Shown here: positions 1 to 64,000 of the stretch, piece by piece
Position numbering within the stretch: the stretch's first letter is position 1
How the letters are laid out: every line of letters starts with the position of its first letter
IMG/VR virus record: IMGVR_UViG_3300025928_000005
Location: 1 to 64,000 of that record
DNA length: 64,000 nt
Reading direction: 5' to 3' (one strand)
From: a virus
Notes under the pieces: model-generated
Databases searched by the model: none
Told to the model about the DNA's origin: nothing
What the model saw: only the letters and a program-made list of their open reading frames with translations
Position numbers and translations under genes: made by a program

Positions 1-165
1 CGACGGGTCCGTCGCCCACGCCGGGACGCTCGCTGCCACGTTCCGGCTCGTCGTCGCGAGGTGGTAGCCGCACGTCAGCGTCCTGCCGCCCCCGTCGTGG
101 GTCCGCGTCACCGCGAACTCGGCCCGCGCGCCACAGCTGCAGGTCTTGGTCTGCCTCTCGCTCAC
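1..165 (-). CDS. small Cys/His-containing hypothetical protein (partial, runs off window)
   Basis: GTG at 165, open to window edge: MSERQTKTCSCGARAEF...TCGYHL; GC3-rich codons. Confidence 0.55.
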   Translation of the reverse strand, partial: MSERQTKTCSCGARAEFAVTRTHDGGGRTLTCGYHLATTSRNVAASVPAWATDPS

Positions 166-169
166 CAGC

Positions 170-394
170 TCATCCCTTCTCGTTGAACGGCCCGAACCGC
201 CGCTCGTCCTCGCGGCGCAACGCCGCGACCGCGGCCGCCTCCGTCTCGTACGCGGCCCCGTTCCAGCCCTCGCCGCCGGTCACCTCGACCCGGTTCAGCG
301 CCGCCGCGCGCCAGCCCGCGGGCGTCCGCCAGCAGGTGCCGATGTAGACGTCCCTCGCCTCGTCCATCACCGGGACGTACCCGGCCCTAGCCAC
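170..394 (-). CDS. hypothetical protein
   Basis: 3' part of ORF 170..505; start placed near the upstream stop, uncertain. Confidence 0.55.
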   Translation of the reverse strand: MARAGYVPVMDEARDVYIGTCWRTPAGWRAAALNRVEVTGGEGWNGAAYETEAAAVAALRREDERRFGPFNEKG

Positions 395-605
395 GACGGT
401 CACCGGCCACCGGCTCCACCCACGTGACGCGGGTGATCGGGTCGTCGAGCGGCCCGAGCTCGTCGCTCGCGAGACGCGTGCGCCGCAGCCGGTACCACGT
501 GCCATTCAGCTTGACGGTGCCGTCGGGCCGGCTCGCGGCCAGGAAGGCGGCGGCGCTCAGGGTGCCCAGCGGGACGTCGCCCTCGAGCAGTCGGACCTCG
601 ATCAC
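387..605 (-). CDS. hypothetical protein
   Basis: ORF 387..623; GTG at 605 follows GAGAAGG and a promoter. Confidence 0.6.
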   Translation of the reverse strand: MIEVRLLEGDVPLGTLSAAAFLAASRPDGTVKLNGTWYRLRRTRLASDELGPLDDPITRVTWVEPVAGDRRG

Positions 606-645
606 GGGATCACCTTCTCTCATTCCTGGTTCCTGATCTGGTTAG

Positions 646-674
646 ACCCTACCACCCTCCGCCTCAAATGTAAA
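646..674 (-). promoter_or_regulatory. SigA/HrdB-type promoter TTTACA-N17-TAGGGT with CAGGAAC leader
   Basis: Read directly on minus strand; leader contains CAGGAACCAGGAAT. Confidence 0.75.
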
Positions 675-945
675 CCCTGTCTCGCCAGCGAAGCCGCGCG
701 CCCTGCAGGTCGTTGCAGGGCCGGCACGCCGGCTGGATGTTGCCGCGCACGTACCGGCCGCCCTCGCACGCGGGCACGATCCGGTCCACGGTCAGGGTCT
801 CCAGGGTCAGGTCCATCTCGCACTCGTCGGACAGCTCGAGGTGGCACATCGCGGTGATTCCGTCCCCGAACTCGTCGAGCAGCCACTGCCGCCGCGCGCG
901 GCGCTGCGCCGCGCTCCCTCGCTGGTTGCCGTTGGGCACGGTCAC
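664..945 (-). CDS. HNH endonuclease
   Basis: TVDRIVPACEGGRYVRGNIQPACRPCN HNH motif; GTGA overlap with upstream stop. Confidence 0.8.
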   Translation of the reverse strand: MTVPNGNQRGSAAQRRARRQWLLDEFGDGITAMCHLELSDECEMDLTLETLTVDRIVPACEGGRYVRGNIQPACRPCNDLQGARLRWRDRVYI

Positions 946-1205
946 TTCCCCAGCGAGTGGTGGTAGCTCTGCAGGTGCCAGTGGCCGCCGTCGCGGGGGC
1001 ACTCGTAGGGCACCTGCCGACGGCCGTCGAGCTGCCGGAGCTCGGCCGCGGCCATGGCCGCGGCACCCCTCGTGTCGTAGATCACCTTGCCGGTGCGGCC
1101 GAGCGACGTGAAGCCGCGGCGCACCTCCGTCTCGGTGGGAACGCAGCACGCGGGGTGGTAGCCGTCACCGAGCAGCCGCGCGTGCCGTCGAACGATCTTG
1201 CTCAT
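942..1205 (-). CDS. phage hypothetical protein, possible Zn-binding
   Basis: MSKIV... TGKVIY...YECPRDGGHWHL. Confidence 0.65.
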   Translation of the reverse strand: MSKIVRRHARLLGDGYHPACCVPTETEVRRGFTSLGRTGKVIYDTRGAAAMAAAELRQLDGRRQVPYECPRDGGHWHLQSYHHSLGK

Positions 1206-1288
1206 CTGGGGGCCGAGCGACCTCACGACGGGTCTCAGGCGTCGCTGTGGCAAGGGGTCAGCTCTCCTCTCGGGTCTCGTGTCAGGTG

Positions 1289-1660
1289 TCAGTCGTGCCG
1301 TGGCATGCCCTCGGGTGCCACGGGTGCCGCCGGCACGTTCAGCTCGGTCACGGGGCGCGTGAACCCCCAGCAGCCGCAACGGTGACAGCAGTTGACGGTG
1401 TCGACCGTGCCACGACCGTGCTCGCTCCGGTGGTGCCCGCAGGCGCAGGTGTCACGTGCCACCGAGGTGTCAGGTGCCAGCGCTGAGGTGCCACGTGCCA
1501 CTCGCTCCTGCCACAGCCGGATGCCGTGATCCACCACCTGCCACAGCACGTCGGCGTCCACGTCCACGACGCAACGGTCGACGTGCCACCGCTCGCCGCC
1601 CTCGTGTCGGTGGTTCTCCACCCAGATTCGCAGGAACGCGACCAGCTCTCGCGCGCTCAC
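1289..1660 (-). CDS. hypothetical protein with C-terminal Cys/His cluster
   Basis: CACGHHRSEH...CCHRCGCWGF; GTGA-coupled start. Confidence 0.65.
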   Translation of the reverse strand: MSARELVAFLRIWVENHRHEGGERWHVDRCVVDVDADVLWQVVDHGIRLWQERVARGTSALAPDTSVARDTCACGHHRSEHGRGTVDTVNCCHRCGCWGFTRPVTELNVPAAPVAPEGMPRHD

Positions 1661-1917
1661 CTCGGACGCTTCCACAGCGGCTCTCCCCTCTCGAGCTGGA
1701 TCGGGTTCGCCTGCACCCACTCCGTGATCCGGCGCGCGACCTCGATCTTCGTCGCCACCGGCGCGTCGCGTCGAGACCCGAGAACGGTGCGGGTCGCCTC
1801 AAACCAGGCCCGCCGCAGCTCGAGCGGCACCTCGTACCAGCACGGGTCGCACAGGTTGCGCCGGCTCGTGCCGATCACGTCGCGGCACCGGTTGCACCGC
1901 TTCGCTCCTCGGCTCAC
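1657..1917 (-). CDS. hypothetical Zn-finger protein
   Basis: CNRC...CDPCW; GTGA-coupled start. Confidence 0.65.
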   Translation of the reverse strand: MSRGAKRCNRCRDVIGTSRRNLCDPCWYEVPLELRRAWFEATRTVLGSRRDAPVATKIEVARRITEWVQANPIQLERGEPLWKRPR

Positions 1918-2255
1918 GTGAGCTCTCCCTTCACGTCGACGACCTCGCCATCCACGGTGTCCCGCAGCACCAGCTCGTACTTGAGCGCCTTGACCAGCGG
2001 CCGGCGCTCGAGCCACGCCGCCGCGGAGTCCTCGATGCCGGTCGGGTGCCAGCACCCGTCGTCGCACTTGCCGTATCGCCGCTCCATCACGGATTCGTAC
2101 CACCGTCGACGGGCCAGTAGGTCATCCGCTCGCCGGCGCAGGAACGCGAGCACGTTGGTAACGTGACTCAGTTCCATCTCTGCGACGCGGTACGGGAAGC
2201 CGTCCTGCCCGTACCACATCTCCTCCTGCTCCAGGGTCTCCACAATGCTTGGCAC
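1914..2255 (-). CDS. hypothetical protein
   Basis: 113-aa ORF, coding-like codon usage, packed in operon. Confidence 0.7.
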   Translation of the reverse strand: MPSIVETLEQEEMWYGQDGFPYRVAEMELSHVTNVLAFLRRRADDLLARRRWYESVMERRYGKCDDGCWHPTGIEDSAAAWLERRPLVKALKYELVLRDTVDGEVVDVKGELT

Positions 2256-2273
2256 CGTTCGTCTTACCTCTTC

Positions 2274-2528
2274 TCACGTTTCCGATGAGCGTCGCCGCTG
2301 CCGAGCCGCCCTAGCGTGAGCCGCCGTGCACGGATAGCACCGGCAGTCGTAGTTGGTGTAGCCGTTGTCGGTGCCGTGCACGTGCTCCGGGATCGGTGCG
2401 TTGGCCCGGGCCAGCTTCGCGCGTCTCGCCTTCGCCGCGTTTGCCTCAGTGCACGGGCTGCAGCGGCAACCCCAGTTGCTGTAGCCACTAGACGTGCCGT
2501 GCACGTGGTTCGGGATGCTCCTCACCAT
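2274..2528 (-). CDS. protein with two tandem HGTxxGYxNxxCRCxxC repeats
   Basis: IPNHVHGTSSGYSNWGCRCSPCT and IPEHVHGTDNGYTNYDCRCYPCT; TGATG overlap start. Confidence 0.75.
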   Translation of the reverse strand: MVRSIPNHVHGTSSGYSNWGCRCSPCTEANAAKARRAKLARANAPIPEHVHGTDNGYTNYDCRCYPCTAAHARAARQRRRSSET

Positions 2529-2827
2529 CAGCGGTTCCTCCACCATTCCTTGACATCCATCCACCAGTTCCATGCCGTGAACCGCCACCACCTGTGGATC
2601 ACGTACCGCGTCCAGCTCGGGTCGAGCCACCGGGTCACGAACGGTAGCGTCACCACGTCGCAGGTGCTGCACCGGTGGAACCACAGGTGCGGCCAGCGCT
2701 GCTCGCCGTGGTTCCACCCCACCAGTCGCCCGTCCTCGCAGCGCTGCCGCTTCGCGTACCGCATCCCGCCGCCGGCCCACCCCGGGCAGCGCCACGGCTT
2801 GTCGTAGCAGGGTCGGCTCAGTCGCAC
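2528..2827 (-). CDS. Trp/Cys-rich hypothetical protein
   Basis: 3' part of ORF 2528..3085. Confidence 0.6.
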   Translation of the reverse strand: MRLSRPCYDKPWRCPGWAGGGMRYAKRQRCEDGRLVGWNHGEQRWPHLWFHRCSTCDVVTLPFVTRWLDPSWTRYVIHRWWRFTAWNWWMDVKEWWRNR

Positions 2828-3066
2828 GTCAGCCGCCGCAGGCGGATGCCGAACACCGGGTCGGATCGCACGCGCCGGAAGCTCGCGTCGGTCAGCCACA
2901 CCCTCAGGTTCGGCGGCGGCGTGTCCGCGGTCACCGCGAAGCTGCTGCCGTTGAGGTGCCGGTCGTCGGGGCTCGCGAGCAGGCCCGCCAGGCGCGGCAC
3001 GTTGACACTGTCCATGATGATGCTGTGGGGGAACAGGGTCGGCAGCAGCCGCTCGTAGGCGCTCAC
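2818..3066 (-). CDS. hypothetical protein
   Basis: ORF 2818..3078; GTGA-coupled start at 3066. Confidence 0.55.
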   Translation of the reverse strand: MSAYERLLPTLFPHSIIMDSVNVPRLAGLLASPDDRHLNGSSFAVTADTPPPNLRVWLTDASFRRVRSDPVFGIRLRRLTCD

Positions 3067-3203
3067 TTGTTCCCCCACCCGGCACGCAGCGCCTTCACGA
3101 TCTGCCGCGCCTCGTGGGCCGCGGCCGGGATCTCGAGCGCGAGTGCGAGGTCCTCCACCAGCTCGGCGAGCTGCGTGACCAGCTGTCGCTCGGTCTCGTT
3201 CAC
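3063..3203 (-). CDS. small hypothetical protein (46 aa)
   Basis: MNETERQLVTQLAELVEDLALALEIP...GWGNK; fills the gap with GTGA overlaps at both ends; not in ORF track. Confidence 0.6.
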   Translation of the reverse strand: MNETERQLVTQLAELVEDLALALEIPAAAHEARQIVKALRAGWGNK

Positions 3204-3340
3204 TCGCTCTTCACCGGACCCAGCTCGAGCTGACCGGTCTTCTCGTCGACCGCGAGCACCTCCTGGTACTTGCCGGTCGGCTTGCCGTTGATCGAGATGT
3301 ACAGCTTGTCGCCCACCTTGGGCAGCTTGGTCTTCGCCAT
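3200..3340 (-). CDS. small hypothetical protein (46 aa)
   Basis: MAKTKLPKVGDKLYIS... after AGAGGAG RBS. Confidence 0.65.
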   Translation of the reverse strand: MAKTKLPKVGDKLYISINGKPTGKYQEVLAVDEKTGQLELGPVKSE

Positions 3341-3357
3341 CTCGTCTCTCCTCTTCC

Positions 3358-4773
3358 TCAGCGGTTCCAGTTGACGACCACGAGCTTGCTCTTCGCTCGG
3401 GTCATGGCCGTATACAGCCACCGCCGGGGCTCCGGCGGCTTCGTGTCGAGCACGACTACTTTCTCGAACTCGGAGCCCTGAGCCTTGTGCGCGGTGAGCG
3501 CGTAGGCGAGATCCCAGAGGTGTCGGCCGTCGGGGTACTCGTTGGGGGCGAGCTTCGCCTCCGCCCCGAGCTGCTTGACCACGAGCTGCGTGAGCACGTG
3601 GCAGCCCGACTTGCCGCGGCGGTCCGCGTCGAGCTCCACCACGCAGGTCACCCACTTCTGACCCGGCCGCTCCAGCTTGCGAACGGAGCGGATGGTGCCC
3701 GTGGAGCCGTTGAACACGAACTCCATCGCGCCGGACGGCCGCCAACCGTCCTCCCCGCGGCCGATCCCCTCACCCGGGGTCACGACGACGCGGTCCCCGT
3801 TCTGCAGGGACACGACGCGGTCCCCCACCACGGGCATGCCGGGTGCGGCCAGGTGAGCCGGGGTGTCGCGGTAGCTGTGGTTGACCGCGGCCCGCATCCT
3901 GTTCGTGTGCGTGATGATCGCGTGCTGCGGGGACGGCGGCAGCCGGTCGCGGGACGCGACCGCGAGCACCTCCGGCCGCAGGGCGGCAGAGACGCACGCC
4001 GTGGAGCCGTCCCCGTACGTGCCGAGCGGCAGCCTGCCGGTCTCGCGGACGTGCCGCGCCGCCCCGATGATGCCCGTGACGTCGCTCTGCCGGTGGTTGG
4101 TGGTGAGGACGATCTCCGGGTTCTTCATCCACCGGTTCATCTCCTCCTTGACCGGGGCGAGCTGCCCGTGGTCGCCCACGAGCAGCACCGGCACGCCGAG
4201 GGAGGCGATCTCCTTGACCCGCTCCTCCGACACCATGGACGCCTCGTCGAGGATGATCAGGTCCCGGCGCCCGCCGACCGCGGACCGCAGCGTGAACTTG
4301 AGGTCCTCGTGCACCTGGCAGGTGTGGTCCGCGCTCTGGACGCACGGCTCAAACCGGAGCGCGCAGTCGCACTCCTCCGGGTCGGGGCAGCCGCACGGGA
4401 TGACGGTCAGGGGCTGCATGGTGCGCAGGCACCGGTAGGTGGCGCGCGCCTGGTACAGCAGGGAGTGATAGGTGCGGACGTGCAGCGCCTGGCTCTCGTT
4501 GAGCTTGCCGCGGAGGACCGCGGCCGCCCGATGCGTGGGCGCGCCGTAGGCGACCTCGGCGCCGAGCACACCCGCGAGCTGGCCGGTCAGCCACGTCTTG
4601 CCGGAGCCGGCGAGGCCCCCGATCGACAGCACGGGGTAGCCGTGGGCGTTGCCGTGCGTGTGCGGGTACTCCTCCTCGCAGTGCTCGCCCTCGCAGTACG
4701 TGGAGGCGGGCGCGCCCTTGAACCACGCCTCGACGCGGTCCAGGGCGTTCGCTTGGTCATCGCTGAGGTTCAC
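3358..4773 (-). CDS. RecD/Dda-like SF1B DNA helicase
   Basis: GLAGSGKT Walker A, APTHRAA, LDEASM, VGDHGQL, YALTAHKAQGSEF, LYTAMTRA. Confidence 0.92.
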   Translation of the reverse strand: MNLSDDQANALDRVEAWFKGAPASTYCEGEHCEEEYPHTHGNAHGYPVLSIGGLAGSGKTWLTGQLAGVLGAEVAYGAPTHRAAAVLRGKLNESQALHVRTYHSLLYQARATYRCLRTMQPLTVIPCGCPDPEECDCALRFEPCVQSADHTCQVHEDLKFTLRSAVGGRRDLIILDEASMVSEERVKEIASLGVPVLLVGDHGQLAPVKEEMNRWMKNPEIVLTTNHRQSDVTGIIGAARHVRETGRLPLGTYGDGSTACVSAALRPEVLAVASRDRLPPSPQHAIITHTNRMRAAVNHSYRDTPAHLAAPGMPVVGDRVVSLQNGDRVVVTPGEGIGRGEDGWRPSGAMEFVFNGSTGTIRSVRKLERPGQKWVTCVVELDADRRGKSGCHVLTQLVVKQLGAEAKLAPNEYPDGRHLWDLAYALTAHKAQGSEFEKVVVLDTKPPEPRRWLYTAMTRAKSKLVVVNWNR

Positions 4774-4955
4774 GAGCGATGGACTCCGTTCTTCGACAGG
4801 AACGCGTTGACGACGTCGCGCAGCTCGATCGCTTGCTCGACGTCGAGCTGCGTTCGATCACCGTCACAGCAGGCATTGAACCACAGCTCGCCGTCGTCGT
4901 TGAGCCCGATCGTGTGACCGTAATCGGTCCTCACCACGGCTTCGAAGTCGCTCAC
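4770..4955 (-). CDS. hypothetical protein
   Basis: 3' part of ORF 4770..5123, GTGA-coupled. Confidence 0.6.
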   Translation of the reverse strand: MSDFEAVVRTDYGHTIGLNDDGELWFNACCDGDRTQLDVEQAIELRDVVNAFLSKNGVHRS

Positions 4956-5188
4956 TTGTTCAGCTCCCGGCAGATGACGGTGGACCCGCTCACCCGAACG
5001 CTCGTGCCATATGCGCCCCGATGGTGGCCGCGCAGCACGATCGCCGCGACGTGAGGGTCCGCGCCGGTCACGGTGGTCTCGAAGAACCGGTCGTCCTCGA
5101 CGAGCTGGGTCCTGACGGTGCATCCGATCAGGCCGGCGGCCTTCAACACGGTCCTGATCAGCAGGGTCACGGTGTCTGGGGTCGACAT
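4952..5188 (-). CDS. hypothetical protein
   Basis: 78 aa, AAGGAAG RBS. Confidence 0.65.
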   Translation of the reverse strand: MSTPDTVTLLIRTVLKAAGLIGCTVRTQLVEDDRFFETTVTGADPHVAAIVLRGHHRGAYGTSVRVSGSTVICRELNK

Positions 5189-5206
5189 CGACGCTTCCTT
5201 ATCTAC

Positions 5207-5443
5207 TCAGCCTCGTTGGGTGACGACGAGCGCGTCGTCGAGGATGACCGCGGTCGCCCCGCGGCGGTCCATGAGGAACGTGGTCAGGGCGGCTCGGGCC
5301 AGGTGCAGGTTGACGCCACGAACCGTGGTGGTGAACTCGTAGCCCCGATACGTCGTGCTCAGCTCGAGCGTGTCGTTGGGGTTGAGCCCCACGTGGTTGA
5401 AGATTCGGCGCAGCTCGTTCTGCACCTCGCCGTGTCCGCGCAC
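5207..5443 (-). CDS. hypothetical protein
   Basis: 78 aa, AGGAGG RBS. Confidence 0.65.
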   Translation of the reverse strand: MRGHGEVQNELRRIFNHVGLNPNDTLELSTTYRGYEFTTTVRGVNLHLARAALTTFLMDRRGATAVILDDALVVTQRG

Positions 5444-5452
5444 GTCGTCCTC

Positions 5453-5779
5453 CTAGCCGTTCAGCTGGTCCATCAGGTCACGGACGTGGATCGCGTCGGT
5501 CGCGGACATCAGGTCACCCCAGATGCTGGCCGACACGTCCACCAGCGTGACCGCGGGGTCCCGCTGGTTCAGCACCTTCAGCAGGGCCGCCACACGGTGG
5601 TGAGCGACCTGGCGGTTGGTGCCGACGTGGTTGCGCTGGGTCACGGCCAGCACGTGGTGGCCGCTCGGGTCGAGCCGTCGAAGCAGGTCCCGGTCCAGCT
5701 TGCGGTCGAACTGGTGCATCCAGCACGCGTCCGCGATTCGCTTGATCGTGGCGGTGTCGGCGACGCGGATGTCGCTCAT
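5453..5779 (-). CDS. hypothetical protein, first gene of leftward early operon
   Basis: MSDIRVAD... after GAGGAAC. Confidence 0.7.
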   Translation of the reverse strand: MSDIRVADTATIKRIADACWMHQFDRKLDRDLLRRLDPSGHHVLAVTQRNHVGTNRQVAHHRVAALLKVLNQRDPAVTLVDVSASIWGDLMSATDAIHVRDLMDQLNG

Positions 5780-5826
5780 GAGGTTCCTCGATTCCTGGTG
5801 GTTGGCTTCAGCAACCGCTGCCACCG

Positions 5827-5855
5827 ACAGTATCACCTGCGGCTCAACTTGTAAA
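5827..5855 (-). promoter_or_regulatory. promoter TTTACA-N17-TACTGT (extended -10)
   Basis: Divergence point of the two arms; leader contains CAGGAATCGAGGAAC. Confidence 0.75.
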
Positions 5856-5890
5856 CAGCAAGCTTCACCGGTGGCTGATCTAGCGCCGCG

Positions 5891-5899
5891 TGGTAAGGT
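5891..5899 (+). promoter_or_regulatory. extended -10 promoter TGGTAAGGT
   Basis: Followed by CAGGAAG...GAGGAAC-ATG; no good -35. Confidence 0.5.
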
Positions 5900-5930
5900 T
5901 TACCCAGGAAGCTGAAGGAGAGAGGAACCC

Positions 5931-6497
5931 ATGGAAGAGACCCGCATGATCAACGAGAACGACGCCGGCAACCTGATCCAGGTCCGCCACGTCGACAGCG
6001 TCCTCGAGTTCGTCGGCGAGCGAGTCACCGACTCGTCGAGCGACGACCGCACCCAGCCCCGGTGGACCGACCTCACCCTGTACCGCCTCACCGACGGATC
6101 CGGCCGCTACGTGCTGCAGGTCGTCGGCCGCTCCGTCGTCTACCACGCGGTCAGCGGCTGCGAGCGCGGCGTGCACGTGAGCCTCCGGGAGCTCGCCGAC
6201 CACTACCTCGACGAGGCGTGCGAGGAGCCGGTCCCGGAGCCGTGCCCCGTGTGCAAGCCGGTCGACATCGAGGCCGACCTCAGCGCCGTCACGCCCGGCG
6301 ACCTCGTCGTCAAGATGGAGGTCGACCGCTACTCCGCCTACGAGTGCCGCGGCGTCGACGAGCTCCTGCAGCGACTGCGCCTGACCCAGCAGGTCAAGGG
6401 CGCGGGGTTCAGCATGCCGTCCCTGCTGCTGCTCGACCGCGCGAAGGTCGCCGACCCCGCGATCGCGGCCGCCCTCAGCCGAATCCGTCGCCTCTAG
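5931..6497 (+). CDS. phage hypothetical protein
   Basis: 188 aa, strong RBS; RWTDLTLYR...GRSVVYH, CPVC. Confidence 0.8.
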   Translation: MEETRMINENDAGNLIQVRHVDSVLEFVGERVTDSSSDDRTQPRWTDLTLYRLTDGSGRYVLQVVGRSVVYHAVSGCERGVHVSLRELADHYLDEACEEPVPEPCPVCKPVDIEADLSAVTPGDLVVKMEVDRYSAYECRGVDELLQRLRLTQQVKGAGFSMPSLLLLDRAKVADPAIAAALSRIRRL

Positions 6498-6500
6498 TTG

Positions 6501-6529
6501 TTTACAAGTGACCGTCCACATGGTACAGT
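6501..6529 (+). promoter_or_regulatory. promoter TTTACA-N17-TACAGT
   Basis: Just after stop 6497; leader CAGGAACGAGAGGAAC. Confidence 0.8.
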
Positions 6530-6564
6530 TTCGCTCAGCACCACCAGGAACGAGAGGAACTGAC

Positions 6565-6990
6565 GTGACGGAAGCACGACGCAGCGGCATCACCCGGGCC
6601 ATCATCCAGCTGTTCGAGGACAATCGGGACCGGGCCCTGAGCATCGAGCGGATCGCCGAGCACCTCGACTACAGCGTCAAGAACACCGGATCCCTCATCT
6701 CGCAGCTTCGCAAGAACCGCTCCAACCTCCGGATCGAGGTCCCGAGCCACGGCGTCTACATCTACCGTGGCACGAGCACCGTCGACGACGTGCTGGCAGC
6801 GGAAGCCAAGCCGCTCGGGGCTAGGTCCCACTCGGCCGACGCGCTGAAGCCGCTGAAGCCGGCGCGGGTCATGAGCGGCGGCAGCCTGCTGAGCGTCGGT
6901 GACCTCGTCGAGGTCATCGGCTTCAGCCAGGACGGCACCCCGCTCGTTCGGGACACCGGCGGCAAGCTCTACCTGCTCAACCAGCTGTGA
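6565..6990 (+). CDS. winged-HTH DNA-binding protein
   Basis: LSIERIAEHLDYSVKNTGSLISQLRK...HGVYIY pattern. Confidence 0.65.
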   Translation: MTEARRSGITRAIIQLFEDNRDRALSIERIAEHLDYSVKNTGSLISQLRKNRSNLRIEVPSHGVYIYRGTSTVDDVLAAEAKPLGARSHSADALKPLKPARVMSGGSLLSVGDLVEVIGFSQDGTPLVRDTGGKLYLLNQL

Positions 6991-6994
6991 CACC

Positions 6995-7030
6995 GAGCCG
7001 GCTCGGCACCAACGGGTGTCGAGCCGGCTC
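6995..7030 (+). terminator. stem-loop after gene, followed by TATGAT -10 (7040-7045)
   Basis: GAGCCGGCTCGGCACC / GGTGTCGAGCCGGCTC, 16 bp with one G-T pair. Confidence 0.6.
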
Positions 7031-7070
7031 TCGCGTGGGTATGATCGAACCAGGAACGAGAGGACGGAAC

Positions 7071-7277
7071 GTGTCCGAGAGGACCGACCTCGAGGCCGCC
7101 GCGACGGTGTTCCTCGACCAGCTTCCCGAGAGCCGGGCGGAGGCCATGGCCTTCTGCTACGGGTACCTCGACCAGGTCGTCAAGGGCTTCATCAACGGCA
7201 GCTTCACCCTCAGTGACCTCACGCACAGCCGAGAGCTGCTCAACACCGTGCTTGACCTTCACCGTGACCGGAGGTAG
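7071..7277 (+). CDS. hypothetical protein
   Basis: GTG after CAGGAACGAGAGGACGGAAC leader. Confidence 0.7.
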   Translation: MSERTDLEAAATVFLDQLPESRAEAMAFCYGYLDQVVKGFINGSFTLSDLTHSRELLNTVLDLHRDRR

Positions 7278-7283
7278 CCGCAC

Positions 7284-8240
7284 TTGCTGATCACCATCGA
7301 GGGCCCCGACTGCGGCGGCAAGTCGACCCTCACCAGGCAACTGCTCGAGGCGGCTGAGGCCCGTGGCTGGCTCGGGCAGCGGGTCCACAAGGGGCCGCCC
7401 GCCCCGGACGTCGACCCGTTCACGGAGTACGAGACCGCCCTCGACGTCGAGCCCCTTCGCAGCCTCATCGATGGCTACGACACCCTCGTCGTCATGGACC
7501 GCTGGCACGTCGGCGAGGCGATCTACGGCCCGCTGTGGCGCGGCCACAGCCGCCTCACCCGCGCCGGCCTCGCGCACGTGGAGGCCGCCCTCGACGCCGT
7601 CGGGGCGATCCGCGTCATGTGCCTGACGCCCTACCACGAGCTGCAGGCCCGGTTCCTCACCCGCGGTGACGACCTCACCAAGCTCGACGAGCTCCCGCAC
7701 ATCCACGGCGCGTACCAGGACCACGCGGAGCTCTTCGACTACGTCGTCCTCACCGGCTTCGAGCCGCGGCAGGTCGCGGTCAACGGCCTGCTCGACATCG
7801 CCCGGAACCGCCGCAACCGCGCGCGGCTGATCACCAAGCTCAGTGATCGCACCTACATCGGCCAGCTCTGGCCCACCTACCTCATCGTCGGCGACGAGCG
7901 CAACGCCCGACCCCGACCCGACCTCACGCGCCCGTTCACCCCGGTCAACGGGTCCGGCTGCAGCACGTGGCTCTGGGACGCGGTCGTCGCCACCGGCTAC
8001 CACACCGAGGTTGGGGTCGTCAACGCCAACGAGAGCGGCGTCGCCCTGACCTACCTGTGGCGCGAGCTCGACGAGCCCCGCGTCGTAGCCCTCGGCAACC
8101 GCGCCGCCTCCAGGCTCTACGCCGCCGGCATCGAGCACCGCATCATCTACCACCCGCAGTACGCGAAGAGATTCCAACACAAGGACTTCGACGGCTACGT
8201 CGCGTCCCTCAAGGAGGCGATGCATGGAGTACGTGTCTGA
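7284..8240 (+). CDS. dNMP (thymidylate-kinase family) kinase fused to C-terminal UDG-superfamily-like domain
   Basis: IEGPDCGGKST P-loop, MDRWHVGEAIYG; C-term LIVGDE...VVALGNRA...HPQY. Confidence 0.8.
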   Translation: MLITIEGPDCGGKSTLTRQLLEAAEARGWLGQRVHKGPPAPDVDPFTEYETALDVEPLRSLIDGYDTLVVMDRWHVGEAIYGPLWRGHSRLTRAGLAHVEAALDAVGAIRVMCLTPYHELQARFLTRGDDLTKLDELPHIHGAYQDHAELFDYVVLTGFEPRQVAVNGLLDIARNRRNRARLITKLSDRTYIGQLWPTYLIVGDERNARPRPDLTRPFTPVNGSGCSTWLWDAVVATGYHTEVGVVNANESGVALTYLWRELDEPRVVALGNRAASRLYAAGIEHRIIYHPQYAKRFQHKDFDGYVASLKEAMHGVRV

Positions 8241-9147
8241 CCTCGGCTCCGAGGTCTACGTCAACCTGCTGCACGATCTGCTTCAGGCCCCGCGGGTCGC
8301 CCCCCGCAGCGTCGCCACGCGAGAGCTTCGCGACGTCACCCTGCGGATCGAGAACCCGGGTGAGGTTCACGTCCTGCGCACCATGCGCAAGCCCAACCTC
8401 AGGATCGCGGCCACCGAGGCGATGCACCTCATCGGCGGCCTCAGCAGCCTGCAGCAGCTCGACCGCGCCAGCGGCGGTCGGTTCAGCCAGTTCGCAAACG
8501 GCGGTCGCCTGCTCGGCGCCTACGGTCCTCGCACCTTCGAGCAGCTGCCTGCCGTGGCTAGCCTGCTCAGGCGCGACCCCAACACCCGGCAGGCGGTCGT
8601 CAGTCTCTGGACCGGCCGTGAGCACGACGCCGCGTCCCGGGACGTCCCCTGCACCACCACGCTGCAGTTCTTCCTGCGCGATGACCTGCTGCACCTGCGG
8701 GTCACCATGCGATCCAACGACGCGTGGCTCGGCGTGCCCTACGACCTCATGATGTTCAGCTGCCTGCAGCGAACGATGGCGTGCGCGCTCGGTGTGGAAC
8801 CCGGCGAGTACACTCACAGCGTCGGCTCCATGCATCTCTACGAGCGCGACCTCGACGCGGCGGACCTCGTCGCGCGCGACGACCACGATCTCGCCATCGC
8901 CAATCCCCACGTCACCGTGGGAATCCCGGTGCCTCTCTTCGACATTGAGCGTCGCTCCGTCGATGACCTCGCTGCCAACGCCACCGCGGTCTGCTTCCAC
9001 GACTGCCCCGACTGGGACCTCCTGCCGGCGCACGAGTGGCTCTACGACGTTGTGCCAATGCTCGACGATGACGAGTCTCTCTGCCTGTCCTGCCGCTACG
9101 TCACCACCGGTGACGTCTGCCTCACCTGCCACCGGGAGACGCCGTGA
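8224..9147 (+). CDS. thymidylate synthase homologue, probably dCMP-specific (hydroxymethylase/methylase/hydroxylase type)
   Basis: YGPR, TRQAV, DVPCT catalytic Cys, MRSNDAWLGVPYD (Asp at the Asn177 specificity site), GSMHLYE. Confidence 0.88.
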   Translation: MEYVSDLGSEVYVNLLHDLLQAPRVAPRSVATRELRDVTLRIENPGEVHVLRTMRKPNLRIAATEAMHLIGGLSSLQQLDRASGGRFSQFANGGRLLGAYGPRTFEQLPAVASLLRRDPNTRQAVVSLWTGREHDAASRDVPCTTTLQFFLRDDLLHLRVTMRSNDAWLGVPYDLMMFSCLQRTMACALGVEPGEYTHSVGSMHLYERDLDAADLVARDDHDLAIANPHVTVGIPVPLFDIERRSVDDLAANATAVCFHDCPDWDLLPAHEWLYDVVPMLDDDESLCLSCRYVTTGDVCLTCHRETP

Positions 9148-9425
9148 CCGATGACCAGACCGAGACCCGCGAGGACAAGCTGCGTGCCTTCGCCGCCGAC
9201 CTCCTGCTCGACGACGCCAGCAAGCTCGACTTCCTGACCGTCGTGGAGACCGCGCACGACCGGAAGCTGTTCCCGGACGGCTTCACCGACGAGGACGCCG
9301 AGTACGTGCACGACCTCGCGCTCCGCGCCACCCTGCGCGTCAGCTGGCCCGACCACGAGTACGTGTACGGCACGTCGTTCGACGATGACGAGACCGACGG
9401 TGACGACGACACTGCCGGCGAGTGA
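9144..9425 (+). CDS. acidic hypothetical protein
   Basis: 93 aa, GTGA-coupled. Confidence 0.7.
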   Translation: MTDDQTETREDKLRAFAADLLLDDASKLDFLTVVETAHDRKLFPDGFTDEDAEYVHDLALRATLRVSWPDHEYVYGTSFDDDETDGDDDTAGE

Positions 9426-9897
9426 CGGCCGCCCCGGCTGGGACCCCACCTGGCTCGCGGTCGCGCAGGTCATCGCGTACCGCAGCCGCTGCGACCGCGC
9501 CCAGGTGGGTGCCGTGATCGTGACCCGAGATAACCGGGTCGCGGCCATCTCCTACAACGGCCCGCCGCGGGGGCAGCGGCTCGTCGGGACCTGCGTCAAC
9601 TGGTGCCCACGGGCCCGCGGCGAGAACCTCAGCCCGTCCTACGACGAGTGCGCCACCGTTCACGCCGAGGCCAACGCGCTGCTGCGCGCCGACTTCACGG
9701 ACATCCGTGGCGGCACCATCTACGTCTCCAGCGCGTGCTGCCGGGGCTGCGCCAAGCTGATCGCCAACTCGGGGCTCACGCGCGTCGTGCACGTCGTCGG
9801 CCCCAATGACCTTCACCGCGACCCCGACGCGGTGGAGACCTACCTGCGAACCTGTGGCCTCACGGTCACGCGAGCCAACCGAGTGGAGGAGCTGTGA
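9385..9897 (+). CDS. dCMP deaminase
   Basis: RPGWD, RSRCDRAQVGAVIV, YNGPP, HAEANAL, CCRGCAKLIANSG; start uncertain. Confidence 0.92.
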   Translation: MTRPTVTTTLPASDGRPGWDPTWLAVAQVIAYRSRCDRAQVGAVIVTRDNRVAAISYNGPPRGQRLVGTCVNWCPRARGENLSPSYDECATVHAEANALLRADFTDIRGGTIYVSSACCRGCAKLIANSGLTRVVHVVGPNDLHRDPDAVETYLRTCGLTVTRANRVEEL

Positions 9898-10118
9898 TTA
9901 AGCCATCGCCCAGCGAGCGAGCCGTGCCGATCGTGGGGCAGCTGCTTGATCAGTTCGAGGAGCGTCATCGGGGAACCTTGCCCGATCGCCTCGACTGCGG
10001 CTGTGAGTGGCGGGTGCTTGTTGCGAAGCTCCTGTTCGACGCGTGGGCTCACGGCTACGCTGAAGGCTTCGCCAACCAGGACGGGCTCACCGAGACCGGA
10101 ATCGAGAGGACCACGTGA
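9894..10118 (+). CDS. hypothetical protein
   Basis: 74 aa, GTGA overlaps at both ends. Confidence 0.6.
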   Translation: MIKPSPSERAVPIVGQLLDQFEERHRGTLPDRLDCGCEWRVLVAKLLFDAWAHGYAEGFANQDGLTETGIERTT

Positions 10119-11989
10119 GCGACCTCGAGGTCTATCAGCCACCCGCGGTAGTGCCGGCGGTCGTCACGGAGGCCGCGGTCGCGGTCCCCGAGCGCTCCCC
10201 CGCGCGGGTTGAGAGCTCACCGCTCGCCAACGTGCGGCTCAAGCTCGTGGAGACCCTCGACGACGCGCTCGAGTTCGCGACCTGGCTTGGTGAGCGCCGG
10301 CAGGTCCTCGCGTTCGACACCGAGACCGGCGGCCTCAACCACCACGTCGACAACCTTCGGCTCATCCAGGTGGGGGACCGTGACACCGGGTGGGCGATCC
10401 CGTGGCCGCTGTGGGGCGGCCTCGCGCGCGACAAGCTGAACGGCTACGAGGAGCCCAACGTCGCTCACCACCGCAAGTTCGACCACGGCTTCCTCAAGCA
10501 CCGTGGCGGCATCGACATCCCGTGGGCCAACGGCCACGACACGATGACCCTGCTCGCCGTCCGTGACCCCACGCTGCCCAAGGGCCTCAAGCCCGCGTCC
10601 GCCCGGCTCATCGACAAGCGAGCCACCGCCGGCGAGAAACTTCTCCATGACGGCATGAAGCAGAACGGCTGGACGTGGGCCACCGTTCCCTACAACTTCC
10701 CGCCGTACTGGGCGTACGGCGCGCTCGACCCGGTTCTCACCGCTCACCTGTTCGATGCCACGTACCCGGTCCCCGAGCGGTCCCAGCCGATCTACGAGCT
10801 CGAGCTCGCCACCTCTCGCATCTGCGGGGAGATGTCGCACCGCGGTATCATGATCGACCGGGGGTACGTCAACGACGCCATCAAGCGGCTCAAGGTCTAC
10901 ACCGGTGACACCCGCGCCTGGCTCAAGGAGAACTTCAACGTCACGAGCCTCCTGTCGGCCAAGCAGCTCGCGGCCGGCTTCGCCAAGGCCGGTCTCACCA
11001 TCACCAAGACCACGCCCAGCGGGCAACCCAAGCTCGACAAGGAGACCCTCGAGGCGATCGTCGCCTACGAGGGCGTCCCCGAGGCCGCCCGACAGCTCGC
11101 CAAGACGGTCATCGACGCCAGGCACGCGGAGAAGGTCATCGGCAGCTACCTCGAGAAGTTCCTCGAGCTCTGCGACGCCAATGACGTCGTGCACCCTCAG
11201 ATCAACACGATGCAGGCCCGAACCGGACGCATGTCCGTCACCGAGCCCGCCCTGCAGACCCTGCACCGCGACGACAAGATCGTGCGCGGCTCGTTCATCC
11301 CCCGCCCCGGCATGGCCCTCATCACGTGCGACTTCAGCCAGATCGAGATGCGCCTGGCGGCCGCGGTCAGCGCCGACGAGGGCCTCATCGCCGCCTTCCA
11401 CGAGGCCGACAACGGCGGTCGTGACTTCTACTCCGCGATCGCCAGTGAGCTCTTCCGCGAGGAGGTCGACAAGAAGGATCCCCGCCGGCAGGCCGTCAAG
11501 ACCATGTCCTACGCCAAGCTCTATGGGGCCAGTGTCGCCACCATGGCCCGCTCCATCGGCCTTCCCGTGGAGCAGGTCAAGCCCATCCACGACGCGTTCA
11601 ACGAGCGGTTTCCCGGTCTGGAGAAGATGGCCAAGGGCATCTACCGGGAGGCCGCCGCGGAGAAGCGCGCCCACGGCAAGCCCGCCACGTGGACGAGCAT
11701 GGGCCGCTACCTGCCCGCCGACAGCGGCCGCGACTTCGCGCTCCTCAACTACCGCCTCCAGGCGGAGGCCGCGGACGCCCTGAAGCGCTCCATCGTGGCC
11801 TGCTCCAACGGCGGCTTCGACGACGCCATGCTGTTGCCGGTGCACGACGAGATCATCTTCGAGGTGCCGCTCGCCGACGCCGAGGACGCCAAGCGCCAGG
11901 TCATCGACCTGATGACCGACCGCGACACGTACGCCGTGCCGCTCACGTGCGACGCCGCGATCCTCACCGAGCGGTGGAAGAAGACCTGA
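10115..11989 (+). CDS. polA: family A DNA polymerase (3'-5' exo + polymerase)
   Basis: FDTETGG exo I, TGRMS, DFSQIEMR motif A, RQAVKTMSYAKLYG motif B, VHDEI motif C. Confidence 0.95.
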   Translation: MSDLEVYQPPAVVPAVVTEAAVAVPERSPARVESSPLANVRLKLVETLDDALEFATWLGERRQVLAFDTETGGLNHHVDNLRLIQVGDRDTGWAIPWPLWGGLARDKLNGYEEPNVAHHRKFDHGFLKHRGGIDIPWANGHDTMTLLAVRDPTLPKGLKPASARLIDKRATAGEKLLHDGMKQNGWTWATVPYNFPPYWAYGALDPVLTAHLFDATYPVPERSQPIYELELATSRICGEMSHRGIMIDRGYVNDAIKRLKVYTGDTRAWLKENFNVTSLLSAKQLAAGFAKAGLTITKTTPSGQPKLDKETLEAIVAYEGVPEAARQLAKTVIDARHAEKVIGSYLEKFLELCDANDVVHPQINTMQARTGRMSVTEPALQTLHRDDKIVRGSFIPRPGMALITCDFSQIEMRLAAAVSADEGLIAAFHEADNGGRDFYSAIASELFREEVDKKDPRRQAVKTMSYAKLYGASVATMARSIGLPVEQVKPIHDAFNERFPGLEKMAKGIYREAAAEKRAHGKPATWTSMGRYLPADSGRDFALLNYRLQAEAADALKRSIVACSNGGFDDAMLLPVHDEIIFEVPLADAEDAKRQVIDLMTDRDTYAVPLTCDAAILTERWKKT

Positions 11990-11998
11990 CCAACTGGG

Positions 11999-12027
11999 TT
12001 TACAAATGATCACCCACCTGATAGGGT
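11999..12027 (+). promoter_or_regulatory. promoter TTTACA-N17-TAGGGT
   Basis: GATCACCC/GGGTGATC inverted repeat overlaps the -10; leader CAGGAAC. Confidence 0.75.
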
Positions 12028-12059
12028 GATCGCAGGAACAGATCGAACGGAGGAAGGTT

Positions 12060-12572
12060 TTGGCACGCGCCACCTTGAACACCGACACGCTGCTGAACCT
12101 CTGCTACGACGGCACCGACACTGAGCGGGTCATCTGGGTCGACCCCGGCGAGTCCACCGGCTGGGCGCTCTGGGGTGCCGACGGCTCGTTCGCCAGCGGC
12201 CAGGACGAGGCCTACGTCGTCGAGAACGGCATCTATGCCGCCCTGATGGGGTCCGCCTGGCGCTACCAGGTCGGGTGGGAGCAGTACCTCATCACCGGCA
12301 GCCGCGTCAGGCACGACGGCAGCGCCCTGCGGGTGATCGGCTTCCTCGAGTGGGTCACGCGCTACACCGAGACGAGGCGGCTCAAGCCGATGCCCAGCTC
12401 GGCCCGCAACCTCGGGCAGGACGGGGACAAGCTCAGGGTCCTCGGCTGGCACGCACCGGGTCGGAGGGACGCCAACGCGGCCGCGGCTCACCTGCTCGCG
12501 CACCTGCTGCGCGACAACCTGCTGCCGAGCCCGCTGCTGCGGAAGCTCGCGGACTGGGGCCTCAGTGGCTAG
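12060..12572 (+). CDS. RuvC-like / RNase H-fold nuclease (resolvase candidate)
   Basis: VIWVDPGESTGWA, central E, C-terminal DANAAAAH. Confidence 0.7.
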   Translation: MARATLNTDTLLNLCYDGTDTERVIWVDPGESTGWALWGADGSFASGQDEAYVVENGIYAALMGSAWRYQVGWEQYLITGSRVRHDGSALRVIGFLEWVTRYTETRRLKPMPSSARNLGQDGDKLRVLGWHAPGRRDANAAAAHLLAHLLRDNLLPSPLLRKLADWGLSG

Positions 12573-14385
12573 GGCCCACGTCGACCGCGACCTCAACCGC
12601 ATCGTCGTCAAGGCGAGCCTCTCCGACAAGGACCGGCTCGCGGTCATCCCGGGAAGCGCCTGGCACAAGGCCACCGACACGTGGCGACTGCCGCTCACGT
12701 GGGCGGCCTGCCTGCAGCTCCGCGGCGTCTTCAGGGGTGATCTCGAGCTCGACGAGTCCCTGGTCAGCTGGGCCTGGGAGTTCCGCCAGCACTTCCTGCA
12801 GCCCGTGGAGCACGTTCGGGAGGCGATGAGCCTCGAACCCAACGACCACCCCCTCGCCACCATCGACCTCGCGATCGACCGCGTGGAGGACGGTCGCGAG
12901 CTGGTCCTCAAGCCCTTCCAGCGAGCCGGCGTGGCGTACCTCACGCTCGCGGGCCGCGCCGGCCTCTACGACGAGATGGGAACCGGCAAGACCGTGCAGC
13001 TGATCCGCACCCTGCAAGTTCTCGAGGAGCTCGACCGGCAGCCGTTCCCGGCGCTCGTGGTCTGCCCCAACAGCCTCAAGAACACGGTGTGGCTGCGGGA
13101 GCTCGCGGACTGGGCCCCCGAGCTCAGCGTCATGATCGTGGAGGGGTCCATGGCCAAGCGCCGCGAGCAGCTCGCCACCCCCGCCGACGTCTACGTCATC
13201 AACTACGACCTGCTCAAGCTGCACTCGCGGCTCGCCCCCTACGGGTCGGTGCGGCTCACCGAGGCGCAGAAGACCCCCAAGGAGCTCAACGCCCTCGGCC
13301 ACCGCACCGTCATCTTCGACGAGGCGCACCGACTCTGCCACGTCGGCGGCAAGGTCATCACCAACGAGGACGGCACGCGCACCACGGTTCCCTCCTCGCA
13401 GCAGACCCTCGCCGCGTTCGCCGTGGCCCACCAGGCAGATCACCGGTTCGTGCTCACCGGCACCCCCGTGAACGACCACGTCGGTGACCTGTGGGGCCTC
13501 CTGCACGCGGTGCTGCCCGACTGGTTTCCGACCCGGACCAAGTACCTCGACCGCTACGCGGAGAAGTCCTACGGCCTGTGGGGCGGCGCCGAGATCATCG
13601 GCCTCAACCCGGCGCACGAGCCCGAGTTTCGCGCCGTGACGACGCCGCTGTACCGGCGCGTGTTGAAGCGAGCCGCCCTGCCACAGCTGCCGCCCAAGCT
13701 GCCCACCGTCTACCGCGAGACGCCCATGGGCACCAAGCAGACCCGGGCGTACCGACAGATGGAGCTCACCATGCTCGCGGACCTCAACGAGATCCTCGTC
13801 GCGAAGTCCACGATCGAGCAGTTCACGCGGCTGCTGCAGTTCGCGGCCGCCTCCGCGGAGGTCGACGAGGACGGCAAGGTCAGGCTCACCGGCGCATCAC
13901 CCAAGGTCGACGACCTCGTCGACCTCCTCGGTGAGCTCGACCCGAAGCCCCTCGTCGTGGCCGCCGAGTCCCGGCAGCTCATCGAGCTCGCGGCGGAGCG
14001 CCTCAAGAAAGAGAAGATCAGCCACGGCCTCGTGACCGGCGCGTTGTCCCCGTTCGAGCGCGGCGAGAACGTGCGGCGCTTCCAAGAGGGCCGGCTGCGG
14101 GTGATCCTCCTCACGCTCGGTGCCGGGGCAGAGGGCCTGACCCTCACCCGCGCGGACACGATGCTGTTCATGCAGCGGTCCTTCAGCCCGCTCAAGAACA
14201 CGCAGGGTGAGGACCGGATCTACCGCATCGGCTCCGAGATCCACGAGCGCATCCAGATCGTGGAGCAGATCGCGCCCAACACGGTGGAGGAGCGTCGCCG
14301 CGACGTCCTCACCCGGAAGGGCGTCCGCATCGAGGACGTCCTGCAAGACGCCGCGGCCCTGCGCCGCATGCTGGGAGGCAGCTGA
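12565..14385 (+). CDS. SNF2-family helicase
   Basis: DEMGTGKT, DEAH, LTGTP, GAEGLTLT, QGEDRIYRIG. Confidence 0.92.
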   Translation: MARAHVDRDLNRIVVKASLSDKDRLAVIPGSAWHKATDTWRLPLTWAACLQLRGVFRGDLELDESLVSWAWEFRQHFLQPVEHVREAMSLEPNDHPLATIDLAIDRVEDGRELVLKPFQRAGVAYLTLAGRAGLYDEMGTGKTVQLIRTLQVLEELDRQPFPALVVCPNSLKNTVWLRELADWAPELSVMIVEGSMAKRREQLATPADVYVINYDLLKLHSRLAPYGSVRLTEAQKTPKELNALGHRTVIFDEAHRLCHVGGKVITNEDGTRTTVPSSQQTLAAFAVAHQADHRFVLTGTPVNDHVGDLWGLLHAVLPDWFPTRTKYLDRYAEKSYGLWGGAEIIGLNPAHEPEFRAVTTPLYRRVLKRAALPQLPPKLPTVYRETPMGTKQTRAYRQMELTMLADLNEILVAKSTIEQFTRLLQFAAASAEVDEDGKVRLTGASPKVDDLVDLLGELDPKPLVVAAESRQLIELAAERLKKEKISHGLVTGALSPFERGENVRRFQEGRLRVILLTLGAGAEGLTLTRADTMLFMQRSFSPLKNTQGEDRIYRIGSEIHERIQIVEQIAPNTVEERRRDVLTRKGVRIEDVLQDAAALRRMLGGS

Positions 14386-14555
14386 TGCCGGTGCACGCGA
14401 CCACGGTTCGAGTGCGAACGCGCTGGCGCTGGTGGACCATCGGTGACGTGACCGCCTGGCGGGTCACGCAGAACGGTGACCTCGTCATCACGCGGCGGGA
14501 CCTGAGCACGGTCCTGTTCGCGGTCCGTCGCTGGCGACACGCTTGGGAGGCCTAG
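14385..14555 (+). CDS. small hypothetical protein (56 aa)
   Basis: MPVHATTVRVRTRWRWW...HAWEA; TGATG overlap, GGGAGG RBS; not in ORF track. Confidence 0.55.
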   Translation: MPVHATTVRVRTRWRWWTIGDVTAWRVTQNGDLVITRRDLSTVLFAVRRWRHAWEA

Positions 14556-14557
14556 CC

Positions 14558-15499
14558 GTGAGGGAGATCAGCAACAGTGAGATGCAGTCGTTTCAGCGGT
14601 GCCGCCGGCACTGGGCGCTCAGCTACCACTGGCAGTGGCAGCCCCGCGCCGTGGACACGTCACCCGTGGGCGTGGCCATCCTCGGCACGCGGATCCACCT
14701 CGCCCTCGAGGCCTGGTACGGCCACGGCATCGACCCGATCGAGGCCCTGTCCTGGCTCTACGAGGTGGCTGCCCTCGAGCGGCCCGACTTCGCCGTCGAC
14801 CTCAGCAAGGAGCTCGATCTCGCCAAGGCGATGGTGGAGGGCTACGTCCAGTGGCTCGACGAGGAGGGCGTCGACGTCAGCCTCGAGACCGTGGACGTGG
14901 AGCGCGAGCTCAAGCACCAGGTCGGCACCTATCTCGGCCCCGTCGTGCTCCGGGCCAAGCTCGACCGGCTCGTGCGCCGCCGCACCGACGGCGCGCTCCT
15001 GCTCGTCGACTACAAGACCGTCGGCTCACTGAGCAAGGCCGACCGGCTCGTGCTCGACCAGCAGATGCGGTTCTACGCCATGCTGCTCGCGCTGCGGTTC
15101 CCGGAGCACCGTGTCGACGGCGCGCTGTACACCATGCTCAAGCGATCCAAGCGCACCGTCCGCGCCACGCCCCCGTTCTACCAGCAGGTGGAGATCAGCT
15201 ACAACCGGCACGACCTCAACTCCACGTACCAGCGCGTCACCGCCGTCGCCGGCGCGATCCTCGAGGCGCACCTGCGGCTTAACGACGGGGACGACCACCA
15301 CGCCATCGTCTACCCCACGGCCACCGACTACTGTGACTGGGGCTGCCCGTTCAGTCGGGTCTGCCCGCTCATGGACGACGGCAGCCGGTGGGAGGCCGCG
15401 CTTCAGGCGAACTTCGACCGAGGGGATCCCTATTCATACTACGAGCGCAGTACTATTCAGGAACTGGTAGCGGACCTGGGAGAGGCAAAGGAGAGCTAG
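14558..15499 (+). CDS. Cas4/AddB-like PD-(D/E)XK exonuclease with Fe-S cysteines
   Basis: SNSE..FQRCRR, GTRIH, KLD...VDYKT, Q..FY, CDWGCPFSRVC. Confidence 0.88.
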   Translation: MREISNSEMQSFQRCRRHWALSYHWQWQPRAVDTSPVGVAILGTRIHLALEAWYGHGIDPIEALSWLYEVAALERPDFAVDLSKELDLAKAMVEGYVQWLDEEGVDVSLETVDVERELKHQVGTYLGPVVLRAKLDRLVRRRTDGALLLVDYKTVGSLSKADRLVLDQQMRFYAMLLALRFPEHRVDGALYTMLKRSKRTVRATPPFYQQVEISYNRHDLNSTYQRVTAVAGAILEAHLRLNDGDDHHAIVYPTATDYCDWGCPFSRVCPLMDDGSRWEAALQANFDRGDPYSYYERSTIQELVADLGEAKES

Positions 15500-15504
15500 A
15501 CGAG

Positions 15505-15948
15505 ATGGGAGGCAGGTTCTGTCCACCTGGGTGTCAGTGCGGACGTCACACGAAGAAGCAACCTAAGCATCCGGTAGGTTGCCCGTGTAAGTTGCACTCT
15601 AAGGTGACACCCAAGTGCCCAGAAGGATGCAGATGCCTCAAACACCATGGTCGAACATTTCGTCGAGCTGATGCCTACTTTAACAACCACGCAGTAGTTG
15701 GAAAAGTTCGAGGGTCGTCGGCTGATCATAACTGCGTTGACTGCGGTAGTAAGGCTCGACACTGGTCTCATGTTCATGACACTGATCCGACGGATCCGCA
15801 AAACTACGAGCCTCGCTGTGACAAGTGCCACCAAGTCTACGACGGCATCCACACCATTGAAAAATGGTGTGACATCTGCCAGAAAAGCTGGTCGCTAACC
15901 AAGTGGAGCCGTCACATCAGAAAGTACCACCAGGGAGGAAAGTGGTGA
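15505..15948 (+). CDS. HNH-type endonuclease with Cys-rich repeats; low-GC insertion
   Basis: CVDC...HWSH...YEPRCDKCH; visibly lower GC than flanks. Confidence 0.75.
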   Translation: MGGRFCPPGCQCGRHTKKQPKHPVGCPCKLHSKVTPKCPEGCRCLKHHGRTFRRADAYFNNHAVVGKVRGSSADHNCVDCGSKARHWSHVHDTDPTDPQNYEPRCDKCHQVYDGIHTIEKWCDICQKSWSLTKWSRHIRKYHQGGKW

Positions 15949-16724
15949 CCAGCAACAGCAACCACTATGGTTTCAATCTAATAGTCTTCGGCGCGTCCAA
16001 GAAGGGAAAGTCCTGGCTCGGTGACACCACGCCCGCGCCCCGCGTCGTGCTCGACGCGGAGGCCGGCAGCCGGTGGACCCCCAGCAACAAGGTGATCTGG
16101 GACCCCAAGGCCCAGAAGCCGCCGGAGCCGGACGGCACCTGGGACACCGCCCTCGTGCCGGTCCGCGAGTACAAGGACGTGCTCAAGGCCTACGAGTGGC
16201 TCAACAGCGGCAAGCACCCGTTCCGCAGCGTCGTCATCGACTCCATCTCGGAGGTGCAGCAGCGCGCCATCGACGACATGGTCGGCTCCAGCGCCATGAA
16301 GGTGCAGGACTGGGGCCAGCTGCTGCGGGTCGTCAGCGACCTGGTCCGCAAGTTCCGGGACCTCGTCACCAACCCGCTCAAGCCGCTCGACGCCGTCCTG
16401 CTCATCGCGATGGCCAAGCAGCGGAACGACGGGGCGTGGGGCCCGCACATTCAGGGCTCCCTCGCGACCACGCTGCCCTACTACGTCGACGCCTGCTGCT
16501 ACCTCGACGTGGTCGTCGGCGACGACGGCACGCAGACCCGCCGGCTGTTCTGCGGCAACTTCCCGGGCTTCGAGACCGGGCACCGCCTGCCGGAGCACCT
16601 GCTTAGCCAGTACGTCGACAACCCCAACATCAGCGAGATCCTCGCCCGCATCCGCGGCGGGGAGACGCTGCCCACCACGTCCTCGTCGGCCACCGTGGCC
16701 GTCGACCTGAGCGAGAAGAGGTAA
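15945..16724 (+). CDS. Sak4-like AAA ATPase (recombinase)
   Basis: GASKKGKS, LDAEAG, VVIDSISE, DWG; lies between exonuclease and SSB. Confidence 0.85.
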   Translation: MTSNSNHYGFNLIVFGASKKGKSWLGDTTPAPRVVLDAEAGSRWTPSNKVIWDPKAQKPPEPDGTWDTALVPVREYKDVLKAYEWLNSGKHPFRSVVIDSISEVQQRAIDDMVGSSAMKVQDWGQLLRVVSDLVRKFRDLVTNPLKPLDAVLLIAMAKQRNDGAWGPHIQGSLATTLPYYVDACCYLDVVVGDDGTQTRRLFCGNFPGFETGHRLPEHLLSQYVDNPNISEILARIRGGETLPTTSSSATVAVDLSEKR

Positions 16725-16732
16725 CCCGCACC

Positions 16733-17308
16733 ATGGCGGCAATCAACTGGAGTGACCTGCAGAAGGCGGCGGGCGACGCCGCGTTCACCCCCGTCCCCAA
16801 CGACGTCTACGACGTGTTCGTGGACACCGCGGAGGCGACGCAGTCCTCCACCGGCAAGGACATGATCAAGGTCCAGTTCAAGATCCAGAACGGCCCGCAC
16901 GAGGGGCGGAACGTCTTCAACCAGTTCGTCATCTCGCCGGACAGCGCGAACGCCCTCGCGTTCTTCTTCCGGCACATGGCGGCCCTGGGCCTCGACGAGG
17001 CGTTCTTCGCGGCCAACCCGCCGCTGCAGACCGTCGCCGCGACCCTGGTCGGCCGCGCGTGCCGCATCAAGGTCGGCACCCGGGAGTACCAGGGGCAGGA
17101 CCGCAACCAGGTCGACGCGGTGCTGCCGCCGACCGCGGGCACCGCGGTCACCGCCCCGCCGGCTCCCAGCACCATGCCGACCGTGCCGCCGTCGCCGGCC
17201 GCCGCACCGAGCGGTGTGGGCGCGACGCCGATGCCGACCGCCCCGCCGGTGACCGCACCTGCCGCGCCGGCTCCGGTCGCCCCGCCGTCGCCCGAGCTGC
17301 CGTTCTGA
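16733..17308 (+). CDS. single-stranded DNA-binding protein (DUF669-like)
   Basis: FTPVPNDVY...STGKDMIKVQFKI...GPHEGR; Pro/Ala tail ending ELPF. Confidence 0.85.
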   Translation: MAAINWSDLQKAAGDAAFTPVPNDVYDVFVDTAEATQSSTGKDMIKVQFKIQNGPHEGRNVFNQFVISPDSANALAFFFRHMAALGLDEAFFAANPPLQTVAATLVGRACRIKVGTREYQGQDRNQVDAVLPPTAGTAVTAPPAPSTMPTVPPSPAAAPSGVGATPMPTAPPVTAPAAPAPVAPPSPELPF

Positions 17309-17310
17309 CG

Positions 17311-18345
17311 ATGCGGATCCTGGTCACCGGCTGCAGCCAGCAGCAGTGCGGCAGCGGCACCAAGCAGGGCTACCAGCCGGTCATCGAGATGCACGTGCAG
17401 GCGCTGCGTGACCTCGGCCACGAGGTCACGCAGCGGCCGGTGGTGATCGACGACGACGAGGCCCTGACCCACGACGTGCTGATCGTGGGTCAGGTGCCGT
17501 GCCTCAGCGTCGCCGGCCACCACGTGTACCCGGCCCTCAACCTCCTCGAGCGAGCCGAGGCGAAGGGCAAGCGGGTCATCCTCAACGTCGACGACTGGCA
17601 GTTCCCCCGCATCCACGACAACCTCATGACCGTGGCTCGGGGACCGCACCGCATCACGCGGGAGAGCGTGTTCAAGGGACGGCCCGGCTACGACTGGATC
17701 ACCAGCCCCGAGGGGCAGCGCACGCTCGACCGCTACCTCGAGCGGATGCTGACCCGCCCCTGGCCGCCCGTGATGTATCCCGCGTTCGCGTGGGGCGACC
17801 ACAAGCTCCTCGCGGGCCACCTGCCCGCGGAGCGGTCCTACTTCCTCGACCCCACGTCCTACACGCGGAGCTACCACACCAACGAGCCGCCGCTCACCGA
17901 TGGGGAGCGGCACCGACGGTGGGTGCTCGGTGTCCTGAGCGACCAGTCCGCGTGGCTCAAGACGCTCGGGCCGATGACGTGGGACCTGCACCTCGCGGGC
18001 CGCCCGAAGGAGGGCGCGCCGGCGATGCAGGAGGCCGACCTGGTGCGGCTGTACGCCGACAGCTGGGGCGTGCTGTCTCCCCTCTACAAGAAGGTCGCGG
18101 GCTCGGGCTGGTGGCGCAACCGGTTCGTGTACGCCGCGATCACCCGGTCGGTGCTGCTCGCCGACCCCGAGGAGGTGCGCCGGCTCGGCGCGCCGTACCT
18201 CGTCGACGTGCGGGACGTGGAGAGCCTCACCGCCGGCGAGTTGCGGGACCTCGCTGAGGCGCAGGCCGCGTGCCTGCGTGACAGGGTCTGGAACCGCGAC
18301 CGCTACCTCACGGAACTGGAAGGAATGATCAGGAATGAGCGTTGA
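17311..18345 (+). CDS. GT-B-like putative DNA glycosyltransferase
   Basis: MRILVTG...ALRDLGHEV...VDDWQ...GSGWWRNRF; GT-B N-terminal signature in a DNA-metabolism context. Confidence 0.65.
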   Translation: MRILVTGCSQQQCGSGTKQGYQPVIEMHVQALRDLGHEVTQRPVVIDDDEALTHDVLIVGQVPCLSVAGHHVYPALNLLERAEAKGKRVILNVDDWQFPRIHDNLMTVARGPHRITRESVFKGRPGYDWITSPEGQRTLDRYLERMLTRPWPPVMYPAFAWGDHKLLAGHLPAERSYFLDPTSYTRSYHTNEPPLTDGERHRRWVLGVLSDQSAWLKTLGPMTWDLHLAGRPKEGAPAMQEADLVRLYADSWGVLSPLYKKVAGSGWWRNRFVYAAITRSVLLADPEEVRRLGAPYLVDVRDVESLTAGELRDLAEAQAACLRDRVWNRDRYLTELEGMIRNER

Positions 18346-18718
18346 CGGTGACCTGGGCGTGCTGCTCAAGGCACAGGCCCAGCTGCAGGAGCTGATGGGG
18401 CACGACTTCGAGGCGATGACCACCGTGGAGCGGATGCGGTACCTCCGCGACCAGATGCTCGCGCTGCAGGTCGAGGCGGTGGAGGTGCTCAACACCGCAC
18501 CGTGGAAGCCGTGGGCGACCTACCCGACCGACGCCGAGATCGACGACGCCGAGTACGTCGGCGAGCTCGCGGACGTGTTCATCTTCTTCCTCAACCTGCT
18601 GCTCGTAGGTGACGTGAGCTCCAACCGCCTGCTCGAGGCCGTGGCGCTGAAGATCGAGAAGAACGTGCGCCGCGCCAACTCGCGCTACGACGGGCACTGG
18701 ACGACCACCGAGAGCTGA
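18335..18718 (+). CDS. all-alpha dUTPase/dCTPase (MazG-like NTP pyrophosphatase)
   Basis: EAVEVLN..PWKPW...GELADVFIF...KIEKNVRR. Confidence 0.88.
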   Translation: MSVDGDLGVLLKAQAQLQELMGHDFEAMTTVERMRYLRDQMLALQVEAVEVLNTAPWKPWATYPTDAEIDDAEYVGELADVFIFFLNLLLVGDVSSNRLLEAVALKIEKNVRRANSRYDGHWTTTES

Positions 18719-18727
18719 GCTGATCCC

Positions 18728-18762
18728 GAGAGCGGGGAGCCGGGTCAGGGCTCCCCGCTCTC
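18728..18762 (+). terminator. perfect 14-bp stem-loop
   Basis: GAGAGCGGGGAGCC-N7-GGCTCCCCGCTCTC just after stop. Confidence 0.7.
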
Positions 18763-18788
18763 TCCCTGTCCGCGGATTGATGACAACC

Positions 18789-18797
18789 TGATAGGAT
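18789..18797 (+). promoter_or_regulatory. extended -10 TGATAGGAT for leaderless HNH transcript
   Basis: 6 nt from the -10 to GTG 18804; no SD. Confidence 0.55.
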
Positions 18798-18803
18798 CAT
18801 TAC

Positions 18804-19247
18804 GTGGCGAACGGCTTGAGCGGTCACTGTGTGAAATGCGGTACTTGGCGTAGATCGCTTCACCGTGATCACATCATTCCAAAGTTCAAGGGCGGGTCAA
18901 ATGACCCAAGCAACATCCAACTGTTGTGTGCGAACTGTCACGAGGACAAGACGGTCGAGGACCTCAAGGGTCACAAGCTGAGGACCGACCAAGAGAGACG
19001 ACGAATTGAGTCTCAGATCGGCAAGAAGTGCAGTGAGACTCGACGACTCAACATCGCGATAGCCCACTACAACAAGATCAGAGAAGACGCTGAATATGCG
19101 AAACATCTCAGCACGATGCCAAATCGTAACGGTCGATACGACTGGATCTGTGTTGAGTGCGGCTTGAAGTCACTCCCTGGCTCGGTGGGAAGACACCAGT
19201 CAGCGACCGGACACGTTGGACGTGAGAGGGTTCTCAGAAATGTATAA
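18804..19247 (+). CDS. HNH endonuclease; low-GC insertion
   Basis: CVKC...DHIIPKFKGGSNDPSNIQLLCANCH; C-terminal CVEC..H...H. Confidence 0.88.
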   Translation: MANGLSGHCVKCGTWRRSLHRDHIIPKFKGGSNDPSNIQLLCANCHEDKTVEDLKGHKLRTDQERRRIESQIGKKCSETRRLNIAIAHYNKIREDAEYAKHLSTMPNRNGRYDWICVECGLKSLPGSVGRHQSATGHVGRERVLRNV

Positions 19248-20487
19248 GTTCATCGATTGCATGGGATTCGCGGGAGGAATGGCGGTCGGGGCCACGCAGG
19301 CCGGCTTCCGCCTCGTCAACAAGGTCGAGAAGAGAGGCGGCTTCGGCCTCCCCCTGATGGACGCCAACCGCGCCTTCCTCGGTGAGGACTGGGGCTACCA
19401 GGTCGGCGACCCCGACACCGACTGGGAGCCGTTCCAGGCGGACGTCGTCGTCGGCACCCCGCCGTGCGCCGCGTTCAGCGGCATGACCTTCGGCACCAGC
19501 AAGCACGGCATCGACTCGTCCATCAACGAGTGCATGTGGGACCTCACCCGCTACGCCGCCAAGGTGAGGCCCGCCGTCCTGGTCATGGAGTCGGTCAGTC
19601 AGGCCTACACCAAGGGTGTCAGTCTGATGACCCGGCTCGCCGAAGAGCTCAACCGCCTCACCGGCCTGTGGTACACCACGACCCACGTGCTGCAGAACAA
19701 CCTCAGCGTCGGTGGCTGCACCAACCGCAAGCGCTACTTCCTGGTGCTCAGCCAGGTCCCGTTCGGCGTGGAGCGCCCCACCGTGGACCGTGTCAACACG
19801 CTCGGTGACGCCCTGTTCGACCTCACTAACCAGGACCTCACCTGGGCGCCGCGGCCCTACCGCGACCCCGCCACCGCGTGGAGCGAGCCACTGCGTCGCG
19901 AGGACGGCTGCGTCGACGGCCACGCCTTCCGCGAGAACACGTTCACCCGGCGGCTCGCCGACATCCACGGCGGCGCGGGCTGGACCCCCGGGGAGCGCGA
20001 GGCCGACGTGCTCAAGCGCCACTACGAGCTGCACGGCTACCTTCCCGAGTCCTACCAGTACCCGCAGCCCGGCGGCAACGGCATCACCCGCGACAAGCAC
20101 CTCCTCGAGCGCGGGTTCGACCCCGGCGGCTTCAACCAGACCAAGTGCTGGTCCTGGACCGACCCGGGCCGCGTGCTCAGCGGCGCCGGCGTCTACATGG
20201 TGTGGCACCCCAACGGCCGCGTCATCACCAACCGCGAGGCCGCCCGCATCATGGGCTTCCCGGACGCCTACCTCATCGAGCCCGTCAAGGACGACCCGCA
20301 GCTCTCGTCCTACTGGGGCAAGGGCACCAGCGTCGCCCCCGCCCGGTGGGTCATGAACTGGGTGCGGGAGAGCCTCAACGGCAACCCCGGTCCCGTCACC
20401 GGCGACGTGATCGAGACCGGCGCGCGCCTCATCGACGTCTCCCGGGAGTGGAAGACCGCGACCAGGCTCGAGGAGACCGCGGCGTGA
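19240..20487 (+). CDS. divergent DNA cytosine-C5 methyltransferase-fold protein
   Basis: GFAGG (motif I-like), GTPPCAAFS (IV), MESV (VI), RKRYF (VIII), REAARIMGFPD (IX), WGKG (X). Confidence 0.85.
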   Translation: MYKFIDCMGFAGGMAVGATQAGFRLVNKVEKRGGFGLPLMDANRAFLGEDWGYQVGDPDTDWEPFQADVVVGTPPCAAFSGMTFGTSKHGIDSSINECMWDLTRYAAKVRPAVLVMESVSQAYTKGVSLMTRLAEELNRLTGLWYTTTHVLQNNLSVGGCTNRKRYFLVLSQVPFGVERPTVDRVNTLGDALFDLTNQDLTWAPRPYRDPATAWSEPLRREDGCVDGHAFRENTFTRRLADIHGGAGWTPGEREADVLKRHYELHGYLPESYQYPQPGGNGITRDKHLLERGFDPGGFNQTKCWSWTDPGRVLSGAGVYMVWHPNGRVITNREAARIMGFPDAYLIEPVKDDPQLSSYWGKGTSVAPARWVMNWVRESLNGNPGPVTGDVIETGARLIDVSREWKTATRLEETAA

Positions 20488-21158
20488 TCCCACACGACTT
20501 TCGCTTCCGGGACTGCGACCGCTTCGTCGTCGACCAGGTCTTCAACAAGCGAGAGTACGCGCTCGCCAGCCCGCGGGAGGGTGAGCGCGTCCTCGACCTC
20601 GGCGCGCACGTCGGGTCCTTCACGCGCTGGGCGCTCGACCAGGGAGCCGGCCACGTCACGGCGGTGGAGGCGGCACCCGAGACCGTGGCTCTGCTCCGCG
20701 GCAACGTCGCCCTCGACCCGCGGGTCACCGTCATCGCCGCCGCCGTGGTCGGCGCGCCGCTGGCCACGGCCACGCTGGCGCTGCCGCCGCGGGGCAACCC
20801 GATGGGTGCCTACGTGGTGGGCACCAAGCGGCCCGCCGGCAAGAGCTACCGCGGCTACCAGCTGAGCGAGGTAGCCACGGTCTCCCTGCCGTACCTCCTC
20901 GAGATCTACCAGCCCACTCTCGTCAAGTTCGACATCGAGGCCAGCGAGTACGACGTCCTCACCCCGCACGTCGACCTCCTCAGGCAGCAGGGCGTGCGGT
21001 GCCTCATCGGTGAGTACCACGTCAACACGCAGGCCCTTCTCGACCGCGCCACGCGGCTCGTTAGCCTCCTCGACGCCGCCGGCTACACCCGCTCCCGGTC
21101 CCTGCCCGGCAAGCCCACGGGGTGGGGCCGCACGATCTGCCACGACCTCGCCCCGTAG
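20484..21158 (+). CDS. FkbM-family SAM-dependent methyltransferase
   Basis: VLDLGAHVGSF, AVEA, VKFDIEASEY; GTGA-coupled to the Dcm-like gene. Confidence 0.88.
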   Translation: MIPHDFRFRDCDRFVVDQVFNKREYALASPREGERVLDLGAHVGSFTRWALDQGAGHVTAVEAAPETVALLRGNVALDPRVTVIAAAVVGAPLATATLALPPRGNPMGAYVVGTKRPAGKSYRGYQLSEVATVSLPYLLEIYQPTLVKFDIEASEYDVLTPHVDLLRQQGVRCLIGEYHVNTQALLDRATRLVSLLDAAGYTRSRSLPGKPTGWGRTICHDLAP

Positions 21159-21161
21159 CTG

Positions 21162-21190
21162 TTTACATGTCACCGCCTCACTGGTATGAT
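21162..21190 (+). promoter_or_regulatory. promoter TTTACA-N17-TATGAT
   Basis: Leader has 3 GGAAC copies. Confidence 0.8.
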
Positions 21191-21231
21191 GACAAGGTAC
21201 GCAGGAACATCGGAACGAGAGGAACGAGCAC

Positions 21232-22158
21232 GTGGAAATCCTGGACATCCCCGTCGAGGGCCGCCAGCTCGCGTGGGCGGGCATCACCACCGGCAGCGCC
21301 GGTGACGACCTCGTCAGCTCGGAGCAGCTGCTGCACCTCGCCGGCCTGGACTGGGAGGTCGCCAAGCGGCCCCTGCTGCGCACCAACCTCCAGGGCGAGG
21401 TCGTGCAGTCTCAACGGTCCTTCGAGATCTACCGCACCGACACCGGTGAGGAGCTCGGCACCGTCAAGAGCAAGTACGAGGTCTGGCAGAACCGGGACGC
21501 GTTCGCGTTCGGCGACGCCCTGGTCGCGGACGGCAAGGCCCGGTGGGTCGACGCCGGCTTGCAGGGAAACGGCTGGCGGGTCTTCATGACCATGCAGCTC
21601 AACGAGCCGTTCACGGTGCACGACGACCAGTTCAACCTGTACCTCTACCTGCGGACCAGCCACGATGGCAGCTCCTCGGTGAGCGGCTACGTGACCCCGA
21701 TCAAGGTGTGGTGCACCAACCAGCTGCCCCTGGTGTCCCGAACCGCGCTCGACAAGTTCAGCTTCCAGCACACCAGCAAGCTGAGCGAGCGCATCGAGGA
21801 GGCCAAGAAGTCCTTCGAGCTGACCGTCAACTTCGAGCGGGAGTTCAAGGCCTCCATGGAGCAGCTGCTTAAGACCGAGGTCACCGACGACAAGGCGCGC
21901 CTCCTGATCAAGGAGGTCATCCCTCAGACGCGGCCGCGGCGCGAGGACATGGTGGAGGCGATCATGCTCAACTACCAGACCTCAGAGACCACGCAGCCCT
22001 ACCGCAACACCGCGTACGGTCTGCTCAACGGCCTGACCGAGTACATGGACCACAAGAAGGTCCAGCGGAGCGGCAACTCGCGCTTCGAGAGCATCATGCT
22101 CGGCGAGGGCGCGAAGTACCGCACCAACCTGGCCCAGCGCCTGCTGGCGCTGAGCTGA
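21232..22158 (+). CDS. DUF932-family phage protein
   Basis: AGLDWEV, YEVWQN.DAF.F, TSHDGSSS, TPIKVWCTNQL, TAYGLLNGLTEYMDH. Confidence 0.85.
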   Translation: MEILDIPVEGRQLAWAGITTGSAGDDLVSSEQLLHLAGLDWEVAKRPLLRTNLQGEVVQSQRSFEIYRTDTGEELGTVKSKYEVWQNRDAFAFGDALVADGKARWVDAGLQGNGWRVFMTMQLNEPFTVHDDQFNLYLYLRTSHDGSSSVSGYVTPIKVWCTNQLPLVSRTALDKFSFQHTSKLSERIEEAKKSFELTVNFEREFKASMEQLLKTEVTDDKARLLIKEVIPQTRPRREDMVEAIMLNYQTSETTQPYRNTAYGLLNGLTEYMDHKKVQRSGNSRFESIMLGEGAKYRTNLAQRLLALS

Positions 22159-22169
22159 CCCTCAACTAG

Positions 22170-22210
22170 ACGCGGTCGCCGTCCACCCGTGGGGTGGGCG
22201 GCTCTCGCGT
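22170..22210 (+). terminator. imperfect stem-loop
   Basis: ACGCG..GCCGTCCACC / GGTGGGCGGC..CGCGT after stop. Confidence 0.5.
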
Positions 22211-22231
22211 ACCGAGCGATTGGAGACGATG

Positions 22232-22513
22232 ATGGCGGTGGTGATGAAGCTGCTTGAGAACGAGGGTGCCAACGCAGATGACGTCGAGCGAATGAGTGGC
22301 GGCTACCAGGTCGTCGCCTCCACGCTCAGCCAGCTGTTCCCGAACCGGCCCAAGGTGTCCCGCCAGCTCGTGTGGCTGTGGTGGAACCGACGGCACCGCA
22401 CCCACTTCCCGGAGGGCTGGGAGCGGCCCACCGCGAACGGCAGCGTGCGGCGGTTCTTCCTGGACGAGGTCGTGGAGTGGTACCGCGGCCACCGGCTCGA
22501 GGAGGATGACTGA
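22232..22513 (+). CDS. putative excisionase/AlpA-like DNA-binding protein
   Basis: VSRQLVWLW...FP....RRFFLDEVVEWY. Confidence 0.6.
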   Translation: MAVVMKLLENEGANADDVERMSGGYQVVASTLSQLFPNRPKVSRQLVWLWWNRRHRTHFPEGWERPTANGSVRRFFLDEVVEWYRGHRLEEDD

Positions 22514-22725
22514 TGGCCGAGGAGACCGACGGCGACGGCTTCAGAGAGGTCTACGACCTGCTCGGCAAGCTCGTCACGGCGATCGAGCGCGTGCGCAAGA
22601 ACCACGCGCTGGTGGTTGCGGGGCCGGAGCTCGTCACCCTCGTGGCGATCGAGGGTGACGAGCGCAACCTCGAGTGGGACGTGCACCGCCTCGAGCGGCA
22701 GATCCGCGCGCACCAGGAGATCTGA
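22513..22725 (+). CDS. hypothetical protein
   Basis: 70 aa, GAGGAGG RBS, TGATG overlap. Confidence 0.7.
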   Translation: MAEETDGDGFREVYDLLGKLVTAIERVRKNHALVVAGPELVTLVAIEGDERNLEWDVHRLERQIRAHQEI

Positions 22726-22727
22726 TC

Positions 22728-22768
22728 GAGAGCCGGCTGTTTACAAACAGCCGGCTCTCTGGTAGGTT
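22728..22768 (+). promoter_or_regulatory. promoter TTTACA-N17-TAGGTT inside a perfect 15-bp inverted repeat
   Basis: GAGAGCCGGCTGTTT-AC-AAACAGCCGGCTCTC. Confidence 0.8.
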
Positions 22769-22810
22769 TACCTCAGCAAGCCAGGAACGAACCAACGGAA
22801 CGGAGCTCAG

Positions 22811-23107
22811 ATGCCTCACCTCACCCTGGACGTCGCCCACGAGGAGAGCGAGACGGTCGAGGCCGCGATCGCCGACCTCACCCGGGGAACTGACGTGACC
22901 GCAACCGTCATCGACCCCGCCGGTCCCGCGGGCGGCTGGCCGGTCGTCACGTTCACCGGCACCCGCGATGGGCTGGTGCGGCTGGCCGTGCGCTACGAGG
23001 GCATCGAGGGTCAGATCGTGGACCTGCTGCTCGGCAACCGGTCGAGCCGCTCAAGCGGAAGCGCGATCGACGCGGCCCGCGACCTGCTGGACTGGATCAA
23101 GGACTGA
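22811..23107 (+). CDS. hypothetical protein
   Basis: 98 aa, IDPAGPAGGWPVVTFTG. Confidence 0.75.
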   Translation: MPHLTLDVAHEESETVEAAIADLTRGTDVTATVIDPAGPAGGWPVVTFTGTRDGLVRLAVRYEGIEGQIVDLLLGNRSSRSSGSAIDAARDLLDWIKD

Positions 23108-23139
23108 CCTCGGGTCAGGCTCAAGGAACGGAGACCGAA

Positions 23140-23322
23140 GTGAACCAGGAAACGCGGCGTGAGCTCGCGGCGGAGCTGATCCTCTTCCGGATCAAGGACA
23201 CCGACAAGCGGGACGCCTACGAATACCTCAAGAGCCAGGGCGTGCTCGCCCAAGCTCGGGAGAGCGTCGAGCTCGCCTACCAGGTCCGCAAGGCCAAGAT
23301 CACGATCACGTGGGAGGACTGA
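23140..23322 (+). CDS. hypothetical protein
   Basis: 60 aa after AAGGAACGGAG. Confidence 0.7.
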   Translation: MNQETRRELAAELILFRIKDTDKRDAYEYLKSQGVLAQARESVELAYQVRKAKITITWED

Positions 23323-23323
23323 C

Positions 23324-23539
23324 GTGGACGCCAGTCACGAGCTCGTGGGCCGACGGGTGCGGTCCAGGGACGGCGGCGCGCTCGGTGAGATCCTCGCCGT
23401 CGACGAGCACCGACGGAGCGGTCGGATCATCGGCGCGCGGGTGAGGTGGGACGAGGCCTTCACCGTGCCGATCACCAACCAGTCGATCTCTGAGTCGAAC
23501 GTGTTCTGGAACCGGCTCGAGCTGCTGCCGGTGAAGTAG
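23324..23539 (+). CDS. hypothetical protein
   Basis: 71 aa, GGAGG RBS. Confidence 0.7.
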   Translation: MDASHELVGRRVRSRDGGALGEILAVDEHRRSGRIIGARVRWDEAFTVPITNQSISESNVFWNRLELLPVK

Positions 23540-23571
23540 GGGTTTACAAACCCTGGGTTCCGGTGTAGGCT
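23540..23571 (+). promoter_or_regulatory. promoter TTTACA-N17-TAGGCT
   Basis: GGGTTT-AC-AAACCC core; leader CAGGAACCCGGAAC. Confidence 0.8.
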
Positions 23572-23612
23572 GATCCCAGCAGGACAGGAACCCGGAACCC
23601 AGGAGGCACCCC

Positions 23613-24167
23613 GTGCTCACGTTCATCTCCCTCGCTCAGATCCGCCTCATCCGCAACCTCGCCGCCGAGCGGGTCCTCGACCCGAACCGTCGGGACGCGA
23701 TGCTGGACCTTCTCAAGCGGCACGAGCGGCCCGTGAACGCGGATGACAAGCTGACCCAGGCGTGGGCTCGGGCGTGCATCGACTGGCTGCTGAACCAGCC
23801 GCGAGCGACCGCTCAAGCGAAGCCGGCGACGGTGGCACCGAGCGTCGAGCCCCTGGTCGCCGGCGTCTACGGCCGCGACGGTGAGGTCTTCCTCGTCAAG
23901 CCCAGCAGGCAGGGCAACCTGTACGCCAAGCGGCTCGTGCCGATCAGCGGCGAGCGGCTGACCCAGCTGGGTGAGACGGCCAAGTTCGAGTTCGACTACG
24001 CGCCGGGCGCGGTCAAGACCCTGCACCCGCGGGACCGCCTGCCGCTCGCGGAGGCCGAGAAACTGATGATCGAGTACGGCCGCTGCATCTGCTGCAACCG
24101 CCGGCTCAAGGACGCCGCGAGCGTCCGCGCGGGGATCGGCCCCGTGTGCCGCAAGCAGTTCGCCTGA
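23613..24167 (+). CDS. DUF6011-like Zn-binding protein
   Basis: C-terminal GRCICCNRRLKDAASVRAGIGPVC. Confidence 0.8.
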   Translation: MLTFISLAQIRLIRNLAAERVLDPNRRDAMLDLLKRHERPVNADDKLTQAWARACIDWLLNQPRATAQAKPATVAPSVEPLVAGVYGRDGEVFLVKPSRQGNLYAKRLVPISGERLTQLGETAKFEFDYAPGAVKTLHPRDRLPLAEAEKLMIEYGRCICCNRRLKDAASVRAGIGPVCRKQFA

Positions 24168-24185
24168 GGAACGAGACGCGAGGAG

Positions 24186-24371
24186 ATGGAACAGATGAAG
24201 TTTCCGAGAGAGCTTCTGAACGAGGTGCGAGCCACCCACGACCTCGAGTGGGACCCGCCGGCCGCGATGACCGCGGTGCGTCGCTGGACGTGCACGCGGT
24301 GCGGTGACGCCGTCCTGGTGAACGGTGACAACGTGTACGGGTCCGCGACCCGCGAGACGTGTCGCCGGTGA
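24186..24371 (+). CDS. small Zn-finger-like protein
   Basis: H..WTCTRCG...C; GAGGAG RBS. Confidence 0.7.
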   Translation: MEQMKFPRELLNEVRATHDLEWDPPAAMTAVRRWTCTRCGDAVLVNGDNVYGSATRETCRR

Positions 24372-24381
24372 GGTAGAGGCT

Positions 24382-24425
24382 CACCGATCCCAGGGGTTTA
24401 CAAATCTCCGGGCTCGGTGTAGGCT
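24382..24425 (+). promoter_or_regulatory. promoter TTTACA-N17-TAGGCT inside an imperfect 18-bp inverted repeat
   Basis: CACCGATCCCAGGGGTTT-AC-AAATCTCCGGGCTCGGTG. Confidence 0.8.
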
Positions 24426-24468
24426 AGCACCAGCAGGCAAGGAACCCGGAACCGAGGAGCTGAGTCCG

Positions 24469-24750
24469 ATGACCCACCCCGAACCCGTCACCTGGGATGA
24501 GGACGCCTACCGCGAGGCCGCCACCGTGACCGGCCCGGTCTGCGCCGAGTGCTCCTTCTGGGACCACGACGCGCGCCGTCGGGTGCAGGTTCGCCACGCC
24601 TCCGCCGCCTCAATTCGCGAGTGCCACGCCAAGGCTCGAGACGCCCAGGCTCAGGCGCGGGCCGACCTCGAGGCGGAGCGCCTCGTGGAGCGCTTCTTCG
24701 AGGAGCGCGGCGGCTCAGACCACGACCCATACGAGCGCGACCGGTTCTGA
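24469..24750 (+). CDS. hypothetical protein
   Basis: MTHPEPV..CAEC..H..C; GAGGAG RBS. Confidence 0.7.
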   Translation: MTHPEPVTWDEDAYREAATVTGPVCAECSFWDHDARRRVQVRHASAASIRECHAKARDAQAQARADLEAERLVERFFEERGGSDHDPYERDRF

Positions 24751-24759
24751 GAGAGTCCG

Positions 24760-24801
24760 CCAGGCTCAGGGGTTTACAAACCTCTGAGCCTGGTGTAGGC
24801 T
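24760..24801 (+). promoter_or_regulatory. promoter TTTACA-N17-TAGGCT inside a 16-bp inverted repeat
   Basis: CCAGGCTCAGGGGTTT-AC-AAACCTCTGAGCCTGG. Confidence 0.8.
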
Positions 24802-24813
24802 GGTACCAGCAGC

Positions 24814-24847
24814 AAGGAACAAGGAACAAGGAACCAGGAACCGGAAG
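24814..24847 (+). repeat. tandem 7-mer (A/C)AGGAAC x4 plus partial fifth copy in 5' leader
   Basis: AAGGAAC AAGGAAC AAGGAAC CAGGAAC CGGAAG. Confidence 0.9.
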
Positions 24848-24857
24848 GACCGAGTCG

Positions 24858-25733
24858 ATGACCGCGACGCTCACCTCCCAGCTCGTCTTCACCACCCTCG
24901 CCGGCAAGGTTGCCAGCCCGGGCACCGTGGCCGTGACCGACCTCGGCGTGAAGGCAACCGGCCAGGTCATCGTCAAGGCCACGCAGGTGGTCATCGCCTC
25001 CCTCGGGCGGCAGCCGCACCCCACCCGGGTCGGCACCACGATCTTCACCGCCACCCACATCGACGGCACCCAGGTCTACCAGGACGTCTACAAGCGCGAG
25101 GCCCTGGCGGCCATCGTCAAGCACCACAACCAGCTCGTCGCCACAGCTGACGTTGTCGCCGTCACGCACGGTCCGGTTGTCCTCCGCCCCGGCGAGCTCT
25201 CCGGCAAGCAGGTTCGGCAGGCGATCGACCACCCCAAGCTGAGCGGCAGCGAGGTGTACGCGCTCTCCAACTACACCGGCCCCGGCTACCGGTCGATGAA
25301 CGCGCACGTCCTCAAGGGCGACGCCAGTGACGCCAGCGAGCACACCCGGGAGCACGTCAAGCACCTCGCGGCGGCGATCGAGCGCTCGGCCGTCACCAAG
25401 CCCATCGCGCTCCTCCGCACGTTCCCGGCGCACACCGCCCTCCGGGTGTTCGGCGAGGTAGGATCGCAGGTGGGCGGCACGTTCACCGAGCAGCGGTTCA
25501 CGTCCACAACCACCGCCGGCCACGCCTTCCCGGCGTTCGGACCGGTCCAGGTCCACTACCACGTCCGTCCCGGCGCCCGGGCCCTGGACGTCAACCGCCA
25601 CAGCGGTGGCAATCACCACGACGAGTACGAGGTGATCATGCCTCCCGGGCAGAGCTACCGCATCCTCGCCGACCGGCTGGTCAGCGGCACCCGAGTCATG
25701 GAGATGGAGACGATCACCGATGAGCCTAGCTGA
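24858..25733 (+). CDS. VIP2/Alt-like mono-ADP-ribosyltransferase
   Basis: ALSNYTGPGYRSMN, LLR, FTSTT, EYEVIMP (R-STT-ExE signature). Confidence 0.85.
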   Translation: MTATLTSQLVFTTLAGKVASPGTVAVTDLGVKATGQVIVKATQVVIASLGRQPHPTRVGTTIFTATHIDGTQVYQDVYKREALAAIVKHHNQLVATADVVAVTHGPVVLRPGELSGKQVRQAIDHPKLSGSEVYALSNYTGPGYRSMNAHVLKGDASDASEHTREHVKHLAAAIERSAVTKPIALLRTFPAHTALRVFGEVGSQVGGTFTEQRFTSTTTAGHAFPAFGPVQVHYHVRPGARALDVNRHSGGNHHDEYEVIMPPGQSYRILADRLVSGTRVMEMETITDEPS

Positions 25734-25852
25734 GCGCATGGGTCTCACGCCCGAGGCGATCCGGTGGGGTCGCCGCGGGTGGGGCCGGAAGACGGGAAAC
25801 GAGCCCCACCCCCGCGGTGAGGAGGTGGGGCTCGAGGTGACGAGCGAGCCGG

Positions 25853-26224
25853 TCAGCTCGCCGGCGGGCCGCCGCGCAGGGTCACCGCCGGCGTCAGGTT
25901 CTGACGAAACAGCAATCCCAGCACCGCGGACGCCACCGCGGTGATCGCGCCGATCACGGTGGGCGGCAGGTTCAGGCCGAACGCGGCCACGGCCTGCGCG
26001 ACCGTGGCCAGCGCGCCGGTCACGACGGAGACGGCCACGGGGCGCGCCTGGACGGCGGTGACGATCGCGGCCAGGGCGGTCGTGATGGTGGTGACGGTCG
26101 CGGTCTGAGTCCCGTCGAGGTTCAGCAGGAAGGCGAGCACGGTGGCCACCCCACCGTTCACCGCCCAGGCCACCACGGCTGGCTCGTAGGCCAGCAGCTC
26201 CCTGAGCTTGGTCAGCAGGTTCAT
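25853..26224 (-). CDS. holin-like membrane protein
   Basis: MNLLTKLRELLAYEP...; several hydrophobic helices, ends RQNLTP; last gene of lysis block. Confidence 0.75.
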   Translation of the reverse strand: MNLLTKLRELLAYEPAVVAWAVNGGVATVLAFLLNLDGTQTATVTTITTALAAIVTAVQARPVAVSVVTGALATVAQAVAAFGLNLPPTVIGAITAVASAVLGLLFRQNLTPAVTLRGGPPAS

Positions 26225-26265
26225 CGGTTGGTCTCGCTCTCTTTCTCGCTCGGATCGTTCCTCGA

Positions 26266-27093
26266 TCAGACGACGAACTGCTTGTAGTCGACGTAGCCGG
26301 CGAGGCGCTGCAGGGTCGACAGGTGCAGCCGGTACGAGCCCTTGTCGCCCCAGCTGGCGCCCCACGAGTTGCGGACCCGGACCACGCAGGCCTCGAGGTC
26401 GAGCTTCCGCTCGGTGGCCCACGCGACCCGCTCCGCGGCGCTGACGCAGGTCTCGTGGCCGCCTGCGACCCCGGAGTTGAGGGCGCGCTGCAGGTCCTCC
26501 ACGGTGCCGTTGCCGTCGACGAAGCCCTGCGCGTCCGGCTCCATCCACGCGTTGAACCACGGTGAACCCATGATGACGGTGCCGCCCTGCAGCAGGGACA
26601 CGAGGCCGTGCACGTCGTGGGCGGTGCGGTGGCCCTTGATGAGGCCCTGGGTCTCGAGCTCGTGGCAGACGTAGAGGCCGGTGGAGCCGCAGTCGGTGGG
26701 CGGCCACTCCTGGGAGGGATCGCCGGTCTGGTACGTGACCGAGTGGTAGAGCTTGATCGCGAACTCCTCGTTCGCGACCGGGTCGGTGAGGGACAGGCCG
26801 GCGTCGGTGACCGCCTGCGCGCCGACCCGCGTGAACAGGTGACCAGCCAGGGACACGGTGCCGGCGTTGCAGGTGCACGAGCCGAGCGCGTCGACGTCCG
26901 GGGAGCCGGGGACGAGCTGGCTGGTGTGGATTCCCTGCGCGAGCAGGTCCTCCTGGTCGAGCACGGGAACGGGCGGCTCGTGGTCGACCTCCACGAGCGG
27001 CTCACCGCGGTGGAAGTGCAGCGTCTCGAGCCGGAGCGGCTCAGCGACCTGGTAGCGGCCGAACTTGGTGCGGGTGGTGCCGTTGTACGTCAC
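26266..27093 (-). CDS. papain-like (C1) cysteine peptidase
   Basis: LGSCTCNA, GGHETC, VRNSWGASWGDKG. Confidence 0.88.
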   Translation of the reverse strand: MTYNGTTRTKFGRYQVAEPLRLETLHFHRGEPLVEVDHEPPVPVLDQEDLLAQGIHTSQLVPGSPDVDALGSCTCNAGTVSLAGHLFTRVGAQAVTDAGLSLTDPVANEEFAIKLYHSVTYQTGDPSQEWPPTDCGSTGLYVCHELETQGLIKGHRTAHDVHGLVSLLQGGTVIMGSPWFNAWMEPDAQGFVDGNGTVEDLQRALNSGVAGGHETCVSAAERVAWATERKLDLEACVVRVRNSWGASWGDKGSYRLHLSTLQRLAGYVDYKQFVV

Positions 27094-27398
27094 GCGGGTG
27101 GTCCTGTCTGATCGTTGATCCCGAGGTGGTTGTGAACGGCGTCGAGCTTGTCGCCGTGGGCGTCGAGCTTGGCGTCGTGGTTCTGCTGTCGGTCTGCGAT
27201 CAGCTGCTGGCCGACCATGATCACGCTGAGCATGACGAGCTGGATGAAGGTCTGCGACAGCCACTGCACGTAGTCCGGGAGCTGGCTCGAGCCGTAGGGG
27301 AAGCCCACGATCGCGAGCGCGACGAAGACGTACGCGCACCACATGGTGCCCACCAGGTCAGTGATCTTGACCGCGAGCCACTCGTTGACGCGTCTCAC
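27090..27398 (-). CDS. small membrane protein (DUF1003-like)
   Basis: VGTMWCAYVF...WLSQTFIQLVMLSVIMVGQ. Confidence 0.7.
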   Translation of the reverse strand: MRRVNEWLAVKITDLVGTMWCAYVFVALAIVGFPYGSSQLPDYVQWLSQTFIQLVMLSVIMVGQQLIADRQQNHDAKLDAHGDKLDAVHNHLGINDQTGPPA

Positions 27399-27402
27399 CG
27401 GG

Positions 27403-28311
27403 TCACGCCTGGGCCACGACCGTGGTGACGCCGCTGCCGACGTCCGTGATCTTCCAGCTGCCGGGCACGGTGACGTCGACCGCGGCGCCGCTGATCGCGA
27501 CGCCGGTGACGTTGACCAGGCGGGGCGTGTCGACGCCGACCCGGGAGATCCGAACCCACTCGGCGAGCGTGGCCTGCTCCACCCACACGCCGTCGCCGCT
27601 CGCGCCCTTGACGGTCGTGGGGTAGGCGGCGAGCAGGTCGGCGCGCTCCGCGGCGGTCGCGAGGCCGACGTACACGCCGAACTCGTCGCGCCACACGCCG
27701 AACGGGAAGAGCGAGTTGCCGTCGTTCACGTCCGTGACGGCCGACGCCATGAACAGCACGGGACTGGGTGCCACGTCATCATCTCCCTGGTTGTCGTTGG
27801 GGCTCGGCGCGGGGTCGACGCCGGGCCAGTAGTCGGCGACGATCGACTCGTCCCAGTGGCCGCCCGGCGTGTCGGTGAACTGGTGAGCCACCGCCCCGAC
27901 CGGGATGACCGGCTCGCCGCTCACGTCGGTGGGTGAGGGATAGCCAGAGATCCAGTAGGTCGGCTGAGGCACGCCGCGGTCGTGGAACGCGGCCTGGCAC
28001 GCGCCCCAGTTGAAGTAGCCGCAGTAGACGACCGGGTTCGGGTGCCCCGCGGCGCGGCGCGCCTCCACCCAGTCGACGGCCTGGTCGGCCGTGGCGTCCC
28101 CCGTCTCCCGATCGATGACGTCCCCGTCGTTGGTGCTCGAGAACACCGCGACCCGCACGTGCTGGCTCCCCGGGAAGCGGTCCCAGCCAGCCGCTGGCCA
28201 CGCGTAGGCGCCGTCGATGTAGCCGGCAACCAGGGCCCACGGCTCCCCGGTCTGCGGGTCACTCACGGGGATGTCGGTGGGGGTGATGGAGTCCGCCATG
28301 CGTCTGGTCAC
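27403..28311 (-). CDS. endolysin, GH25-like muramidase N-terminal domain
   Basis: AGYIDG, DRETGD, PVVYC, YWIS.Y, AHQFTD, WDES; linker then C-terminal domain; AGGAGG RBS. Confidence 0.75.
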   Translation of the reverse strand: MTRRMADSITPTDIPVSDPQTGEPWALVAGYIDGAYAWPAAGWDRFPGSQHVRVAVFSSTNDGDVIDRETGDATADQAVDWVEARRAAGHPNPVVYCGYFNWGACQAAFHDRGVPQPTYWISGYPSPTDVSGEPVIPVGAVAHQFTDTPGGHWDESIVADYWPGVDPAPSPNDNQGDDDVAPSPVLFMASAVTDVNDGNSLFPFGVWRDEFGVYVGLATAAERADLLAAYPTTVKGASGDGVWVEQATLAEWVRISRVGVDTPRLVNVTGVAISGAAVDVTVPGSWKITDVGSGVTTVVAQA

Positions 28312-28742
28312 GTGGTCAACCTCCTGACGAGCTTGGACGCCTCGTAGTCGGCGGCCGCGAGCACGTGCACCCCGCCGTGGCCGCGGTGGTGCGTCTGGCA
28401 GAGCAGGGTGAGGTTCTCGTCCCCGTCGAGCCACGCGCCGACCCCGGCCGTCGTGACGCCGGGCCACTGCTCCTCGAGCAGTGCCGCGTCGGCGCCGTTC
28501 AGGAGCGCGAACTCGAGGTGCGTGTGGTGTGCCTCGAGCGGGTGGGCGCCGTCGCACTCCGAGGCGTCACCGTCCCGGAACTGAGCCGCGAAGTCGCAGT
28601 GATACGTGCCGGCCTCGCGGCGGCGGCGCTTGTATTCCTCGAACTCGGCGCGGTGCGGGTCCTCGGCGCGGGGCTCGTGTGCCGGGTAGTGAACCACGTA
28701 GGAGTGGGTCACCCGCTGGTCGTGAGCTGGGACGTCGGTCAC
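28308..28742 (-). CDS. HNH-like protein
   Basis: LEAHH...NLTLLCQTHHRG..GVH. Confidence 0.65.
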   Translation of the reverse strand: MTDVPAHDQRVTHSYVVHYPAHEPRAEDPHRAEFEEYKRRRREAGTYHCDFAAQFRDGDASECDGAHPLEAHHTHLEFALLNGADAALLEEQWPGVTTAGVGAWLDGDENLTLLCQTHHRGHGGVHVLAAADYEASKLVRRLTT

Positions 28743-29143
28743 CGGGTCACCCGCCTCTCCGCTCGCTGCGGCCGCTCGAGGTCGGTCACGCGGCGGTCGA
28801 GGTCGTCGACGACGCCGCGGATGTGGTTGAGGTGACCGTCGACGCGACCCACGACGTCCTTGACCGACTTGCCACCGTTGGGGTTGAGCTCCGTCTCGAC
28901 GGCTGCGACCCGGCCCTCGATGCACCTGAGGGCGCTGTCCTGCTGGGACAGGCGCTCCATGACGCCGGGACGATGCGGGACGCCGGGGCGCGCCTCCGCG
29001 CCGTTCCAGTCCTCGAGAAAGAAGTCGAACTTCGCGTTGAACTTCCGGATCTTGCGGAGGACCCACGCACCGCCACCGACGAACGCGATGGAGCCAGCTC
29101 CGAGGCCCCCGATGATGGACGCCACGGTGTTGAAGTCGGTCAT
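28739..29143 (-). CDS. membrane protein of lysis cassette
   Basis: N-terminal TM helix; DWNG.EARPGVP.RPGVMERL...PNGGKS.KD. Confidence 0.75.
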   Translation of the reverse strand: MTDFNTVASIIGGLGAGSIAFVGGGAWVLRKIRKFNAKFDFFLEDWNGAEARPGVPHRPGVMERLSQQDSALRCIEGRVAAVETELNPNGGKSVKDVVGRVDGHLNHIRGVVDDLDRRVTDLERPQRAERRVTR

Positions 29144-29182
29144 GCTGGCTCCCTCACTGCTGGGTTTTTCGGGTGGGTCTTC

Positions 29183-29470
29183 TCACGCGCTGTACTGCCG
29201 CGTGAAGACGCCGTTCTGCACGATCGAGAAGCCAGCCGAGAGGGCGGGCGTCTCGTTTGAGTAGGCCGGCTGTGAGACGAGCCAGTCGGTCGGGTGAACG
29301 ACGTTCATGAACATCTCGTTGCCGACCTGGCACGTCGACGCGACGTTGGTCACGGTGTTCGTGAACACCGACCAGCTGTTCCCGATAACGGTCTGAAGCT
29401 CAGCCGCGTTGGTGCCGGTGTACTGAACTGCCTCTACCGTTCCGAGAAGGGTGTGATTGCTCGCGGGCAC
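29183..29470 (-). CDS. hypothetical protein
   Basis: 95 aa, VEAVQYTGTN. Confidence 0.7.
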   Translation of the reverse strand: MPASNHTLLGTVEAVQYTGTNAAELQTVIGNSWSVFTNTVTNVASTCQVGNEMFMNVVHPTDWLVSQPAYSNETPALSAGFSIVQNGVFTRQYSA

Positions 29471-29482
29471 GGTTTTCCTCTC

Positions 29483-30019
29483 CTAGGCGTGGATCCACAT
29501 GACGAACATGGTGCTCGTGTTGTTGGAGCCGTTCTGAGTGCTGAGGCTGCCGCCGGACGTCTGCGTGCCGAGCAGCTCGACGTAGTCGTTGACGCTGACC
29601 TGCGTCATGACCGTCGTGGCGGGAACGTTGGTGTTGACGCCGCCGGCGGTGTTCGTGGGCAGGATGATCTGACTGCCGATGAGGAGCGACGACCCGTTGA
29701 GCCGCAGGGTAGCGGCTCGGGCACCCGTGGCGTTTGGCTGCCACGCGGTGCTGCCGCCGATGAGGTAGGTGCCGGCTACCTGAAACGTGTAGCGCGTGTT
29801 GTTGGTGACGGTGCTGTGACCGTTGTACGTGTCGATGAGCGAGCCATCGAGCACGATGGGCGTCGCCGACCCGCTGCCGACGCTCTGTGGGTTGATCTGG
29901 TACAGCGACGCGATCGGTGGGTTCTCGAGAAACGAGATGCCGCTGTAGAAGGTGTTGATGTTGTCCGCGGTGACGACCTCGCCGACCACGAACTGGTGAG
30001 GCACGGGAACGCTGGCCAT
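29483..30019 (-). CDS. minor tail / receptor-binding protein (C1q-like beta domain)
   Basis: GEVVTA..N; NNTRYTFQVAGTYLI; DYVEL. Confidence 0.75.
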   Translation of the reverse strand: MASVPVPHQFVVGEVVTADNINTFYSGISFLENPPIASLYQINPQSVGSGSATPIVLDGSLIDTYNGHSTVTNNTRYTFQVAGTYLIGGSTAWQPNATGARAATLRLNGSSLLIGSQIILPTNTAGGVNTNVPATTVMTQVSVNDYVELLGTQTSGGSLSTQNGSNNTSTMFVMWIHA

Positions 30020-30027
30020 GGGATCTC

Positions 30028-33000
30028 CTACCAGGTGACGACGTTGCCGTCGTCGAGCTGCCCGTGGATCGGGTCGTTGAGGATGAGGCCGAGGACGGTG
30101 AGGGTCGCGATGGAGGTGGGCATCAGGTCAAACGTGATGGCCCACTGCCCCTCCTTGTAGTTGACGAGCTGATGCACGCCGATGATGGTCACGTCAAGCG
30201 AGATCGAGCTCGCGCCGACGGGGCGACGGTTGAGGGTGACGCGGTCCCCGATGTCGAGGCTCAGCAGGGTCGAGAAGAACGCCGAGTTTGCGCCCGGGGT
30301 GAAGGTGACGCTCTGCACGCGCTGCTTAGGCTGAGCGTACTGGCTGGCGAGCCAGTTCGCGAGGTCGATCGACTGGGTGACGCTGCTGAAGAGGCTGGTC
30401 AGCTGCTGGCTGCGGTCCCCGTAGCTGCTGATGGAGGTCAGGTTCTTGACGTAGATGACGGGGCTGCTGACCGTCGTCTGCCCGAACGCGGGGGTTCCCT
30501 GGTGGGTAACCTGGATGTCGTTGTAGACGTACTGCGGGTCGTAGTCGAGCTCCACGTCGACGAGGTAGGGGATCTCGCCGGCGGCCGTGTTCTCCCCGAA
30601 GACGGCTTGGACGCCGCGGTCGAGCGCGTGGTTGCGCGTGCGGTAGACGAGGTAGCCGTTCTTGTCGACGTAGAGCAGTGCCTGCTCGGTGGTTCCCACG
30701 TTGTCGATGGCCGCCGCGACGCCGGAGCCGTCGATCGTGGTCGCGCCGGCGAGCTGGCTCGTGCCCACGTCGTAGTACACGCGGTGCGGCACGGGCCACA
30801 GCATGTAGGAGAGGAGCCGGGACACGCGCCAGTCACCGAAGTCACCGGCGAGGGCGTTGATGCCGGTCTGGTTGTATGTGACGAGGCGCGAGAAGCTGAG
30901 CTCGCGGGGAAAAACGCAGATGTGGCTGACGCCCATGTTGCAGAAGTAGCCCGACTCGAAGCGGTCGGCGCGCCCAACGAAGCTGAAGTAGGACCAGTTC
31001 GTCGTCATGCTGTCCGTGCCGGTGAGGACCTCGGCGTTGCCGACGTAGAGCGTGAAGCCGGTGTTGTCGAAGTTGAGCATCATCGGCAACGTGATGTTGG
31101 TGCACGGGAACGCGCCCGGGGTGTGGTCGGTGGGGGTGCCGGCCGTGTTCCAGGTGGTGACGTTCGCGTGGAAGGACGTGTCGATCCAGACCTGGATGAT
31201 GGGCCCGGTCTGGCCGATGGCGGTGAAGACGGCGTTGCGGGTCTGGGTCGTGATGGGGCCGCCGGGGGAGGGGATGCGCATCCACCACGCGACGCAGACG
31301 CCCTCGTTGATGGGCGGCAGGGGCGGCCCATTGTAGGTGAGCGTGAAGCCGACGTTGCCCTGGCTGGACAGGAGGCCCTTGAGCTCCCAGTTGGTGCCGG
31401 TGTCGCCCACGAGCTGAACGAGGTTGCTGCCGAAGGCCTGCGTGCTGTTGCCGGCGCCGTTCTTGGCCTCGATGATCGTGAGCGGCGTCGAGTTGTTGCC
31501 GAGGCCGATGTTGACCGCGGTGCTCGAGCTGTTGCCGTCGGCGCACGGCCAGTAGCCGACGGGGCTGTCGAGGAGGCGCTCGCCCTTGACGATGCTGGGA
31601 AGGATGCCGACGAACATGGCCCACGCGTCGACGCCGACGGCGTTGACCTGACCCCAGTGCGGGTCGGTCCACACCTCGGGCCACCGCTCCATGAAGCCGG
31701 TGAACACGGGATAGATCTTGCCCTGCCAGATGGCGGTGAGGCGGATGGGCGTGTAGGCCTGGATGGTGTAGGGGCTCGCCGGGTTGTTGGGGGTGAGGTA
31801 GCCATCGTCGTTGCGCAGCACGAAGTCGACCTCGGCGGACTCGAGCGAGTTGAGCTCGTACTGTCGGCCGCGCTTGAGGTTGTGGGACAGGAGCCGGTTG
31901 GAGATGTCGACGTACTGCAGCTGGTCGGGTGGCGTGCTGGAGGGGTAGCCGAACGCGGCCTCGAGCTTGAGGTAGGGCCAGTTCGCGTTGACCACGGCGG
32001 GCTGGGTTTGAGGGATCAGGCGAATCGCCGCGGTCGCGGTCGCGTCGCAGATGGAGACGCCGTTCTGCTGGGTGATGGTGCCGCGGCCGATGTACGTGTG
32101 GGCGCTGGTGGGCGGCGTGTTGTTCTGGGTCACCTTCAGGGTCGCGAACGCGGCCGCGGCCGGTGCGACGCCGATGACGAAGTTGTTGGTCCACGTGTTG
32201 CTGATCGTGCTGAACTGGGCGCTCGTCGAGGAGCTGATGGCGACGAGGCTCGAGTTGAGGAATGTCAGGGTGACGGTGTAGCCGTTCCACGTCGCGGTTC
32301 CCGCGCCGAACAGGTAGGCGTCCGCCTGGTAGACGAACCCCGGCGTGACGGCCGGCGCGGCCGTCGTCGTGATCTGCACGCTGTTCGTGCTGCTGGTCCC
32401 GTTGGGGGTCCACAGGGCGATGTTGTTCGACGTCAGGCGCGTGTCGGCGCTGTTGTTGGGCCACGAGAAGCCGCTGACCGCCGCGAGGGTCGCGTTGGTC
32501 GCGCTCCATCCCGAAGTGCCGGGGGCGAAGACGGGGTTGTTGTTGAGCGGATTGACCGAGTAGACCCGGGAGTTGTTGCCGCCGCTGGTGACCTGCGCCA
32601 CGATGTTGACCGCGACGTCACCGAGCGTGTCGACGTTGTTGATGCTGTGAACCGTGTGGTCGTCGTAGGCGCTCCACCCGTTGAGAAGGACCTGGTCGAT
32701 CGTCCAGGACGTGGCCCGGTTGGTCGCGGCCGCGGAGATGACGAGGTCGGTCTGCGAGGGCGTGGTGGTCACGCCGGTCGCGGAGGAGAGAGCGAACGCG
32801 CTCGCGGTGGTGTCGACGTCGAGCCAGGACGGCATGCCGCTGACCTGCCACACCTGAGCCGCCATGCCGGTGACCTGGCTGAGCGGCGCGATGGACACCT
32901 CGGTGGTCGACGCCGACACGTTGGGTGCGGCCCAGATGGCGACGCGCGCCGCGGAGCTGAACCCGCCGTTGGGCACGAGGGTCACCTGGGACGCGTACAT

Positions 33001-34134
33001 GATGTCCCACGGCTTGGGGTTCGCGAACATGACGACGCCGACGCCGACGAACGCGGCGTTCGTCGGCGCCTGGCCCGCGACCGTCACCTGCGACCACTCA
33101 CCCTGCGGCGCGAAGGAGCTGTTGGAGTAGGTGGTGGAGATGAACACCTTGGAGCCGTCGTACCAGTTGAGCGCCGTCGCGACGTAGTAGTACCCGGTGG
33201 GTGAGTAGAAGTACGCGTTGCCGGTGTAGAACAGGGACGGCGTGATCCCCACCAGGTCAGCGGTGTCCGTCATCAGGCTGACTTGGCTCGACGTGCCGCT
33301 GGGCGAGATCTTGATCGACGGCAGGTTGTTGAGCGTCTCCGCGGTGGAGGACGTGAACGTCGCCCCGGAACCGGTCCAGCCGGTCAGGGGCGCGTTCACG
33401 GCGAAGTACGGGTTGACGTTGAGCACCGTCTGCTCGGCGAGGCCCGCGTTCGACGCGTACCAGATGTTGGCCGCGGTGGGCGTGCCGCCGGCGGCCACGG
33501 TCACCGTCGCGGTCACCGCGGTGCCGGGTGCCTTCGCGCTGGTGACCACCTGGGTCCAGGTCTGGGCGCTGACGACGTTGTCCGCCCCCGTCACCGTGGA
33601 GATGACGGTGCCGCCGCCGTCGTACCAGGTGATGTCCACGTGCACGTGGGACTCGGCGCTCGTGAACCACACGTAGGCGGAGCCGGTGACGAGGTTGTAG
33701 CGGATGTTCGAGATGTTGACCTTGCCGCTGGTGATCGACACCGTGGCGCTGGTGCCGTTGTTGACGACCTGGCCCGCGAAGGCGTTGTTGCCGAGGGTGC
33801 GCGCGGCGCTCGCGGTCAGGGTGCCGTTGGTCGCGGTCCAGCCGGTCGTCGTGCCGCTCTGAAAGCTGTAGTTCTGGTTGAGCAGGAACGTCGCGCTCGT
33901 GGGGGACACGGGAGACGTCGCGACGGGCACCCAGTAGTTGCTGCCGTCGTCGCCGACGCTGATCGACGCGGGAAGCTGAGGCACCTCGTGCCAACCCACG
34001 AACGCGAACAACCAGTTGCCGCCGCTGACGCTGCTGATCGCGATGTTCAGCATCTGGTTGCTGGGCTGCGTCGTGGTGTAGATGTCCGGCACCGACCACG
34101 AGCCGCCCCACGTGTTGGTGACCACGGGGGCCAT
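30028..34134 (-). CDS. large minor tail protein with repeated carbohydrate-binding (CBM4/9-like) and LamG-like domains
   Basis: Start MAPVVT by TGATG overlap with tape measure; three LNxN..F...GW...WT...AP..A repeats; DSPVGYWP. Confidence 0.85.
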   Translation of the reverse strand: MAPVVTNTWGGSWSVPDIYTTTQPSNQMLNIAISSVSGGNWLFAFVGWHEVPQLPASISVGDDGSNYWVPVATSPVSPTSATFLLNQNYSFQSGTTTGWTATNGTLTASAARTLGNNAFAGQVVNNGTSATVSITSGKVNISNIRYNLVTGSAYVWFTSAESHVHVDITWYDGGGTVISTVTGADNVVSAQTWTQVVTSAKAPGTAVTATVTVAAGGTPTAANIWYASNAGLAEQTVLNVNPYFAVNAPLTGWTGSGATFTSSTAETLNNLPSIKISPSGTSSQVSLMTDTADLVGITPSLFYTGNAYFYSPTGYYYVATALNWYDGSKVFISTTYSNSSFAPQGEWSQVTVAGQAPTNAAFVGVGVVMFANPKPWDIMYASQVTLVPNGGFSSAARVAIWAAPNVSASTTEVSIAPLSQVTGMAAQVWQVSGMPSWLDVDTTASAFALSSATGVTTTPSQTDLVISAAATNRATSWTIDQVLLNGWSAYDDHTVHSINNVDTLGDVAVNIVAQVTSGGNNSRVYSVNPLNNNPVFAPGTSGWSATNATLAAVSGFSWPNNSADTRLTSNNIALWTPNGTSSTNSVQITTTAAPAVTPGFVYQADAYLFGAGTATWNGYTVTLTFLNSSLVAISSSTSAQFSTISNTWTNNFVIGVAPAAAAFATLKVTQNNTPPTSAHTYIGRGTITQQNGVSICDATATAAIRLIPQTQPAVVNANWPYLKLEAAFGYPSSTPPDQLQYVDISNRLLSHNLKRGRQYELNSLESAEVDFVLRNDDGYLTPNNPASPYTIQAYTPIRLTAIWQGKIYPVFTGFMERWPEVWTDPHWGQVNAVGVDAWAMFVGILPSIVKGERLLDSPVGYWPCADGNSSSTAVNIGLGNNSTPLTIIEAKNGAGNSTQAFGSNLVQLVGDTGTNWELKGLLSSQGNVGFTLTYNGPPLPPINEGVCVAWWMRIPSPGGPITTQTRNAVFTAIGQTGPIIQVWIDTSFHANVTTWNTAGTPTDHTPGAFPCTNITLPMMLNFDNTGFTLYVGNAEVLTGTDSMTTNWSYFSFVGRADRFESGYFCNMGVSHICVFPRELSFSRLVTYNQTGINALAGDFGDWRVSRLLSYMLWPVPHRVYYDVGTSQLAGATTIDGSGVAAAIDNVGTTEQALLYVDKNGYLVYRTRNHALDRGVQAVFGENTAAGEIPYLVDVELDYDPQYVYNDIQVTHQGTPAFGQTTVSSPVIYVKNLTSISSYGDRSQQLTSLFSSVTQSIDLANWLASQYAQPKQRVQSVTFTPGANSAFFSTLLSLDIGDRVTLNRRPVGASSISLDVTIIGVHQLVNYKEGQWAITFDLMPTSIATLTVLGLILNDPIHGQLDDGNVVTW

Positions 34135-37100
34135 CAGGCGCTCCCTCGACCGAAGAGGGACAGGCCGTTGGTGGGGTTTCGCAGGTTGTAGCGCAGCGTC
34201 TGGGTTTGGGTGAGCTCCCGCAGCTGCTTCTCCGCGATCACCGAACCCTGCACGTTGTTGTTGATGACGAGGATGCCGCCGCCCGCGCCGCCGGCGGCGA
34301 GGCCGGCGGCGCCGCTGGGCAGGCCGAGGCCGAGTGGCGTCGTGGCGCCGCTGAGACCCGCGGTGAGGGTTCCCTTGACGGCGCTGACGGCGGACGTGAT
34401 GAGGTGGGAGTTGCTGGTCATGCCGAGGGCGATGCCCTCCACGATGCCGATGCCGACGGTGTCGGCCATGACCTTGGACGGCGAGTTGATGCCGAGGGCG
34501 TCCATGAAGCCCTGCTTGACGGCGCTGGCGAAGTCGGCGATGTTGCTCATCAGCCAGTTCCAGCCGCTGGTGATGCCGGACCACAGGCCGTGCACGATGT
34601 CGGCACCGGCGCTGAGAAGCCAGCTGCCCGCCGACTGCATCGGGTTCTTCACCGCGTTCTTGACGCTGTTGCCGCCGCCGGCCATGATGTTGGCGATGTC
34701 CCCGATCTTGTGCATGATGCCGTCGATGAAGCCCTGCACGAGGTCGCGGGCAGTGTTCTCGAGCCAGTGGTACGCGTCGCTGACCCAGCCCCTGATCTGG
34801 TTGGGGAGGTTCTGCCACCAGTTCTTGAGGTCGGTGAGCTTCTGGGCGAGGCCGTTGATGAAGCCGTTGACCGTGTCCTTGCCGGTCGTCAGCATCCACA
34901 CGCCGGCGTCGGCGGCGGCCTTCTTGATCTCGTTTGGGAGCTGGGTCGTGAAGAAGTCGGTGATCGACTTGACCTTGCTGTTGATGCCCTGACCGAGGTT
35001 GAGCATGAGGTCGCTGCCCCACTTGAACGCCTCACCGGCCGCGTGGCCGAGCGCGTAGCCGATGATGGTGGGCATGTTCTTGAACAGGAAGCCGATGTCA
35101 TCCAGGGTGCTCTTGACCTTGTCCCTCAGGGCCTGCATGGCCGCGCTCCACGCGGTCTGGATGTCCTTCTTGAGCTGGTCGACTGCCGTGGTGAAGAAGC
35201 CGGGGACGCTGTTGATGATCCGACCGAGGGTGATGAAGCCGTCCTGCGCGTGCTGAGGCAGCTGAAGCAGCGGGGTGATGAGGTCGTTGGCCTTGGTCGT
35301 GAGGTTGACGAAGGACTTCGCGGCGACGTCGAGGCCACTCGCGGCGAGGTTGAGGATGGCCGAGCCGATCTTGGCCGTGGCGTTGACGAAGGGCTCGGCG
35401 TCCTTGACCAGCTCGGTCAGGTTCTTGATGATCGGGACGAGCGAGGGAAGCGCGTCCTCGAACGCCTTCGCGAGGTTGATGACGGGCGGGATGAGGTCCG
35501 GCAGGACCTTCGCGATCTCCTTGAGGATCTCGTTGGCGAGGTCGGTGAGCGGCGGCAGCAGCGGCGTGAGGCCGTCGAGCAGGTTCTGAAACGCCTGTCC
35601 GAGATCGTTGCCGAGCTCGTCGGCGATCTTCTGCACCGTGGGCAGCAGCGGCTCGAGCGCCCTCAGAAAGTCGTCGATGTAGGTGACGACGACGGCGAGC
35701 GGCGGCGCGATGATCTTGAGCGCGTCGACGAGCAGCGAGCCGATGACCTTGACGAGGTCGTTGAAGACGGCGGCGAGCGGCCCCATGACCGGCCTCAGCG
35801 CCTGGAACGCGTCACCGATGGTCTTGATGATGCCCTTGAAGGCCTCGCCGATGTCGGTGTTCTTCGCCATGTCCTGAAAGGCGGTGTTCAGCATCTTGAA
35901 CAGGTCGATCGCGGCCGGCATCATGACGTTGCCGATGCTGATCGCCGTGGTCTCGAGCTGGGCCTTGAACTGCGAGAACACGAAGCTGAGGTTGTTCTGC
36001 ACCTCGGAGAAGCCGACGACGTTGCCCTGGGCGTCGGCGGTCGCGCCGCCGACCTTCGCGATGGCGGCGCTGAGGGTGTCGGCGTCGCCGCTCGTGACCT
36101 CGAGCGCGGCCTGCAGGCCGGGGGACGTGCCGATCAGCTTCTTCATCGCCTCGGGGACGGTCTGCCCCACGGCGGCGGCGTTCTTCTCCGCGACCTGCCG
36201 CAGCCACTCGAGGGTGCCGGAGAGCCCGTCCGTGCCGAGGTGCTGCCGCACGTCATCGGTCGTGATGTTGAGCTCGCCGAACTCCTTCTTCATCTGGTTC
36301 GTGGGGGCGATGAGGCTCTTGATCGCGGCGGCGACGTCCTGGGCGGCGCGCTGGGCGGTCGTGCCCTTCGCGGTCATCGCGGCCTCGACCGTGGCCACGT
36401 CCTGGAAGCTGAGGCCCACCGATTGGGCGATGGGCAGGACCGTGGAGAGGGACTTCGAGAAGGCGTCGAAGTTGGTCTTGCCGAAGGAGATGGCGGTGAC
36501 CATCTTGCTGGTGATGTCGCCGGCCTGGTCCGCGGTGAGGTTGTAGTCCTTCATGACCGTGGTGACGGCGTCGGCGACGTGGGTCAGGTCGGCGCCCTCG
36601 TCCTTGGCGCCCTCCGCGGCGGCCTGCATGACCTTGAGGCCGTCCGCGGCGTGGTAGCCGGCGGACTCGATGGGGTACATCGCCGCGGCCAGCTGGTTCG
36701 CGGTGAAGCCGACCTTCGAGGACATGTCGAGCAGGCCCTGGCTGACCATGCCCGTCGCCTGCTGCGACTCGCCGGCGCTGGTGACGAGCCGGGTGACGGC
36801 GGCCTGGAAGTCGCCGGCCATCGTGAGGCTTCCGGCCGCGACCCCGGCGACGGCGATGCCGGTCTTCTCGGCGAGGCCCGCGATGGTGGCGCCGACGCCG
36901 TCGAGCAGGCCACTGGAGGCGGAGGCTCTCGACGCGGCGCCCTCGCTCGCGGCCGCCGCGGCGTCCTGGGAGGCCGCGGCGGCGTCGGCGGCGGCACCGA
37001 GGCGGTCGAAGGAGGCCGCGGCCTCGTCGGCGGCAACCGCGATCGCGGTCGCGGACTCCTCCATCGCGGCCGACGCCTCCGTCGCCGCGGACGCGATGGT

Positions 37101-37247
37101 CGCGGCGAACTCGTCCACCATCGCGCTGGCGTCGACCATGGCCGCGTCGAGCTCCGTGAGGGACTCGATCGAGACCTGCATGCCCTCGAGCCACTGCGCG
37201 GTGTTGACGATGAGGTCGAGGACCGCGGGAGGCAGCTCCTCAGCCAC
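34134..37247 (-). CDS. tape measure protein
   Basis: About 1040 aa, Ala/Leu helical; TP901-like core, LGINSPSKVM motif. Confidence 0.93.
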   Translation of the reverse strand: MAEELPPAVLDLIVNTAQWLEGMQVSIESLTELDAAMVDASAMVDEFAATIASAATEASAAMEESATAIAVAADEAAASFDRLGAAADAAAASQDAAAAASEGAASRASASSGLLDGVGATIAGLAEKTGIAVAGVAAGSLTMAGDFQAAVTRLVTSAGESQQATGMVSQGLLDMSSKVGFTANQLAAAMYPIESAGYHAADGLKVMQAAAEGAKDEGADLTHVADAVTTVMKDYNLTADQAGDITSKMVTAISFGKTNFDAFSKSLSTVLPIAQSVGLSFQDVATVEAAMTAKGTTAQRAAQDVAAAIKSLIAPTNQMKKEFGELNITTDDVRQHLGTDGLSGTLEWLRQVAEKNAAAVGQTVPEAMKKLIGTSPGLQAALEVTSGDADTLSAAIAKVGGATADAQGNVVGFSEVQNNLSFVFSQFKAQLETTAISIGNVMMPAAIDLFKMLNTAFQDMAKNTDIGEAFKGIIKTIGDAFQALRPVMGPLAAVFNDLVKVIGSLLVDALKIIAPPLAVVVTYIDDFLRALEPLLPTVQKIADELGNDLGQAFQNLLDGLTPLLPPLTDLANEILKEIAKVLPDLIPPVINLAKAFEDALPSLVPIIKNLTELVKDAEPFVNATAKIGSAILNLAASGLDVAAKSFVNLTTKANDLITPLLQLPQHAQDGFITLGRIINSVPGFFTTAVDQLKKDIQTAWSAAMQALRDKVKSTLDDIGFLFKNMPTIIGYALGHAAGEAFKWGSDLMLNLGQGINSKVKSITDFFTTQLPNEIKKAAADAGVWMLTTGKDTVNGFINGLAQKLTDLKNWWQNLPNQIRGWVSDAYHWLENTARDLVQGFIDGIMHKIGDIANIMAGGGNSVKNAVKNPMQSAGSWLLSAGADIVHGLWSGITSGWNWLMSNIADFASAVKQGFMDALGINSPSKVMADTVGIGIVEGIALGMTSNSHLITSAVSAVKGTLTAGLSGATTPLGLGLPSGAAGLAAGGAGGGILVINNNVQGSVIAEKQLRELTQTQTLRYNLRNPTNGLSLFGRGSA

Positions 37248-37665
37248 CGCTGATCGCCTCACCGATCACGACGAGCGCGACCTCGTAGGCCTCGGTGGCC
37301 GCGGCCTCCCAGGCCGGGATCAGGTAGGGTCGGGAGGGAAGCTCGGTCGAGTAGCCGGGTCCCGCCGTGCCGCCGAGCTCCTGGATGCGGGCGTAGGGCG
37401 CCGTGGCGCCCACCTGGACGACGCCGTCGCCGAGCACGCTGACCTCGAGGCTGCCGGCCAGGTGGCCGGTGATCATCGCCGGTGGCTCACCCGGTGGTGC
37501 GGGGGTGGGCGTGCCGAGCGCGTGGGAGGTGCGGGTGAGCTGGGTGCGGGCCTCCCGGGCCACGGCCTCACCCATCGCCTCGGCGGCCGGCGTGGCCGCG
37601 GCCACGCCGGCGGTCATGATCAGACCGAGCGCGTCGATCGCCGCCCGGGCCCCGGTGCTCGCCAC
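37240..37665 (-). CDS. HK97 gp10-like neck/tail-completion protein
   Basis: PGEPPAMITGHLAGS, APYARIQELGG, LPSRPYL. Confidence 0.8.
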   Translation of the reverse strand: MASTGARAAIDALGLIMTAGVAAATPAAEAMGEAVAREARTQLTRTSHALGTPTPAPPGEPPAMITGHLAGSLEVSVLGDGVVQVGATAPYARIQELGGTAGPGYSTELPSRPYLIPAWEAAATEAYEVALVVIGEAISGG

Positions 37666-37667
37666 GG

Positions 37668-37934
37668 TCACCTCCTGATCGGTCCGTGCGTGGAGTTGGC
37701 TTGCTGCTTGCTGCGGAACTCGTGGGCCTCGTGCGCCGCCTCCTCCACGGTCGGCAGCCACTCGAGGGCCTCGATGGGTAGGGCGTCAACCTGGTCCGGG
37801 GTCCAGCCGTAGACCTTCGCGTACCAGCGCCACAGGAGCACCCGCTCCGGCATCCCCTCCGGCAGGGGCACGTGCTGTTGCCCCTGGCTGAGGAAGAAGG
37901 CGACTAGCCGGCGGCGGGCGTCTCGCGGTTTGGG
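37668..37934 (-). CDS. tail assembly chaperone, -1 frameshift extension
   Basis: GWTPDQVDALP motif; entered via C CCA AAC slippery site. Confidence 0.75.
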   Translation of the reverse strand, partial: PKPRDARRRLVAFFLSQGQQHVPLPEGMPERVLLWRWYAKVYGWTPDQVDALPIEALEWLPTVEEAAHEAHEFRSKQQANSTHGPIRR

Positions 37935-38251
37935 AGCTTGGCCGTCACCCGCTTGAGGAGGGCGTCGGTCTTGGCGTGGAGCTCCAGGTAGTCGTCGAGG
38001 TCCAGGGCGGCGACCGCGTCGACGCCGCCGCCCTGGCTCGGGATCGGCTCGGGGTAGGACCACCCCGTGATGATGTTCGCGAGCAGGGTGTCATGCATGC
38101 GGTCGGTGAGGTCGCCGCCCACCTCCTGCTCGATGCGGTCGTCACCCTGCTTGACCGTGATGCGAACCAGGGTGTTGACCGCGGTGCGGTCGCCGCCCTG
38201 CAGCCTGTCTCGGACCTCGACCCAGCTGCCGCTGGACAGCTCCACTCGCAT
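37904..38251 (-). CDS. tail assembly chaperone
   Basis: Directly downstream of tail tube gene; carries slippery heptamer near its 3' end. Confidence 0.85.
   Translation of the reverse strand: MRVELSSGSWVEVRDRLQGGDRTAVNTLVRITVKQGDDRIEQEVGGDLTDRMHDTLLANIITGWSYPEPIPSQGGGVDAVAALDLDDYLELHAKTDALLKRVTAKLPNRETPAAG
37928..37934 (-). other. programmed -1 frameshift site C CCA AAC
   Basis: X XXY YYZ in the correct frame; the -1 frame is open to 37668. Confidence 0.75.
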
Positions 38252-38263
38252 AGCTCCTCCGAC

Positions 38264-39490
38264 CTAGTACGGCGCGTAGTTGTTGGTGACGATGACGGTG
38301 ACGGGGCCGAGGCCGCCGGAGCCGCCGCTGTTGCTGCTGTTGGCGACGGCCGTGATGCCGTCGTCGTAGCCGACGAGGACGCCGCCGCGGTTGATCTTGG
38401 ACTTGATGAACGCGGCCTGAGCCATCACGAACGTGTAGTTGATGTGGCTGGTGCCGCTGAGGCCGTTGTCGACGTTGATGACGACGGCAGGCTGGGTGTT
38501 GTTCAGATACTGCAGGAGGGCGGTCTCGTCGTAGGCGACGCTGAAGTTCAGGGTGCCGGACGCGTCGAGGGGGCCGCGGGCGATGATGTACGGGTTCTGG
38601 AAGCCCTGGTTGGTCCAGTAGACCTGCAGCGTGCGCTTGATCGTCATGGCCCACTGGCCGATGTCGTAGATCGCGGACGAGCCGATCGTGATGTTGGTGC
38701 GCCAGGCCGGGATCGGCACCACGAAGTTGCTGCTGATGGTGGGGGTCGAGGCGGCGGGCTGGCTGATCCAGGAGTTGCCGGACACCTTCGCCATGAACAG
38801 CGCCTCGGCGCTGCCGGTGAAGTCGATCTGGCTGACGCACAGGGACGGGTAGGACCGCGCGCCCACCGTGGTGGTGAGGGCGGTATAGTCCGTCGCGGTG
38901 TGGGTGGGCGGCTGGCCGGTGCCGCTGTTGAGGATGTTGAACCGGTGCGTGTAGGACCCGGACACCGTCTGCACGGTGGCGTTGTTGGCGTGGTTGAACC
39001 GCAGCGGGTAGCCGGTGAACGTGAGCGAGTTGCCGGCGGCCGCGGAGAGCTTGACCACCTCGGCGAGGTTGCCGACGTCGATCTGCACGTTCTGGCTGGC
39101 GGCGAAGCCGGCGGTCGTGCCGACGGTGACGTTGGTGTTGCCGGCCGAGCTGGCGGCGGACGTGTTGGAGGTGCCGCCGATGGCGGGCTGGCCGCTGGTG
39201 GACAGGTCACCGAACGCGTTGTCGAGGAAGTAGCCGTAGACGTCGCCGAAGACGGGGCCACCGTAGTTGAACGTCGCGTCCTCGACGCCCTGGATCTCCT
39301 GGTAGACGAGGGCCATGGAGCCGCGGATCGCCTCGTCGGGGAGGTACTTGACGAGGTCCTCGGGCTCGTAGGTGCCCTTGTCGAGGGGGATCGTGACGAC
39401 CGGCAGGACCGGGTTGCCGACGGTGGTCTCGCGGGCGATCCCCAGCCAGGTCTTGGTGGAGGGCGAGACGAAGGGTGGGATGTTGCTCAT
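38264..39490 (-). CDS. major tail tube protein
   Basis: WLGIARETTVG, YTHRF; precedes chaperones and tape measure. Confidence 0.85.
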   Translation of the reverse strand: MSNIPPFVSPSTKTWLGIARETTVGNPVLPVVTIPLDKGTYEPEDLVKYLPDEAIRGSMALVYQEIQGVEDATFNYGGPVFGDVYGYFLDNAFGDLSTSGQPAIGGTSNTSAASSAGNTNVTVGTTAGFAASQNVQIDVGNLAEVVKLSAAAGNSLTFTGYPLRFNHANNATVQTVSGSYTHRFNILNSGTGQPPTHTATDYTALTTTVGARSYPSLCVSQIDFTGSAEALFMAKVSGNSWISQPAASTPTISSNFVVPIPAWRTNITIGSSAIYDIGQWAMTIKRTLQVYWTNQGFQNPYIIARGPLDASGTLNFSVAYDETALLQYLNNTQPAVVINVDNGLSGTSHINYTFVMAQAAFIKSKINRGGVLVGYDDGITAVANSSNSGGSGGLGPVTVIVTNNYAPY

Positions 39491-39536
39491 CGAGCGCCTC
39501 CAGTCGGGATGGCTGAGGTCACACAGCTCCTTCTCA

Positions 39537-40058
39537 CTAGGCTGCGAACACCTCGTTGATCACGAGCGTGATCAAGGCATCGTAGCGGTTGTACCGCTGG
39601 TCCACGAGCGCCCGGAGCGTGATCTGGTAGTCCATGACCTCACCCACGTCGATCAGGTAGCTCTCCCGGTTGGTCCACGGGTCGAGCAGGACCGGCGTGG
39701 TGTCGGGTGAGAGCCGCAGCTTCTCCATCACCCAGTCGACCATCCCAGGGAAGAGCGTGTCGGCGTCGGGATCGTCATCCTGCCCGAACCACACGAGGTA
39801 GACGTCGAGGCGGTGCTGCTGGGTCTTGAGCCCGGCGGCAGAGTTCGGAGACGTGGTAGCGCGTGGAATGGTGCCGCCGTGGGCGGGGTTGCGGTTCTCC
39901 CGGCCCCGGGAGGGCCACACGTACGCCTGCGGGACGTTCGCGTCGACGTTGGGATCGGGTGGGGTGATCTGGCACTGCAGGGCCGGCAGGTTCGTGATGG
40001 GCCACGTGAGGCCGTTCAGGAGCTCGCTGACGTAGACCTGCGTGGTGTTGATCGGCAC
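39537..40058 (-). CDS. tail terminator-like protein
   Basis: 173 aa just upstream of tail tube; GGGAGG RBS. Confidence 0.65.
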   Translation of the reverse strand: MPINTTQVYVSELLNGLTWPITNLPALQCQITPPDPNVDANVPQAYVWPSRGRENRNPAHGGTIPRATTSPNSAAGLKTQQHRLDVYLVWFGQDDDPDADTLFPGMVDWVMEKLRLSPDTTPVLLDPWTNRESYLIDVGEVMDYQITLRALVDQRYNRYDALITLVINEVFAA

Positions 40059-40073
40059 CGGCGGTCCTCCCTC

Positions 40074-40493
40074 TCAGCGACGTCGACGACCTTGCCGGCG
40101 GCCGCGTCGCCCGGCGTGGTGACGGTGCGCGTGGTGGACCACGTGCGAGTGTCTCTTGTGGTGAAAGCCCTTGCGCACGTGCCGGCGGTGCGTGTAGTGG
40201 GCGCGGCGACGGGCGTGGTGCTCGGCGGCGCGGCGCTTCTTCTCCGCGTGACGCCTGCGCGTGTAGTGGGCGCGAACGACGCGGTGCGTGAACCTGCGCT
40301 TGCCGTGGCTTCCCTTGTGAGGGTGCCGGTGGCCGGCGGTGCGGTGCCGGTGGGAGTGGCGCAGCACGTGTCGGTGTCGGGCCACGTGGGCGCGACGGTG
40401 AGCTCGCCGCGCCGCGCCGCGAGCGTGGTGAACGTTGCGGGCGCGGGAGTGCCGCCCGGCCGGGTGCAGGCCGAGCGTGCGGTGAAACGCCAC
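40074..40493 (-). CDS. His/Arg-rich protamine-like protein
   Basis: 139 aa, about 40 R, 33 H, 6 K, 2 E, 0 D; codons GC3-rich in this frame; fills the gap. Confidence 0.75.
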   Translation of the reverse strand: MAFHRTLGLHPAGRHSRARNVHHARGAARRAHRRAHVARHRHVLRHSHRHRTAGHRHPHKGSHGKRRFTHRVVRAHYTRRRHAEKKRRAAEHHARRRAHYTHRRHVRKGFHHKRHSHVVHHAHRHHAGRRGRRQGRRRR

Positions 40494-41441
40494 CTACACG
40501 GTGCGCCGGAAGGGATCGAGCAGAAGCTCGGCCTCCCCGGCGAGGTCGGCGGGGCTCTTGACGCCGGCGGTGCTGCCGCCGCCACCGGGGATGGTCTGTA
40601 CCGTGGTGGCCGTGGCGCCGCGGGTGAGGGCGATGCTGCTGCCGTAGAGGATGACGGCCCAGATCACGGACTGCGGCAGGGTGGACACCATGACGCCGGC
40701 GGCGTGGGCGTACTGCAGGGGCGCGCTCAGCGTCAGGGAGCCGGGGCCGGCGACCGCGGAGGCGGCGGTGACGTGCGCGACCTCCTGGCTGCCGGAGTCG
40801 AACACGGTGCCGGTCGCGCCGGTGACCCCGAGCGCCTCGGAGGTGACCGCCCAACCGGTGCAGTCGTCGACCTGGAGGGTCGTCGCGCCGGCGGAGGTGG
40901 GGGCGGTGAGGGACGTGTGCGGCCAGCCGTTGATGTACTGGCACTTGACGACGTAGCCGTTGCGGCCGAGCGCCCAGTTGACCCAGCCGGGGGCGAAGAC
41001 GATGGACTGGCCGCCCTCGCCGGCGGCGGATGGGGCGCTGGAGCCGTAGACGCCGATGACGGGGTGCTCGATGTCGTAGGCGTTGGTGGGCAGGATGGCG
41101 TACTGCCGAGGGAAGACGTTGGGGGAGACCGCGAGGCTGACGATCTGCAGGACGGGCCAGCGCTGCAGGATGAAGCGGCCGTTGCCGGTGCCGTTCTGGA
41201 CCGTGATGCGGAAGTCGGGGCCCTGCTGGATCTCGGTGTCGAGCGTGGCCCGCAGCACCTGGTTGCAGTAGGTGTCGGCCTCGCCGGTCGCGCGGGCGCA
41301 GATGTTGGCCTGCTCCGCGAGCTGTTGGGCGGGCGTGGTGCCGCGGCCGGGCGGGATGGAGGACCACGAGATGCCGGTGGGCGCGGACGTGAGCAGCTCG
41401 GGCGTGACGTAGGGGGTGAGGGGGCCGACCGGCAGCGTCAC
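40494..41441 (-). CDS. head-to-tail adaptor
   Basis: PYVTPE, ATGEADTYCNQ, YINGWP, ends AELLLDPFRR. Confidence 0.8.
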   Translation of the reverse strand: MTLPVGPLTPYVTPELLTSAPTGISWSSIPPGRGTTPAQQLAEQANICARATGEADTYCNQVLRATLDTEIQQGPDFRITVQNGTGNGRFILQRWPVLQIVSLAVSPNVFPRQYAILPTNAYDIEHPVIGVYGSSAPSAAGEGGQSIVFAPGWVNWALGRNGYVVKCQYINGWPHTSLTAPTSAGATTLQVDDCTGWAVTSEALGVTGATGTVFDSGSQEVAHVTAASAVAGPGSLTLSAPLQYAHAAGVMVSTLPQSVIWAVILYGSSIALTRGATATTVQTIPGGGGSTAGVKSPADLAGEAELLLDPFRRTV

Positions 41442-41629
41442 GTGGTCACCGTTCTCTCAGCCTTGATGCACTTGCGGCACAGGTAGCCGTCGCGGTCGGT
41501 GACCCAGATCGCGTGCTTGACGCAGAGCGGCACGAGGCAGGCCACGCACTGGGTGAAGGGCTGGGTGGAGGCGGCGCGCCTGCCGCGGCGAACGGTCCCG
41601 CACCGGCCGCAGACGCCCCGCCTCGACAC
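41438..41629 (-). CDS. small Zn-finger protein
   Basis: CGRC, CVAC, CVKH, CRKC. Confidence 0.65.
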   Translation of the reverse strand: MSRRGVCGRCGTVRRGRRAASTQPFTQCVACLVPLCVKHAIWVTDRDGYLCRKCIKAERTVTT

Positions 41630-41632
41630 TCG

Positions 41633-42265
41633 CTATCCCGCCTGAGTCAGCCGCTCGAGGAGCTGGGCGCGGTTGCCGGTGTCGGCCACACCGCGGTCTC
41701 GCGCGAGGGCTCGCAGGTCCTTGACGGTGAGCTTGCTCAGGTTCACCGGCTCGTCGTCCTCGAGCAGGTCGGGGACGAGCTCCGCGGCCTCACTCGTCAC
41801 CGACGACACCTGGGTGCGGTTGGGGGACGCGACACCCGTCGGGTTGTCCTTGGTGGCTCCCACCGGCGGCTCCTCCGGGGAGCTGGTCAGGGCGGTGAGC
41901 GCCTTGGTGACCTCGGGGTTGATGCCAGCCAGCGCCGTGGTCATGATCGCCATCAGCTTCTGCATGCCCTCCTGGGAGGACGCGAGGCTGGCGATCGACG
42001 TCTGCAGGCTCGCCGCGATGTTCTTCTCGCCGCGCTTCTCCTGCAGCTCGCGGAGCTTGGCCTCGTCGGGGGTCTCCGGGATCTCCTCGGTGTCGGCGGC
42101 CCAGTGCGGGTCCTTGCGCAGGTGGTTCTCGCACGCGGGGCAGCTCAGCGCCCACACCTTGGCCGGGGAGCCGTGGGTCACCGGCCGCGAGTGCGTGGCT
42201 CCACACCCCCCGTGGTCCCTCGACAGAGCGACGCTCATGACGTCACTCCGGGCGAACAGGGTCAC
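41633..42265 (-). CDS. protein with C-terminal SAP/HeH domain
   Basis: LSKLTVKDLRALARDRGVADTGNRAQLLERL; N-terminal C..H..CPAC; GAGGAGG RBS. Confidence 0.75.
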   Translation of the reverse strand: MTLFARSDVMSVALSRDHGGCGATHSRPVTHGSPAKVWALSCPACENHLRKDPHWAADTEEIPETPDEAKLRELQEKRGEKNIAASLQTSIASLASSQEGMQKLMAIMTTALAGINPEVTKALTALTSSPEEPPVGATKDNPTGVASPNRTQVSSVTSEAAELVPDLLEDDEPVNLSKLTVKDLRALARDRGVADTGNRAQLLERLTQAG

Positions 42266-42552
42266 GGTTCCTCCTCGATTGACTTGACGGTGTATCCCTT
42301 TTCCCGGCACTCGGGACAGGCAGCGACCGTGGCCTCAAACCGCGCTCGCGCCCACCGTCCCGCCGCCTCCCACGTCTCCTCGGACGCGTCGGGAGCCGGC
42401 AAGCCGCCGACCACGTAGTGGCCGCGGAGGTGCCACCGCATCTCTCTCACGGCCTCGTCGAGCTCAGGCTCACCGACGGGTGCGGGGAGGATCGGGCTGA
42501 ACGGTGGGAAGACCGAGCTCTTCAGGTCGATCTCACTCTCACGCTCGGTCAC
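42262..42552 (-). CDS. hypothetical protein
   Basis: 96 aa, GTGA-coupled. Confidence 0.6.
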   Translation of the reverse strand: MTERESEIDLKSSVFPPFSPILPAPVGEPELDEAVREMRWHLRGHYVVGGLPAPDASEETWEAAGRWARARFEATVAACPECREKGYTVKSIEEEP

Positions 42553-42731
42553 CGACGTCCCTTGCTGATCGGGTAGATCAGCGATGCGGGCTGTGTCAGG
42601 TCATACCACGAGCCGAACTCCCTATAGAACAGGTGCCCGTGGCAGTCGTCGCATCGCCAGTGTGAGTGCTCTCGCTTCTCGTCGCAGATGTCCGGGCAGG
42701 GAATCTGAGCGCACTCGTGCTCGGTCACCAC
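42549..42731 (-). CDS. small Cys/His protein
   Basis: 60 aa, fills gap. Confidence 0.55.
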   Translation of the reverse strand: MVTEHECAQIPCPDICDEKREHSHWRCDDCHGHLFYREFGSWYDLTQPASLIYPISKGRR

Positions 42732-43348
42732 CGGTCGCCCCGTCCGGACGTGTTTCCCGTCACCCCAGGCGCGCCCATACCGTGGTGGTACCAGTACCAG
42801 GTGCGGCGGGGCACGTGGTGAACCCTCGCGCCGGCCTTGCAGCAGTTGACGGTGAACTCGAAGTCCTCGCCATAGACCTGACCGTCAACCATCTCGCCCT
42901 GCGGCGGCGCGATGCCGACGGCCTGCGCGAGCTCGGTGCGGACGAGCGTGGTGACCGTGGTCTGGTGCGGGTCGTTGACGTCGAACGGGCGGCCGAGGTG
43001 GCCGAGCGGGTCGACGTCGGGACGGTCGTTGTTGGCGGCGTCCCGCACCATGTAGTACGAGTAGACGTAGTCCGCGCCCGTCTCGAGCGCCGCGCAGTAC
43101 AGGATCTCGAGGTGGTTGGGCATGAACGCGTCGTCGTCGTCGAGGAACGCGACCCACTCGGTTCGGACGGCGTCAAGGGCGCGCTGCCGCGTGACGCCGG
43201 CGCCGGCGTGCGTGGTGTCCTGGGCGATGGAGACGCTCCACGCGGGCAGGGTCTGCTGACTGACCGACTGCACCGCGCGAAGGAGGTGGTCTCGCCGCGG
43301 CGGGATCGTGGGGATGCAGACGGTGATGTCACCCTTGGCGGTTCTCAC
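42725..43348 (-). CDS. GT2-family glycosyltransferase
   Basis: ITVCIPT, WVAFLDDDD, GEDFEF. Confidence 0.9.
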   Translation of the reverse strand: MRTAKGDITVCIPTIPPRRDHLLRAVQSVSQQTLPAWSVSIAQDTTHAGAGVTRQRALDAVRTEWVAFLDDDDAFMPNHLEILYCAALETGADYVYSYYMVRDAANNDRPDVDPLGHLGRPFDVNDPHQTTVTTLVRTELAQAVGIAPPQGEMVDGQVYGEDFEFTVNCCKAGARVHHVPRRTWYWYHHGMGAPGVTGNTSGRGDRW

Positions 43349-43914
43349 GGCCGCCTCCGACACGCGTGGATCTGATAGTCGTAGGTCCAACCGGGAAGCT
43401 CGAGAACGCTGCTGACAACCGTCTCCCAGCCGGCGTTCTCGAGCATGTCGGTGACGTCGACCGTGTCCCAACCCCAGTAGTGCTCGAGGTTGCCGACCTC
43501 AGCCGTCTCACCGATCGGGGTCGACACAACCAGCGTCTCCGCAACCTGACCGATCTCGTAGAGAACGGTGTCCGGGTCATCGAGGTGCTCGATCGTTTCC
43601 GAGCAGATGAAGAGATCGACGTTGGGAACCAGGTGGATCGTCTTCTCGATCGGACCGGTGTACTGATAGCCGGGTGCGAGGTCACCGAGGTGCTCGGACA
43701 GCTTCGGCAGACCGAGACTGCCCGTGATCGCGCCGTCACCACACGACAGGTCCGCGACCGTGGAGCAGCCGTACTGCGCCGTCACCCACCGCGCGATGCT
43801 GGACGTGACGGCGACGCGCAGGTGATGGTCGGCCCACCGGGTGTGGTCGTGTGGCGTCGCGTAGATCCGCGCGAGCGTCTCGTCGGAGTGCTTGGGCCGC
43901 AGGCGGGTTCTCAC
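43345..43914 (-). CDS. class I SAM-dependent methyltransferase
   Basis: VADLSCGDG, CSETIEHLDDP, VVSTP. Confidence 0.85.
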   Translation of the reverse strand: MRTRLRPKHSDETLARIYATPHDHTRWADHHLRVAVTSSIARWVTAQYGCSTVADLSCGDGAITGSLGLPKLSEHLGDLAPGYQYTGPIEKTIHLVPNVDLFICSETIEHLDDPDTVLYEIGQVAETLVVSTPIGETAEVGNLEHYWGWDTVDVTDMLENAGWETVVSSVLELPGWTYDYQIHACRRRP

Positions 43915-44588
43915 GACGCCCTCGCCTGCAGGTTCGCGACGTCCAGGGGCAGGCCGTGCTCGACGTACTCCTCGTAGGCCGCGTGGTCACGGCTCGTGAC
44001 CGCGCCGGCGTTGACGAGCTCGTACCGCTCGTCCGACTCGGCCTTGCCCACGATGGGGTGCAGGTGCTCGAGAACGACGTCGCCGCGATAGGCGAGCTTG
44101 CCGAGGCCACGGCCCCAGTCCATCCACACGTTGTCGACGTAGAGGTGCTGGAGGCTCGGCGGGGCCATGTAGCCGAGGGTTCGCGGAATCCGCGCGTCCA
44201 TGACGGCCGCGGTCGCGAGGTTGGGGCCGTGCACGAGGTCGTTGCCGTAGGCGACGCCGCCGCCCATCGCGCCGATGGCATCGCAGAGGTGCCGGTCCCA
44301 GCCGGGGGTTCCCGGCAGGTGGTCGTCACCCATGAACCCGAGGCACGCGGCCTGCGTGTCGTAGCGGTCGGCGAGCTGGTTGAGCGCGCCGACCATGCCG
44401 GGACCCGCCGGCTCCACGACCTCCACGACGGCGTCGATGGCCTGGTAGACTTCGAGGTCGGGGTCGTCGGCATCGACGCCGAGCACGAGGAGGGTCTTGG
44501 CGCGGCACAGCTCGCTGAACGCCTTGGCGAGGCGAGCCGCGTTCGTGGGCCGCCCACGGGTGGGCGTGAGCACGATGAGATCGGTCAT
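43911..44588 (-). CDS. GT2/GT-A glycosyltransferase
   Basis: VLTPTRGRP, FMGDDH, HLYVD, EHLHP. Confidence 0.85.
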   Translation of the reverse strand: MTDLIVLTPTRGRPTNAARLAKAFSELCRAKTLLVLGVDADDPDLEVYQAIDAVVEVVEPAGPGMVGALNQLADRYDTQAACLGFMGDDHLPGTPGWDRHLCDAIGAMGGGVAYGNDLVHGPNLATAAVMDARIPRTLGYMAPPSLQHLYVDNVWMDWGRGLGKLAYRGDVVLEHLHPIVGKAESDERYELVNAGAVTSRDHAAYEEYVEHGLPLDVANLQARAS

Positions 44589-45496
44589 AGCACGGACCCT
44601 ATCGCACGTCGGATGCCCTCCTCGAGGGACACCCTCGGCGTGTAGAACTGAAGCATGTTCGTGGGGTCCCCGACTCGGTAGCGGACGCCGGTGGGTGCCT
44701 CGAGGCGGTGCTTGAGCTCGGGCGCGTAGCCAGCCGCGGCGGTGACGAGCCGCGCGAGCTCGTTGAACGAGGTGGCGCGGCCGGTGCAGACGTTGACCGG
44801 CTCGCGGACGTCCTGGTCAACGACGGCGAGCGTGGCCCCCACGACGTCGTCGACGTGCACGAAGTCCCGGACCTGCTCGCCGTCGCCCCAGATCTCGAAC
44901 GGGTCGTCACGGCGCAGGGCGCGCTGCACGAATGCGGGGAAGGGGTACGCGGTGTCCTGATCGGTGCCGTAGCCGCTGAACGGCCGCAGCACGTGGACCC
45001 GGCCACCCGCGGCGGCGTAGTGGTGAGCGAGAAGCTCGCCGGTCACCTTCGTCCACCCGTACGTCTGGTCGGGCATGCCGAGCAGGGAGTTGCCGCGGAT
45101 GCTGAGCTCGCACTCACGCAGAGAGTCGGCGTAGCGCAGCTTGGGATCGGCGGTGTCCTGCAGGTCGACCGGGTACGCGGCGGAGCTGCTGAAATAGACG
45201 AGCGCGCCGGGCCTCGTGCGGTGAGCCCACTGAAAGAGCTCCGCGTCGATCGCGAGGTCGACGGCGACCTCGAGGGGCGCGCCGTCGATCTTCACGCGGC
45301 CGCCGACGACGGCGGCGCAGTGCACGACGAGGTCGTAGCGCCTGGCGTTGAGGCGGAAGAAGTCGCGGGCGTCGATCGGCCCGTTCTCGTCGCGCACGTC
45401 GAAGCCGGTGACCGAGTAACCGAGCGAGCTCAGGCGACGCAGCACGTGCCGGCCGATGAAGCCGAGGTGGCCGGTGACCAGCGCTCGCTTGCTCAC
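44585..45496 (-). CDS. NAD-dependent NDP-sugar epimerase/dehydratase
   Basis: VTGHLGFIG, FSSSAAY, YGWTK, IWGDGEQVRDF. Confidence 0.92.
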   Translation of the reverse strand: MSKRALVTGHLGFIGRHVLRRLSSLGYSVTGFDVRDENGPIDARDFFRLNARRYDLVVHCAAVVGGRVKIDGAPLEVAVDLAIDAELFQWAHRTRPGALVYFSSSAAYPVDLQDTADPKLRYADSLRECELSIRGNSLLGMPDQTYGWTKVTGELLAHHYAAAGGRVHVLRPFSGYGTDQDTAYPFPAFVQRALRRDDPFEIWGDGEQVRDFVHVDDVVGATLAVVDQDVREPVNVCTGRATSFNELARLVTAAAGYAPELKHRLEAPTGVRYRVGDPTNMLQFYTPRVSLEEGIRRAIGSVL

Positions 45497-46470
45497 AGCT
45501 CCAGCACCCTCTCCCACCGCCACAGGTTGTCCTCGATGAGGCTGGTTGACGTGACGTGGCTCCGGGCCTTGCGGCCCATCTCCTCGCGGAGGTCGCGGTC
45601 CTCCAGGAGCTGCCGCAGGTAGATCGGCCACTCGTGGGGGCGATCAACCAGGAAGCCGGTCTCGCCGTGCCGCACGTAGTCGGCGTAGGGGCCGCAGTTC
45701 GACGCGACGACGGGGATGCCGAGCGCGCCGTACTCCATCGCCTTCAAGGCCGACTTGGACTTATTGAAGAGGGAGGGCCGCAGGGGAGCTAGCCCGATGT
45801 GGAAGTCGATCGCCCGCAGGTAGTCGTCGATGCCGTTGTGCCACCCCGTGTGTCGGGTCTTGGGCCACCTGGTGGCGAGGTCGACACCCATGGTGTGCAG
45901 CTCCACGCCTTGGTTGCGCTGCAGGAACCGTCGGAGCTCGCTGCTGAGCTCGGCCCAGTCACCGAGGTGGGTGGCGCTGCCGGCCCAGCCGATCGTGGTG
46001 ACATCCGCGGCACGCTCGGGCTCGTGGTCGACGAGCCAGCTGGAGACGTGGTTGGGGATCACCTCGATCGGGGCGGTCGTGTACTCGCTGAGGCGGTTCG
46101 CGAGGTGGTCGGTCGTGGTCGTGACGAGGTCGGCCACGGCGAGGTTCTGTCTGGCCCGGTCCTGCATCTCGAGGTTGAAGAAGCCATGGGCGATGGGGCT
46201 GGTGCCCTCGATGTTCCACAGGTCGTCGTCGAACTCGAGGACGACCTTGGTGTGGCCCTTTCGGGCGACCTTCTGGATCCACTCGCTGGGGCCGGGCAGG
46301 ACGACGCGCTGGGCGATGACGACGTCGGCGGCGCCGAGGGCGACGTCAGATGGCATGTTGCCGTCGCAGCTGACGTCGTGTCCCTTGGCCTTGAGCGCGT
46401 TGAACGGCTGCTTGACGCGGTAGTAGCCGCAGCCGCTGTGGTCGCAGAGCCAGCCAAAGACCTTGGTCAC
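45493..46470 (-). CDS. GT4/GT-B glycosyltransferase
   Basis: GCGYYR, EFDDDLW, IGWAGS, FNKSKSALKAMEY, HGETGFL. Confidence 0.9.
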   Translation of the reverse strand: MTKVFGWLCDHSGCGYYRVKQPFNALKAKGHDVSCDGNMPSDVALGAADVVIAQRVVLPGPSEWIQKVARKGHTKVVLEFDDDLWNIEGTSPIAHGFFNLEMQDRARQNLAVADLVTTTTDHLANRLSEYTTAPIEVIPNHVSSWLVDHEPERAADVTTIGWAGSATHLGDWAELSSELRRFLQRNQGVELHTMGVDLATRWPKTRHTGWHNGIDDYLRAIDFHIGLAPLRPSLFNKSKSALKAMEYGALGIPVVASNCGPYADYVRHGETGFLVDRPHEWPIYLRQLLEDRDLREEMGRKARSHVTSTSLIEDNLWRWERVLEL

Positions 46471-46625
46471 CGACGACCCTCCGCGTCCCGAACGGGGCTC
46501 GGCAGCTTAACCCACCGGCCCTCGCGCTCCCAGCTGAACTTGACCCACTGCCACCAGGAGCCGTCCTCGAGGACGGTCAGCTCGCCACGACTGCCGGGAT
46601 CCGTGGGATAGACCGGCGCGGTCAC
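46467..46625 (-). CDS. small Trp-rich protein (52 aa)
   Basis: MTAPVYPTDPG...WWQWVKFSW...; TAGTG and GTGA overlaps; not in ORF track. Confidence 0.6.
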   Translation of the reverse strand: MTAPVYPTDPGSRGELTVLEDGSWWQWVKFSWEREGRWVKLPSPVRDAEGRR

Positions 46626-46936
46626 TAGCTGACCTCGTCGACGGCGTTGGTGGGGGCGGGGTTGACGATCACGGTGATGTCGCTCGCGGGGTTGCCGTTC
46701 ACGACGGTTAGCCCGTGCTGGAGCGTGCTGCCGTATTCATAGGACTGCTGGGTGCTGACCGCTGAGGCGTGCAGGGTGGCGAGAACCGTGCCGGAGGCGG
46801 TCGGTGAGTCGTAGATCGTGATCGTGGACCCGGCCGCGGCGCCGGCGTTGTTGATGATGACCCGGCTGAGCACGACGTTCCCAGCGGTCTGCAGCGTGAA
46901 GCTGCCGGACGCGCTGATGTTGAAGGTGTTGCTCAC
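46625..46936 (-). CDS. small beta-rich putative virion protein
   Basis: Ser/Thr/Asn rich; ITIYD..TASGT. Confidence 0.7.
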   Translation of the reverse strand: MSNTFNISASGSFTLQTAGNVVLSRVIINNAGAAAGSTITIYDSPTASGTVLATLHASAVSTQQSYEYGSTLQHGLTVVNGNPASDITVIVNPAPTNAVDEVS

Positions 46937-47217
46937 GCCTCGTCCTCCTCGACCGTGTCCTCACCGCAACGCGGGCAGCTGCGGCTCCACGCGTTCCACA
47001 TCCGGCAGCAGGCGGCACACCAGCGCCCTCTCTTGGTGCCGAGGAAGCCGCGGAAGCCGGCGAACGCGAGGCCGGCATCGCCGCCGATCTGGCGCTGGAC
47101 CGCGGTCGCGTGCCGCTCGGCGACCTCGACGGTGCCGCCGGACTTGCCGGCGTAGCGGGTGCCGTCCTGCATGTTGAAGCCCTCGCACCCGGGAGGGAGG
47201 TTGACGCGGACGCCCAC
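46933..47217 (-). CDS. hypothetical Zn-ribbon protein
   Basis: CAAC...CPRCG. Confidence 0.7.
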   Translation of the reverse strand: MGVRVNLPPGCEGFNMQDGTRYAGKSGGTVEVAERHATAVQRQIGGDAGLAFAGFRGFLGTKRGRWCAACCRMWNAWSRSCPRCGEDTVEEDEA

Positions 47218-47220
47218 GGC

Positions 47221-47439
47221 TCAGGCCTCGTCGTCCGGGGTGAACGTGAGGGTGTAGGGCTTGCCGACCTCGAACTGGTCCGCGTTCTTGACGGAGATGC
47301 TCACGGACAGCGTCGGCGTGGCCTGCGCCCACTCCCGGTTGCGGCCGTCGGCGTAGTCGACGCCGAACTCGAACGAGGCGCCCTCGCTCCCCCAGATCTT
47401 CTTGCTGGTGCACTTGACCTTCGCGGTCACCTGAGCCAT
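47221..47439 (-). CDS. phage hypothetical protein
   Basis: MAQVTAKVKC...WAQATP...FEVGKPYTLTFTP. Confidence 0.75.
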   Translation of the reverse strand: MAQVTAKVKCTSKKIWGSEGASFEFGVDYADGRNREWAQATPTLSVSISVKNADQFEVGKPYTLTFTPDDEA

Positions 47440-47458
47440 CGCCGCCCTCAATTCTCCG

Positions 47459-48070
47459 CTAGAAGTTGATGTGCTTTGGGTGGCAGTCGCCCCGCACGAC
47501 CCGGACCGGCACCGCGAGGCGCTTGGCCAGGCGGTGCACGTTGAGGTCCACGTACGGGTAGTGCCACTCCTTGAGGCCGTCCGTGACGGCCGCGTCGATG
47601 AGCCGCCGCGGCAGGTACGTGAAGCAGAACGTGAACCACTCGGGGTCATCCACGTCGGTCTGCCACAGCTTCATCGCCTGCTCGATGGTGGCGTTCGGCT
47701 CGGGCTCGCGGCGGTGGCTCCACACCCAACTCGGCAGGTGGGTGGACCGTGGCCAGATCCGCGTCGGGGCGGTCCACACGACGGTGGGGTCGGACCCGAC
47801 GTGCTGGATCATCGTTCCGAGGTCGGTAGGCTCGATCGCGACGTCGCCATCGAGCAGGAGCATCCCCACGTCCTGCGGGGTCGCCATCTGGCGCCACGCG
47901 GACGCGAGGACGAGGCCCTTGCGGCCCTTGGGGTGCGCCGGCTCGGGGTTGACCTCGATGACGTGGAACGGCTGCTCGACGCTGGGGATGACGTGGCCAC
48001 GCCACGCCACCCTCACGCAGACGAGGTTGATCACCTGGCCGGCGACGCCCGGCCCCTCAGGTGCTGGCAC
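47459..48070 (-). CDS. hypothetical protein, possible GT-A-like fold
   Basis: MLLLDGD DxD-like motif, C-terminal His; GGGAGG RBS. Confidence 0.5.
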   Translation of the reverse strand: MPAPEGPGVAGQVINLVCVRVAWRGHVIPSVEQPFHVIEVNPEPAHPKGRKGLVLASAWRQMATPQDVGMLLLDGDVAIEPTDLGTMIQHVGSDPTVVWTAPTRIWPRSTHLPSWVWSHRREPEPNATIEQAMKLWQTDVDDPEWFTFCFTYLPRRLIDAAVTDGLKEWHYPYVDLNVHRLAKRLAVPVRVVRGDCHPKHINF

Positions 48071-48182
48071 TCGACGCCTCCCGCTCGGGACGGAGAGACG
48101 GCTCTCCCCCTGGCGTCACTATATCTACTACCAGCACGTTGAAGGCCGAGCGTCGCCGCGCTGTTATCGAGGTGTCGTGATG

Positions 48183-48686
48183 CTAGGACGTGCCGGCGAC
48201 GGTCTTCACCGTCGCCGTCGCCGTCCCGGTCACCGTGGCTACCTGCGCCCCCGCCCGGTGGTCGTAGACGACCGCGGCGCTCAGGGTGATGTGGGTGCTG
48301 TCCGGGAACGACGCGATGGTGCCGACCTCGGCGGTGTTGCCGGTGCCGACCTGGACGAGGTTGCCCACCGCGAAGTTCGCGGTGGTGCCGACGGACAGGT
48401 TGCTGGTGCTGCCGCCGGTGGTCGCTGCGGTCAGGTTGGTCACCGCCGTGCCGCTGACGGTGACGCCGCCGGCGGCCGCGTAGATGGCGTTGACGCCGTT
48501 GGCGAAGTTGACCTCGTTCAGCGGGGGCACCGCCAGGCCGCTGGTCGCCGTCACGCCGACGCCGCCGACGTACACGGTGGCGGGGCCGGTGTTGTGGATG
48601 ACGACGTGCGGCCGGCCGACGCTGGCGGGAGTGTAGACCTGGACGGCTGCCGCTCCCACGGGCGTGTAGATGGAACGGCTCGCCAC
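48183..48686 (-). CDS. putative capsid decoration/head protein
   Basis: Thr/Val/Ala-rich; IHNTGPATVYVG. Confidence 0.7.
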   Translation of the reverse strand: MASRSIYTPVGAAAVQVYTPASVGRPHVVIHNTGPATVYVGGVGVTATSGLAVPPLNEVNFANGVNAIYAAAGGVTVSGTAVTNLTAATTGGSTSNLSVGTTANFAVGNLVQVGTGNTAEVGTIASFPDSTHITLSAAVVYDHRAGAQVATVTGTATATVKTVAGTS

Positions 48687-48687
48687 G

Positions 48688-49044
48688 TCACACCACCGAC
48701 GGGTTGGACGCCAGCGCGGCCAGGATCGTCGCGCTGCCGCCGTTGGCGACGGCCGCGTACAGGTTCTGCACCCGGCCCTGGACGGTGAGCTGCTCGCCGG
48801 CGTTGAGCAGGACGCCGGCGGTCGGGGCGGTCATGCCCGAGTTGGTGCCGACGTAGGCGACGCTCGGCCCCTGGTTGAGGACGGTGTACGCCTGGTTGGC
48901 GACCGTGGAGCTGATGAAGTTCCAGGTGTAGGTGCCGCCGGCGTGGCTGACGGCCGAGCCGGAGGTCGCGAACACCTGGGTGCCGCCGGACGTGGTGATG
49001 GTGGTGTTCTGAAGCTGGGGGTAGTCCCCCTCGAAGATGGCCAC
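48688..49044 (-). CDS. putative capsid decoration protein
   Basis: Directly after capsid gene; VLNQGPSVAYVG resembles the neighbour's motif. Confidence 0.7.
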   Translation of the reverse strand: MAIFEGDYPQLQNTTITTSGGTQVFATSGSAVSHAGGTYTWNFISSTVANQAYTVLNQGPSVAYVGTNSGMTAPTAGVLLNAGEQLTVQGRVQNLYAAVANGGSATILAALASNPSVV

Positions 49045-49075
49045 TTCGGTCCTTTCGCGGACGAGGGTCGACGGG

Positions 49076-49102
49076 GCGCGGCGGCTCGGTGAGCCGCCGC
49101 GC
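49076..49102 (-). terminator. 12-bp stem-loop after major capsid gene
   Basis: GCGCGGCGGCTC-GGT-GAGCCGCCGCGC. Confidence 0.6.
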
Positions 49103-49108
49103 GGCCGA

Positions 49109-50914
49109 TCACGTGTAGGGGGTGGTGTTGGTCTTCTGCAGGCCGGCGAGGTGTGCCGAGTACTGCGGCGCGTGCGCCACCATGGCCCCGTACAGGAAGA
49201 TGCTGTAGCGGAAGGTGGCGTCGATCACCGGCCACGCGATGGACACGTAGTCCTGGACCGTGGTCATCTCCCACGCGTTGGCGACGTTCGTCCACGTCTG
49301 GGGGAGCTGGTAGGTCATCAGGTCGGCGTTGCCCTGCTTGTACCAGGGGTGCACGACCATCTTCATGATCGACCGGGTGAACGGGTTGCGGAACTCGTCG
49401 ACGGCGGCGCCGGTCTGGATGCCGCCGGTCTCCGACTGTTGGATGAACAGCCGGTAGTTGGTGGCGGAGCCCTGGGCGATGACGTCGTCGGACAGGTTCG
49501 CGATGTCGGTCGCGGAGCTGAGCAGCTCCGCCGGGTCGGCCTTGAACGCGCCCGGGTTGTTGGACGAGCTGTCCCACAGCGCCTTCAGCGTGGTGTTGAT
49601 GACGTTGTAATTCAGCGTGGTGCCGACCGCGTTGTTGACGTAGCCGCCCTGCCAGCCGGACGGGTAGATGCCGGCGGTGGCCGACACGCCCGCCAGGGTC
49701 GGGATGACTCCCTCCATGCGGGTGCCCTTGCCGGTGCCGGTGTCGGCGGCCGGCACGGCGCCGGTCGTCGCGGCGGTGCCCTGCAAGGTGAAGCGGGTGC
49801 CGCCGACCTGCGCCTGCTGCAGGAAGTAGCCGGCGCTGGCGTTGTTGGTGTAGATGTTGGTGAACAGGGCGCCCGCGACGGTCGGGATGGTGACGTCTAC
49901 GACCTGGCCGGCGCCGACGGTGACGCTGTTGCTGGCGACGGACGGGGCGGTCTCACCCCAGTAGTTGCCGGCGGTGACCTCGACGGTCAGGGTGCCCGTG
50001 GTGAACGCGGTCTCGTTGGAGCCGGCGGTGCGCAGGGTCAGGGTCGGCGCGGCCGGGACGGCCAGGTTGACCGACGTGCCGGCGATCATCTGGTACTCCT
50101 CGCCGAGCATCATCTCCTGCAGGAGGATGAGGTTGGCGAGCGCGGAGACGTCCTCGAAGCCCTGGCCGCTGAACTGGGCGAGCCAGGACAGCTGCTCGGT
50201 GATGCCGAAGAACCGGTAGGGCACGTTGAGCGTGACCTCGGTCTGGCTACCCGAGGGCGGCAGGTTCAGCGGCCAGGAGCTGAACGAGCCACCGGAGGTG
50301 ACGAGCTCGTCAATGGAGATGTCGAGCACGCCCTGCCCGCCGGTCTGCGAGCCGCTGATGCCGGTGAACACGCGCTCGATCCGGCTGAGGCCCTGGCCCG
50401 CCGGGCGCGGGAACTTGTTGCGGTACAGGGTGTAGACCGGGTAGATCAGCCGCGACGGGGCGAGCAGGTCGAACGGCACGAGGCCGTAGATCGAGCCGAT
50501 GCCCAGGTTGCCGGCGGTGAACGACTTGTCGGCGCCGGGGATGCCCTGCAGGAGCTGGCCGATCTGCTCGCCGATGGACGGCTGGGTCAGGGCGGTCTTC
50601 AGGTTGCCGAACTGGTTGAGGAAGCCCTGGTTCATGGACTTCACGACCGACTGGCGGTTCGTGTAGCCCTGCATGGTGGCGGTGCGCAGGTCCAGGGCGG
50701 CCTGGTGGGCGCGGTAGGTGATGTCGGCCTGGTCCTCCAGCGGCTTGTTGGAGCCGATGGTGGCGAGGCCGGCGCCCTTCACCAGGTTGGGCAGCTGGGC
50801 CTTGATGGCGTCGCCGGTGGTGTTGCAGCGGGACACGGACTCCTGCAGGCCCGCCTTGAGCTCGCTCATGTCGGCGGGGGTCTGGGTGTCGGCGCCCTCG
50901 AGGAGTGCAGCCAC
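49109..50914 (-). CDS. major capsid protein
   Basis: 601 aa after protease/scaffold; FDLLAPSRLIYPV.T..RN, EEYQMIAG, VVHPW. Confidence 0.8.
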   Translation of the reverse strand: MAALLEGADTQTPADMSELKAGLQESVSRCNTTGDAIKAQLPNLVKGAGLATIGSNKPLEDQADITYRAHQAALDLRTATMQGYTNRQSVVKSMNQGFLNQFGNLKTALTQPSIGEQIGQLLQGIPGADKSFTAGNLGIGSIYGLVPFDLLAPSRLIYPVYTLYRNKFPRPAGQGLSRIERVFTGISGSQTGGQGVLDISIDELVTSGGSFSSWPLNLPPSGSQTEVTLNVPYRFFGITEQLSWLAQFSGQGFEDVSALANLILLQEMMLGEEYQMIAGTSVNLAVPAAPTLTLRTAGSNETAFTTGTLTVEVTAGNYWGETAPSVASNSVTVGAGQVVDVTIPTVAGALFTNIYTNNASAGYFLQQAQVGGTRFTLQGTAATTGAVPAADTGTGKGTRMEGVIPTLAGVSATAGIYPSGWQGGYVNNAVGTTLNYNVINTTLKALWDSSSNNPGAFKADPAELLSSATDIANLSDDVIAQGSATNYRLFIQQSETGGIQTGAAVDEFRNPFTRSIMKMVVHPWYKQGNADLMTYQLPQTWTNVANAWEMTTVQDYVSIAWPVIDATFRYSIFLYGAMVAHAPQYSAHLAGLQKTNTTPYT

Positions 50915-50947
50915 GGTGGTTCCTTCCGAAAGCAGCGGGTTGGTGCC

Positions 50948-53896
50948 TTACTTGGTGAAGCCGGTCATCTTCTTGAGCTCCCGCCACGCAACTTCCCGCT
51001 GCATCGGGTCGGGGTTGTTCCGCCACTGCTCGTGCAGGGCCTGGAACACGGACTCCTGAGCGCGCTCCACGCGACTCACGGACGGCAGCACCTCCGGTGC
51101 GGCCGCGCTCTTGGTCAGCTGGTCGAAGGCGACGCCGCGGTAGGGACCCGCCGGGTCCGGCTGCGCGGCGAGCTCCTCGACCTGCTTGCGCATCTTCTTG
51201 ATGGTCTTCTTGAGGTCGGTGACCTCGGTGAGGTGGGCGGCGGTCGCGTCGGCGACCGCCTTGTTGATGAGGCTCTGCACGACGTCCACGTCGAGCGTCG
51301 CCGCCTTCACGACCTCGGCCGAGGTCTCCTTGCCGTAGGTCGTCTCGAGCGTCTCGGTGACGGTCGGCGGCTCGACGGTCTTGGCCTTCTTGGCCTTCTT
51401 CGCGGCCTTGGCCGCGCCGGGGCCGTGCGGGGCTGGCATGCCGACGCCGGTGGGCACCGGGCGGGAGCCGGGCAGGCCGCCGTTGCCGTACGGGCTGCCG
51501 TCGGGCGCGGCCGGGCACAGGTCGGGGAAGGTCTGCGCGATGTGGTCGTGCATGGCCAGCATGGCCTGCCGGGCGTTGTCGCGCATGGCGTTGGTGTAGT
51601 AGGTCCGGGTGGGGACGCCGGTGACGGACGGGGCGCTGACCGGCCGCATCGGCTCGCCGGAGCTGGACGGGGCCTCCGCCGCGTGGCCGCCGGTGAGGTA
51701 GCCGCGGCCGTACTGGCTCGCGCTGATGGACCCGAACGGGTCGGGCGCGGTGTTGGGACCCGCGTGGCCCGGGGAGGCCGCCTCGTGGCCGGCGGTGATG
51801 ACCGGCCGGTTGTAGGAGCGGCCGTTGATCGAGCCGGGGGTCGGGAACGTGCCCGGGCCGGGGTTCGCGTCCCGGAACTCCTTGTAGAGGTCCGACCGCG
51901 CCTCGAGCAGGTAGCGCGGGTCGGTGCCCTTCAGGAGGGTCACGTGCTGCCACAGCTCGTTGGCCTTGCGGGCCTGGTCGAGCGGGGCGGACGCGGCGAG
52001 CTCGAAGGCCTTGCGCTGCCAGTGGTTCGGGTCGAGGCTGGACAGGTCGTAGCGCGGGTAGCTCTTCGCGACGTCGTCCGGGTGGAAGCACGGGCAGGTC
52101 AGGTCGTGGAGCGTGCCGTAGTCCACGGGCACGTTCAGCATCTTGAGCCGCATCGCGGCGGACCCCTCGGGGTCATCCGGGAAGATGAGGTCGGCGGCCT
52201 TCACGGACGAGTCCGGGACGGTGGGAACCTTGGCGTCGCGCTCGAACGCCTCGATCACGGGGCCGTCGGGCTCGCGGTGCTCCGGCACCGGGTCGGCGTC
52301 CTCGGTCTCCTCGACGCCGTCGGTGGGCGTGGGCTTCTTGACCACGTCGGCCTTGGCCGCGGCCTTGCGCGCCTTCCTCGCGGCCTTGGCCGCGGCCTCC
52401 TGGAGGTCGGCCTCGCTCACGCTGGAGCCCTGAACCTGAACCTCGACGGTCTTGACCTTGGAATCCGCCTCCGGCAGGTAGCCGGGGTGGGCCTTGCCGC
52501 AGCTGGGGCAGTACTTCTCACCCTTGTCGAGCTGGTAGCCGCAGCCGAGGCACGTGAAGTCGTGGTTCTTCTTGATTGCGAGCGCGCCCTTGAGCTTGCC
52601 GCCGCACTCGGGGCAGAAGTTGTGCTCGGCGTGCAGGTTCGCCCCGCAGCCGGGGCACATGACCTTGTCCTTCTTCTCGACGGTGACGACCTTCTCGATG
52701 GTCGGCTCGGCGGCCTTCATGCCGTCGTCGCACTTGTCGTCCTCGTCGCCGTCCGCGTCGGCCTTGTCGGTCGCGCCGCTCGAGCCGCCGCCGGCCGTGC
52801 CGCCACCAGCGGCCCCACCGCCGGCGCTGCCGCCGCTCTCGCCGCTGCCGCCGCCGGTGGAGCCGGCCTTGACCTCGTCCGGCTCCTCGGTCTTCGCCTC
52901 GGCGTCGCTCTCGGTCTCGACGTCGACCGTCTTCTCCTCGGCGTCCTCAACCACCTCGACGTCGACGACCTTCTCGCTGTCGCCCATGCCCAGCTCCTTC
53001 TTCCAGCTCTCGGGGAGCCGGGCCACGAAGGCGGCACCCTTGCGCCGTGCGATGCGGATGATGCTGCTCTTCAGCCCCTCCGGGGACTTGTTGTCGGCCC
53101 CGGCCCGTCCGATCGACAGCGCGGCGTCGTGAACATCCTGTGGCGTGACGATGGGGAAGGAGCGATCGTTGCCGGCGAAGTCCTCGGCGGGGATCTTGTC
53201 GCGGTCGGTGCCGCCGCCGACGTTGGGGTCCACCTTGCGCTTGGCGACCCCCTCGTGGCCGGTGAGCGCCTTGGCCACGTCGGCCGGCGTGACCCGGTCG
53301 GCGGCGAGGGCGGCGCCGGCTGCCTTCACGATCTCTCCCGCGAGCGCGTCGTCGAGGATCAGCTGGCCCACGTCCTCGGGCTGACCCGAATCGCCGGCGG
53401 CCTTGACGAGCTGGAACTTCGAGTTGAAGTTGCTGCCGCGGTCGACCAGCGAGATCTCGCTGATCTTGGTGAGGCCGTCACGGCGACCGCGGATGATGCC
53501 GTTCATGGCCTTGCCGGTCGGGTCCGGCACGATGTCCGGGTGGGTGATGCCAACCGAGTAGCAGGTGAGGACGCCCTTGCGGACGAGCTCCTTCGCCACG
53601 GGCTCCACGACGAGGGACTTGACCCAGTGGCCGTCGGGCGTGGCCTCCACCTCGAGGCCCTTGCCGGCGGGATCGCGGCGGGCCTGGTGCTGCACCCGCA
53701 GGTTGCCGCCGGTGTCGAGCCACTCGTGGATGGCCTTGGCTGACCAGTCCTGGTCGACGATCTGGAGGTCGGAGTCGACGGTGCCGTCGGTGGCCTTGCC
53801 GTAGACGATGAGGTCGCCGTCGCTCGTCTCCTCGGTCTTCTCGATGGGGAACGAGAAGTAGGTCAGCTCGCCGTCGGGGGTGAGGGTCGCGGCCAC
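50948..53896 (-). CDS. prohead protease/scaffold fusion with double Zn ribbon
   Basis: VYGKAT..VDSD, VQH, YSVGI, EISLVDRGSN; CPGC/CPEC/CLGC/CPSC; coiled-coil C-terminus. Confidence 0.85.
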   Translation of the reverse strand: MAATLTPDGELTYFSFPIEKTEETSDGDLIVYGKATDGTVDSDLQIVDQDWSAKAIHEWLDTGGNLRVQHQARRDPAGKGLEVEATPDGHWVKSLVVEPVAKELVRKGVLTCYSVGITHPDIVPDPTGKAMNGIIRGRRDGLTKISEISLVDRGSNFNSKFQLVKAAGDSGQPEDVGQLILDDALAGEIVKAAGAALAADRVTPADVAKALTGHEGVAKRKVDPNVGGGTDRDKIPAEDFAGNDRSFPIVTPQDVHDAALSIGRAGADNKSPEGLKSSIIRIARRKGAAFVARLPESWKKELGMGDSEKVVDVEVVEDAEEKTVDVETESDAEAKTEEPDEVKAGSTGGGSGESGGSAGGGAAGGGTAGGGSSGATDKADADGDEDDKCDDGMKAAEPTIEKVVTVEKKDKVMCPGCGANLHAEHNFCPECGGKLKGALAIKKNHDFTCLGCGYQLDKGEKYCPSCGKAHPGYLPEADSKVKTVEVQVQGSSVSEADLQEAAAKAARKARKAAAKADVVKKPTPTDGVEETEDADPVPEHREPDGPVIEAFERDAKVPTVPDSSVKAADLIFPDDPEGSAAMRLKMLNVPVDYGTLHDLTCPCFHPDDVAKSYPRYDLSSLDPNHWQRKAFELAASAPLDQARKANELWQHVTLLKGTDPRYLLEARSDLYKEFRDANPGPGTFPTPGSINGRSYNRPVITAGHEAASPGHAGPNTAPDPFGSISASQYGRGYLTGGHAAEAPSSSGEPMRPVSAPSVTGVPTRTYYTNAMRDNARQAMLAMHDHIAQTFPDLCPAAPDGSPYGNGGLPGSRPVPTGVGMPAPHGPGAAKAAKKAKKAKTVEPPTVTETLETTYGKETSAEVVKAATLDVDVVQSLINKAVADATAAHLTEVTDLKKTIKKMRKQVEELAAQPDPAGPYRGVAFDQLTKSAAAPEVLPSVSRVERAQESVFQALHEQWRNNPDPMQREVAWRELKKMTGFTK

Positions 53897-53915
53897 ACGG
53901 GCTTCCTTTCGTCGG

Positions 53916-56900
53916 TCAGTCGGTCGTCTTGTTGAGGTGATCGTCGCCGTGATTCAGCTGGAACGAGTGAGCCTCGTCCCACGGCCCGACCACGGTCGGG
54001 ACCCGACCGACGTACGCGGTCAGCGGCTTGCCCAGGCGCTGGGCGGCCAGGGCGCGGTGGTGGCCGTCGACGACCTTGAGCTTGGGGTCACCGGGGGTGT
54101 CGACGAGGATGGCGGGGTGGGTCGGCTCGCCGGCGCGCAGCTTGGCCTCGAAGCGGTCCACGGCGGCGTCCTCGTGGTGCGCGGCCCACCGCGGCTCGTT
54201 GCTGAAGTCGATGAGGCTGGTGGGGACGTTGAGGGGCCCCACCCAGGTCGCGTCGTCGACCCACGCGTAGCCCTCGTCGCTGAAGTTTTGGCTCATCAGG
54301 GCCGCGACCTCGTCGGCGGTCGCGGCGCGCGTTCCCTCGCTCGCCGGCCGGCTCAGGGCGTTGAGCACGAGCTGCAGGTCAGCCCGGAGCTCGGCGCGAA
54401 CCGACGGGTTGTCGACGAGGTGCGTCGGGTCCCACCACGCGAGCGCCTCCACCTGGTCCCCGTCGGGGTCATCCGGGTTGGTGACGCGGTCGCGGCCGTC
54501 GAAGATCGGCACGTCGGTCTCGTGGTCGACCTCGTAGACGAAGCCTAGCCACCGGCCGCTCTCCGTGCCCCAGCCGGGCACGAAGCGGCCGACCGGAAGG
54601 ACGCACCCGGTCTCCTCCTGCCACTCGCGGATGGCGGCGCTGCGGGGCTGCTCACCGGGCTCGAGGCAGCCACCGGGGAACTCCCAGGAGCCGGCCGCGG
54701 GATCGTCGTCGGTCAGGCCGCGCTGCAGCATGAGCACGCGGCCGGTGTCAGCGGCGCGGACCGCGAGGCCGGCGGCGACGCAGGCTCCCTTGGTCGCGGT
54801 GCGGCCCTCCCACCGGTCGCACACGTCGATCAAGTCGATCGAGCCCGACACGAGGTCGCACGAGTGCGTGTCGAGGTGGAACATCACGCAGGTGCCGCAG
54901 GATCGAGCGCGGCTCGCCGCTGGCCGGTAGTGAACCGACTCCTTGGACACCTTGACGCGCTTGCCGAGGTCGCCGACGTTGGGCGCGCGGCCGCGGTCGT
55001 TCGCGTCGCCCGGCGGCTCGCCTACCGACGACCGACCCGTGCCAACGCCACCTTGTGGCCAGCCACCGGTGCCTGAACTTGGATAGCGTGGAGGCTGAAC
55101 GTCGACGTCCGTTTGGTGACCATGGGTGAGGGGTACCCGGTCATCGTGACCACCGGAGGGGTGATGCGCTTGAGAGTGATCTGACCCGTCGTAGAAGCCA
55201 CCCATGTAGCCGTTGGGCGGCTGCGACGGAACCCACCGCGGGGGCTCACCCCCAGCCGTGCTCGACGGCACCCCGCCGGGAACCTCCGTCCCATCACCGA
55301 GGTGCCTGACGGGTGACCGGCCGCCACCGCCGGCCGCGGCCTGAGGAACGCGTGAGTCGATCCACGACTCCTGGCCGTTGAGACTGATCACTCGTCGCGT
55401 GGCCTTGACGACCCGGATCGCGTCATCGACCTCGAGACCCTCCGCCATGTGCTGGCTGATGCGAGCCAGCGCGTCGGGGTTGACGTTGCGTGGAACCCAG
55501 GAACTGACCTGTCGACCCTTCTTCACGTGCCGACTCAGGGCCTCGAGCTCGCTGCTCGCGGCCTTCTCCAGGGCCGCCGCGTCTGCCACCTTGGCGGGCG
55601 CGGCGGTCGGCTTCTTGCCGGTCGCGGAGCGGGATGGCGCGTTGCCCGCGCCGGTGGCCGCCGCGTGCCCGGGTGTCTCGACGTGCGGGCTCGGCGTCGG
55701 CTGCGTGGGAACGCTGCCCTGGCCGGTGTTCTGGATCTCACCGGTGCCGGCCGCGGTGACCGGCAGCTTGGGCTGGACGCCGGGGAGCGCGAGCTGGCCG
55801 GGAGGCGTGGGAGCCGGGCTGCCGGGCGTGGCTCCCGGAACGGTCCCGGGAACGGCGGCGGTCGCCATGCCGAACGGCACGGGGCCGTTCTTGCTGAGGA
55901 AGACCGGGCCGCTGGTCTCCGGCAGGCCCCAAGGCTGCAGGTTGAGCTCGTCCCGGGCCTCGTCGACGCTGCGCAGGCCGTTCTCAACCTGCTTGATGAG
56001 CAGGTCGGTGAGGAGGGACTGGTCCTCCTCCGCCTCGAGGCCCTCGAAGACGAACTGCATGTCGTCCTGGCCGCAGACGTATTCGAGGATGTTGTTGATG
56101 ATGTCCGCGATGAACATCAGGGTCGGCTTGGTGGCCTTGCGCTCGCCCACGTTCTCGGCCATCTTGGCCATCTGATGCGACGCGCCTGGCGACATGGAGG
56201 TGCTGACCTTGGGTGCGATGCCCAGCTCCATGGGCATGATGTCGAACGCCATGCAGACCTGCGTCATGACGATCTCGTCGAACGCGTCGGCGAGCTGCAC
56301 GCCGCGCTGCGGCTCGACCTTCGTGCCCGGCGGCAGCACGATGATCTTGTGGTGCCAGGCGGGGTCGCCGGCGAACGCGTTGAGGGCGTCCTGCAGCTCG
56401 CGGATCTGGTTGGGGGTCATGTTCTCGTCGCCGGGCGACATGTAGACGGCCGGGACGGTGCCCTCGCGGAAGTAGTCGAGCTGGTAGCCCTGCTTCTGCA
56501 GGCCGGACAGCACGGGGATCATGGCGCGCTCGATGGGCGGGAAGCCGTACGGCGTCCACCGCCGGGGCACCATGGGCACGTACAGCAGCTGGTCGCCACG
56601 GAACTGCGCGACCTGGCTGCCTCGGAGGCCGCCGTCCTGGATGTCCATGTCCGTCAGCATCTTGATGAAGTCGCTGCGGGGGACGCCGTAGAGGTACTGC
56701 TGGTAGGCCGGGGCCGGCGGGGCCGGGAAGCCACCCTGCATGTCGTAGAGCGGTCGGATGGTGGGGCCGCTGATCAGGTTCAGGCTGTCGAGGTCGCTGC
56801 CGAGCAGGCCCTTTCCCATGCCGCGGCCGCGCTTCGGTCGCAGGAAGAGCGAGAGCGCGTCGAAGACGAACACCTCCTCGAGGAAGGCGTCGATGAACGT

Positions 56901-57467
56901 GCTCCAGCTGTAGTAGTCCGGGTCGGGGCGCTTGAAGAACTTCTTGGCCTTGGCGCGGCGCTCACCGAAGTCCTTGAACCAGGCCTTGTCGCCGCGGTTG
57001 GCCTTGGCTGCCTCCTGCGTGGGCATGATGTCCCACTCGAGGCCCCGGATCTCCGACTTGCGGAGCTGGATGCAGGCGCGGGCCACGGAGTACAGGTCGG
57101 CGAGGGTGCGCAGCGTGCTGAAGCTGGCGAGCTTGAGGCCCTCCGAGCCGGGCGTGCCGACCGGGAGGTTCCAGCCGACGCGGTACTCCTCGCGGCGTGG
57201 GTCGGCCCGACCGCTCGCGGGGTCGGGCTCATCGACGGGAACCGGCAGGATCGGGCTGAACGGCCCGAACGCGCCCTGCGTGAAGGTCGCCGGTGGCCGC
57301 GGCAGGAAGCCGGCGTAGGCGTTGGCGTAGCCGTGCTGCTCCGCGTAGCTGACCACCGCCGGCGACAGGGAGCCGGTGGAGATCCCCGATCCCTGAGGCG
57401 CGGGCGTGGGCCGCGCGCCGCCGGGTGAGTAGCGCGCCGCGCGCAGGATGGATCTAGTCGACGCCAC
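53916..57467 (-). CDS. portal protein fused to HiPIP-like, Nudix and ParB/Srx-like domains
   Basis: Portal motifs YGFPPIE, YFREGTVP, SVDEARDELNLQP; Nudix box GCLEPGEQPRSAAIREWQEETG; VVDGHHRALAA. Confidence 0.9.
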   Translation of the reverse strand: MASTRSILRAARYSPGGARPTPAPQGSGISTGSLSPAVVSYAEQHGYANAYAGFLPRPPATFTQGAFGPFSPILPVPVDEPDPASGRADPRREEYRVGWNLPVGTPGSEGLKLASFSTLRTLADLYSVARACIQLRKSEIRGLEWDIMPTQEAAKANRGDKAWFKDFGERRAKAKKFFKRPDPDYYSWSTFIDAFLEEVFVFDALSLFLRPKRGRGMGKGLLGSDLDSLNLISGPTIRPLYDMQGGFPAPPAPAYQQYLYGVPRSDFIKMLTDMDIQDGGLRGSQVAQFRGDQLLYVPMVPRRWTPYGFPPIERAMIPVLSGLQKQGYQLDYFREGTVPAVYMSPGDENMTPNQIRELQDALNAFAGDPAWHHKIIVLPPGTKVEPQRGVQLADAFDEIVMTQVCMAFDIMPMELGIAPKVSTSMSPGASHQMAKMAENVGERKATKPTLMFIADIINNILEYVCGQDDMQFVFEGLEAEEDQSLLTDLLIKQVENGLRSVDEARDELNLQPWGLPETSGPVFLSKNGPVPFGMATAAVPGTVPGATPGSPAPTPPGQLALPGVQPKLPVTAAGTGEIQNTGQGSVPTQPTPSPHVETPGHAAATGAGNAPSRSATGKKPTAAPAKVADAAALEKAASSELEALSRHVKKGRQVSSWVPRNVNPDALARISQHMAEGLEVDDAIRVVKATRRVISLNGQESWIDSRVPQAAAGGGGRSPVRHLGDGTEVPGGVPSSTAGGEPPRWVPSQPPNGYMGGFYDGSDHSQAHHPSGGHDDRVPLTHGHQTDVDVQPPRYPSSGTGGWPQGGVGTGRSSVGEPPGDANDRGRAPNVGDLGKRVKVSKESVHYRPAASRARSCGTCVMFHLDTHSCDLVSGSIDLIDVCDRWEGRTATKGACVAAGLAVRAADTGRVLMLQRGLTDDDPAAGSWEFPGGCLEPGEQPRSAAIREWQEETGCVLPVGRFVPGWGTESGRWLGFVYEVDHETDVPIFDGRDRVTNPDDPDGDQVEALAWWDPTHLVDNPSVRAELRADLQLVLNALSRPASEGTRAATADEVAALMSQNFSDEGYAWVDDATWVGPLNVPTSLIDFSNEPRWAAHHEDAAVDRFEAKLRAGEPTHPAILVDTPGDPKLKVVDGHHRALAAQRLGKPLTAYVGRVPTVVGPWDEAHSFQLNHGDDHLNKTTD

Positions 57468-57636
57468 CGGCAACCCCCGCCTCGTTCTCCGCCCAGAGCT
57501 CTCGCTGCAGCCGCCGCGCGGCCACCTTCACCTCGTTCTTGAGCGCCTTGGCGCTCGCGTACCCCAGGGCCGCCGCGATCTCCGCCCACGTGGCGCCGCG
57601 CTCCTGCGCGTCGTTGATCAGACGCAGCTTGAGCAT
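57454..57636 (-). CDS. small HTH protein
   Basis: AQERGATWAEIAAALG. Confidence 0.7.
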   Translation of the reverse strand: MLKLRLINDAQERGATWAEIAAALGYASAKALKNEVKVAARRLQRELWAENEAGVAGGVD

Positions 57637-57643
57637 CAGCTCC

Positions 57644-57988
57644 TCACGTGGGGTCAACCTCGTCCTCCTCGTCCACGTCCTCCGGGTAGACCACGCGGCT
57701 CGCGTCCCAGGACTGCCAGTAGCTGAACTCGACGACGTCCCCATCGCCGTTGAGCTTGCCGGCCGCGAGGCGGGGGCAGGCCGGGGTGCTGGCGCCGGCG
57801 TGGATGCCGGCGCAGAAGCGGCAGAGGCCGCCGTCGGCGGCGACCTGCTCGAGCTCCTCGCGGTCCTCGCGGCTCACCGGCAGGCGGGGCTGCCCGGTGA
57901 GCAGGCGCTGGGCGCTGCTGACCGCGGCGAGCGCGGCGAGGTCGAGCTGTGACTGCGGCGCGCCGCCGCCGCCCTGCGGCAGGGTCAT
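57644..57988 (-). CDS. hypothetical protein
   Basis: MTLPQ...CRFCAGIH...CPR; TGATG overlap. Confidence 0.65.
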   Translation of the reverse strand: MTLPQGGGGAPQSQLDLAALAAVSSAQRLLTGQPRLPVSREDREELEQVAADGGLCRFCAGIHAGASTPACPRLAAGKLNGDGDVVEFSYWQSWDASRVVYPEDVDEEDEVDPT

Positions 57989-59232
57989 CAGTAGGCTCCC
58001 ACGAGCGGCACGAAGCCGGTGTTGGTTCCCACCGTCGTGGGGTTGAAGGACGCAGGCAGCGCGGTCTGGCCGTTGAGGTAGAACGCGCGTCGGTTGCCGG
58101 CGTTGGTGACGCCGAGGCCCATGTACGGGGCGTTGGAGTCGTTCGCGCCCAGGGCGTAGGGCACGTTGACGCCGGTGAAGCCACCGAGGATGTAGAGGAT
58201 GTAGACGAACCGCCCGGTCGCCTGCGCCGGCACGGCGGTGATGCCGCCGCTGGTCCACCCCGCGACGTTCCACAGGTTGTTGTCGTTAGGGGACGCGTGA
58301 AGCTGGACGCCCGTGTCGTCGTAGATGCCGAGCTGGTTGGGCACCGTGGACGTCGAGTAGGTGCCGCCGGTGCGGATCGCCGCGACGAGGGTGGAGAGGG
58401 CGGTGTTGGCCGGCACCCAGCAGCGCGCGCCGAACACGGTGCCGCTGGCGAGGGCGGAGGAGTTCTGGAAGAGCAGGGGATCGTCGCTGGCGGTCAGCAG
58501 CCCGTAGCCGCTCAGGGGGAACGTCGCGCCGCCGGCCGCGGGTGCGGCCCACTTGATGCCGGTGGTCTGCGCCGAGTCGGCGGTGAGAACGTAGGTGTCG
58601 GTGCCGACGGCCTCGCGGGTGATGGTGCTCGCCGCGGTGGCGACCAGCAGGTCGCCCTTCGCCGTGGCCGTGGTGTCCTGGATGGCGTTGACGAGACGCG
58701 CGTCGTTGCCGGCGGCCACGGTGCCGGCCGTGGTGCCGACGTTGAGGGTCGCCGCCCCGCCGAGGCCGAGGTTGGTGCGTGAGGTGCCCGCGTTGGCGAC
58801 GTCGCTCAGGTTGTTCGCGGCCTGGAGGGCGCCGGTGATCCGGGTGTCGTTGCCGGCGGCGGCGGTGCCGGCCGTCGTGCCGAGCTGATAGACCTGGTAC
58901 CAGACCGCGGCGGCGGTCGCGACGCTCTCGGCGACGAAGTAGGCGGCGGTGAGGGTGTTGAGCCAGATGGAGCCGACGGTGTAGCCCTGAGTGCCGTCGT
59001 TGCCGGTTCCCGGGTTCGTGACCGCGGTGAGGTTGTTCTTCTGGCTGGTGAACTGCGTGGGTGCGGGCCACGCGCCGTTCGCCTTGGGGCCATAGAACAC
59101 GGACGGGTTCGTCGTGTCGAGGTAGAAGTCGCCGTTGAAGCCGAGGGAGCTGGCGGGTGCGCCGGTGCCGGACAGCCAGCCGTTGCCCCGCGGGCCGGCG
59201 GTGCCGGCCGTGGTGATGGTGACGTTGACCAC
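57988..59232 (-). CDS. fibre-like virion protein
   Basis: WLSGTGAP...G.NGDFYLD, NNLSDV...[18 protein letters not shown] repeats, AKGDL. Confidence 0.8.
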
Positions 59233-59244
59233 GCGCGCTCCCTT

Positions 59245-59619
59245 CTAGGGTTGGGCGACCGTGCGGCCGTAGAAGACGCCGGCGACGAGCGCCGTGGCGT
59301 CACTGAGGTTCTGGTCCATCCACAGGGTGTAGTTGGCCCCGTACTCGGTGAGCAGGTTGGTCGCGGTGGGGGTCAGCACGACCTGCAGGGTGGCGGTGCT
59401 GCTCGTGACCGTGATGGTGCCGTAGGTGGTGGAGGTGGTGTTGTTGACGGAGAACACCGTGGCGTTGGAGATGGTGTTGCGCACGACGAGCTCGAACACC
59501 TTGTTGGTGATGTTGGTGAGGGAGCCGTCGTCGTTGGTGACCTGGTAGCTCTGCGCCCACTGCGAGCCGATGGGTGAGACGGCCTGGAAGAAGTTGGGGA
59601 GCGGCGCGGGCTGGGTCAC
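59245..59619 (-). CDS. putative fibre-associated beta-sandwich virion protein
   Basis: MTQPAP...; Thr-rich, GTITV..LTPTAT; GTGA-coupled to terL. Confidence 0.65.
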   Translation of the reverse strand: MTQPAPLPNFFQAVSPIGSQWAQSYQVTNDDGSLTNITNKVFELVVRNTISNATVFSVNNTTSTTYGTITVTSSTATLQVVLTPTATNLLTEYGANYTLWMDQNLSDATALVAGVFYGRTVAQP

Positions 59620-61109
59620 GCGGCCTCCTCGACCGGGGCGCTGCAGTACGGGCACTTGTCGCGGGGCTTGCCGCCGAGCGTCTTGGTGAAGGGACGGTCG
59701 CACCGCTCGCACTTGATGACGCCGTAGGCGTCGAGCCAGGAGCCGCCGATGAGGTCCTTGAGGTCGTACATGCCCCAGACGAGGGCGTCCATGCGGTCTG
59801 GGGACTCCTTGTCGCCGGGGGCCCACGTGCACATCTCGTCCTCGAGCTGCGGGAACATGCCGACGTGGTGGACGCGGTGCTGCTCGTAGAGGGCGGAGAC
59901 CGGCTCGGCGCGGGTGTTCTTGCCGCGGCTGGCGCGGACGGACCGGAAGGCGACGTTGTTGTCGATGGTGCGGACGACGGTGCCGATGTAGTCGCCGCCG
60001 TTGTTGACCTCGGCGACGATGCGGTCGGCCTCGAACTCGTGGTAGGCGTCGACGGCGCGGGTCATGCACTGCTTGGGGGTGCCGCGCATGGTGTAGTCGG
60101 CGAGGACGTAGCCGTGGCCCTCACGGTCGGCGGCGCAGACGACGATGCCGGTGAGGTCGCTGGTCTCGCCCTCGGTGACGGCGGGGTCGACGCCGACGAC
60201 GACGCGAACGAGGTCGAGGTCCCTGCGGGCCTCGAGGGGGAGGCGGTCGGCCTCGAGCCACTCGCGCTTCCACAGGGCGTTGTCGCGGTTCTCGAGGATC
60301 TCGGCGTCGAGCTCCTGCAGGCCGAGCTGCGTGCCGAGCATCGGGGCGATGACGTTGGCCTTGTAGCTGTCGCTGAGGTTCTCGAGGTTGTCGACGGTGC
60401 GGCCACGGGTGACGATGACGTTGTCGCGCTGCATTAGGCCGGGCGTCGCGAGGTTGGTGTCGGAGACGCGAAGCAGGGCGACGGGCCGCGGGGTGGTGGC
60501 GACGACGATGCGGCTGACGTAGTCGAGCGGCCAGTCGGCGCGGCGCGGGAGGCGGGTGGCGATGGTGAGGTTGGACCACGTGGTGTCGGCCGCGGTGCCC
60601 TTGTGGGCGTCGGCCCAGAAGCAGGACTCGTCACCCCAGGCGAAGTGGAACTGGGGGCCGCGGAGCTGCCAGGGCTTCTCCGCCGAGTAGGTGAAGAACT
60701 TGCTGCCGTTCTCGAGGTAGAGCTCTCCGAGGGAGCGGTTCCACGCGCCGGTGATCTTGCCGCCGCGGAGCTCGGTCTGCTTGAAGCAGTTGAGCAGCCC
60801 CGAGTCACCCTCGATCATGGTGTCGCGGGTGTCGCCGATGGTGCGGGCGACGAGGGCGATGCGGCAACCGGGGTAGCGCCGGGCCTTCTCGGCCATGAGC
60901 TCGGCGGCGGTGCGGGACTTGCCCCAGCCGCGGCCGGCGAGGATCAGCCAGACGAACCAGTCGCCCTCGGGCTCGAGCTGGTCGGGGCGGGCGGCCTCGC
61001 GCCAGGTTTTCTTGTGGCCGTCCCCGTTGTCGAGGTCGACCTTCTTCTGCTGCAGCTCGCGGAGGCGGCGGAGCTTGTCGAGCTTGACCTCGAGGAGGGT
61101 GTCGGCCAC
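59616..61109 (-). CDS. terL: terminase large subunit
   Basis: AGRGWGKSRT, LRGPQF..WGDE, TTPRP, GVDPA, SPDRMDALVW. Confidence 0.95.
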   Translation of the reverse strand: MADTLLEVKLDKLRRLRELQQKKVDLDNGDGHKKTWREAARPDQLEPEGDWFVWLILAGRGWGKSRTAAELMAEKARRYPGCRIALVARTIGDTRDTMIEGDSGLLNCFKQTELRGGKITGAWNRSLGELYLENGSKFFTYSAEKPWQLRGPQFHFAWGDESCFWADAHKGTAADTTWSNLTIATRLPRRADWPLDYVSRIVVATTPRPVALLRVSDTNLATPGLMQRDNVIVTRGRTVDNLENLSDSYKANVIAPMLGTQLGLQELDAEILENRDNALWKREWLEADRLPLEARRDLDLVRVVVGVDPAVTEGETSDLTGIVVCAADREGHGYVLADYTMRGTPKQCMTRAVDAYHEFEADRIVAEVNNGGDYIGTVVRTIDNNVAFRSVRASRGKNTRAEPVSALYEQHRVHHVGMFPQLEDEMCTWAPGDKESPDRMDALVWGMYDLKDLIGGSWLDAYGVIKCERCDRPFTKTLGGKPRDKCPYCSAPVEEAA

Positions 61110-61120
61110 GGCACCCTCCT

Positions 61121-61155
61121 CAATTGTTTACAATTGTGTTTCACCGTGATACGAT
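61121..61155 (+). promoter_or_regulatory. antisense promoter TTTACA-N17-TACGAT
   Basis: -35 lies within palindrome CAATTGT-TT-ACAATTG; leader CAGGAATCGAGGAAGGAG. Confidence 0.75.
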
Positions 61156-61185
61156 CGCGTCAGGAATCGAGGAAGGAGACGACTC

Positions 61186-61329
61186 GTGGACTTCGAGGCC
61201 AGTGAGGACGACTTTCAGAGCTGGACGCCGTGCGAGATGTATGGTCACGACTACTCGCTGTGCGACCTGGACGACGGCACGACGGTCTACAGCTGCAGTG
61301 AGTGCGGCGAACCCGGCGATTCAGACTAG
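61186..61329 (+). CDS. small acidic Cys/His protein (47 aa)
   Basis: MDFEASEDDFQSWTPCEMYGHDY...CSECGEPGDSD; own promoter and RBS. Confidence 0.7.
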   Translation: MDFEASEDDFQSWTPCEMYGHDYSLCDLDDGTTVYSCSECGEPGDSD

Positions 61330-61871
61330 ATCAAGTTGATCTTACGGGCCTCGGCGAGCTCGCGCTCGAGCTTCGCGATCTCCGCGTCGACGCTGTCGAC
61401 GCTGATGATCTCGGCCTTGGTGGGCGCGTCGAGGCCCAGGAGGCGCGCCCGCCGCTCCTTGATCTTGAGAATGCGGTCGACGATCTCCATGAGGAGGCGC
61501 TTGTCCGGAACGGGCAGGCCCTCCTCGTCGACGATGATCCGGCCCTGCTGGACGAGGCGCGGATTGGCCTGCAGCTCCCGCCAGCAGATGGCCTCGAGCT
61601 CGTCGTAGCTCTGCAGCTCGAGGGCCCGCGTCTCGTCCGTCGCGAAGCGGACGGCGCGGGCCATCGCGCGCTTGATGCCGGCGGCGGCCCGGTCCTCGCT
61701 GGGGCCGTTCTCCCGCTTGCCGCCGTGCCACAGCTCGAGGTGGATCGCGATCTGCTCGAGCGTCCACCCGAGAGCCTTGAGGCGCGCCGCCTCGGCGTCC
61801 CGGGTGCGGCCGTAGCTATCCACCGGGCCGATGGGAAGGGGCATCAGGAGGCGCTCGTTCTCGGTGCTCAT
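61326..61871 (-). CDS. terS: terminase small subunit
   Basis: HTH N-terminus; RILKIKERRARLLGLDAP; upstream of terL. Confidence 0.8.
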   Translation of the reverse strand: MSTENERLLMPLPIGPVDSYGRTRDAEAARLKALGWTLEQIAIHLELWHGGKRENGPSEDRAAAGIKRAMARAVRFATDETRALELQSYDELEAICWRELQANPRLVQQGRIIVDEEGLPVPDKRLLMEIVDRILKIKERRARLLGLDAPTKAEIISVDSVDAEIAKLERELAEARKINLI

Positions 61872-61899
61872 CCGATCCTCCCTCTGGGTCCAGGTATGC

Positions 61900-61936
61900 G
61901 ACGACCCCACCCCCGGGGGACAGGGGTGGGGTCGTC
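61900..61936 (-). terminator. perfect 14-bp stem-loop between rpf and terS
   Basis: GACGACCCCACCCC-N9-GGGGTGGGGTCGTC. Confidence 0.65.
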
Positions 61937-61960
61937 ATCTCCTCCGGGCGGTGGAGGTCT

Positions 61961-62674
<714 letters not shown>

Positions 62675-62767
62675 TCACCCACGGTCGGTCGCCGCTCTCG
62701 CGGTACCGAGCTGGGGCGCTGACCGCAGCCATCGGCAGGCTGTTGAGACAGGTCACCTCTTGGCGAT

Positions 62768-62848
62768 AGTATACCTCGTCACAATCAGCGTTGCCATCAA
62801 CCGGTGGCTGCGCGGCCTGAACCTATCAACCATTGAAGATCAAGTAAA
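62768..62848 (-). promoter_or_regulatory. tandem promoters TTTACT-N17-TAGGTT and TGGCAA-N17-TATACT
   Basis: AT-richer intergenic region upstream of rpf and the virion operon. Confidence 0.65.
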
Positions 62849-62873
62849 CACCTGAGGTACGAGGAATAACACT

Positions 62874-63155
62874 TCAGTCGGCGGCGTCGATCTGGCCGGC
62901 GACCGCCTCGTGAGCCTTGATCAGCTTCTCGGCGAGGTAGACCCGTACGTGACGCTTGCGGGAGCCGTTGACGCGCTTGCCGACCGGCCGCAGCTTGATC
63001 AGGTCGATGAGGCTGCGGACCTGGCCCTCGCTGAGGTTGGGCGGCCCGAGCAGCTCGGCCGCGTCGTACACGGACCAGTACTCCGTGGCGAGGGTGGGAA
63101 CGACCGGCAGGTCACGCGAGGACCAGCCGCGGCGGGGTGAGGTGGGGTCAGTCAC
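62874..63155 (-). CDS. putative HTH DNA-binding protein
   Basis: WSVYDAAELLG....QVRSLI. Confidence 0.6.
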   Translation of the reverse strand: MTDPTSPRRGWSSRDLPVVPTLATEYWSVYDAAELLGPPNLSEGQVRSLIDLIKLRPVGKRVNGSRKRHVRVYLAEKLIKAHEAVAGQIDAAD

Positions 63156-63811
63156 GAGGCGATCCCTACGTCTTGAGTGGCTGAGGCAGGCAGGCCGACG
63201 GTGCCGTCTCGCCAGGCGAGGACCCAGTCCTGGGTCACGACCGAGTAATCCATGCGGGCGACGGGGCGGCGCTCGTCACCGTCGGCGCAGGCTGGGTTGA
63301 CGCACCGGACCTCGCCGCGGCTGGACCAGAACCGCAGGGTGAGGCAGCTACAATAAGGGCAGCGAGCCTCCGACTGGCCGACGTTCCGGGGCAGCCGACG
63401 GGGGACGTCCCGCTCCCCGAGGACGACCAGGGAGCGTGAGCACCAGCCACCGAGCTGGTGGGCGGGCTCGAGGAGCCACGAGTCCTGGACGGCCTCGGCG
63501 AGGTTGCCGATCGCCCGCAAGGCGAAGATCGTGTTGGCGTCGTCACCGCCGCGGGCGTGCCAGCGCATGCCGGCGAGGTCGCGAAGGTCGTTCTCGAGGT
63601 AGCGAGCGAGCGCGTGCAGCTCGAGGACGAGGTGAGCCACCGGGGCGTTCCACGGGGGCTGCGAGTGGTCGATCCGACCGGACCGACCCCGACCACCGAG
63701 CCGGCTGACCGCGGTCGCGATGATCGCGGCCAGCCGGGCGTTGAGGTCGACGGCGCTGCTGACCGCGTCGAGCAACCGATCGCGGCCCGTTGATCTTACG
63801 GGCTCCGTCAT
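63152..63811 (-). CDS. phage hypothetical protein with Zn ribbon, leaderless
   Basis: SQPPWN, CPYC...CVNPAC; TGATACTAT -10 six nt upstream of ATG. Confidence 0.75.
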   Translation of the reverse strand: MTEPVRSTGRDRLLDAVSSAVDLNARLAAIIATAVSRLGGRGRSGRIDHSQPPWNAPVAHLVLELHALARYLENDLRDLAGMRWHARGGDDANTIFALRAIGNLAEAVQDSWLLEPAHQLGGWCSRSLVVLGERDVPRRLPRNVGQSEARCPYCSCLTLRFWSSRGEVRCVNPACADGDERRPVARMDYSVVTQDWVLAWRDGTVGLPASATQDVGIAS

Positions 63812-63849
63812 GGTGCGATAGTATCACCGCACTGACCATCGTTCGCTGA

Positions 63850-64000
63850 TCAGAAGTTACCGTTCGATACCTGAAGGCAGGGGATCCCGACCACGTTTCG
63901 CCACAGGTCGACGACCTGGTTGCGGTCGTCGAAAGCGGCGATGACGTTGAACCTGGGCTGGATCAGAACGTAGAAGAGGTGCCGCTTCAGGTCGACATCC
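63850..64000 (-). CDS. C-terminus of HAD-family polynucleotide kinase/phosphatase (PseT-like), partial
   Basis: DLKRHLF...FDDRNQVVDLWRNVVGIPCLQVSNGNF*. Confidence 0.8.
   Translation of the reverse strand, partial: DVDLKRHLFYVLIQPRFNVIAAFDDRNQVVDLWRNVVGIPCLQVSNGNF

Follow-up and report, generated by a model that had tools for sequence, protein, structure and literature searches.

The T-even phages replace and glucosylate cytosine by the enzyme roles of T4 gp42 (dCMP hydroxymethylase), gp1 (dNMP kinase), gp56 (dCTPase/dUTPase), cd (dCMP deaminase) and the alpha- and beta-glucosyltransferases, and the same set is recognised from genes in the phage described here. Glycosylated 5-hydroxycytosine pathways are known from RB69, DLP3 and RL38J1, and within the thymidylate-synthase (TS) family Lee et al. 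2026 (PMC13326640) associate N177D with dCMP use, L143D/E with a non-methyl product, and D169N with 5-hydroxylation. On the side of DNA methylases, CmoX is a DNA cytosine C5-carboxymethyltransferase (Yang et al. 2025, PMC12783734). Neighbourhoods of ThyS, GT-B and dCMP deaminase genes have been catalogued generically in metaviromes and read as pre-replicative sugar hypermodification (Pyle et al., bioRxiv 10.1101/2023.12.21.572611). That survey is a catalogue which shares the generic gene association and, in its accessible text, does not single out the actinophage module, kinase-UDG fusion or C5-methylase/FkbM pair treated below. An earlier note on this DNA held that the gene combination was not a described pathway; this stands for the module and its methylase-like partner, for which no published description was found in the literature searched, but not for the generic neighbourhood.

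We examined a 111,341-bp IMG/VR virus record (CheckV completeness 100%) of a soil actinobacterial phage, siphovirus-like and with approximately 68% G+C; its bases 1-64000 are the window. We somewhat favour reading one arm of the window as pre-replicative, T4-type cytosine replacement followed by tailoring on DNA. Substrates, products and the extent of replacement are all inferred from gene identities, folds, active-site residues and co-occurrence.

The likeness to T4 lies in the TS homologue (Asp at the N177 and L143 positions, Asp169 kept), the all-alpha NTP pyrophosphatase, the dCMP deaminase and a GT-B enzyme nearest the BGT and AGT structures. Unlike T4, this is a G+C-rich actinophage with the genes set in a PolA/SNF2/Sak4 replication module, its kinase is thymidylate-kinase-like with a fused UDG-fold domain, it has no thymidylate synthase of its own, its glycosyltransferase lacks sequence-level similarity to BGT or AGT, and it has a constant C5-methylase-fold partner where T4 has none. 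With RB69, DLP3 and RL38J1 it shares N177D and L143D/E in the TS homologue, a thymidylate-kinase-fold kinase and a MazG-type enzyme, here a candidate dCTPase (both kinds also belong to the cytosine hypermodification clusters of RB69 and DLP3), GT-B DNA glycosyltransferases (here a candidate), and phage nucleotide-sugar enzymes, here a UDP-galactopyranose mutase beside homologues of the present glycosyltransferase. It differs from them in that the diagnostic D169N is missing here and in all homologues examined.

Gene content of the arm

Genes were called as plus-strand open reading frames backed by GC3, and identities were taken from profile searches (Table 1). All the genes named in the earlier note were found, with two corrections to their boundaries and content. 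The FkbM gene begins not at 19878 but at a GTG at 20484 that overlaps the stop codon of the C5-methylase-like gene, and the proposed dNMP kinase has its kinase domain together with a second, UDG-fold domain that had been missed. Ordinary replication and recombination genes are interspersed, namely RuvC-like, SNF2 helicase, PD-(D/E)XK nuclease, Sak4/AAA_24 and DUF669 single-strand-binding protein genes. The HNH endonuclease gene between the MazG-like and methylase genes occurs in this genome only, being missing from all related loci, and is a private insertion outside the pathway.

Table 1. Features of the arm, in positions of the window.
Feature	Position	Strand	Length	Support
P-loop kinase + UDG-fold fusion	7284..8240	+	318 aa	
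TS homologue	8224..9147	+	307 aa	PF00303, 3.7e-23
dCMP deaminase	9385..9897	+	170 aa	PF00383 8e-17; phrog_174 8e-41
Family A DNA polymerase (PolA)	10115..11989	+		PF00476 3e-57; PF01612 1e-4
GT-B glycosyltransferase	17311..18345	+	344 aa	predicted model and fold searches
All-alpha NTP pyrophosphatase (MazG/dimeric-dUTPase type)	18335..18718	+	127 aa	PF08761; phrog_173
HNH endonuclease	18804..19247	+	147 aa	PF01844 1.6e-11
C5-cytosine-methyltransferase-fold enzyme	19216..20487	+	423 aa	PF00145 7.5e-17
FkbM-family SAM methyltransferase	20484..21158	+	224 aa	PF05050 9e-9; TIGR01444

The thymidylate-synthase homologue

The SRDVPC motif of the TS homologue retains Cys146 and has Asp at the position of E. 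coli ThyA L143, and the segment MRSNDAWLGVPYD retains Asp169 and has Asp at the N177 position. Its GVPYD lined up against GVPFN in thymidylate synthase and against the MilA Asp, which bears out the dCMP-type Asp claimed earlier. Asp143, Cys146, Asp169 and Asp177 were common to the closest TS homologues (120/120) and to 22 further ones on module-bearing contigs; the exception was one glycosyltransferase-linked locus (L029) with Asn at position 143. The C-terminal approximately 90 aa form an extension bearing a Cys cluster. The top PDB match was the CMP 5-hydroxymethylase MilA (5b6d, 5e-25), and it was noted that this nearest solved relative uses CMP, not dCMP.

By residue signature, the enzyme is a predicted 5-hydroxymethyl-dCMP synthase; such signatures forecast its substrate class, not its activity. 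A 5-hydroxymethyl rather than a 5-hydroxy product is predicted because Asp169 is kept and D169N is missing, which narrows the earlier choice between 5-hydroxymethyl- and 5-hydroxycytosine by disfavouring the latter (D169N criterion, PMC13326640). Two other identities were rejected: dTMP synthase, as a thymidylate synthase specific for dUMP could not have Asp at the N177 position, and 5-hydroxy-dCMP synthase, as this protein and each of its 120 closest homologues retain Asp169. This is the sole TS-family gene of the complete genome, in which no second ThyA, ThyX or TET/JBP dioxygenase was found.

Kinase, deaminase, pyrophosphatase and polymerase

Residues 1-183 of the kinase fusion form a thymidylate-kinase/YorR-like dNMP kinase with the P-loop GPDCGGKST, aligned by VIA-align at Z 16.2 to 2axp and Z 13-14.6 to thymidylate kinases. 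Residues 174-316 (approximately) have the uracil-DNA-glycosylase fold, with motifs VGDER, PF..NGSG, VVNA and HPQY, and reached Z 11.4 to the UDGs 1l9g and 2d3y and Z 11.2 to UdgX (6ail); PF03167 was also indicated for this part. The AF2 model (pLDDT 85) drew Foldseek matches to thymidylate kinases and YorR, and the phrog_761 'thymidylate kinase' match (4e-11) covers only the N-terminal half. The fusion is kept in 10 related loci.

The deaminase sequence has HAE and a CxxC pair, and its gene directly follows that for the TS homologue in almost all relatives, an adjacency equally compatible with deamination of 5hm-dCMP. The pyrophosphatase matched PF08761 at 2.4e-8 (34.9 bits versus a cut-off of 22.9), with weak PDB matches to dimeric dUTPases, and in relatives its gene conservedly adjoins the glycosyltransferase or methylase gene. 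From sequence it is a candidate dCTPase/dUTPase, and since dimeric dUTPases are its best matches, cytosine exclusion may be incomplete. The phage PolA, which includes a 3'-5' exonuclease domain, is the presumed incorporating polymerase.

The glycosyltransferase

No sequence match to the glycosyltransferase was found in Pfam, NCBIfam or PDB. Its AF2 model (pLDDT 94.7, pTM 0.92) and fold searches turn the earlier GT-B-like assignment into a confident GT-B. In VIA-align the best match was T4 BGT (1qkj, Z 19.7, rmsd 3.7, 300 aligned) and the second T4 AGT (Z 17.3), with the next unrelated GT-B at 16.5, a lead over other GT-B folds of about 3 Z units; the best Foldseek TM, 0.59, was also to T4 BGT. 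On this modelled fold, the 344-aa protein is a candidate DNA 5hmC glycosyltransferase.

Homologues were found in DSL-LC01, Gordonia phages and Aeromonas Straboviridae, and a UDP-galactopyranose mutase gene adjoins the homologue in DSL-LC01 and in Aeromonas phage Aes508. Relatives without this GT-B carry RGP/STELLO-like or NTP_transf_3 genes in the same slot, which in Micrococcus phage Kurnik holds two annotated glycosyltransferases. Because different glycosylation genes occupy this position, the sugar probably varies from phage to phage.

Proposed route to the modified base

The pyrophosphatase would lower dCTP (and dUTP) and supply dCMP, onto whose C5 the TS homologue would transfer a hydroxymethyl group from methylene-tetrahydrofolate. 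The thymidylate-kinase-like domain would convert the resulting 5hm-dCMP to the diphosphate and a host kinase would yield 5hm-dCTP, to be incorporated by the phage PolA. Because the phage has no thymidylate synthase of its own, the deaminase would turn part of the dCMP into dUMP and feed the host enzyme. After replication, the BGT-like GT-B would use a nucleotide sugar to glycosylate the 5-hydroxymethyl group. The C5-methylase-fold enzyme, with its altered cofactor and C5 pocket, may tailor DNA cytosines in a second step, in some phages together with FkbM. The T4-like route to C5-modified cytosine with later DNA glycosylation, put forward in the earlier note, is predicted again here from the TS residues, the BGT/AGT fold matches and co-occurrence.

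The same genes could serve to replace thymine, with the deaminase converting 5hm-dCMP to 5hm-dUMP ahead of the kinase, 5-hydroxymethyluracil being incorporated and glycosylated, and cytosine staying canonical as the substrate of the C5-methylase-like enzyme. We consider this unlikely, although nearly all relatives keep the kinase-TS-deaminase order, among them small phages with a different architecture, the kinase and pyrophosphatase are akin to thymidylate kinases and dUTPases, the C5-methylase-fold enzyme would gain an ordinary substrate, and the matched T4 AGT structures were solved with 5-hydroxymethyluracil DNA. The direct known route to that base, however, is a dUMP hydroxymethylase with Asn177, where the homologues here all have Asp; deamination of 5hm-dCMP by this enzyme is unsupported, and a dCMP deaminase also generally accompanies ThyS-type cytosine pathways. 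In a genome of this G+C content, modified thymine would moreover shield fewer restriction sites.

The C5-methylase-fold enzyme and FkbM

Rather than an ordinary accessory, the Dcm-like protein listed in the earlier note is the most constant companion of the TS gene and a core partner of the module: on 23/24 contigs with a C5-methylase-like gene there was exactly one TS homologue, always Asp/Asp. The family comprises 281 loci in IMG/VR. The active site reads TPPCAAFS (no Gln), MESV (no Asn) and NRKRYF, and in alignments to M.HhaI and 3g7u its WGKG has Lys at the M.HhaI Asn304 position. These non-canonical motifs, PC[S/A/T] for PCQ, ESV for ENV and GK for GN, are fixed among 120 homologues and across loci. 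If every C5 were occupied, the enzyme would have no obvious substrate, a tension with full replacement.

FkbM (TIGR01444, 57 bits versus a cut-off of 37.7) was found in only 4/40 long loci, always 3' of the C5-methylase-like gene or fused to it (L010 and 14/120 homologues). It is an occasional accessory tied to that enzyme and not to the glycosyltransferase, so its proposed role as a sugar O-methylase is not upheld.

As an enzyme of the CmoX kind, the C5-methylase-like protein could place a carboxymethyl or other non-methyl group on unreplaced cytosine, with FkbM methyl-esterifying it and partial 5hmC coexisting as a second modification. The fold and catalytic Pro-Cys are shared with CmoX, as is a basic residue in place of the motif-X Asn lining the transferable group: Lys in 121/121 family members, as in the engineered M.MpeI N374K, which takes Cx-SAM, and Arg in CmoX, where it binds the Cx-SAM carboxylate. 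Small residues replacing the Gln of PCQ and the recurrent FkbM-type fusion, suggestive of two reaction steps on the same substrate, point the same way. We nevertheless hold this to be quite improbable, as a search of the genome at E<=1 found no CmoA, the Cx-SAM synthase (E. coli alone of the control genomes was above the family cut-off), an amide ligase is also missing, and FkbM is missing from most family members. The enzyme has TPPC and Lys rather than the SPPC and Arg350 used as search criteria for CmoX, shows the further fixed changes of Gln to Ser/Ala/Thr and ENV to ESV, and is strictly linked to a 5hm-dCMP-synthase-type gene, not to CmoA.

Recurrence of the module in other phages

Kinase, TS, deaminase, glycosyltransferase, MazG and C5-methylase-like genes occurred together in 25 glycosyltransferase-anchored loci, one of which (L028) has the contiguous order methylase-GT-kinase-TS-deaminase. 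Uncultured actinophages carry the module too, as do cultured Gordonia phages (GMA2 and Forza, for example) and Micrococcus phages (Kurnik, for example). Co-occurrence of the genes extends to over 20 related loci, and to genomes with other gene arrangements; it is far above chance, and shared ancestry of the replication module accounts for part of it. Much of the co-occurrence comes from one phage lineage sharing that module.

Vertical inheritance of one replication module would also fit a plainer account, in which ordinary nucleotide-metabolism helpers sit beside a Dcm-type anti-restriction methylase and a glycosyltransferase for virion proteins or the host envelope. Depositors label the relatives' genes simply thymidylate synthase, kinase or methyltransferase, and actinophages commonly encode dCMP deaminase, MazG and DNA methylases. 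This account appears very unlikely to us: the genes stay grouped in rearranged and unrelated architectures, the Asp at the Asn177 position does not suit a dUMP-specific enzyme, and the methylase-like motifs are non-canonical and fixed. The glycosyltransferase gene lies inside the replication module, away from virion or lysis genes, and the best structural relatives of its product are DNA glucosyltransferases.

The T4-like core belongs to a type of pathway already known, and the C5-methylase-like partner is the unusual part. On the gene complement, cytosine in the DNA of this phage is most likely replaced by sugar-decorated 5-hydroxymethylcytosine.

Gene content of the replication arm

The complete record (CheckV), 111,341 bp long with the window as its first 64 kb, was examined for the genes of a T4-style cytosine hypermodification pathway. 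The window has a G+C content of approximately 68%; its replication arm lies on the plus strand at ~5.9-24 kb, and the virion genes are on the minus strand. Genes were called from GC3-supported ORFs together with profile searches, and by these means all of the genes named in the earlier note were recovered. The FkbM gene was present as proposed, with its true start moved to a GTG overlapping the stop codon of the C5-methylase-like gene. Interspersed among these were replication and recombination genes encoding a RuvC-like protein, an SNF2 helicase, a PD-(D/E)XK nuclease, a Sak4/AAA_24 protein and a DUF669 single-strand-binding protein. Comparison of the whole region with 50,697 phage records by megablast gave no match, no GenBank phage being close in nucleotide sequence, and relatives were found by protein-level searches.

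Features of the replication arm, with window positions and the basis of each assignment
Feature	Position	Strand	Basis or context
P-loop kinase	7284-8240	+	ORF and profile searches
Thymidylate synthase (TS) homologue	8224-9147	+	PF00303
dCMP deaminase	9385-9897	+	ORF and profile searches
PolA	10115-11989	+	ORF and profile searches
Cys/His-rich ORF	15388-15948		PHROGs of unknown function only
Glycosyltransferase, 344 aa	17311-18345	+	AlphaFold2 model and fold searches
All-alpha NTP pyrophosphatase (MazG)	18335-18718	+	PF08761, 34.9 bits (cut-off 22.9)
HNH endonuclease	18804-19247	+	Private to this genome; flanked by the MazG-like and C5-methylase-like genes
C5-methylase-fold protein	19216-20487	+	PF00145, 62 bits
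FkbM methyltransferase	GTG start 20484	+	TIGR01444, 57.3 bits (cut-off 37.7); PF05050, 36.2 bits (cut-off 22.7)
DUF932 protein	21232-22158		2e-43; phrog_1221

The pyrophosphatase was assigned to the all-alpha NTP pyrophosphohydrolases (dimeric dUTPase/MazG) by its above-cut-off profile score, and the HNH endonuclease is probably a mobile, homing-type insertion. It was also noted that the Cys/His-rich ORF (~150-186 aa, with several CxxC and HxxxH pairs), located between the PD-(D/E)XK nuclease and Sak4 genes, was seen in one relative (L026). About half of the related loci have the DUF932 gene downstream of the methylase-like gene (or of FkbM), and in the closest relatives it comes immediately after; it may form part of the same conserved block.

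A predicted 5-hydroxymethyl-dCMP synthase

The TS homologue has the ThyA fold (PF00303, 82.5 bits against a cut-off of 24.3) and scores far under the NCBIfam ThyA equivalog cut-offs; its closest solved relative is MilA, a CMP 5-hydroxymethylase (5e-25). In alignment with MilA and a bacterial thymidylate synthase (E. coli ThyA numbering), the SRDVPC segment places an Asp at the Leu143 position, matching the Asp of MilA, and keeps Cys146. The segment MRSNDAWLGVPYD keeps Asp169 and carries an Asp at the Asn177 position, since its GVPYD aligns with GVPFN. Cys146 and the Asp at 177 were each found in 120/120 homologues, the latter also in all TS homologues of the module-bearing loci. The full Asp/Cys/Asp/Asp combination was found in the window protein, the 120/120 closest metagenomic homologues and another 22 TS homologues on contigs that bear the module, the sole exception being L029, a glycosyltransferase-linked locus with Asn at position 143.

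According to Lee et al. 2026 (PMC13326640), N177D confers dCMP use, L143D/E accompanies non-methyl products as in T4 gp42 and MilA, an acidic residue in place of Leu143 is the criterion for water access and a hydroxymethyl product, and D169N is the mark of flavin-dependent 5-hydroxy-dCMP synthases. By fold, Cys146, Asp177 and Asp143, the TS homologue fits the pyrimidine hydroxymethylase branch (T4 gp42/MilA type), and from the four-residue signature its predicted product is 5-hydroxymethyl-dCMP (5hm-dCMP), neither dTMP nor 5-hydroxy-dCMP. Of the two bases put forward earlier, 5-hydroxymethylcytosine (5hmC) agrees with this signature, while 5-hydroxycytosine was rejected because Asp169 is kept: the MRSND motif retains it in the window protein and all 120 homologues, where an RB69 gp48-type synthase would show D169N. 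A post-replicative TET route was also rejected, with no Tet_JBP match across the complete genome. Neither a second ThyA nor a ThyX was detected in the complete genome, so no phage thymidylate synthase was found.

Two further features of this family were observed. The C-terminal ~90 aa (window 8869-9147) form an extension ending in a Cys cluster, CLSC...CLTCH, of zinc-ribbon-like appearance and without a Pfam hit. For the closest homologues (52-77% identity) the alignment spans 95-100% of the protein, this extension included, and for more distant ones the TS core only; homologue lengths range from ~260 to 430 aa. In a close relative whose replication genes are 85-90% identical (L008, IMGVR_UViG_3300003323_001359), the TS homologue at 1492-2388 is only 39% identical to that of the window and carries the same Asp/Cys/Asp/Asp combination, which suggests a swap for a like-for-like version.

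A candidate DNA glycosyltransferase and its possible sugar

The 344-aa protein matched no Pfam family at E ≤ 10, no NCBIfam model and no PDB sequence by single-sequence or profile search, which left it outside the BGT and AGT sequence families, and it was modelled instead. The AlphaFold2 model (pLDDT 94.7, with 32 homologues) matched GT-B enzymes in Foldseek, with T4 beta-glucosyltransferase (BGT) giving the top TM-score of 0.59. VIA-align also ranked T4 BGT first (Z 19.7, rmsd 3.7 Å over 300 residues) and T4 AGT second (Z 17.3), with the next family at 16.5. The predicted structure is thus a GT-B fold of two Rossmann domains with BGT and AGT as its nearest structures. The gene lies within the replication module and co-occurs with the Asp/Asp TS homologue (Asp at both 143 and 177). 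Its homologues were found in Actinomycetia phage DSL-LC01, eight Gordonia phages, spring-water viral contigs and Aeromonas Straboviridae.

In DSL-LC01 and Aes508, a UDP-galactopyranose mutase gene adjoins the glycosyltransferase homologue, a pairing reminiscent of the nucleotide-sugar genes that known DNA-glycosylating phages carry. Outside the window, a 401-aa SDR protein resembling UDP-sulfoquinovose synthase is encoded on the plus strand (genome 82814-84019; L002:18814-20019), matching the NCBIfam model with E 1.5e-129 and 432 bits against a curated cut-off of 575. Under the two-layer reading set out below, sulfoquinovose might be the sugar in this phage, given that the genome encodes this enzyme. 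The enzyme was rejected as a core part of the module, since it is confined to this genome and the nearest relative (69% identity), and three other relatives with complete or near-complete genomes lack it. A sulfosugar donor made by a phage that also has a candidate DNA glycosyltransferase merits attention.

A remodelled C5-methylase-like enzyme and its FkbM accessory

The methylase-like enzyme aligns with M.HhaI and scores 40 against TIGR00675, below the cut-off of 100.65. It was noted that the family departs from the canonical PCQ, ENV and motif-X GN in a fixed manner: motif IV reads PPC followed by Ser, Ala or Thr and not Gln, motif VI reads ESV instead of ENV, and motif X reads GKG instead of GN, each in 121/121 sequences. 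The catalytic Cys, the motif VI Glu, the motif VIII RxR and the motif II Glu are retained. In the M.HhaI alignment, the motif X Lys occupies the Asn304 position. In M.HhaI, Gln82 and Asn304 line the transferable methyl group, and the pocket becomes larger when they are replaced. C5-methylases can also work on 5hmC in vitro by way of the same covalent intermediate. From these fixed pocket changes, the enzyme probably handles a different donor or a C5-substituted cytosine.

In the natural carboxymethyltransferase CmoX, an Arg at the Asn304 position contacts the Cx-SAM carboxylate (Yang et al. 2025, PMC12783734), and the engineered M.MpeI N374K accepts Cx-SAM. The present family has Lys where CmoX has Arg. 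Assignment to CmoX itself was rejected: that family has SPPC, the Arg and a CmoA gene in the genome, whereas the window protein has TPPC and Lys, and no CmoA for Cx-SAM supply was found in the complete genome.

The earlier note proposed that FkbM may O-methylate the sugar or a carboxyl group; a partnership with the glycosyltransferase was rejected here in favor of one with the methylase. The gene was found in only 4/40 long loci. It comes straight after the methylase-like gene both here and in the nearest relative, and in locus L010 and 14/120 of the closest homologues it is fused to the methylase-like domain. FkbM thus belongs, as an accessory, with the methylase-like enzyme and not with the glycosyltransferase. 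Separately from these fusions, ~15/120 of the closest methylase-like homologues (P0195, P0217, P0220-P0222, P0242, P0249, P0266 and others) were observed to carry a C-terminal extension of 100-200 aa with no Pfam match.

A kinase fused to a UDG-like domain

The kinase model has two domains (pLDDT 85). Residues 1-183 match YorR (Z 16.2) and thymidylate kinases (Z 13-14.6), and residues 174-316 match the uracil-DNA glycosylase (UDG) fold of families 4, 5 and UdgX (Z 11.4 to 1l9g and 2d3y, Z 11.2 to UdgX). The UDG-like motifs G-D/E, PF, N and HPQ are kept, and the fusion recurs in ten related loci; the kinase of a smaller phage (L085) was found without the UDG domain. No Pfam family, PF03167 included, matched this domain at E ≤ 10; PF03167 occurs in 19-36% of the members of its atlas neighbours (score 0.88), which serves as a lead only. 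The domain (residues 187-314) was also seen to resemble the N-terminal domain of the phiLo family-A DNA polymerase (PDB 9qhs, Z 10.2), solved "with modified template"; on these structural likenesses, UDG-like domains may be a repeated feature of replication proteins in modified-DNA phages.

Co-occurrence of the module across relatives

Anchoring on the glycosyltransferase recovered 25 IMG/VR loci and anchoring on the methylase-like gene recovered 281. Wherever the flanks of the glycosyltransferase-anchored loci were long enough, the kinase, TS homologue, deaminase, PolA, MazG and methylase-like genes were all present. Among 24 whole contigs carrying the methylase-like gene, 23 had exactly one TS homologue (16/16 at a completeness of at least 90%); all 23 have Asp/Cys/Asp/Asp, with the kinase alongside in 23/23 and the deaminase in 21/23. 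Many of the 281 loci have no such GT-B gene. In loci lacking it, the slot between the single-strand-binding and MazG genes holds other glycosylation-type genes, namely those for RGP/STELLO-like proteins, an NTP_transf_3 nucleotidyltransferase and, in Micrococcus phage Kurnik, two annotated glycosyltransferases.

The window shows synteny with DSL-LC01, and shared ancestry accounts for part of the association. Loci with a rearranged gene order argue that there is a functional link too: locus L028 has a contiguous set in another order (methylase, glycosyltransferase, kinase, TS, deaminase), and a small phage of different architecture carries Tmk-TS-deaminase-MazG-HTH-RusA-methylase with no glycosyltransferase.

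Proposed pathway and significance

The best-supported model is a T4-type pathway in which 5hmC would be made before replication and glycosylated after it, with a putative second tailoring step by the methylase-like enzyme. That these are ordinary nucleotide genes beside an ordinary methylase is unlikely in view of the signature at Asp177, of methylase motifs that are both non-canonical and fixed, and of the T4 BGT/AGT structural neighbours of the glycosyltransferase. The main tension within the T4-type model is that full replacement of cytosine would leave a C5-directed enzyme without plain cytosine. Replacement could be partial, the enzyme could act on 5hmC, or the deaminase could turn 5hm-dCMP into 5hm-dUMP such that thymine and not cytosine is replaced. 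We also consider, as a rather doubtful reading, that the methylase-like enzyme does not methylate plain cytosine and is a new DNA tailoring enzyme depending on the 5hm-dCMP pathway. It would use covalent Cys-C6 chemistry to exchange the C5 substituent of 5hmC or its glycoside, or would add a group that is larger or carries a charge, taken from a non-SAM donor. FkbM, whether fused or adjacent, would cap the product, giving with the variable sugar an undescribed two-layer cytosine hypermodification.

To our knowledge, 5hmC replacement with glycosylation has been described chiefly in T-even phages and their relatives that infect Gram-negative hosts, and the core chemistry proposed here is of the same kind as that of T4, or RB69 and its relatives. 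The view that the gene combination is not a described pathway holds in part: the generic association of ThyS, GT-B and dCMP deaminase is already catalogued in metaviromes (Pyle et al., bioRxiv 10.1101/2023.12.21.572611). Our searches of 8 million papers and preprints found no account of such a pathway in actinophages, nor of the fusion between kinase and UDG domain, nor of the variant C5-methylase with its FkbM partner. Neither for the cultured relatives nor for actinophage 5hmC did they turn up experimental data on the phage DNA. Depositors have annotated the genes of relatives as thymidylate synthase, thymidylate kinase and methyltransferase.

The logic of the T-even phages would operate in a widespread module of high-G+C actinobacterial phages, represented by hundreds of IMG/VR loci and by phages in culture, among them GMA2, Forza, Boopy, Sixama and GodonK of Gordonia and Kurnik of Micrococcus. 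As the module is carried by nine cultured phages, the proposal is directly testable on phages already in culture collections. The variable sugar slot is a possible source of new DNA glycosyltransferases. The constant C5-methylase-fold partner of the module, whose pocket is remodelled (Lys in place of Asn304, no equivalents of Gln82 or Asn120) and which is frequently fused to FkbM, is a concrete candidate for new DNA-modifying chemistry and labelling enzymes. If true, the pathway would explain restriction and CRISPR resistance of these phages, and it bears on sequencing and engineering them.
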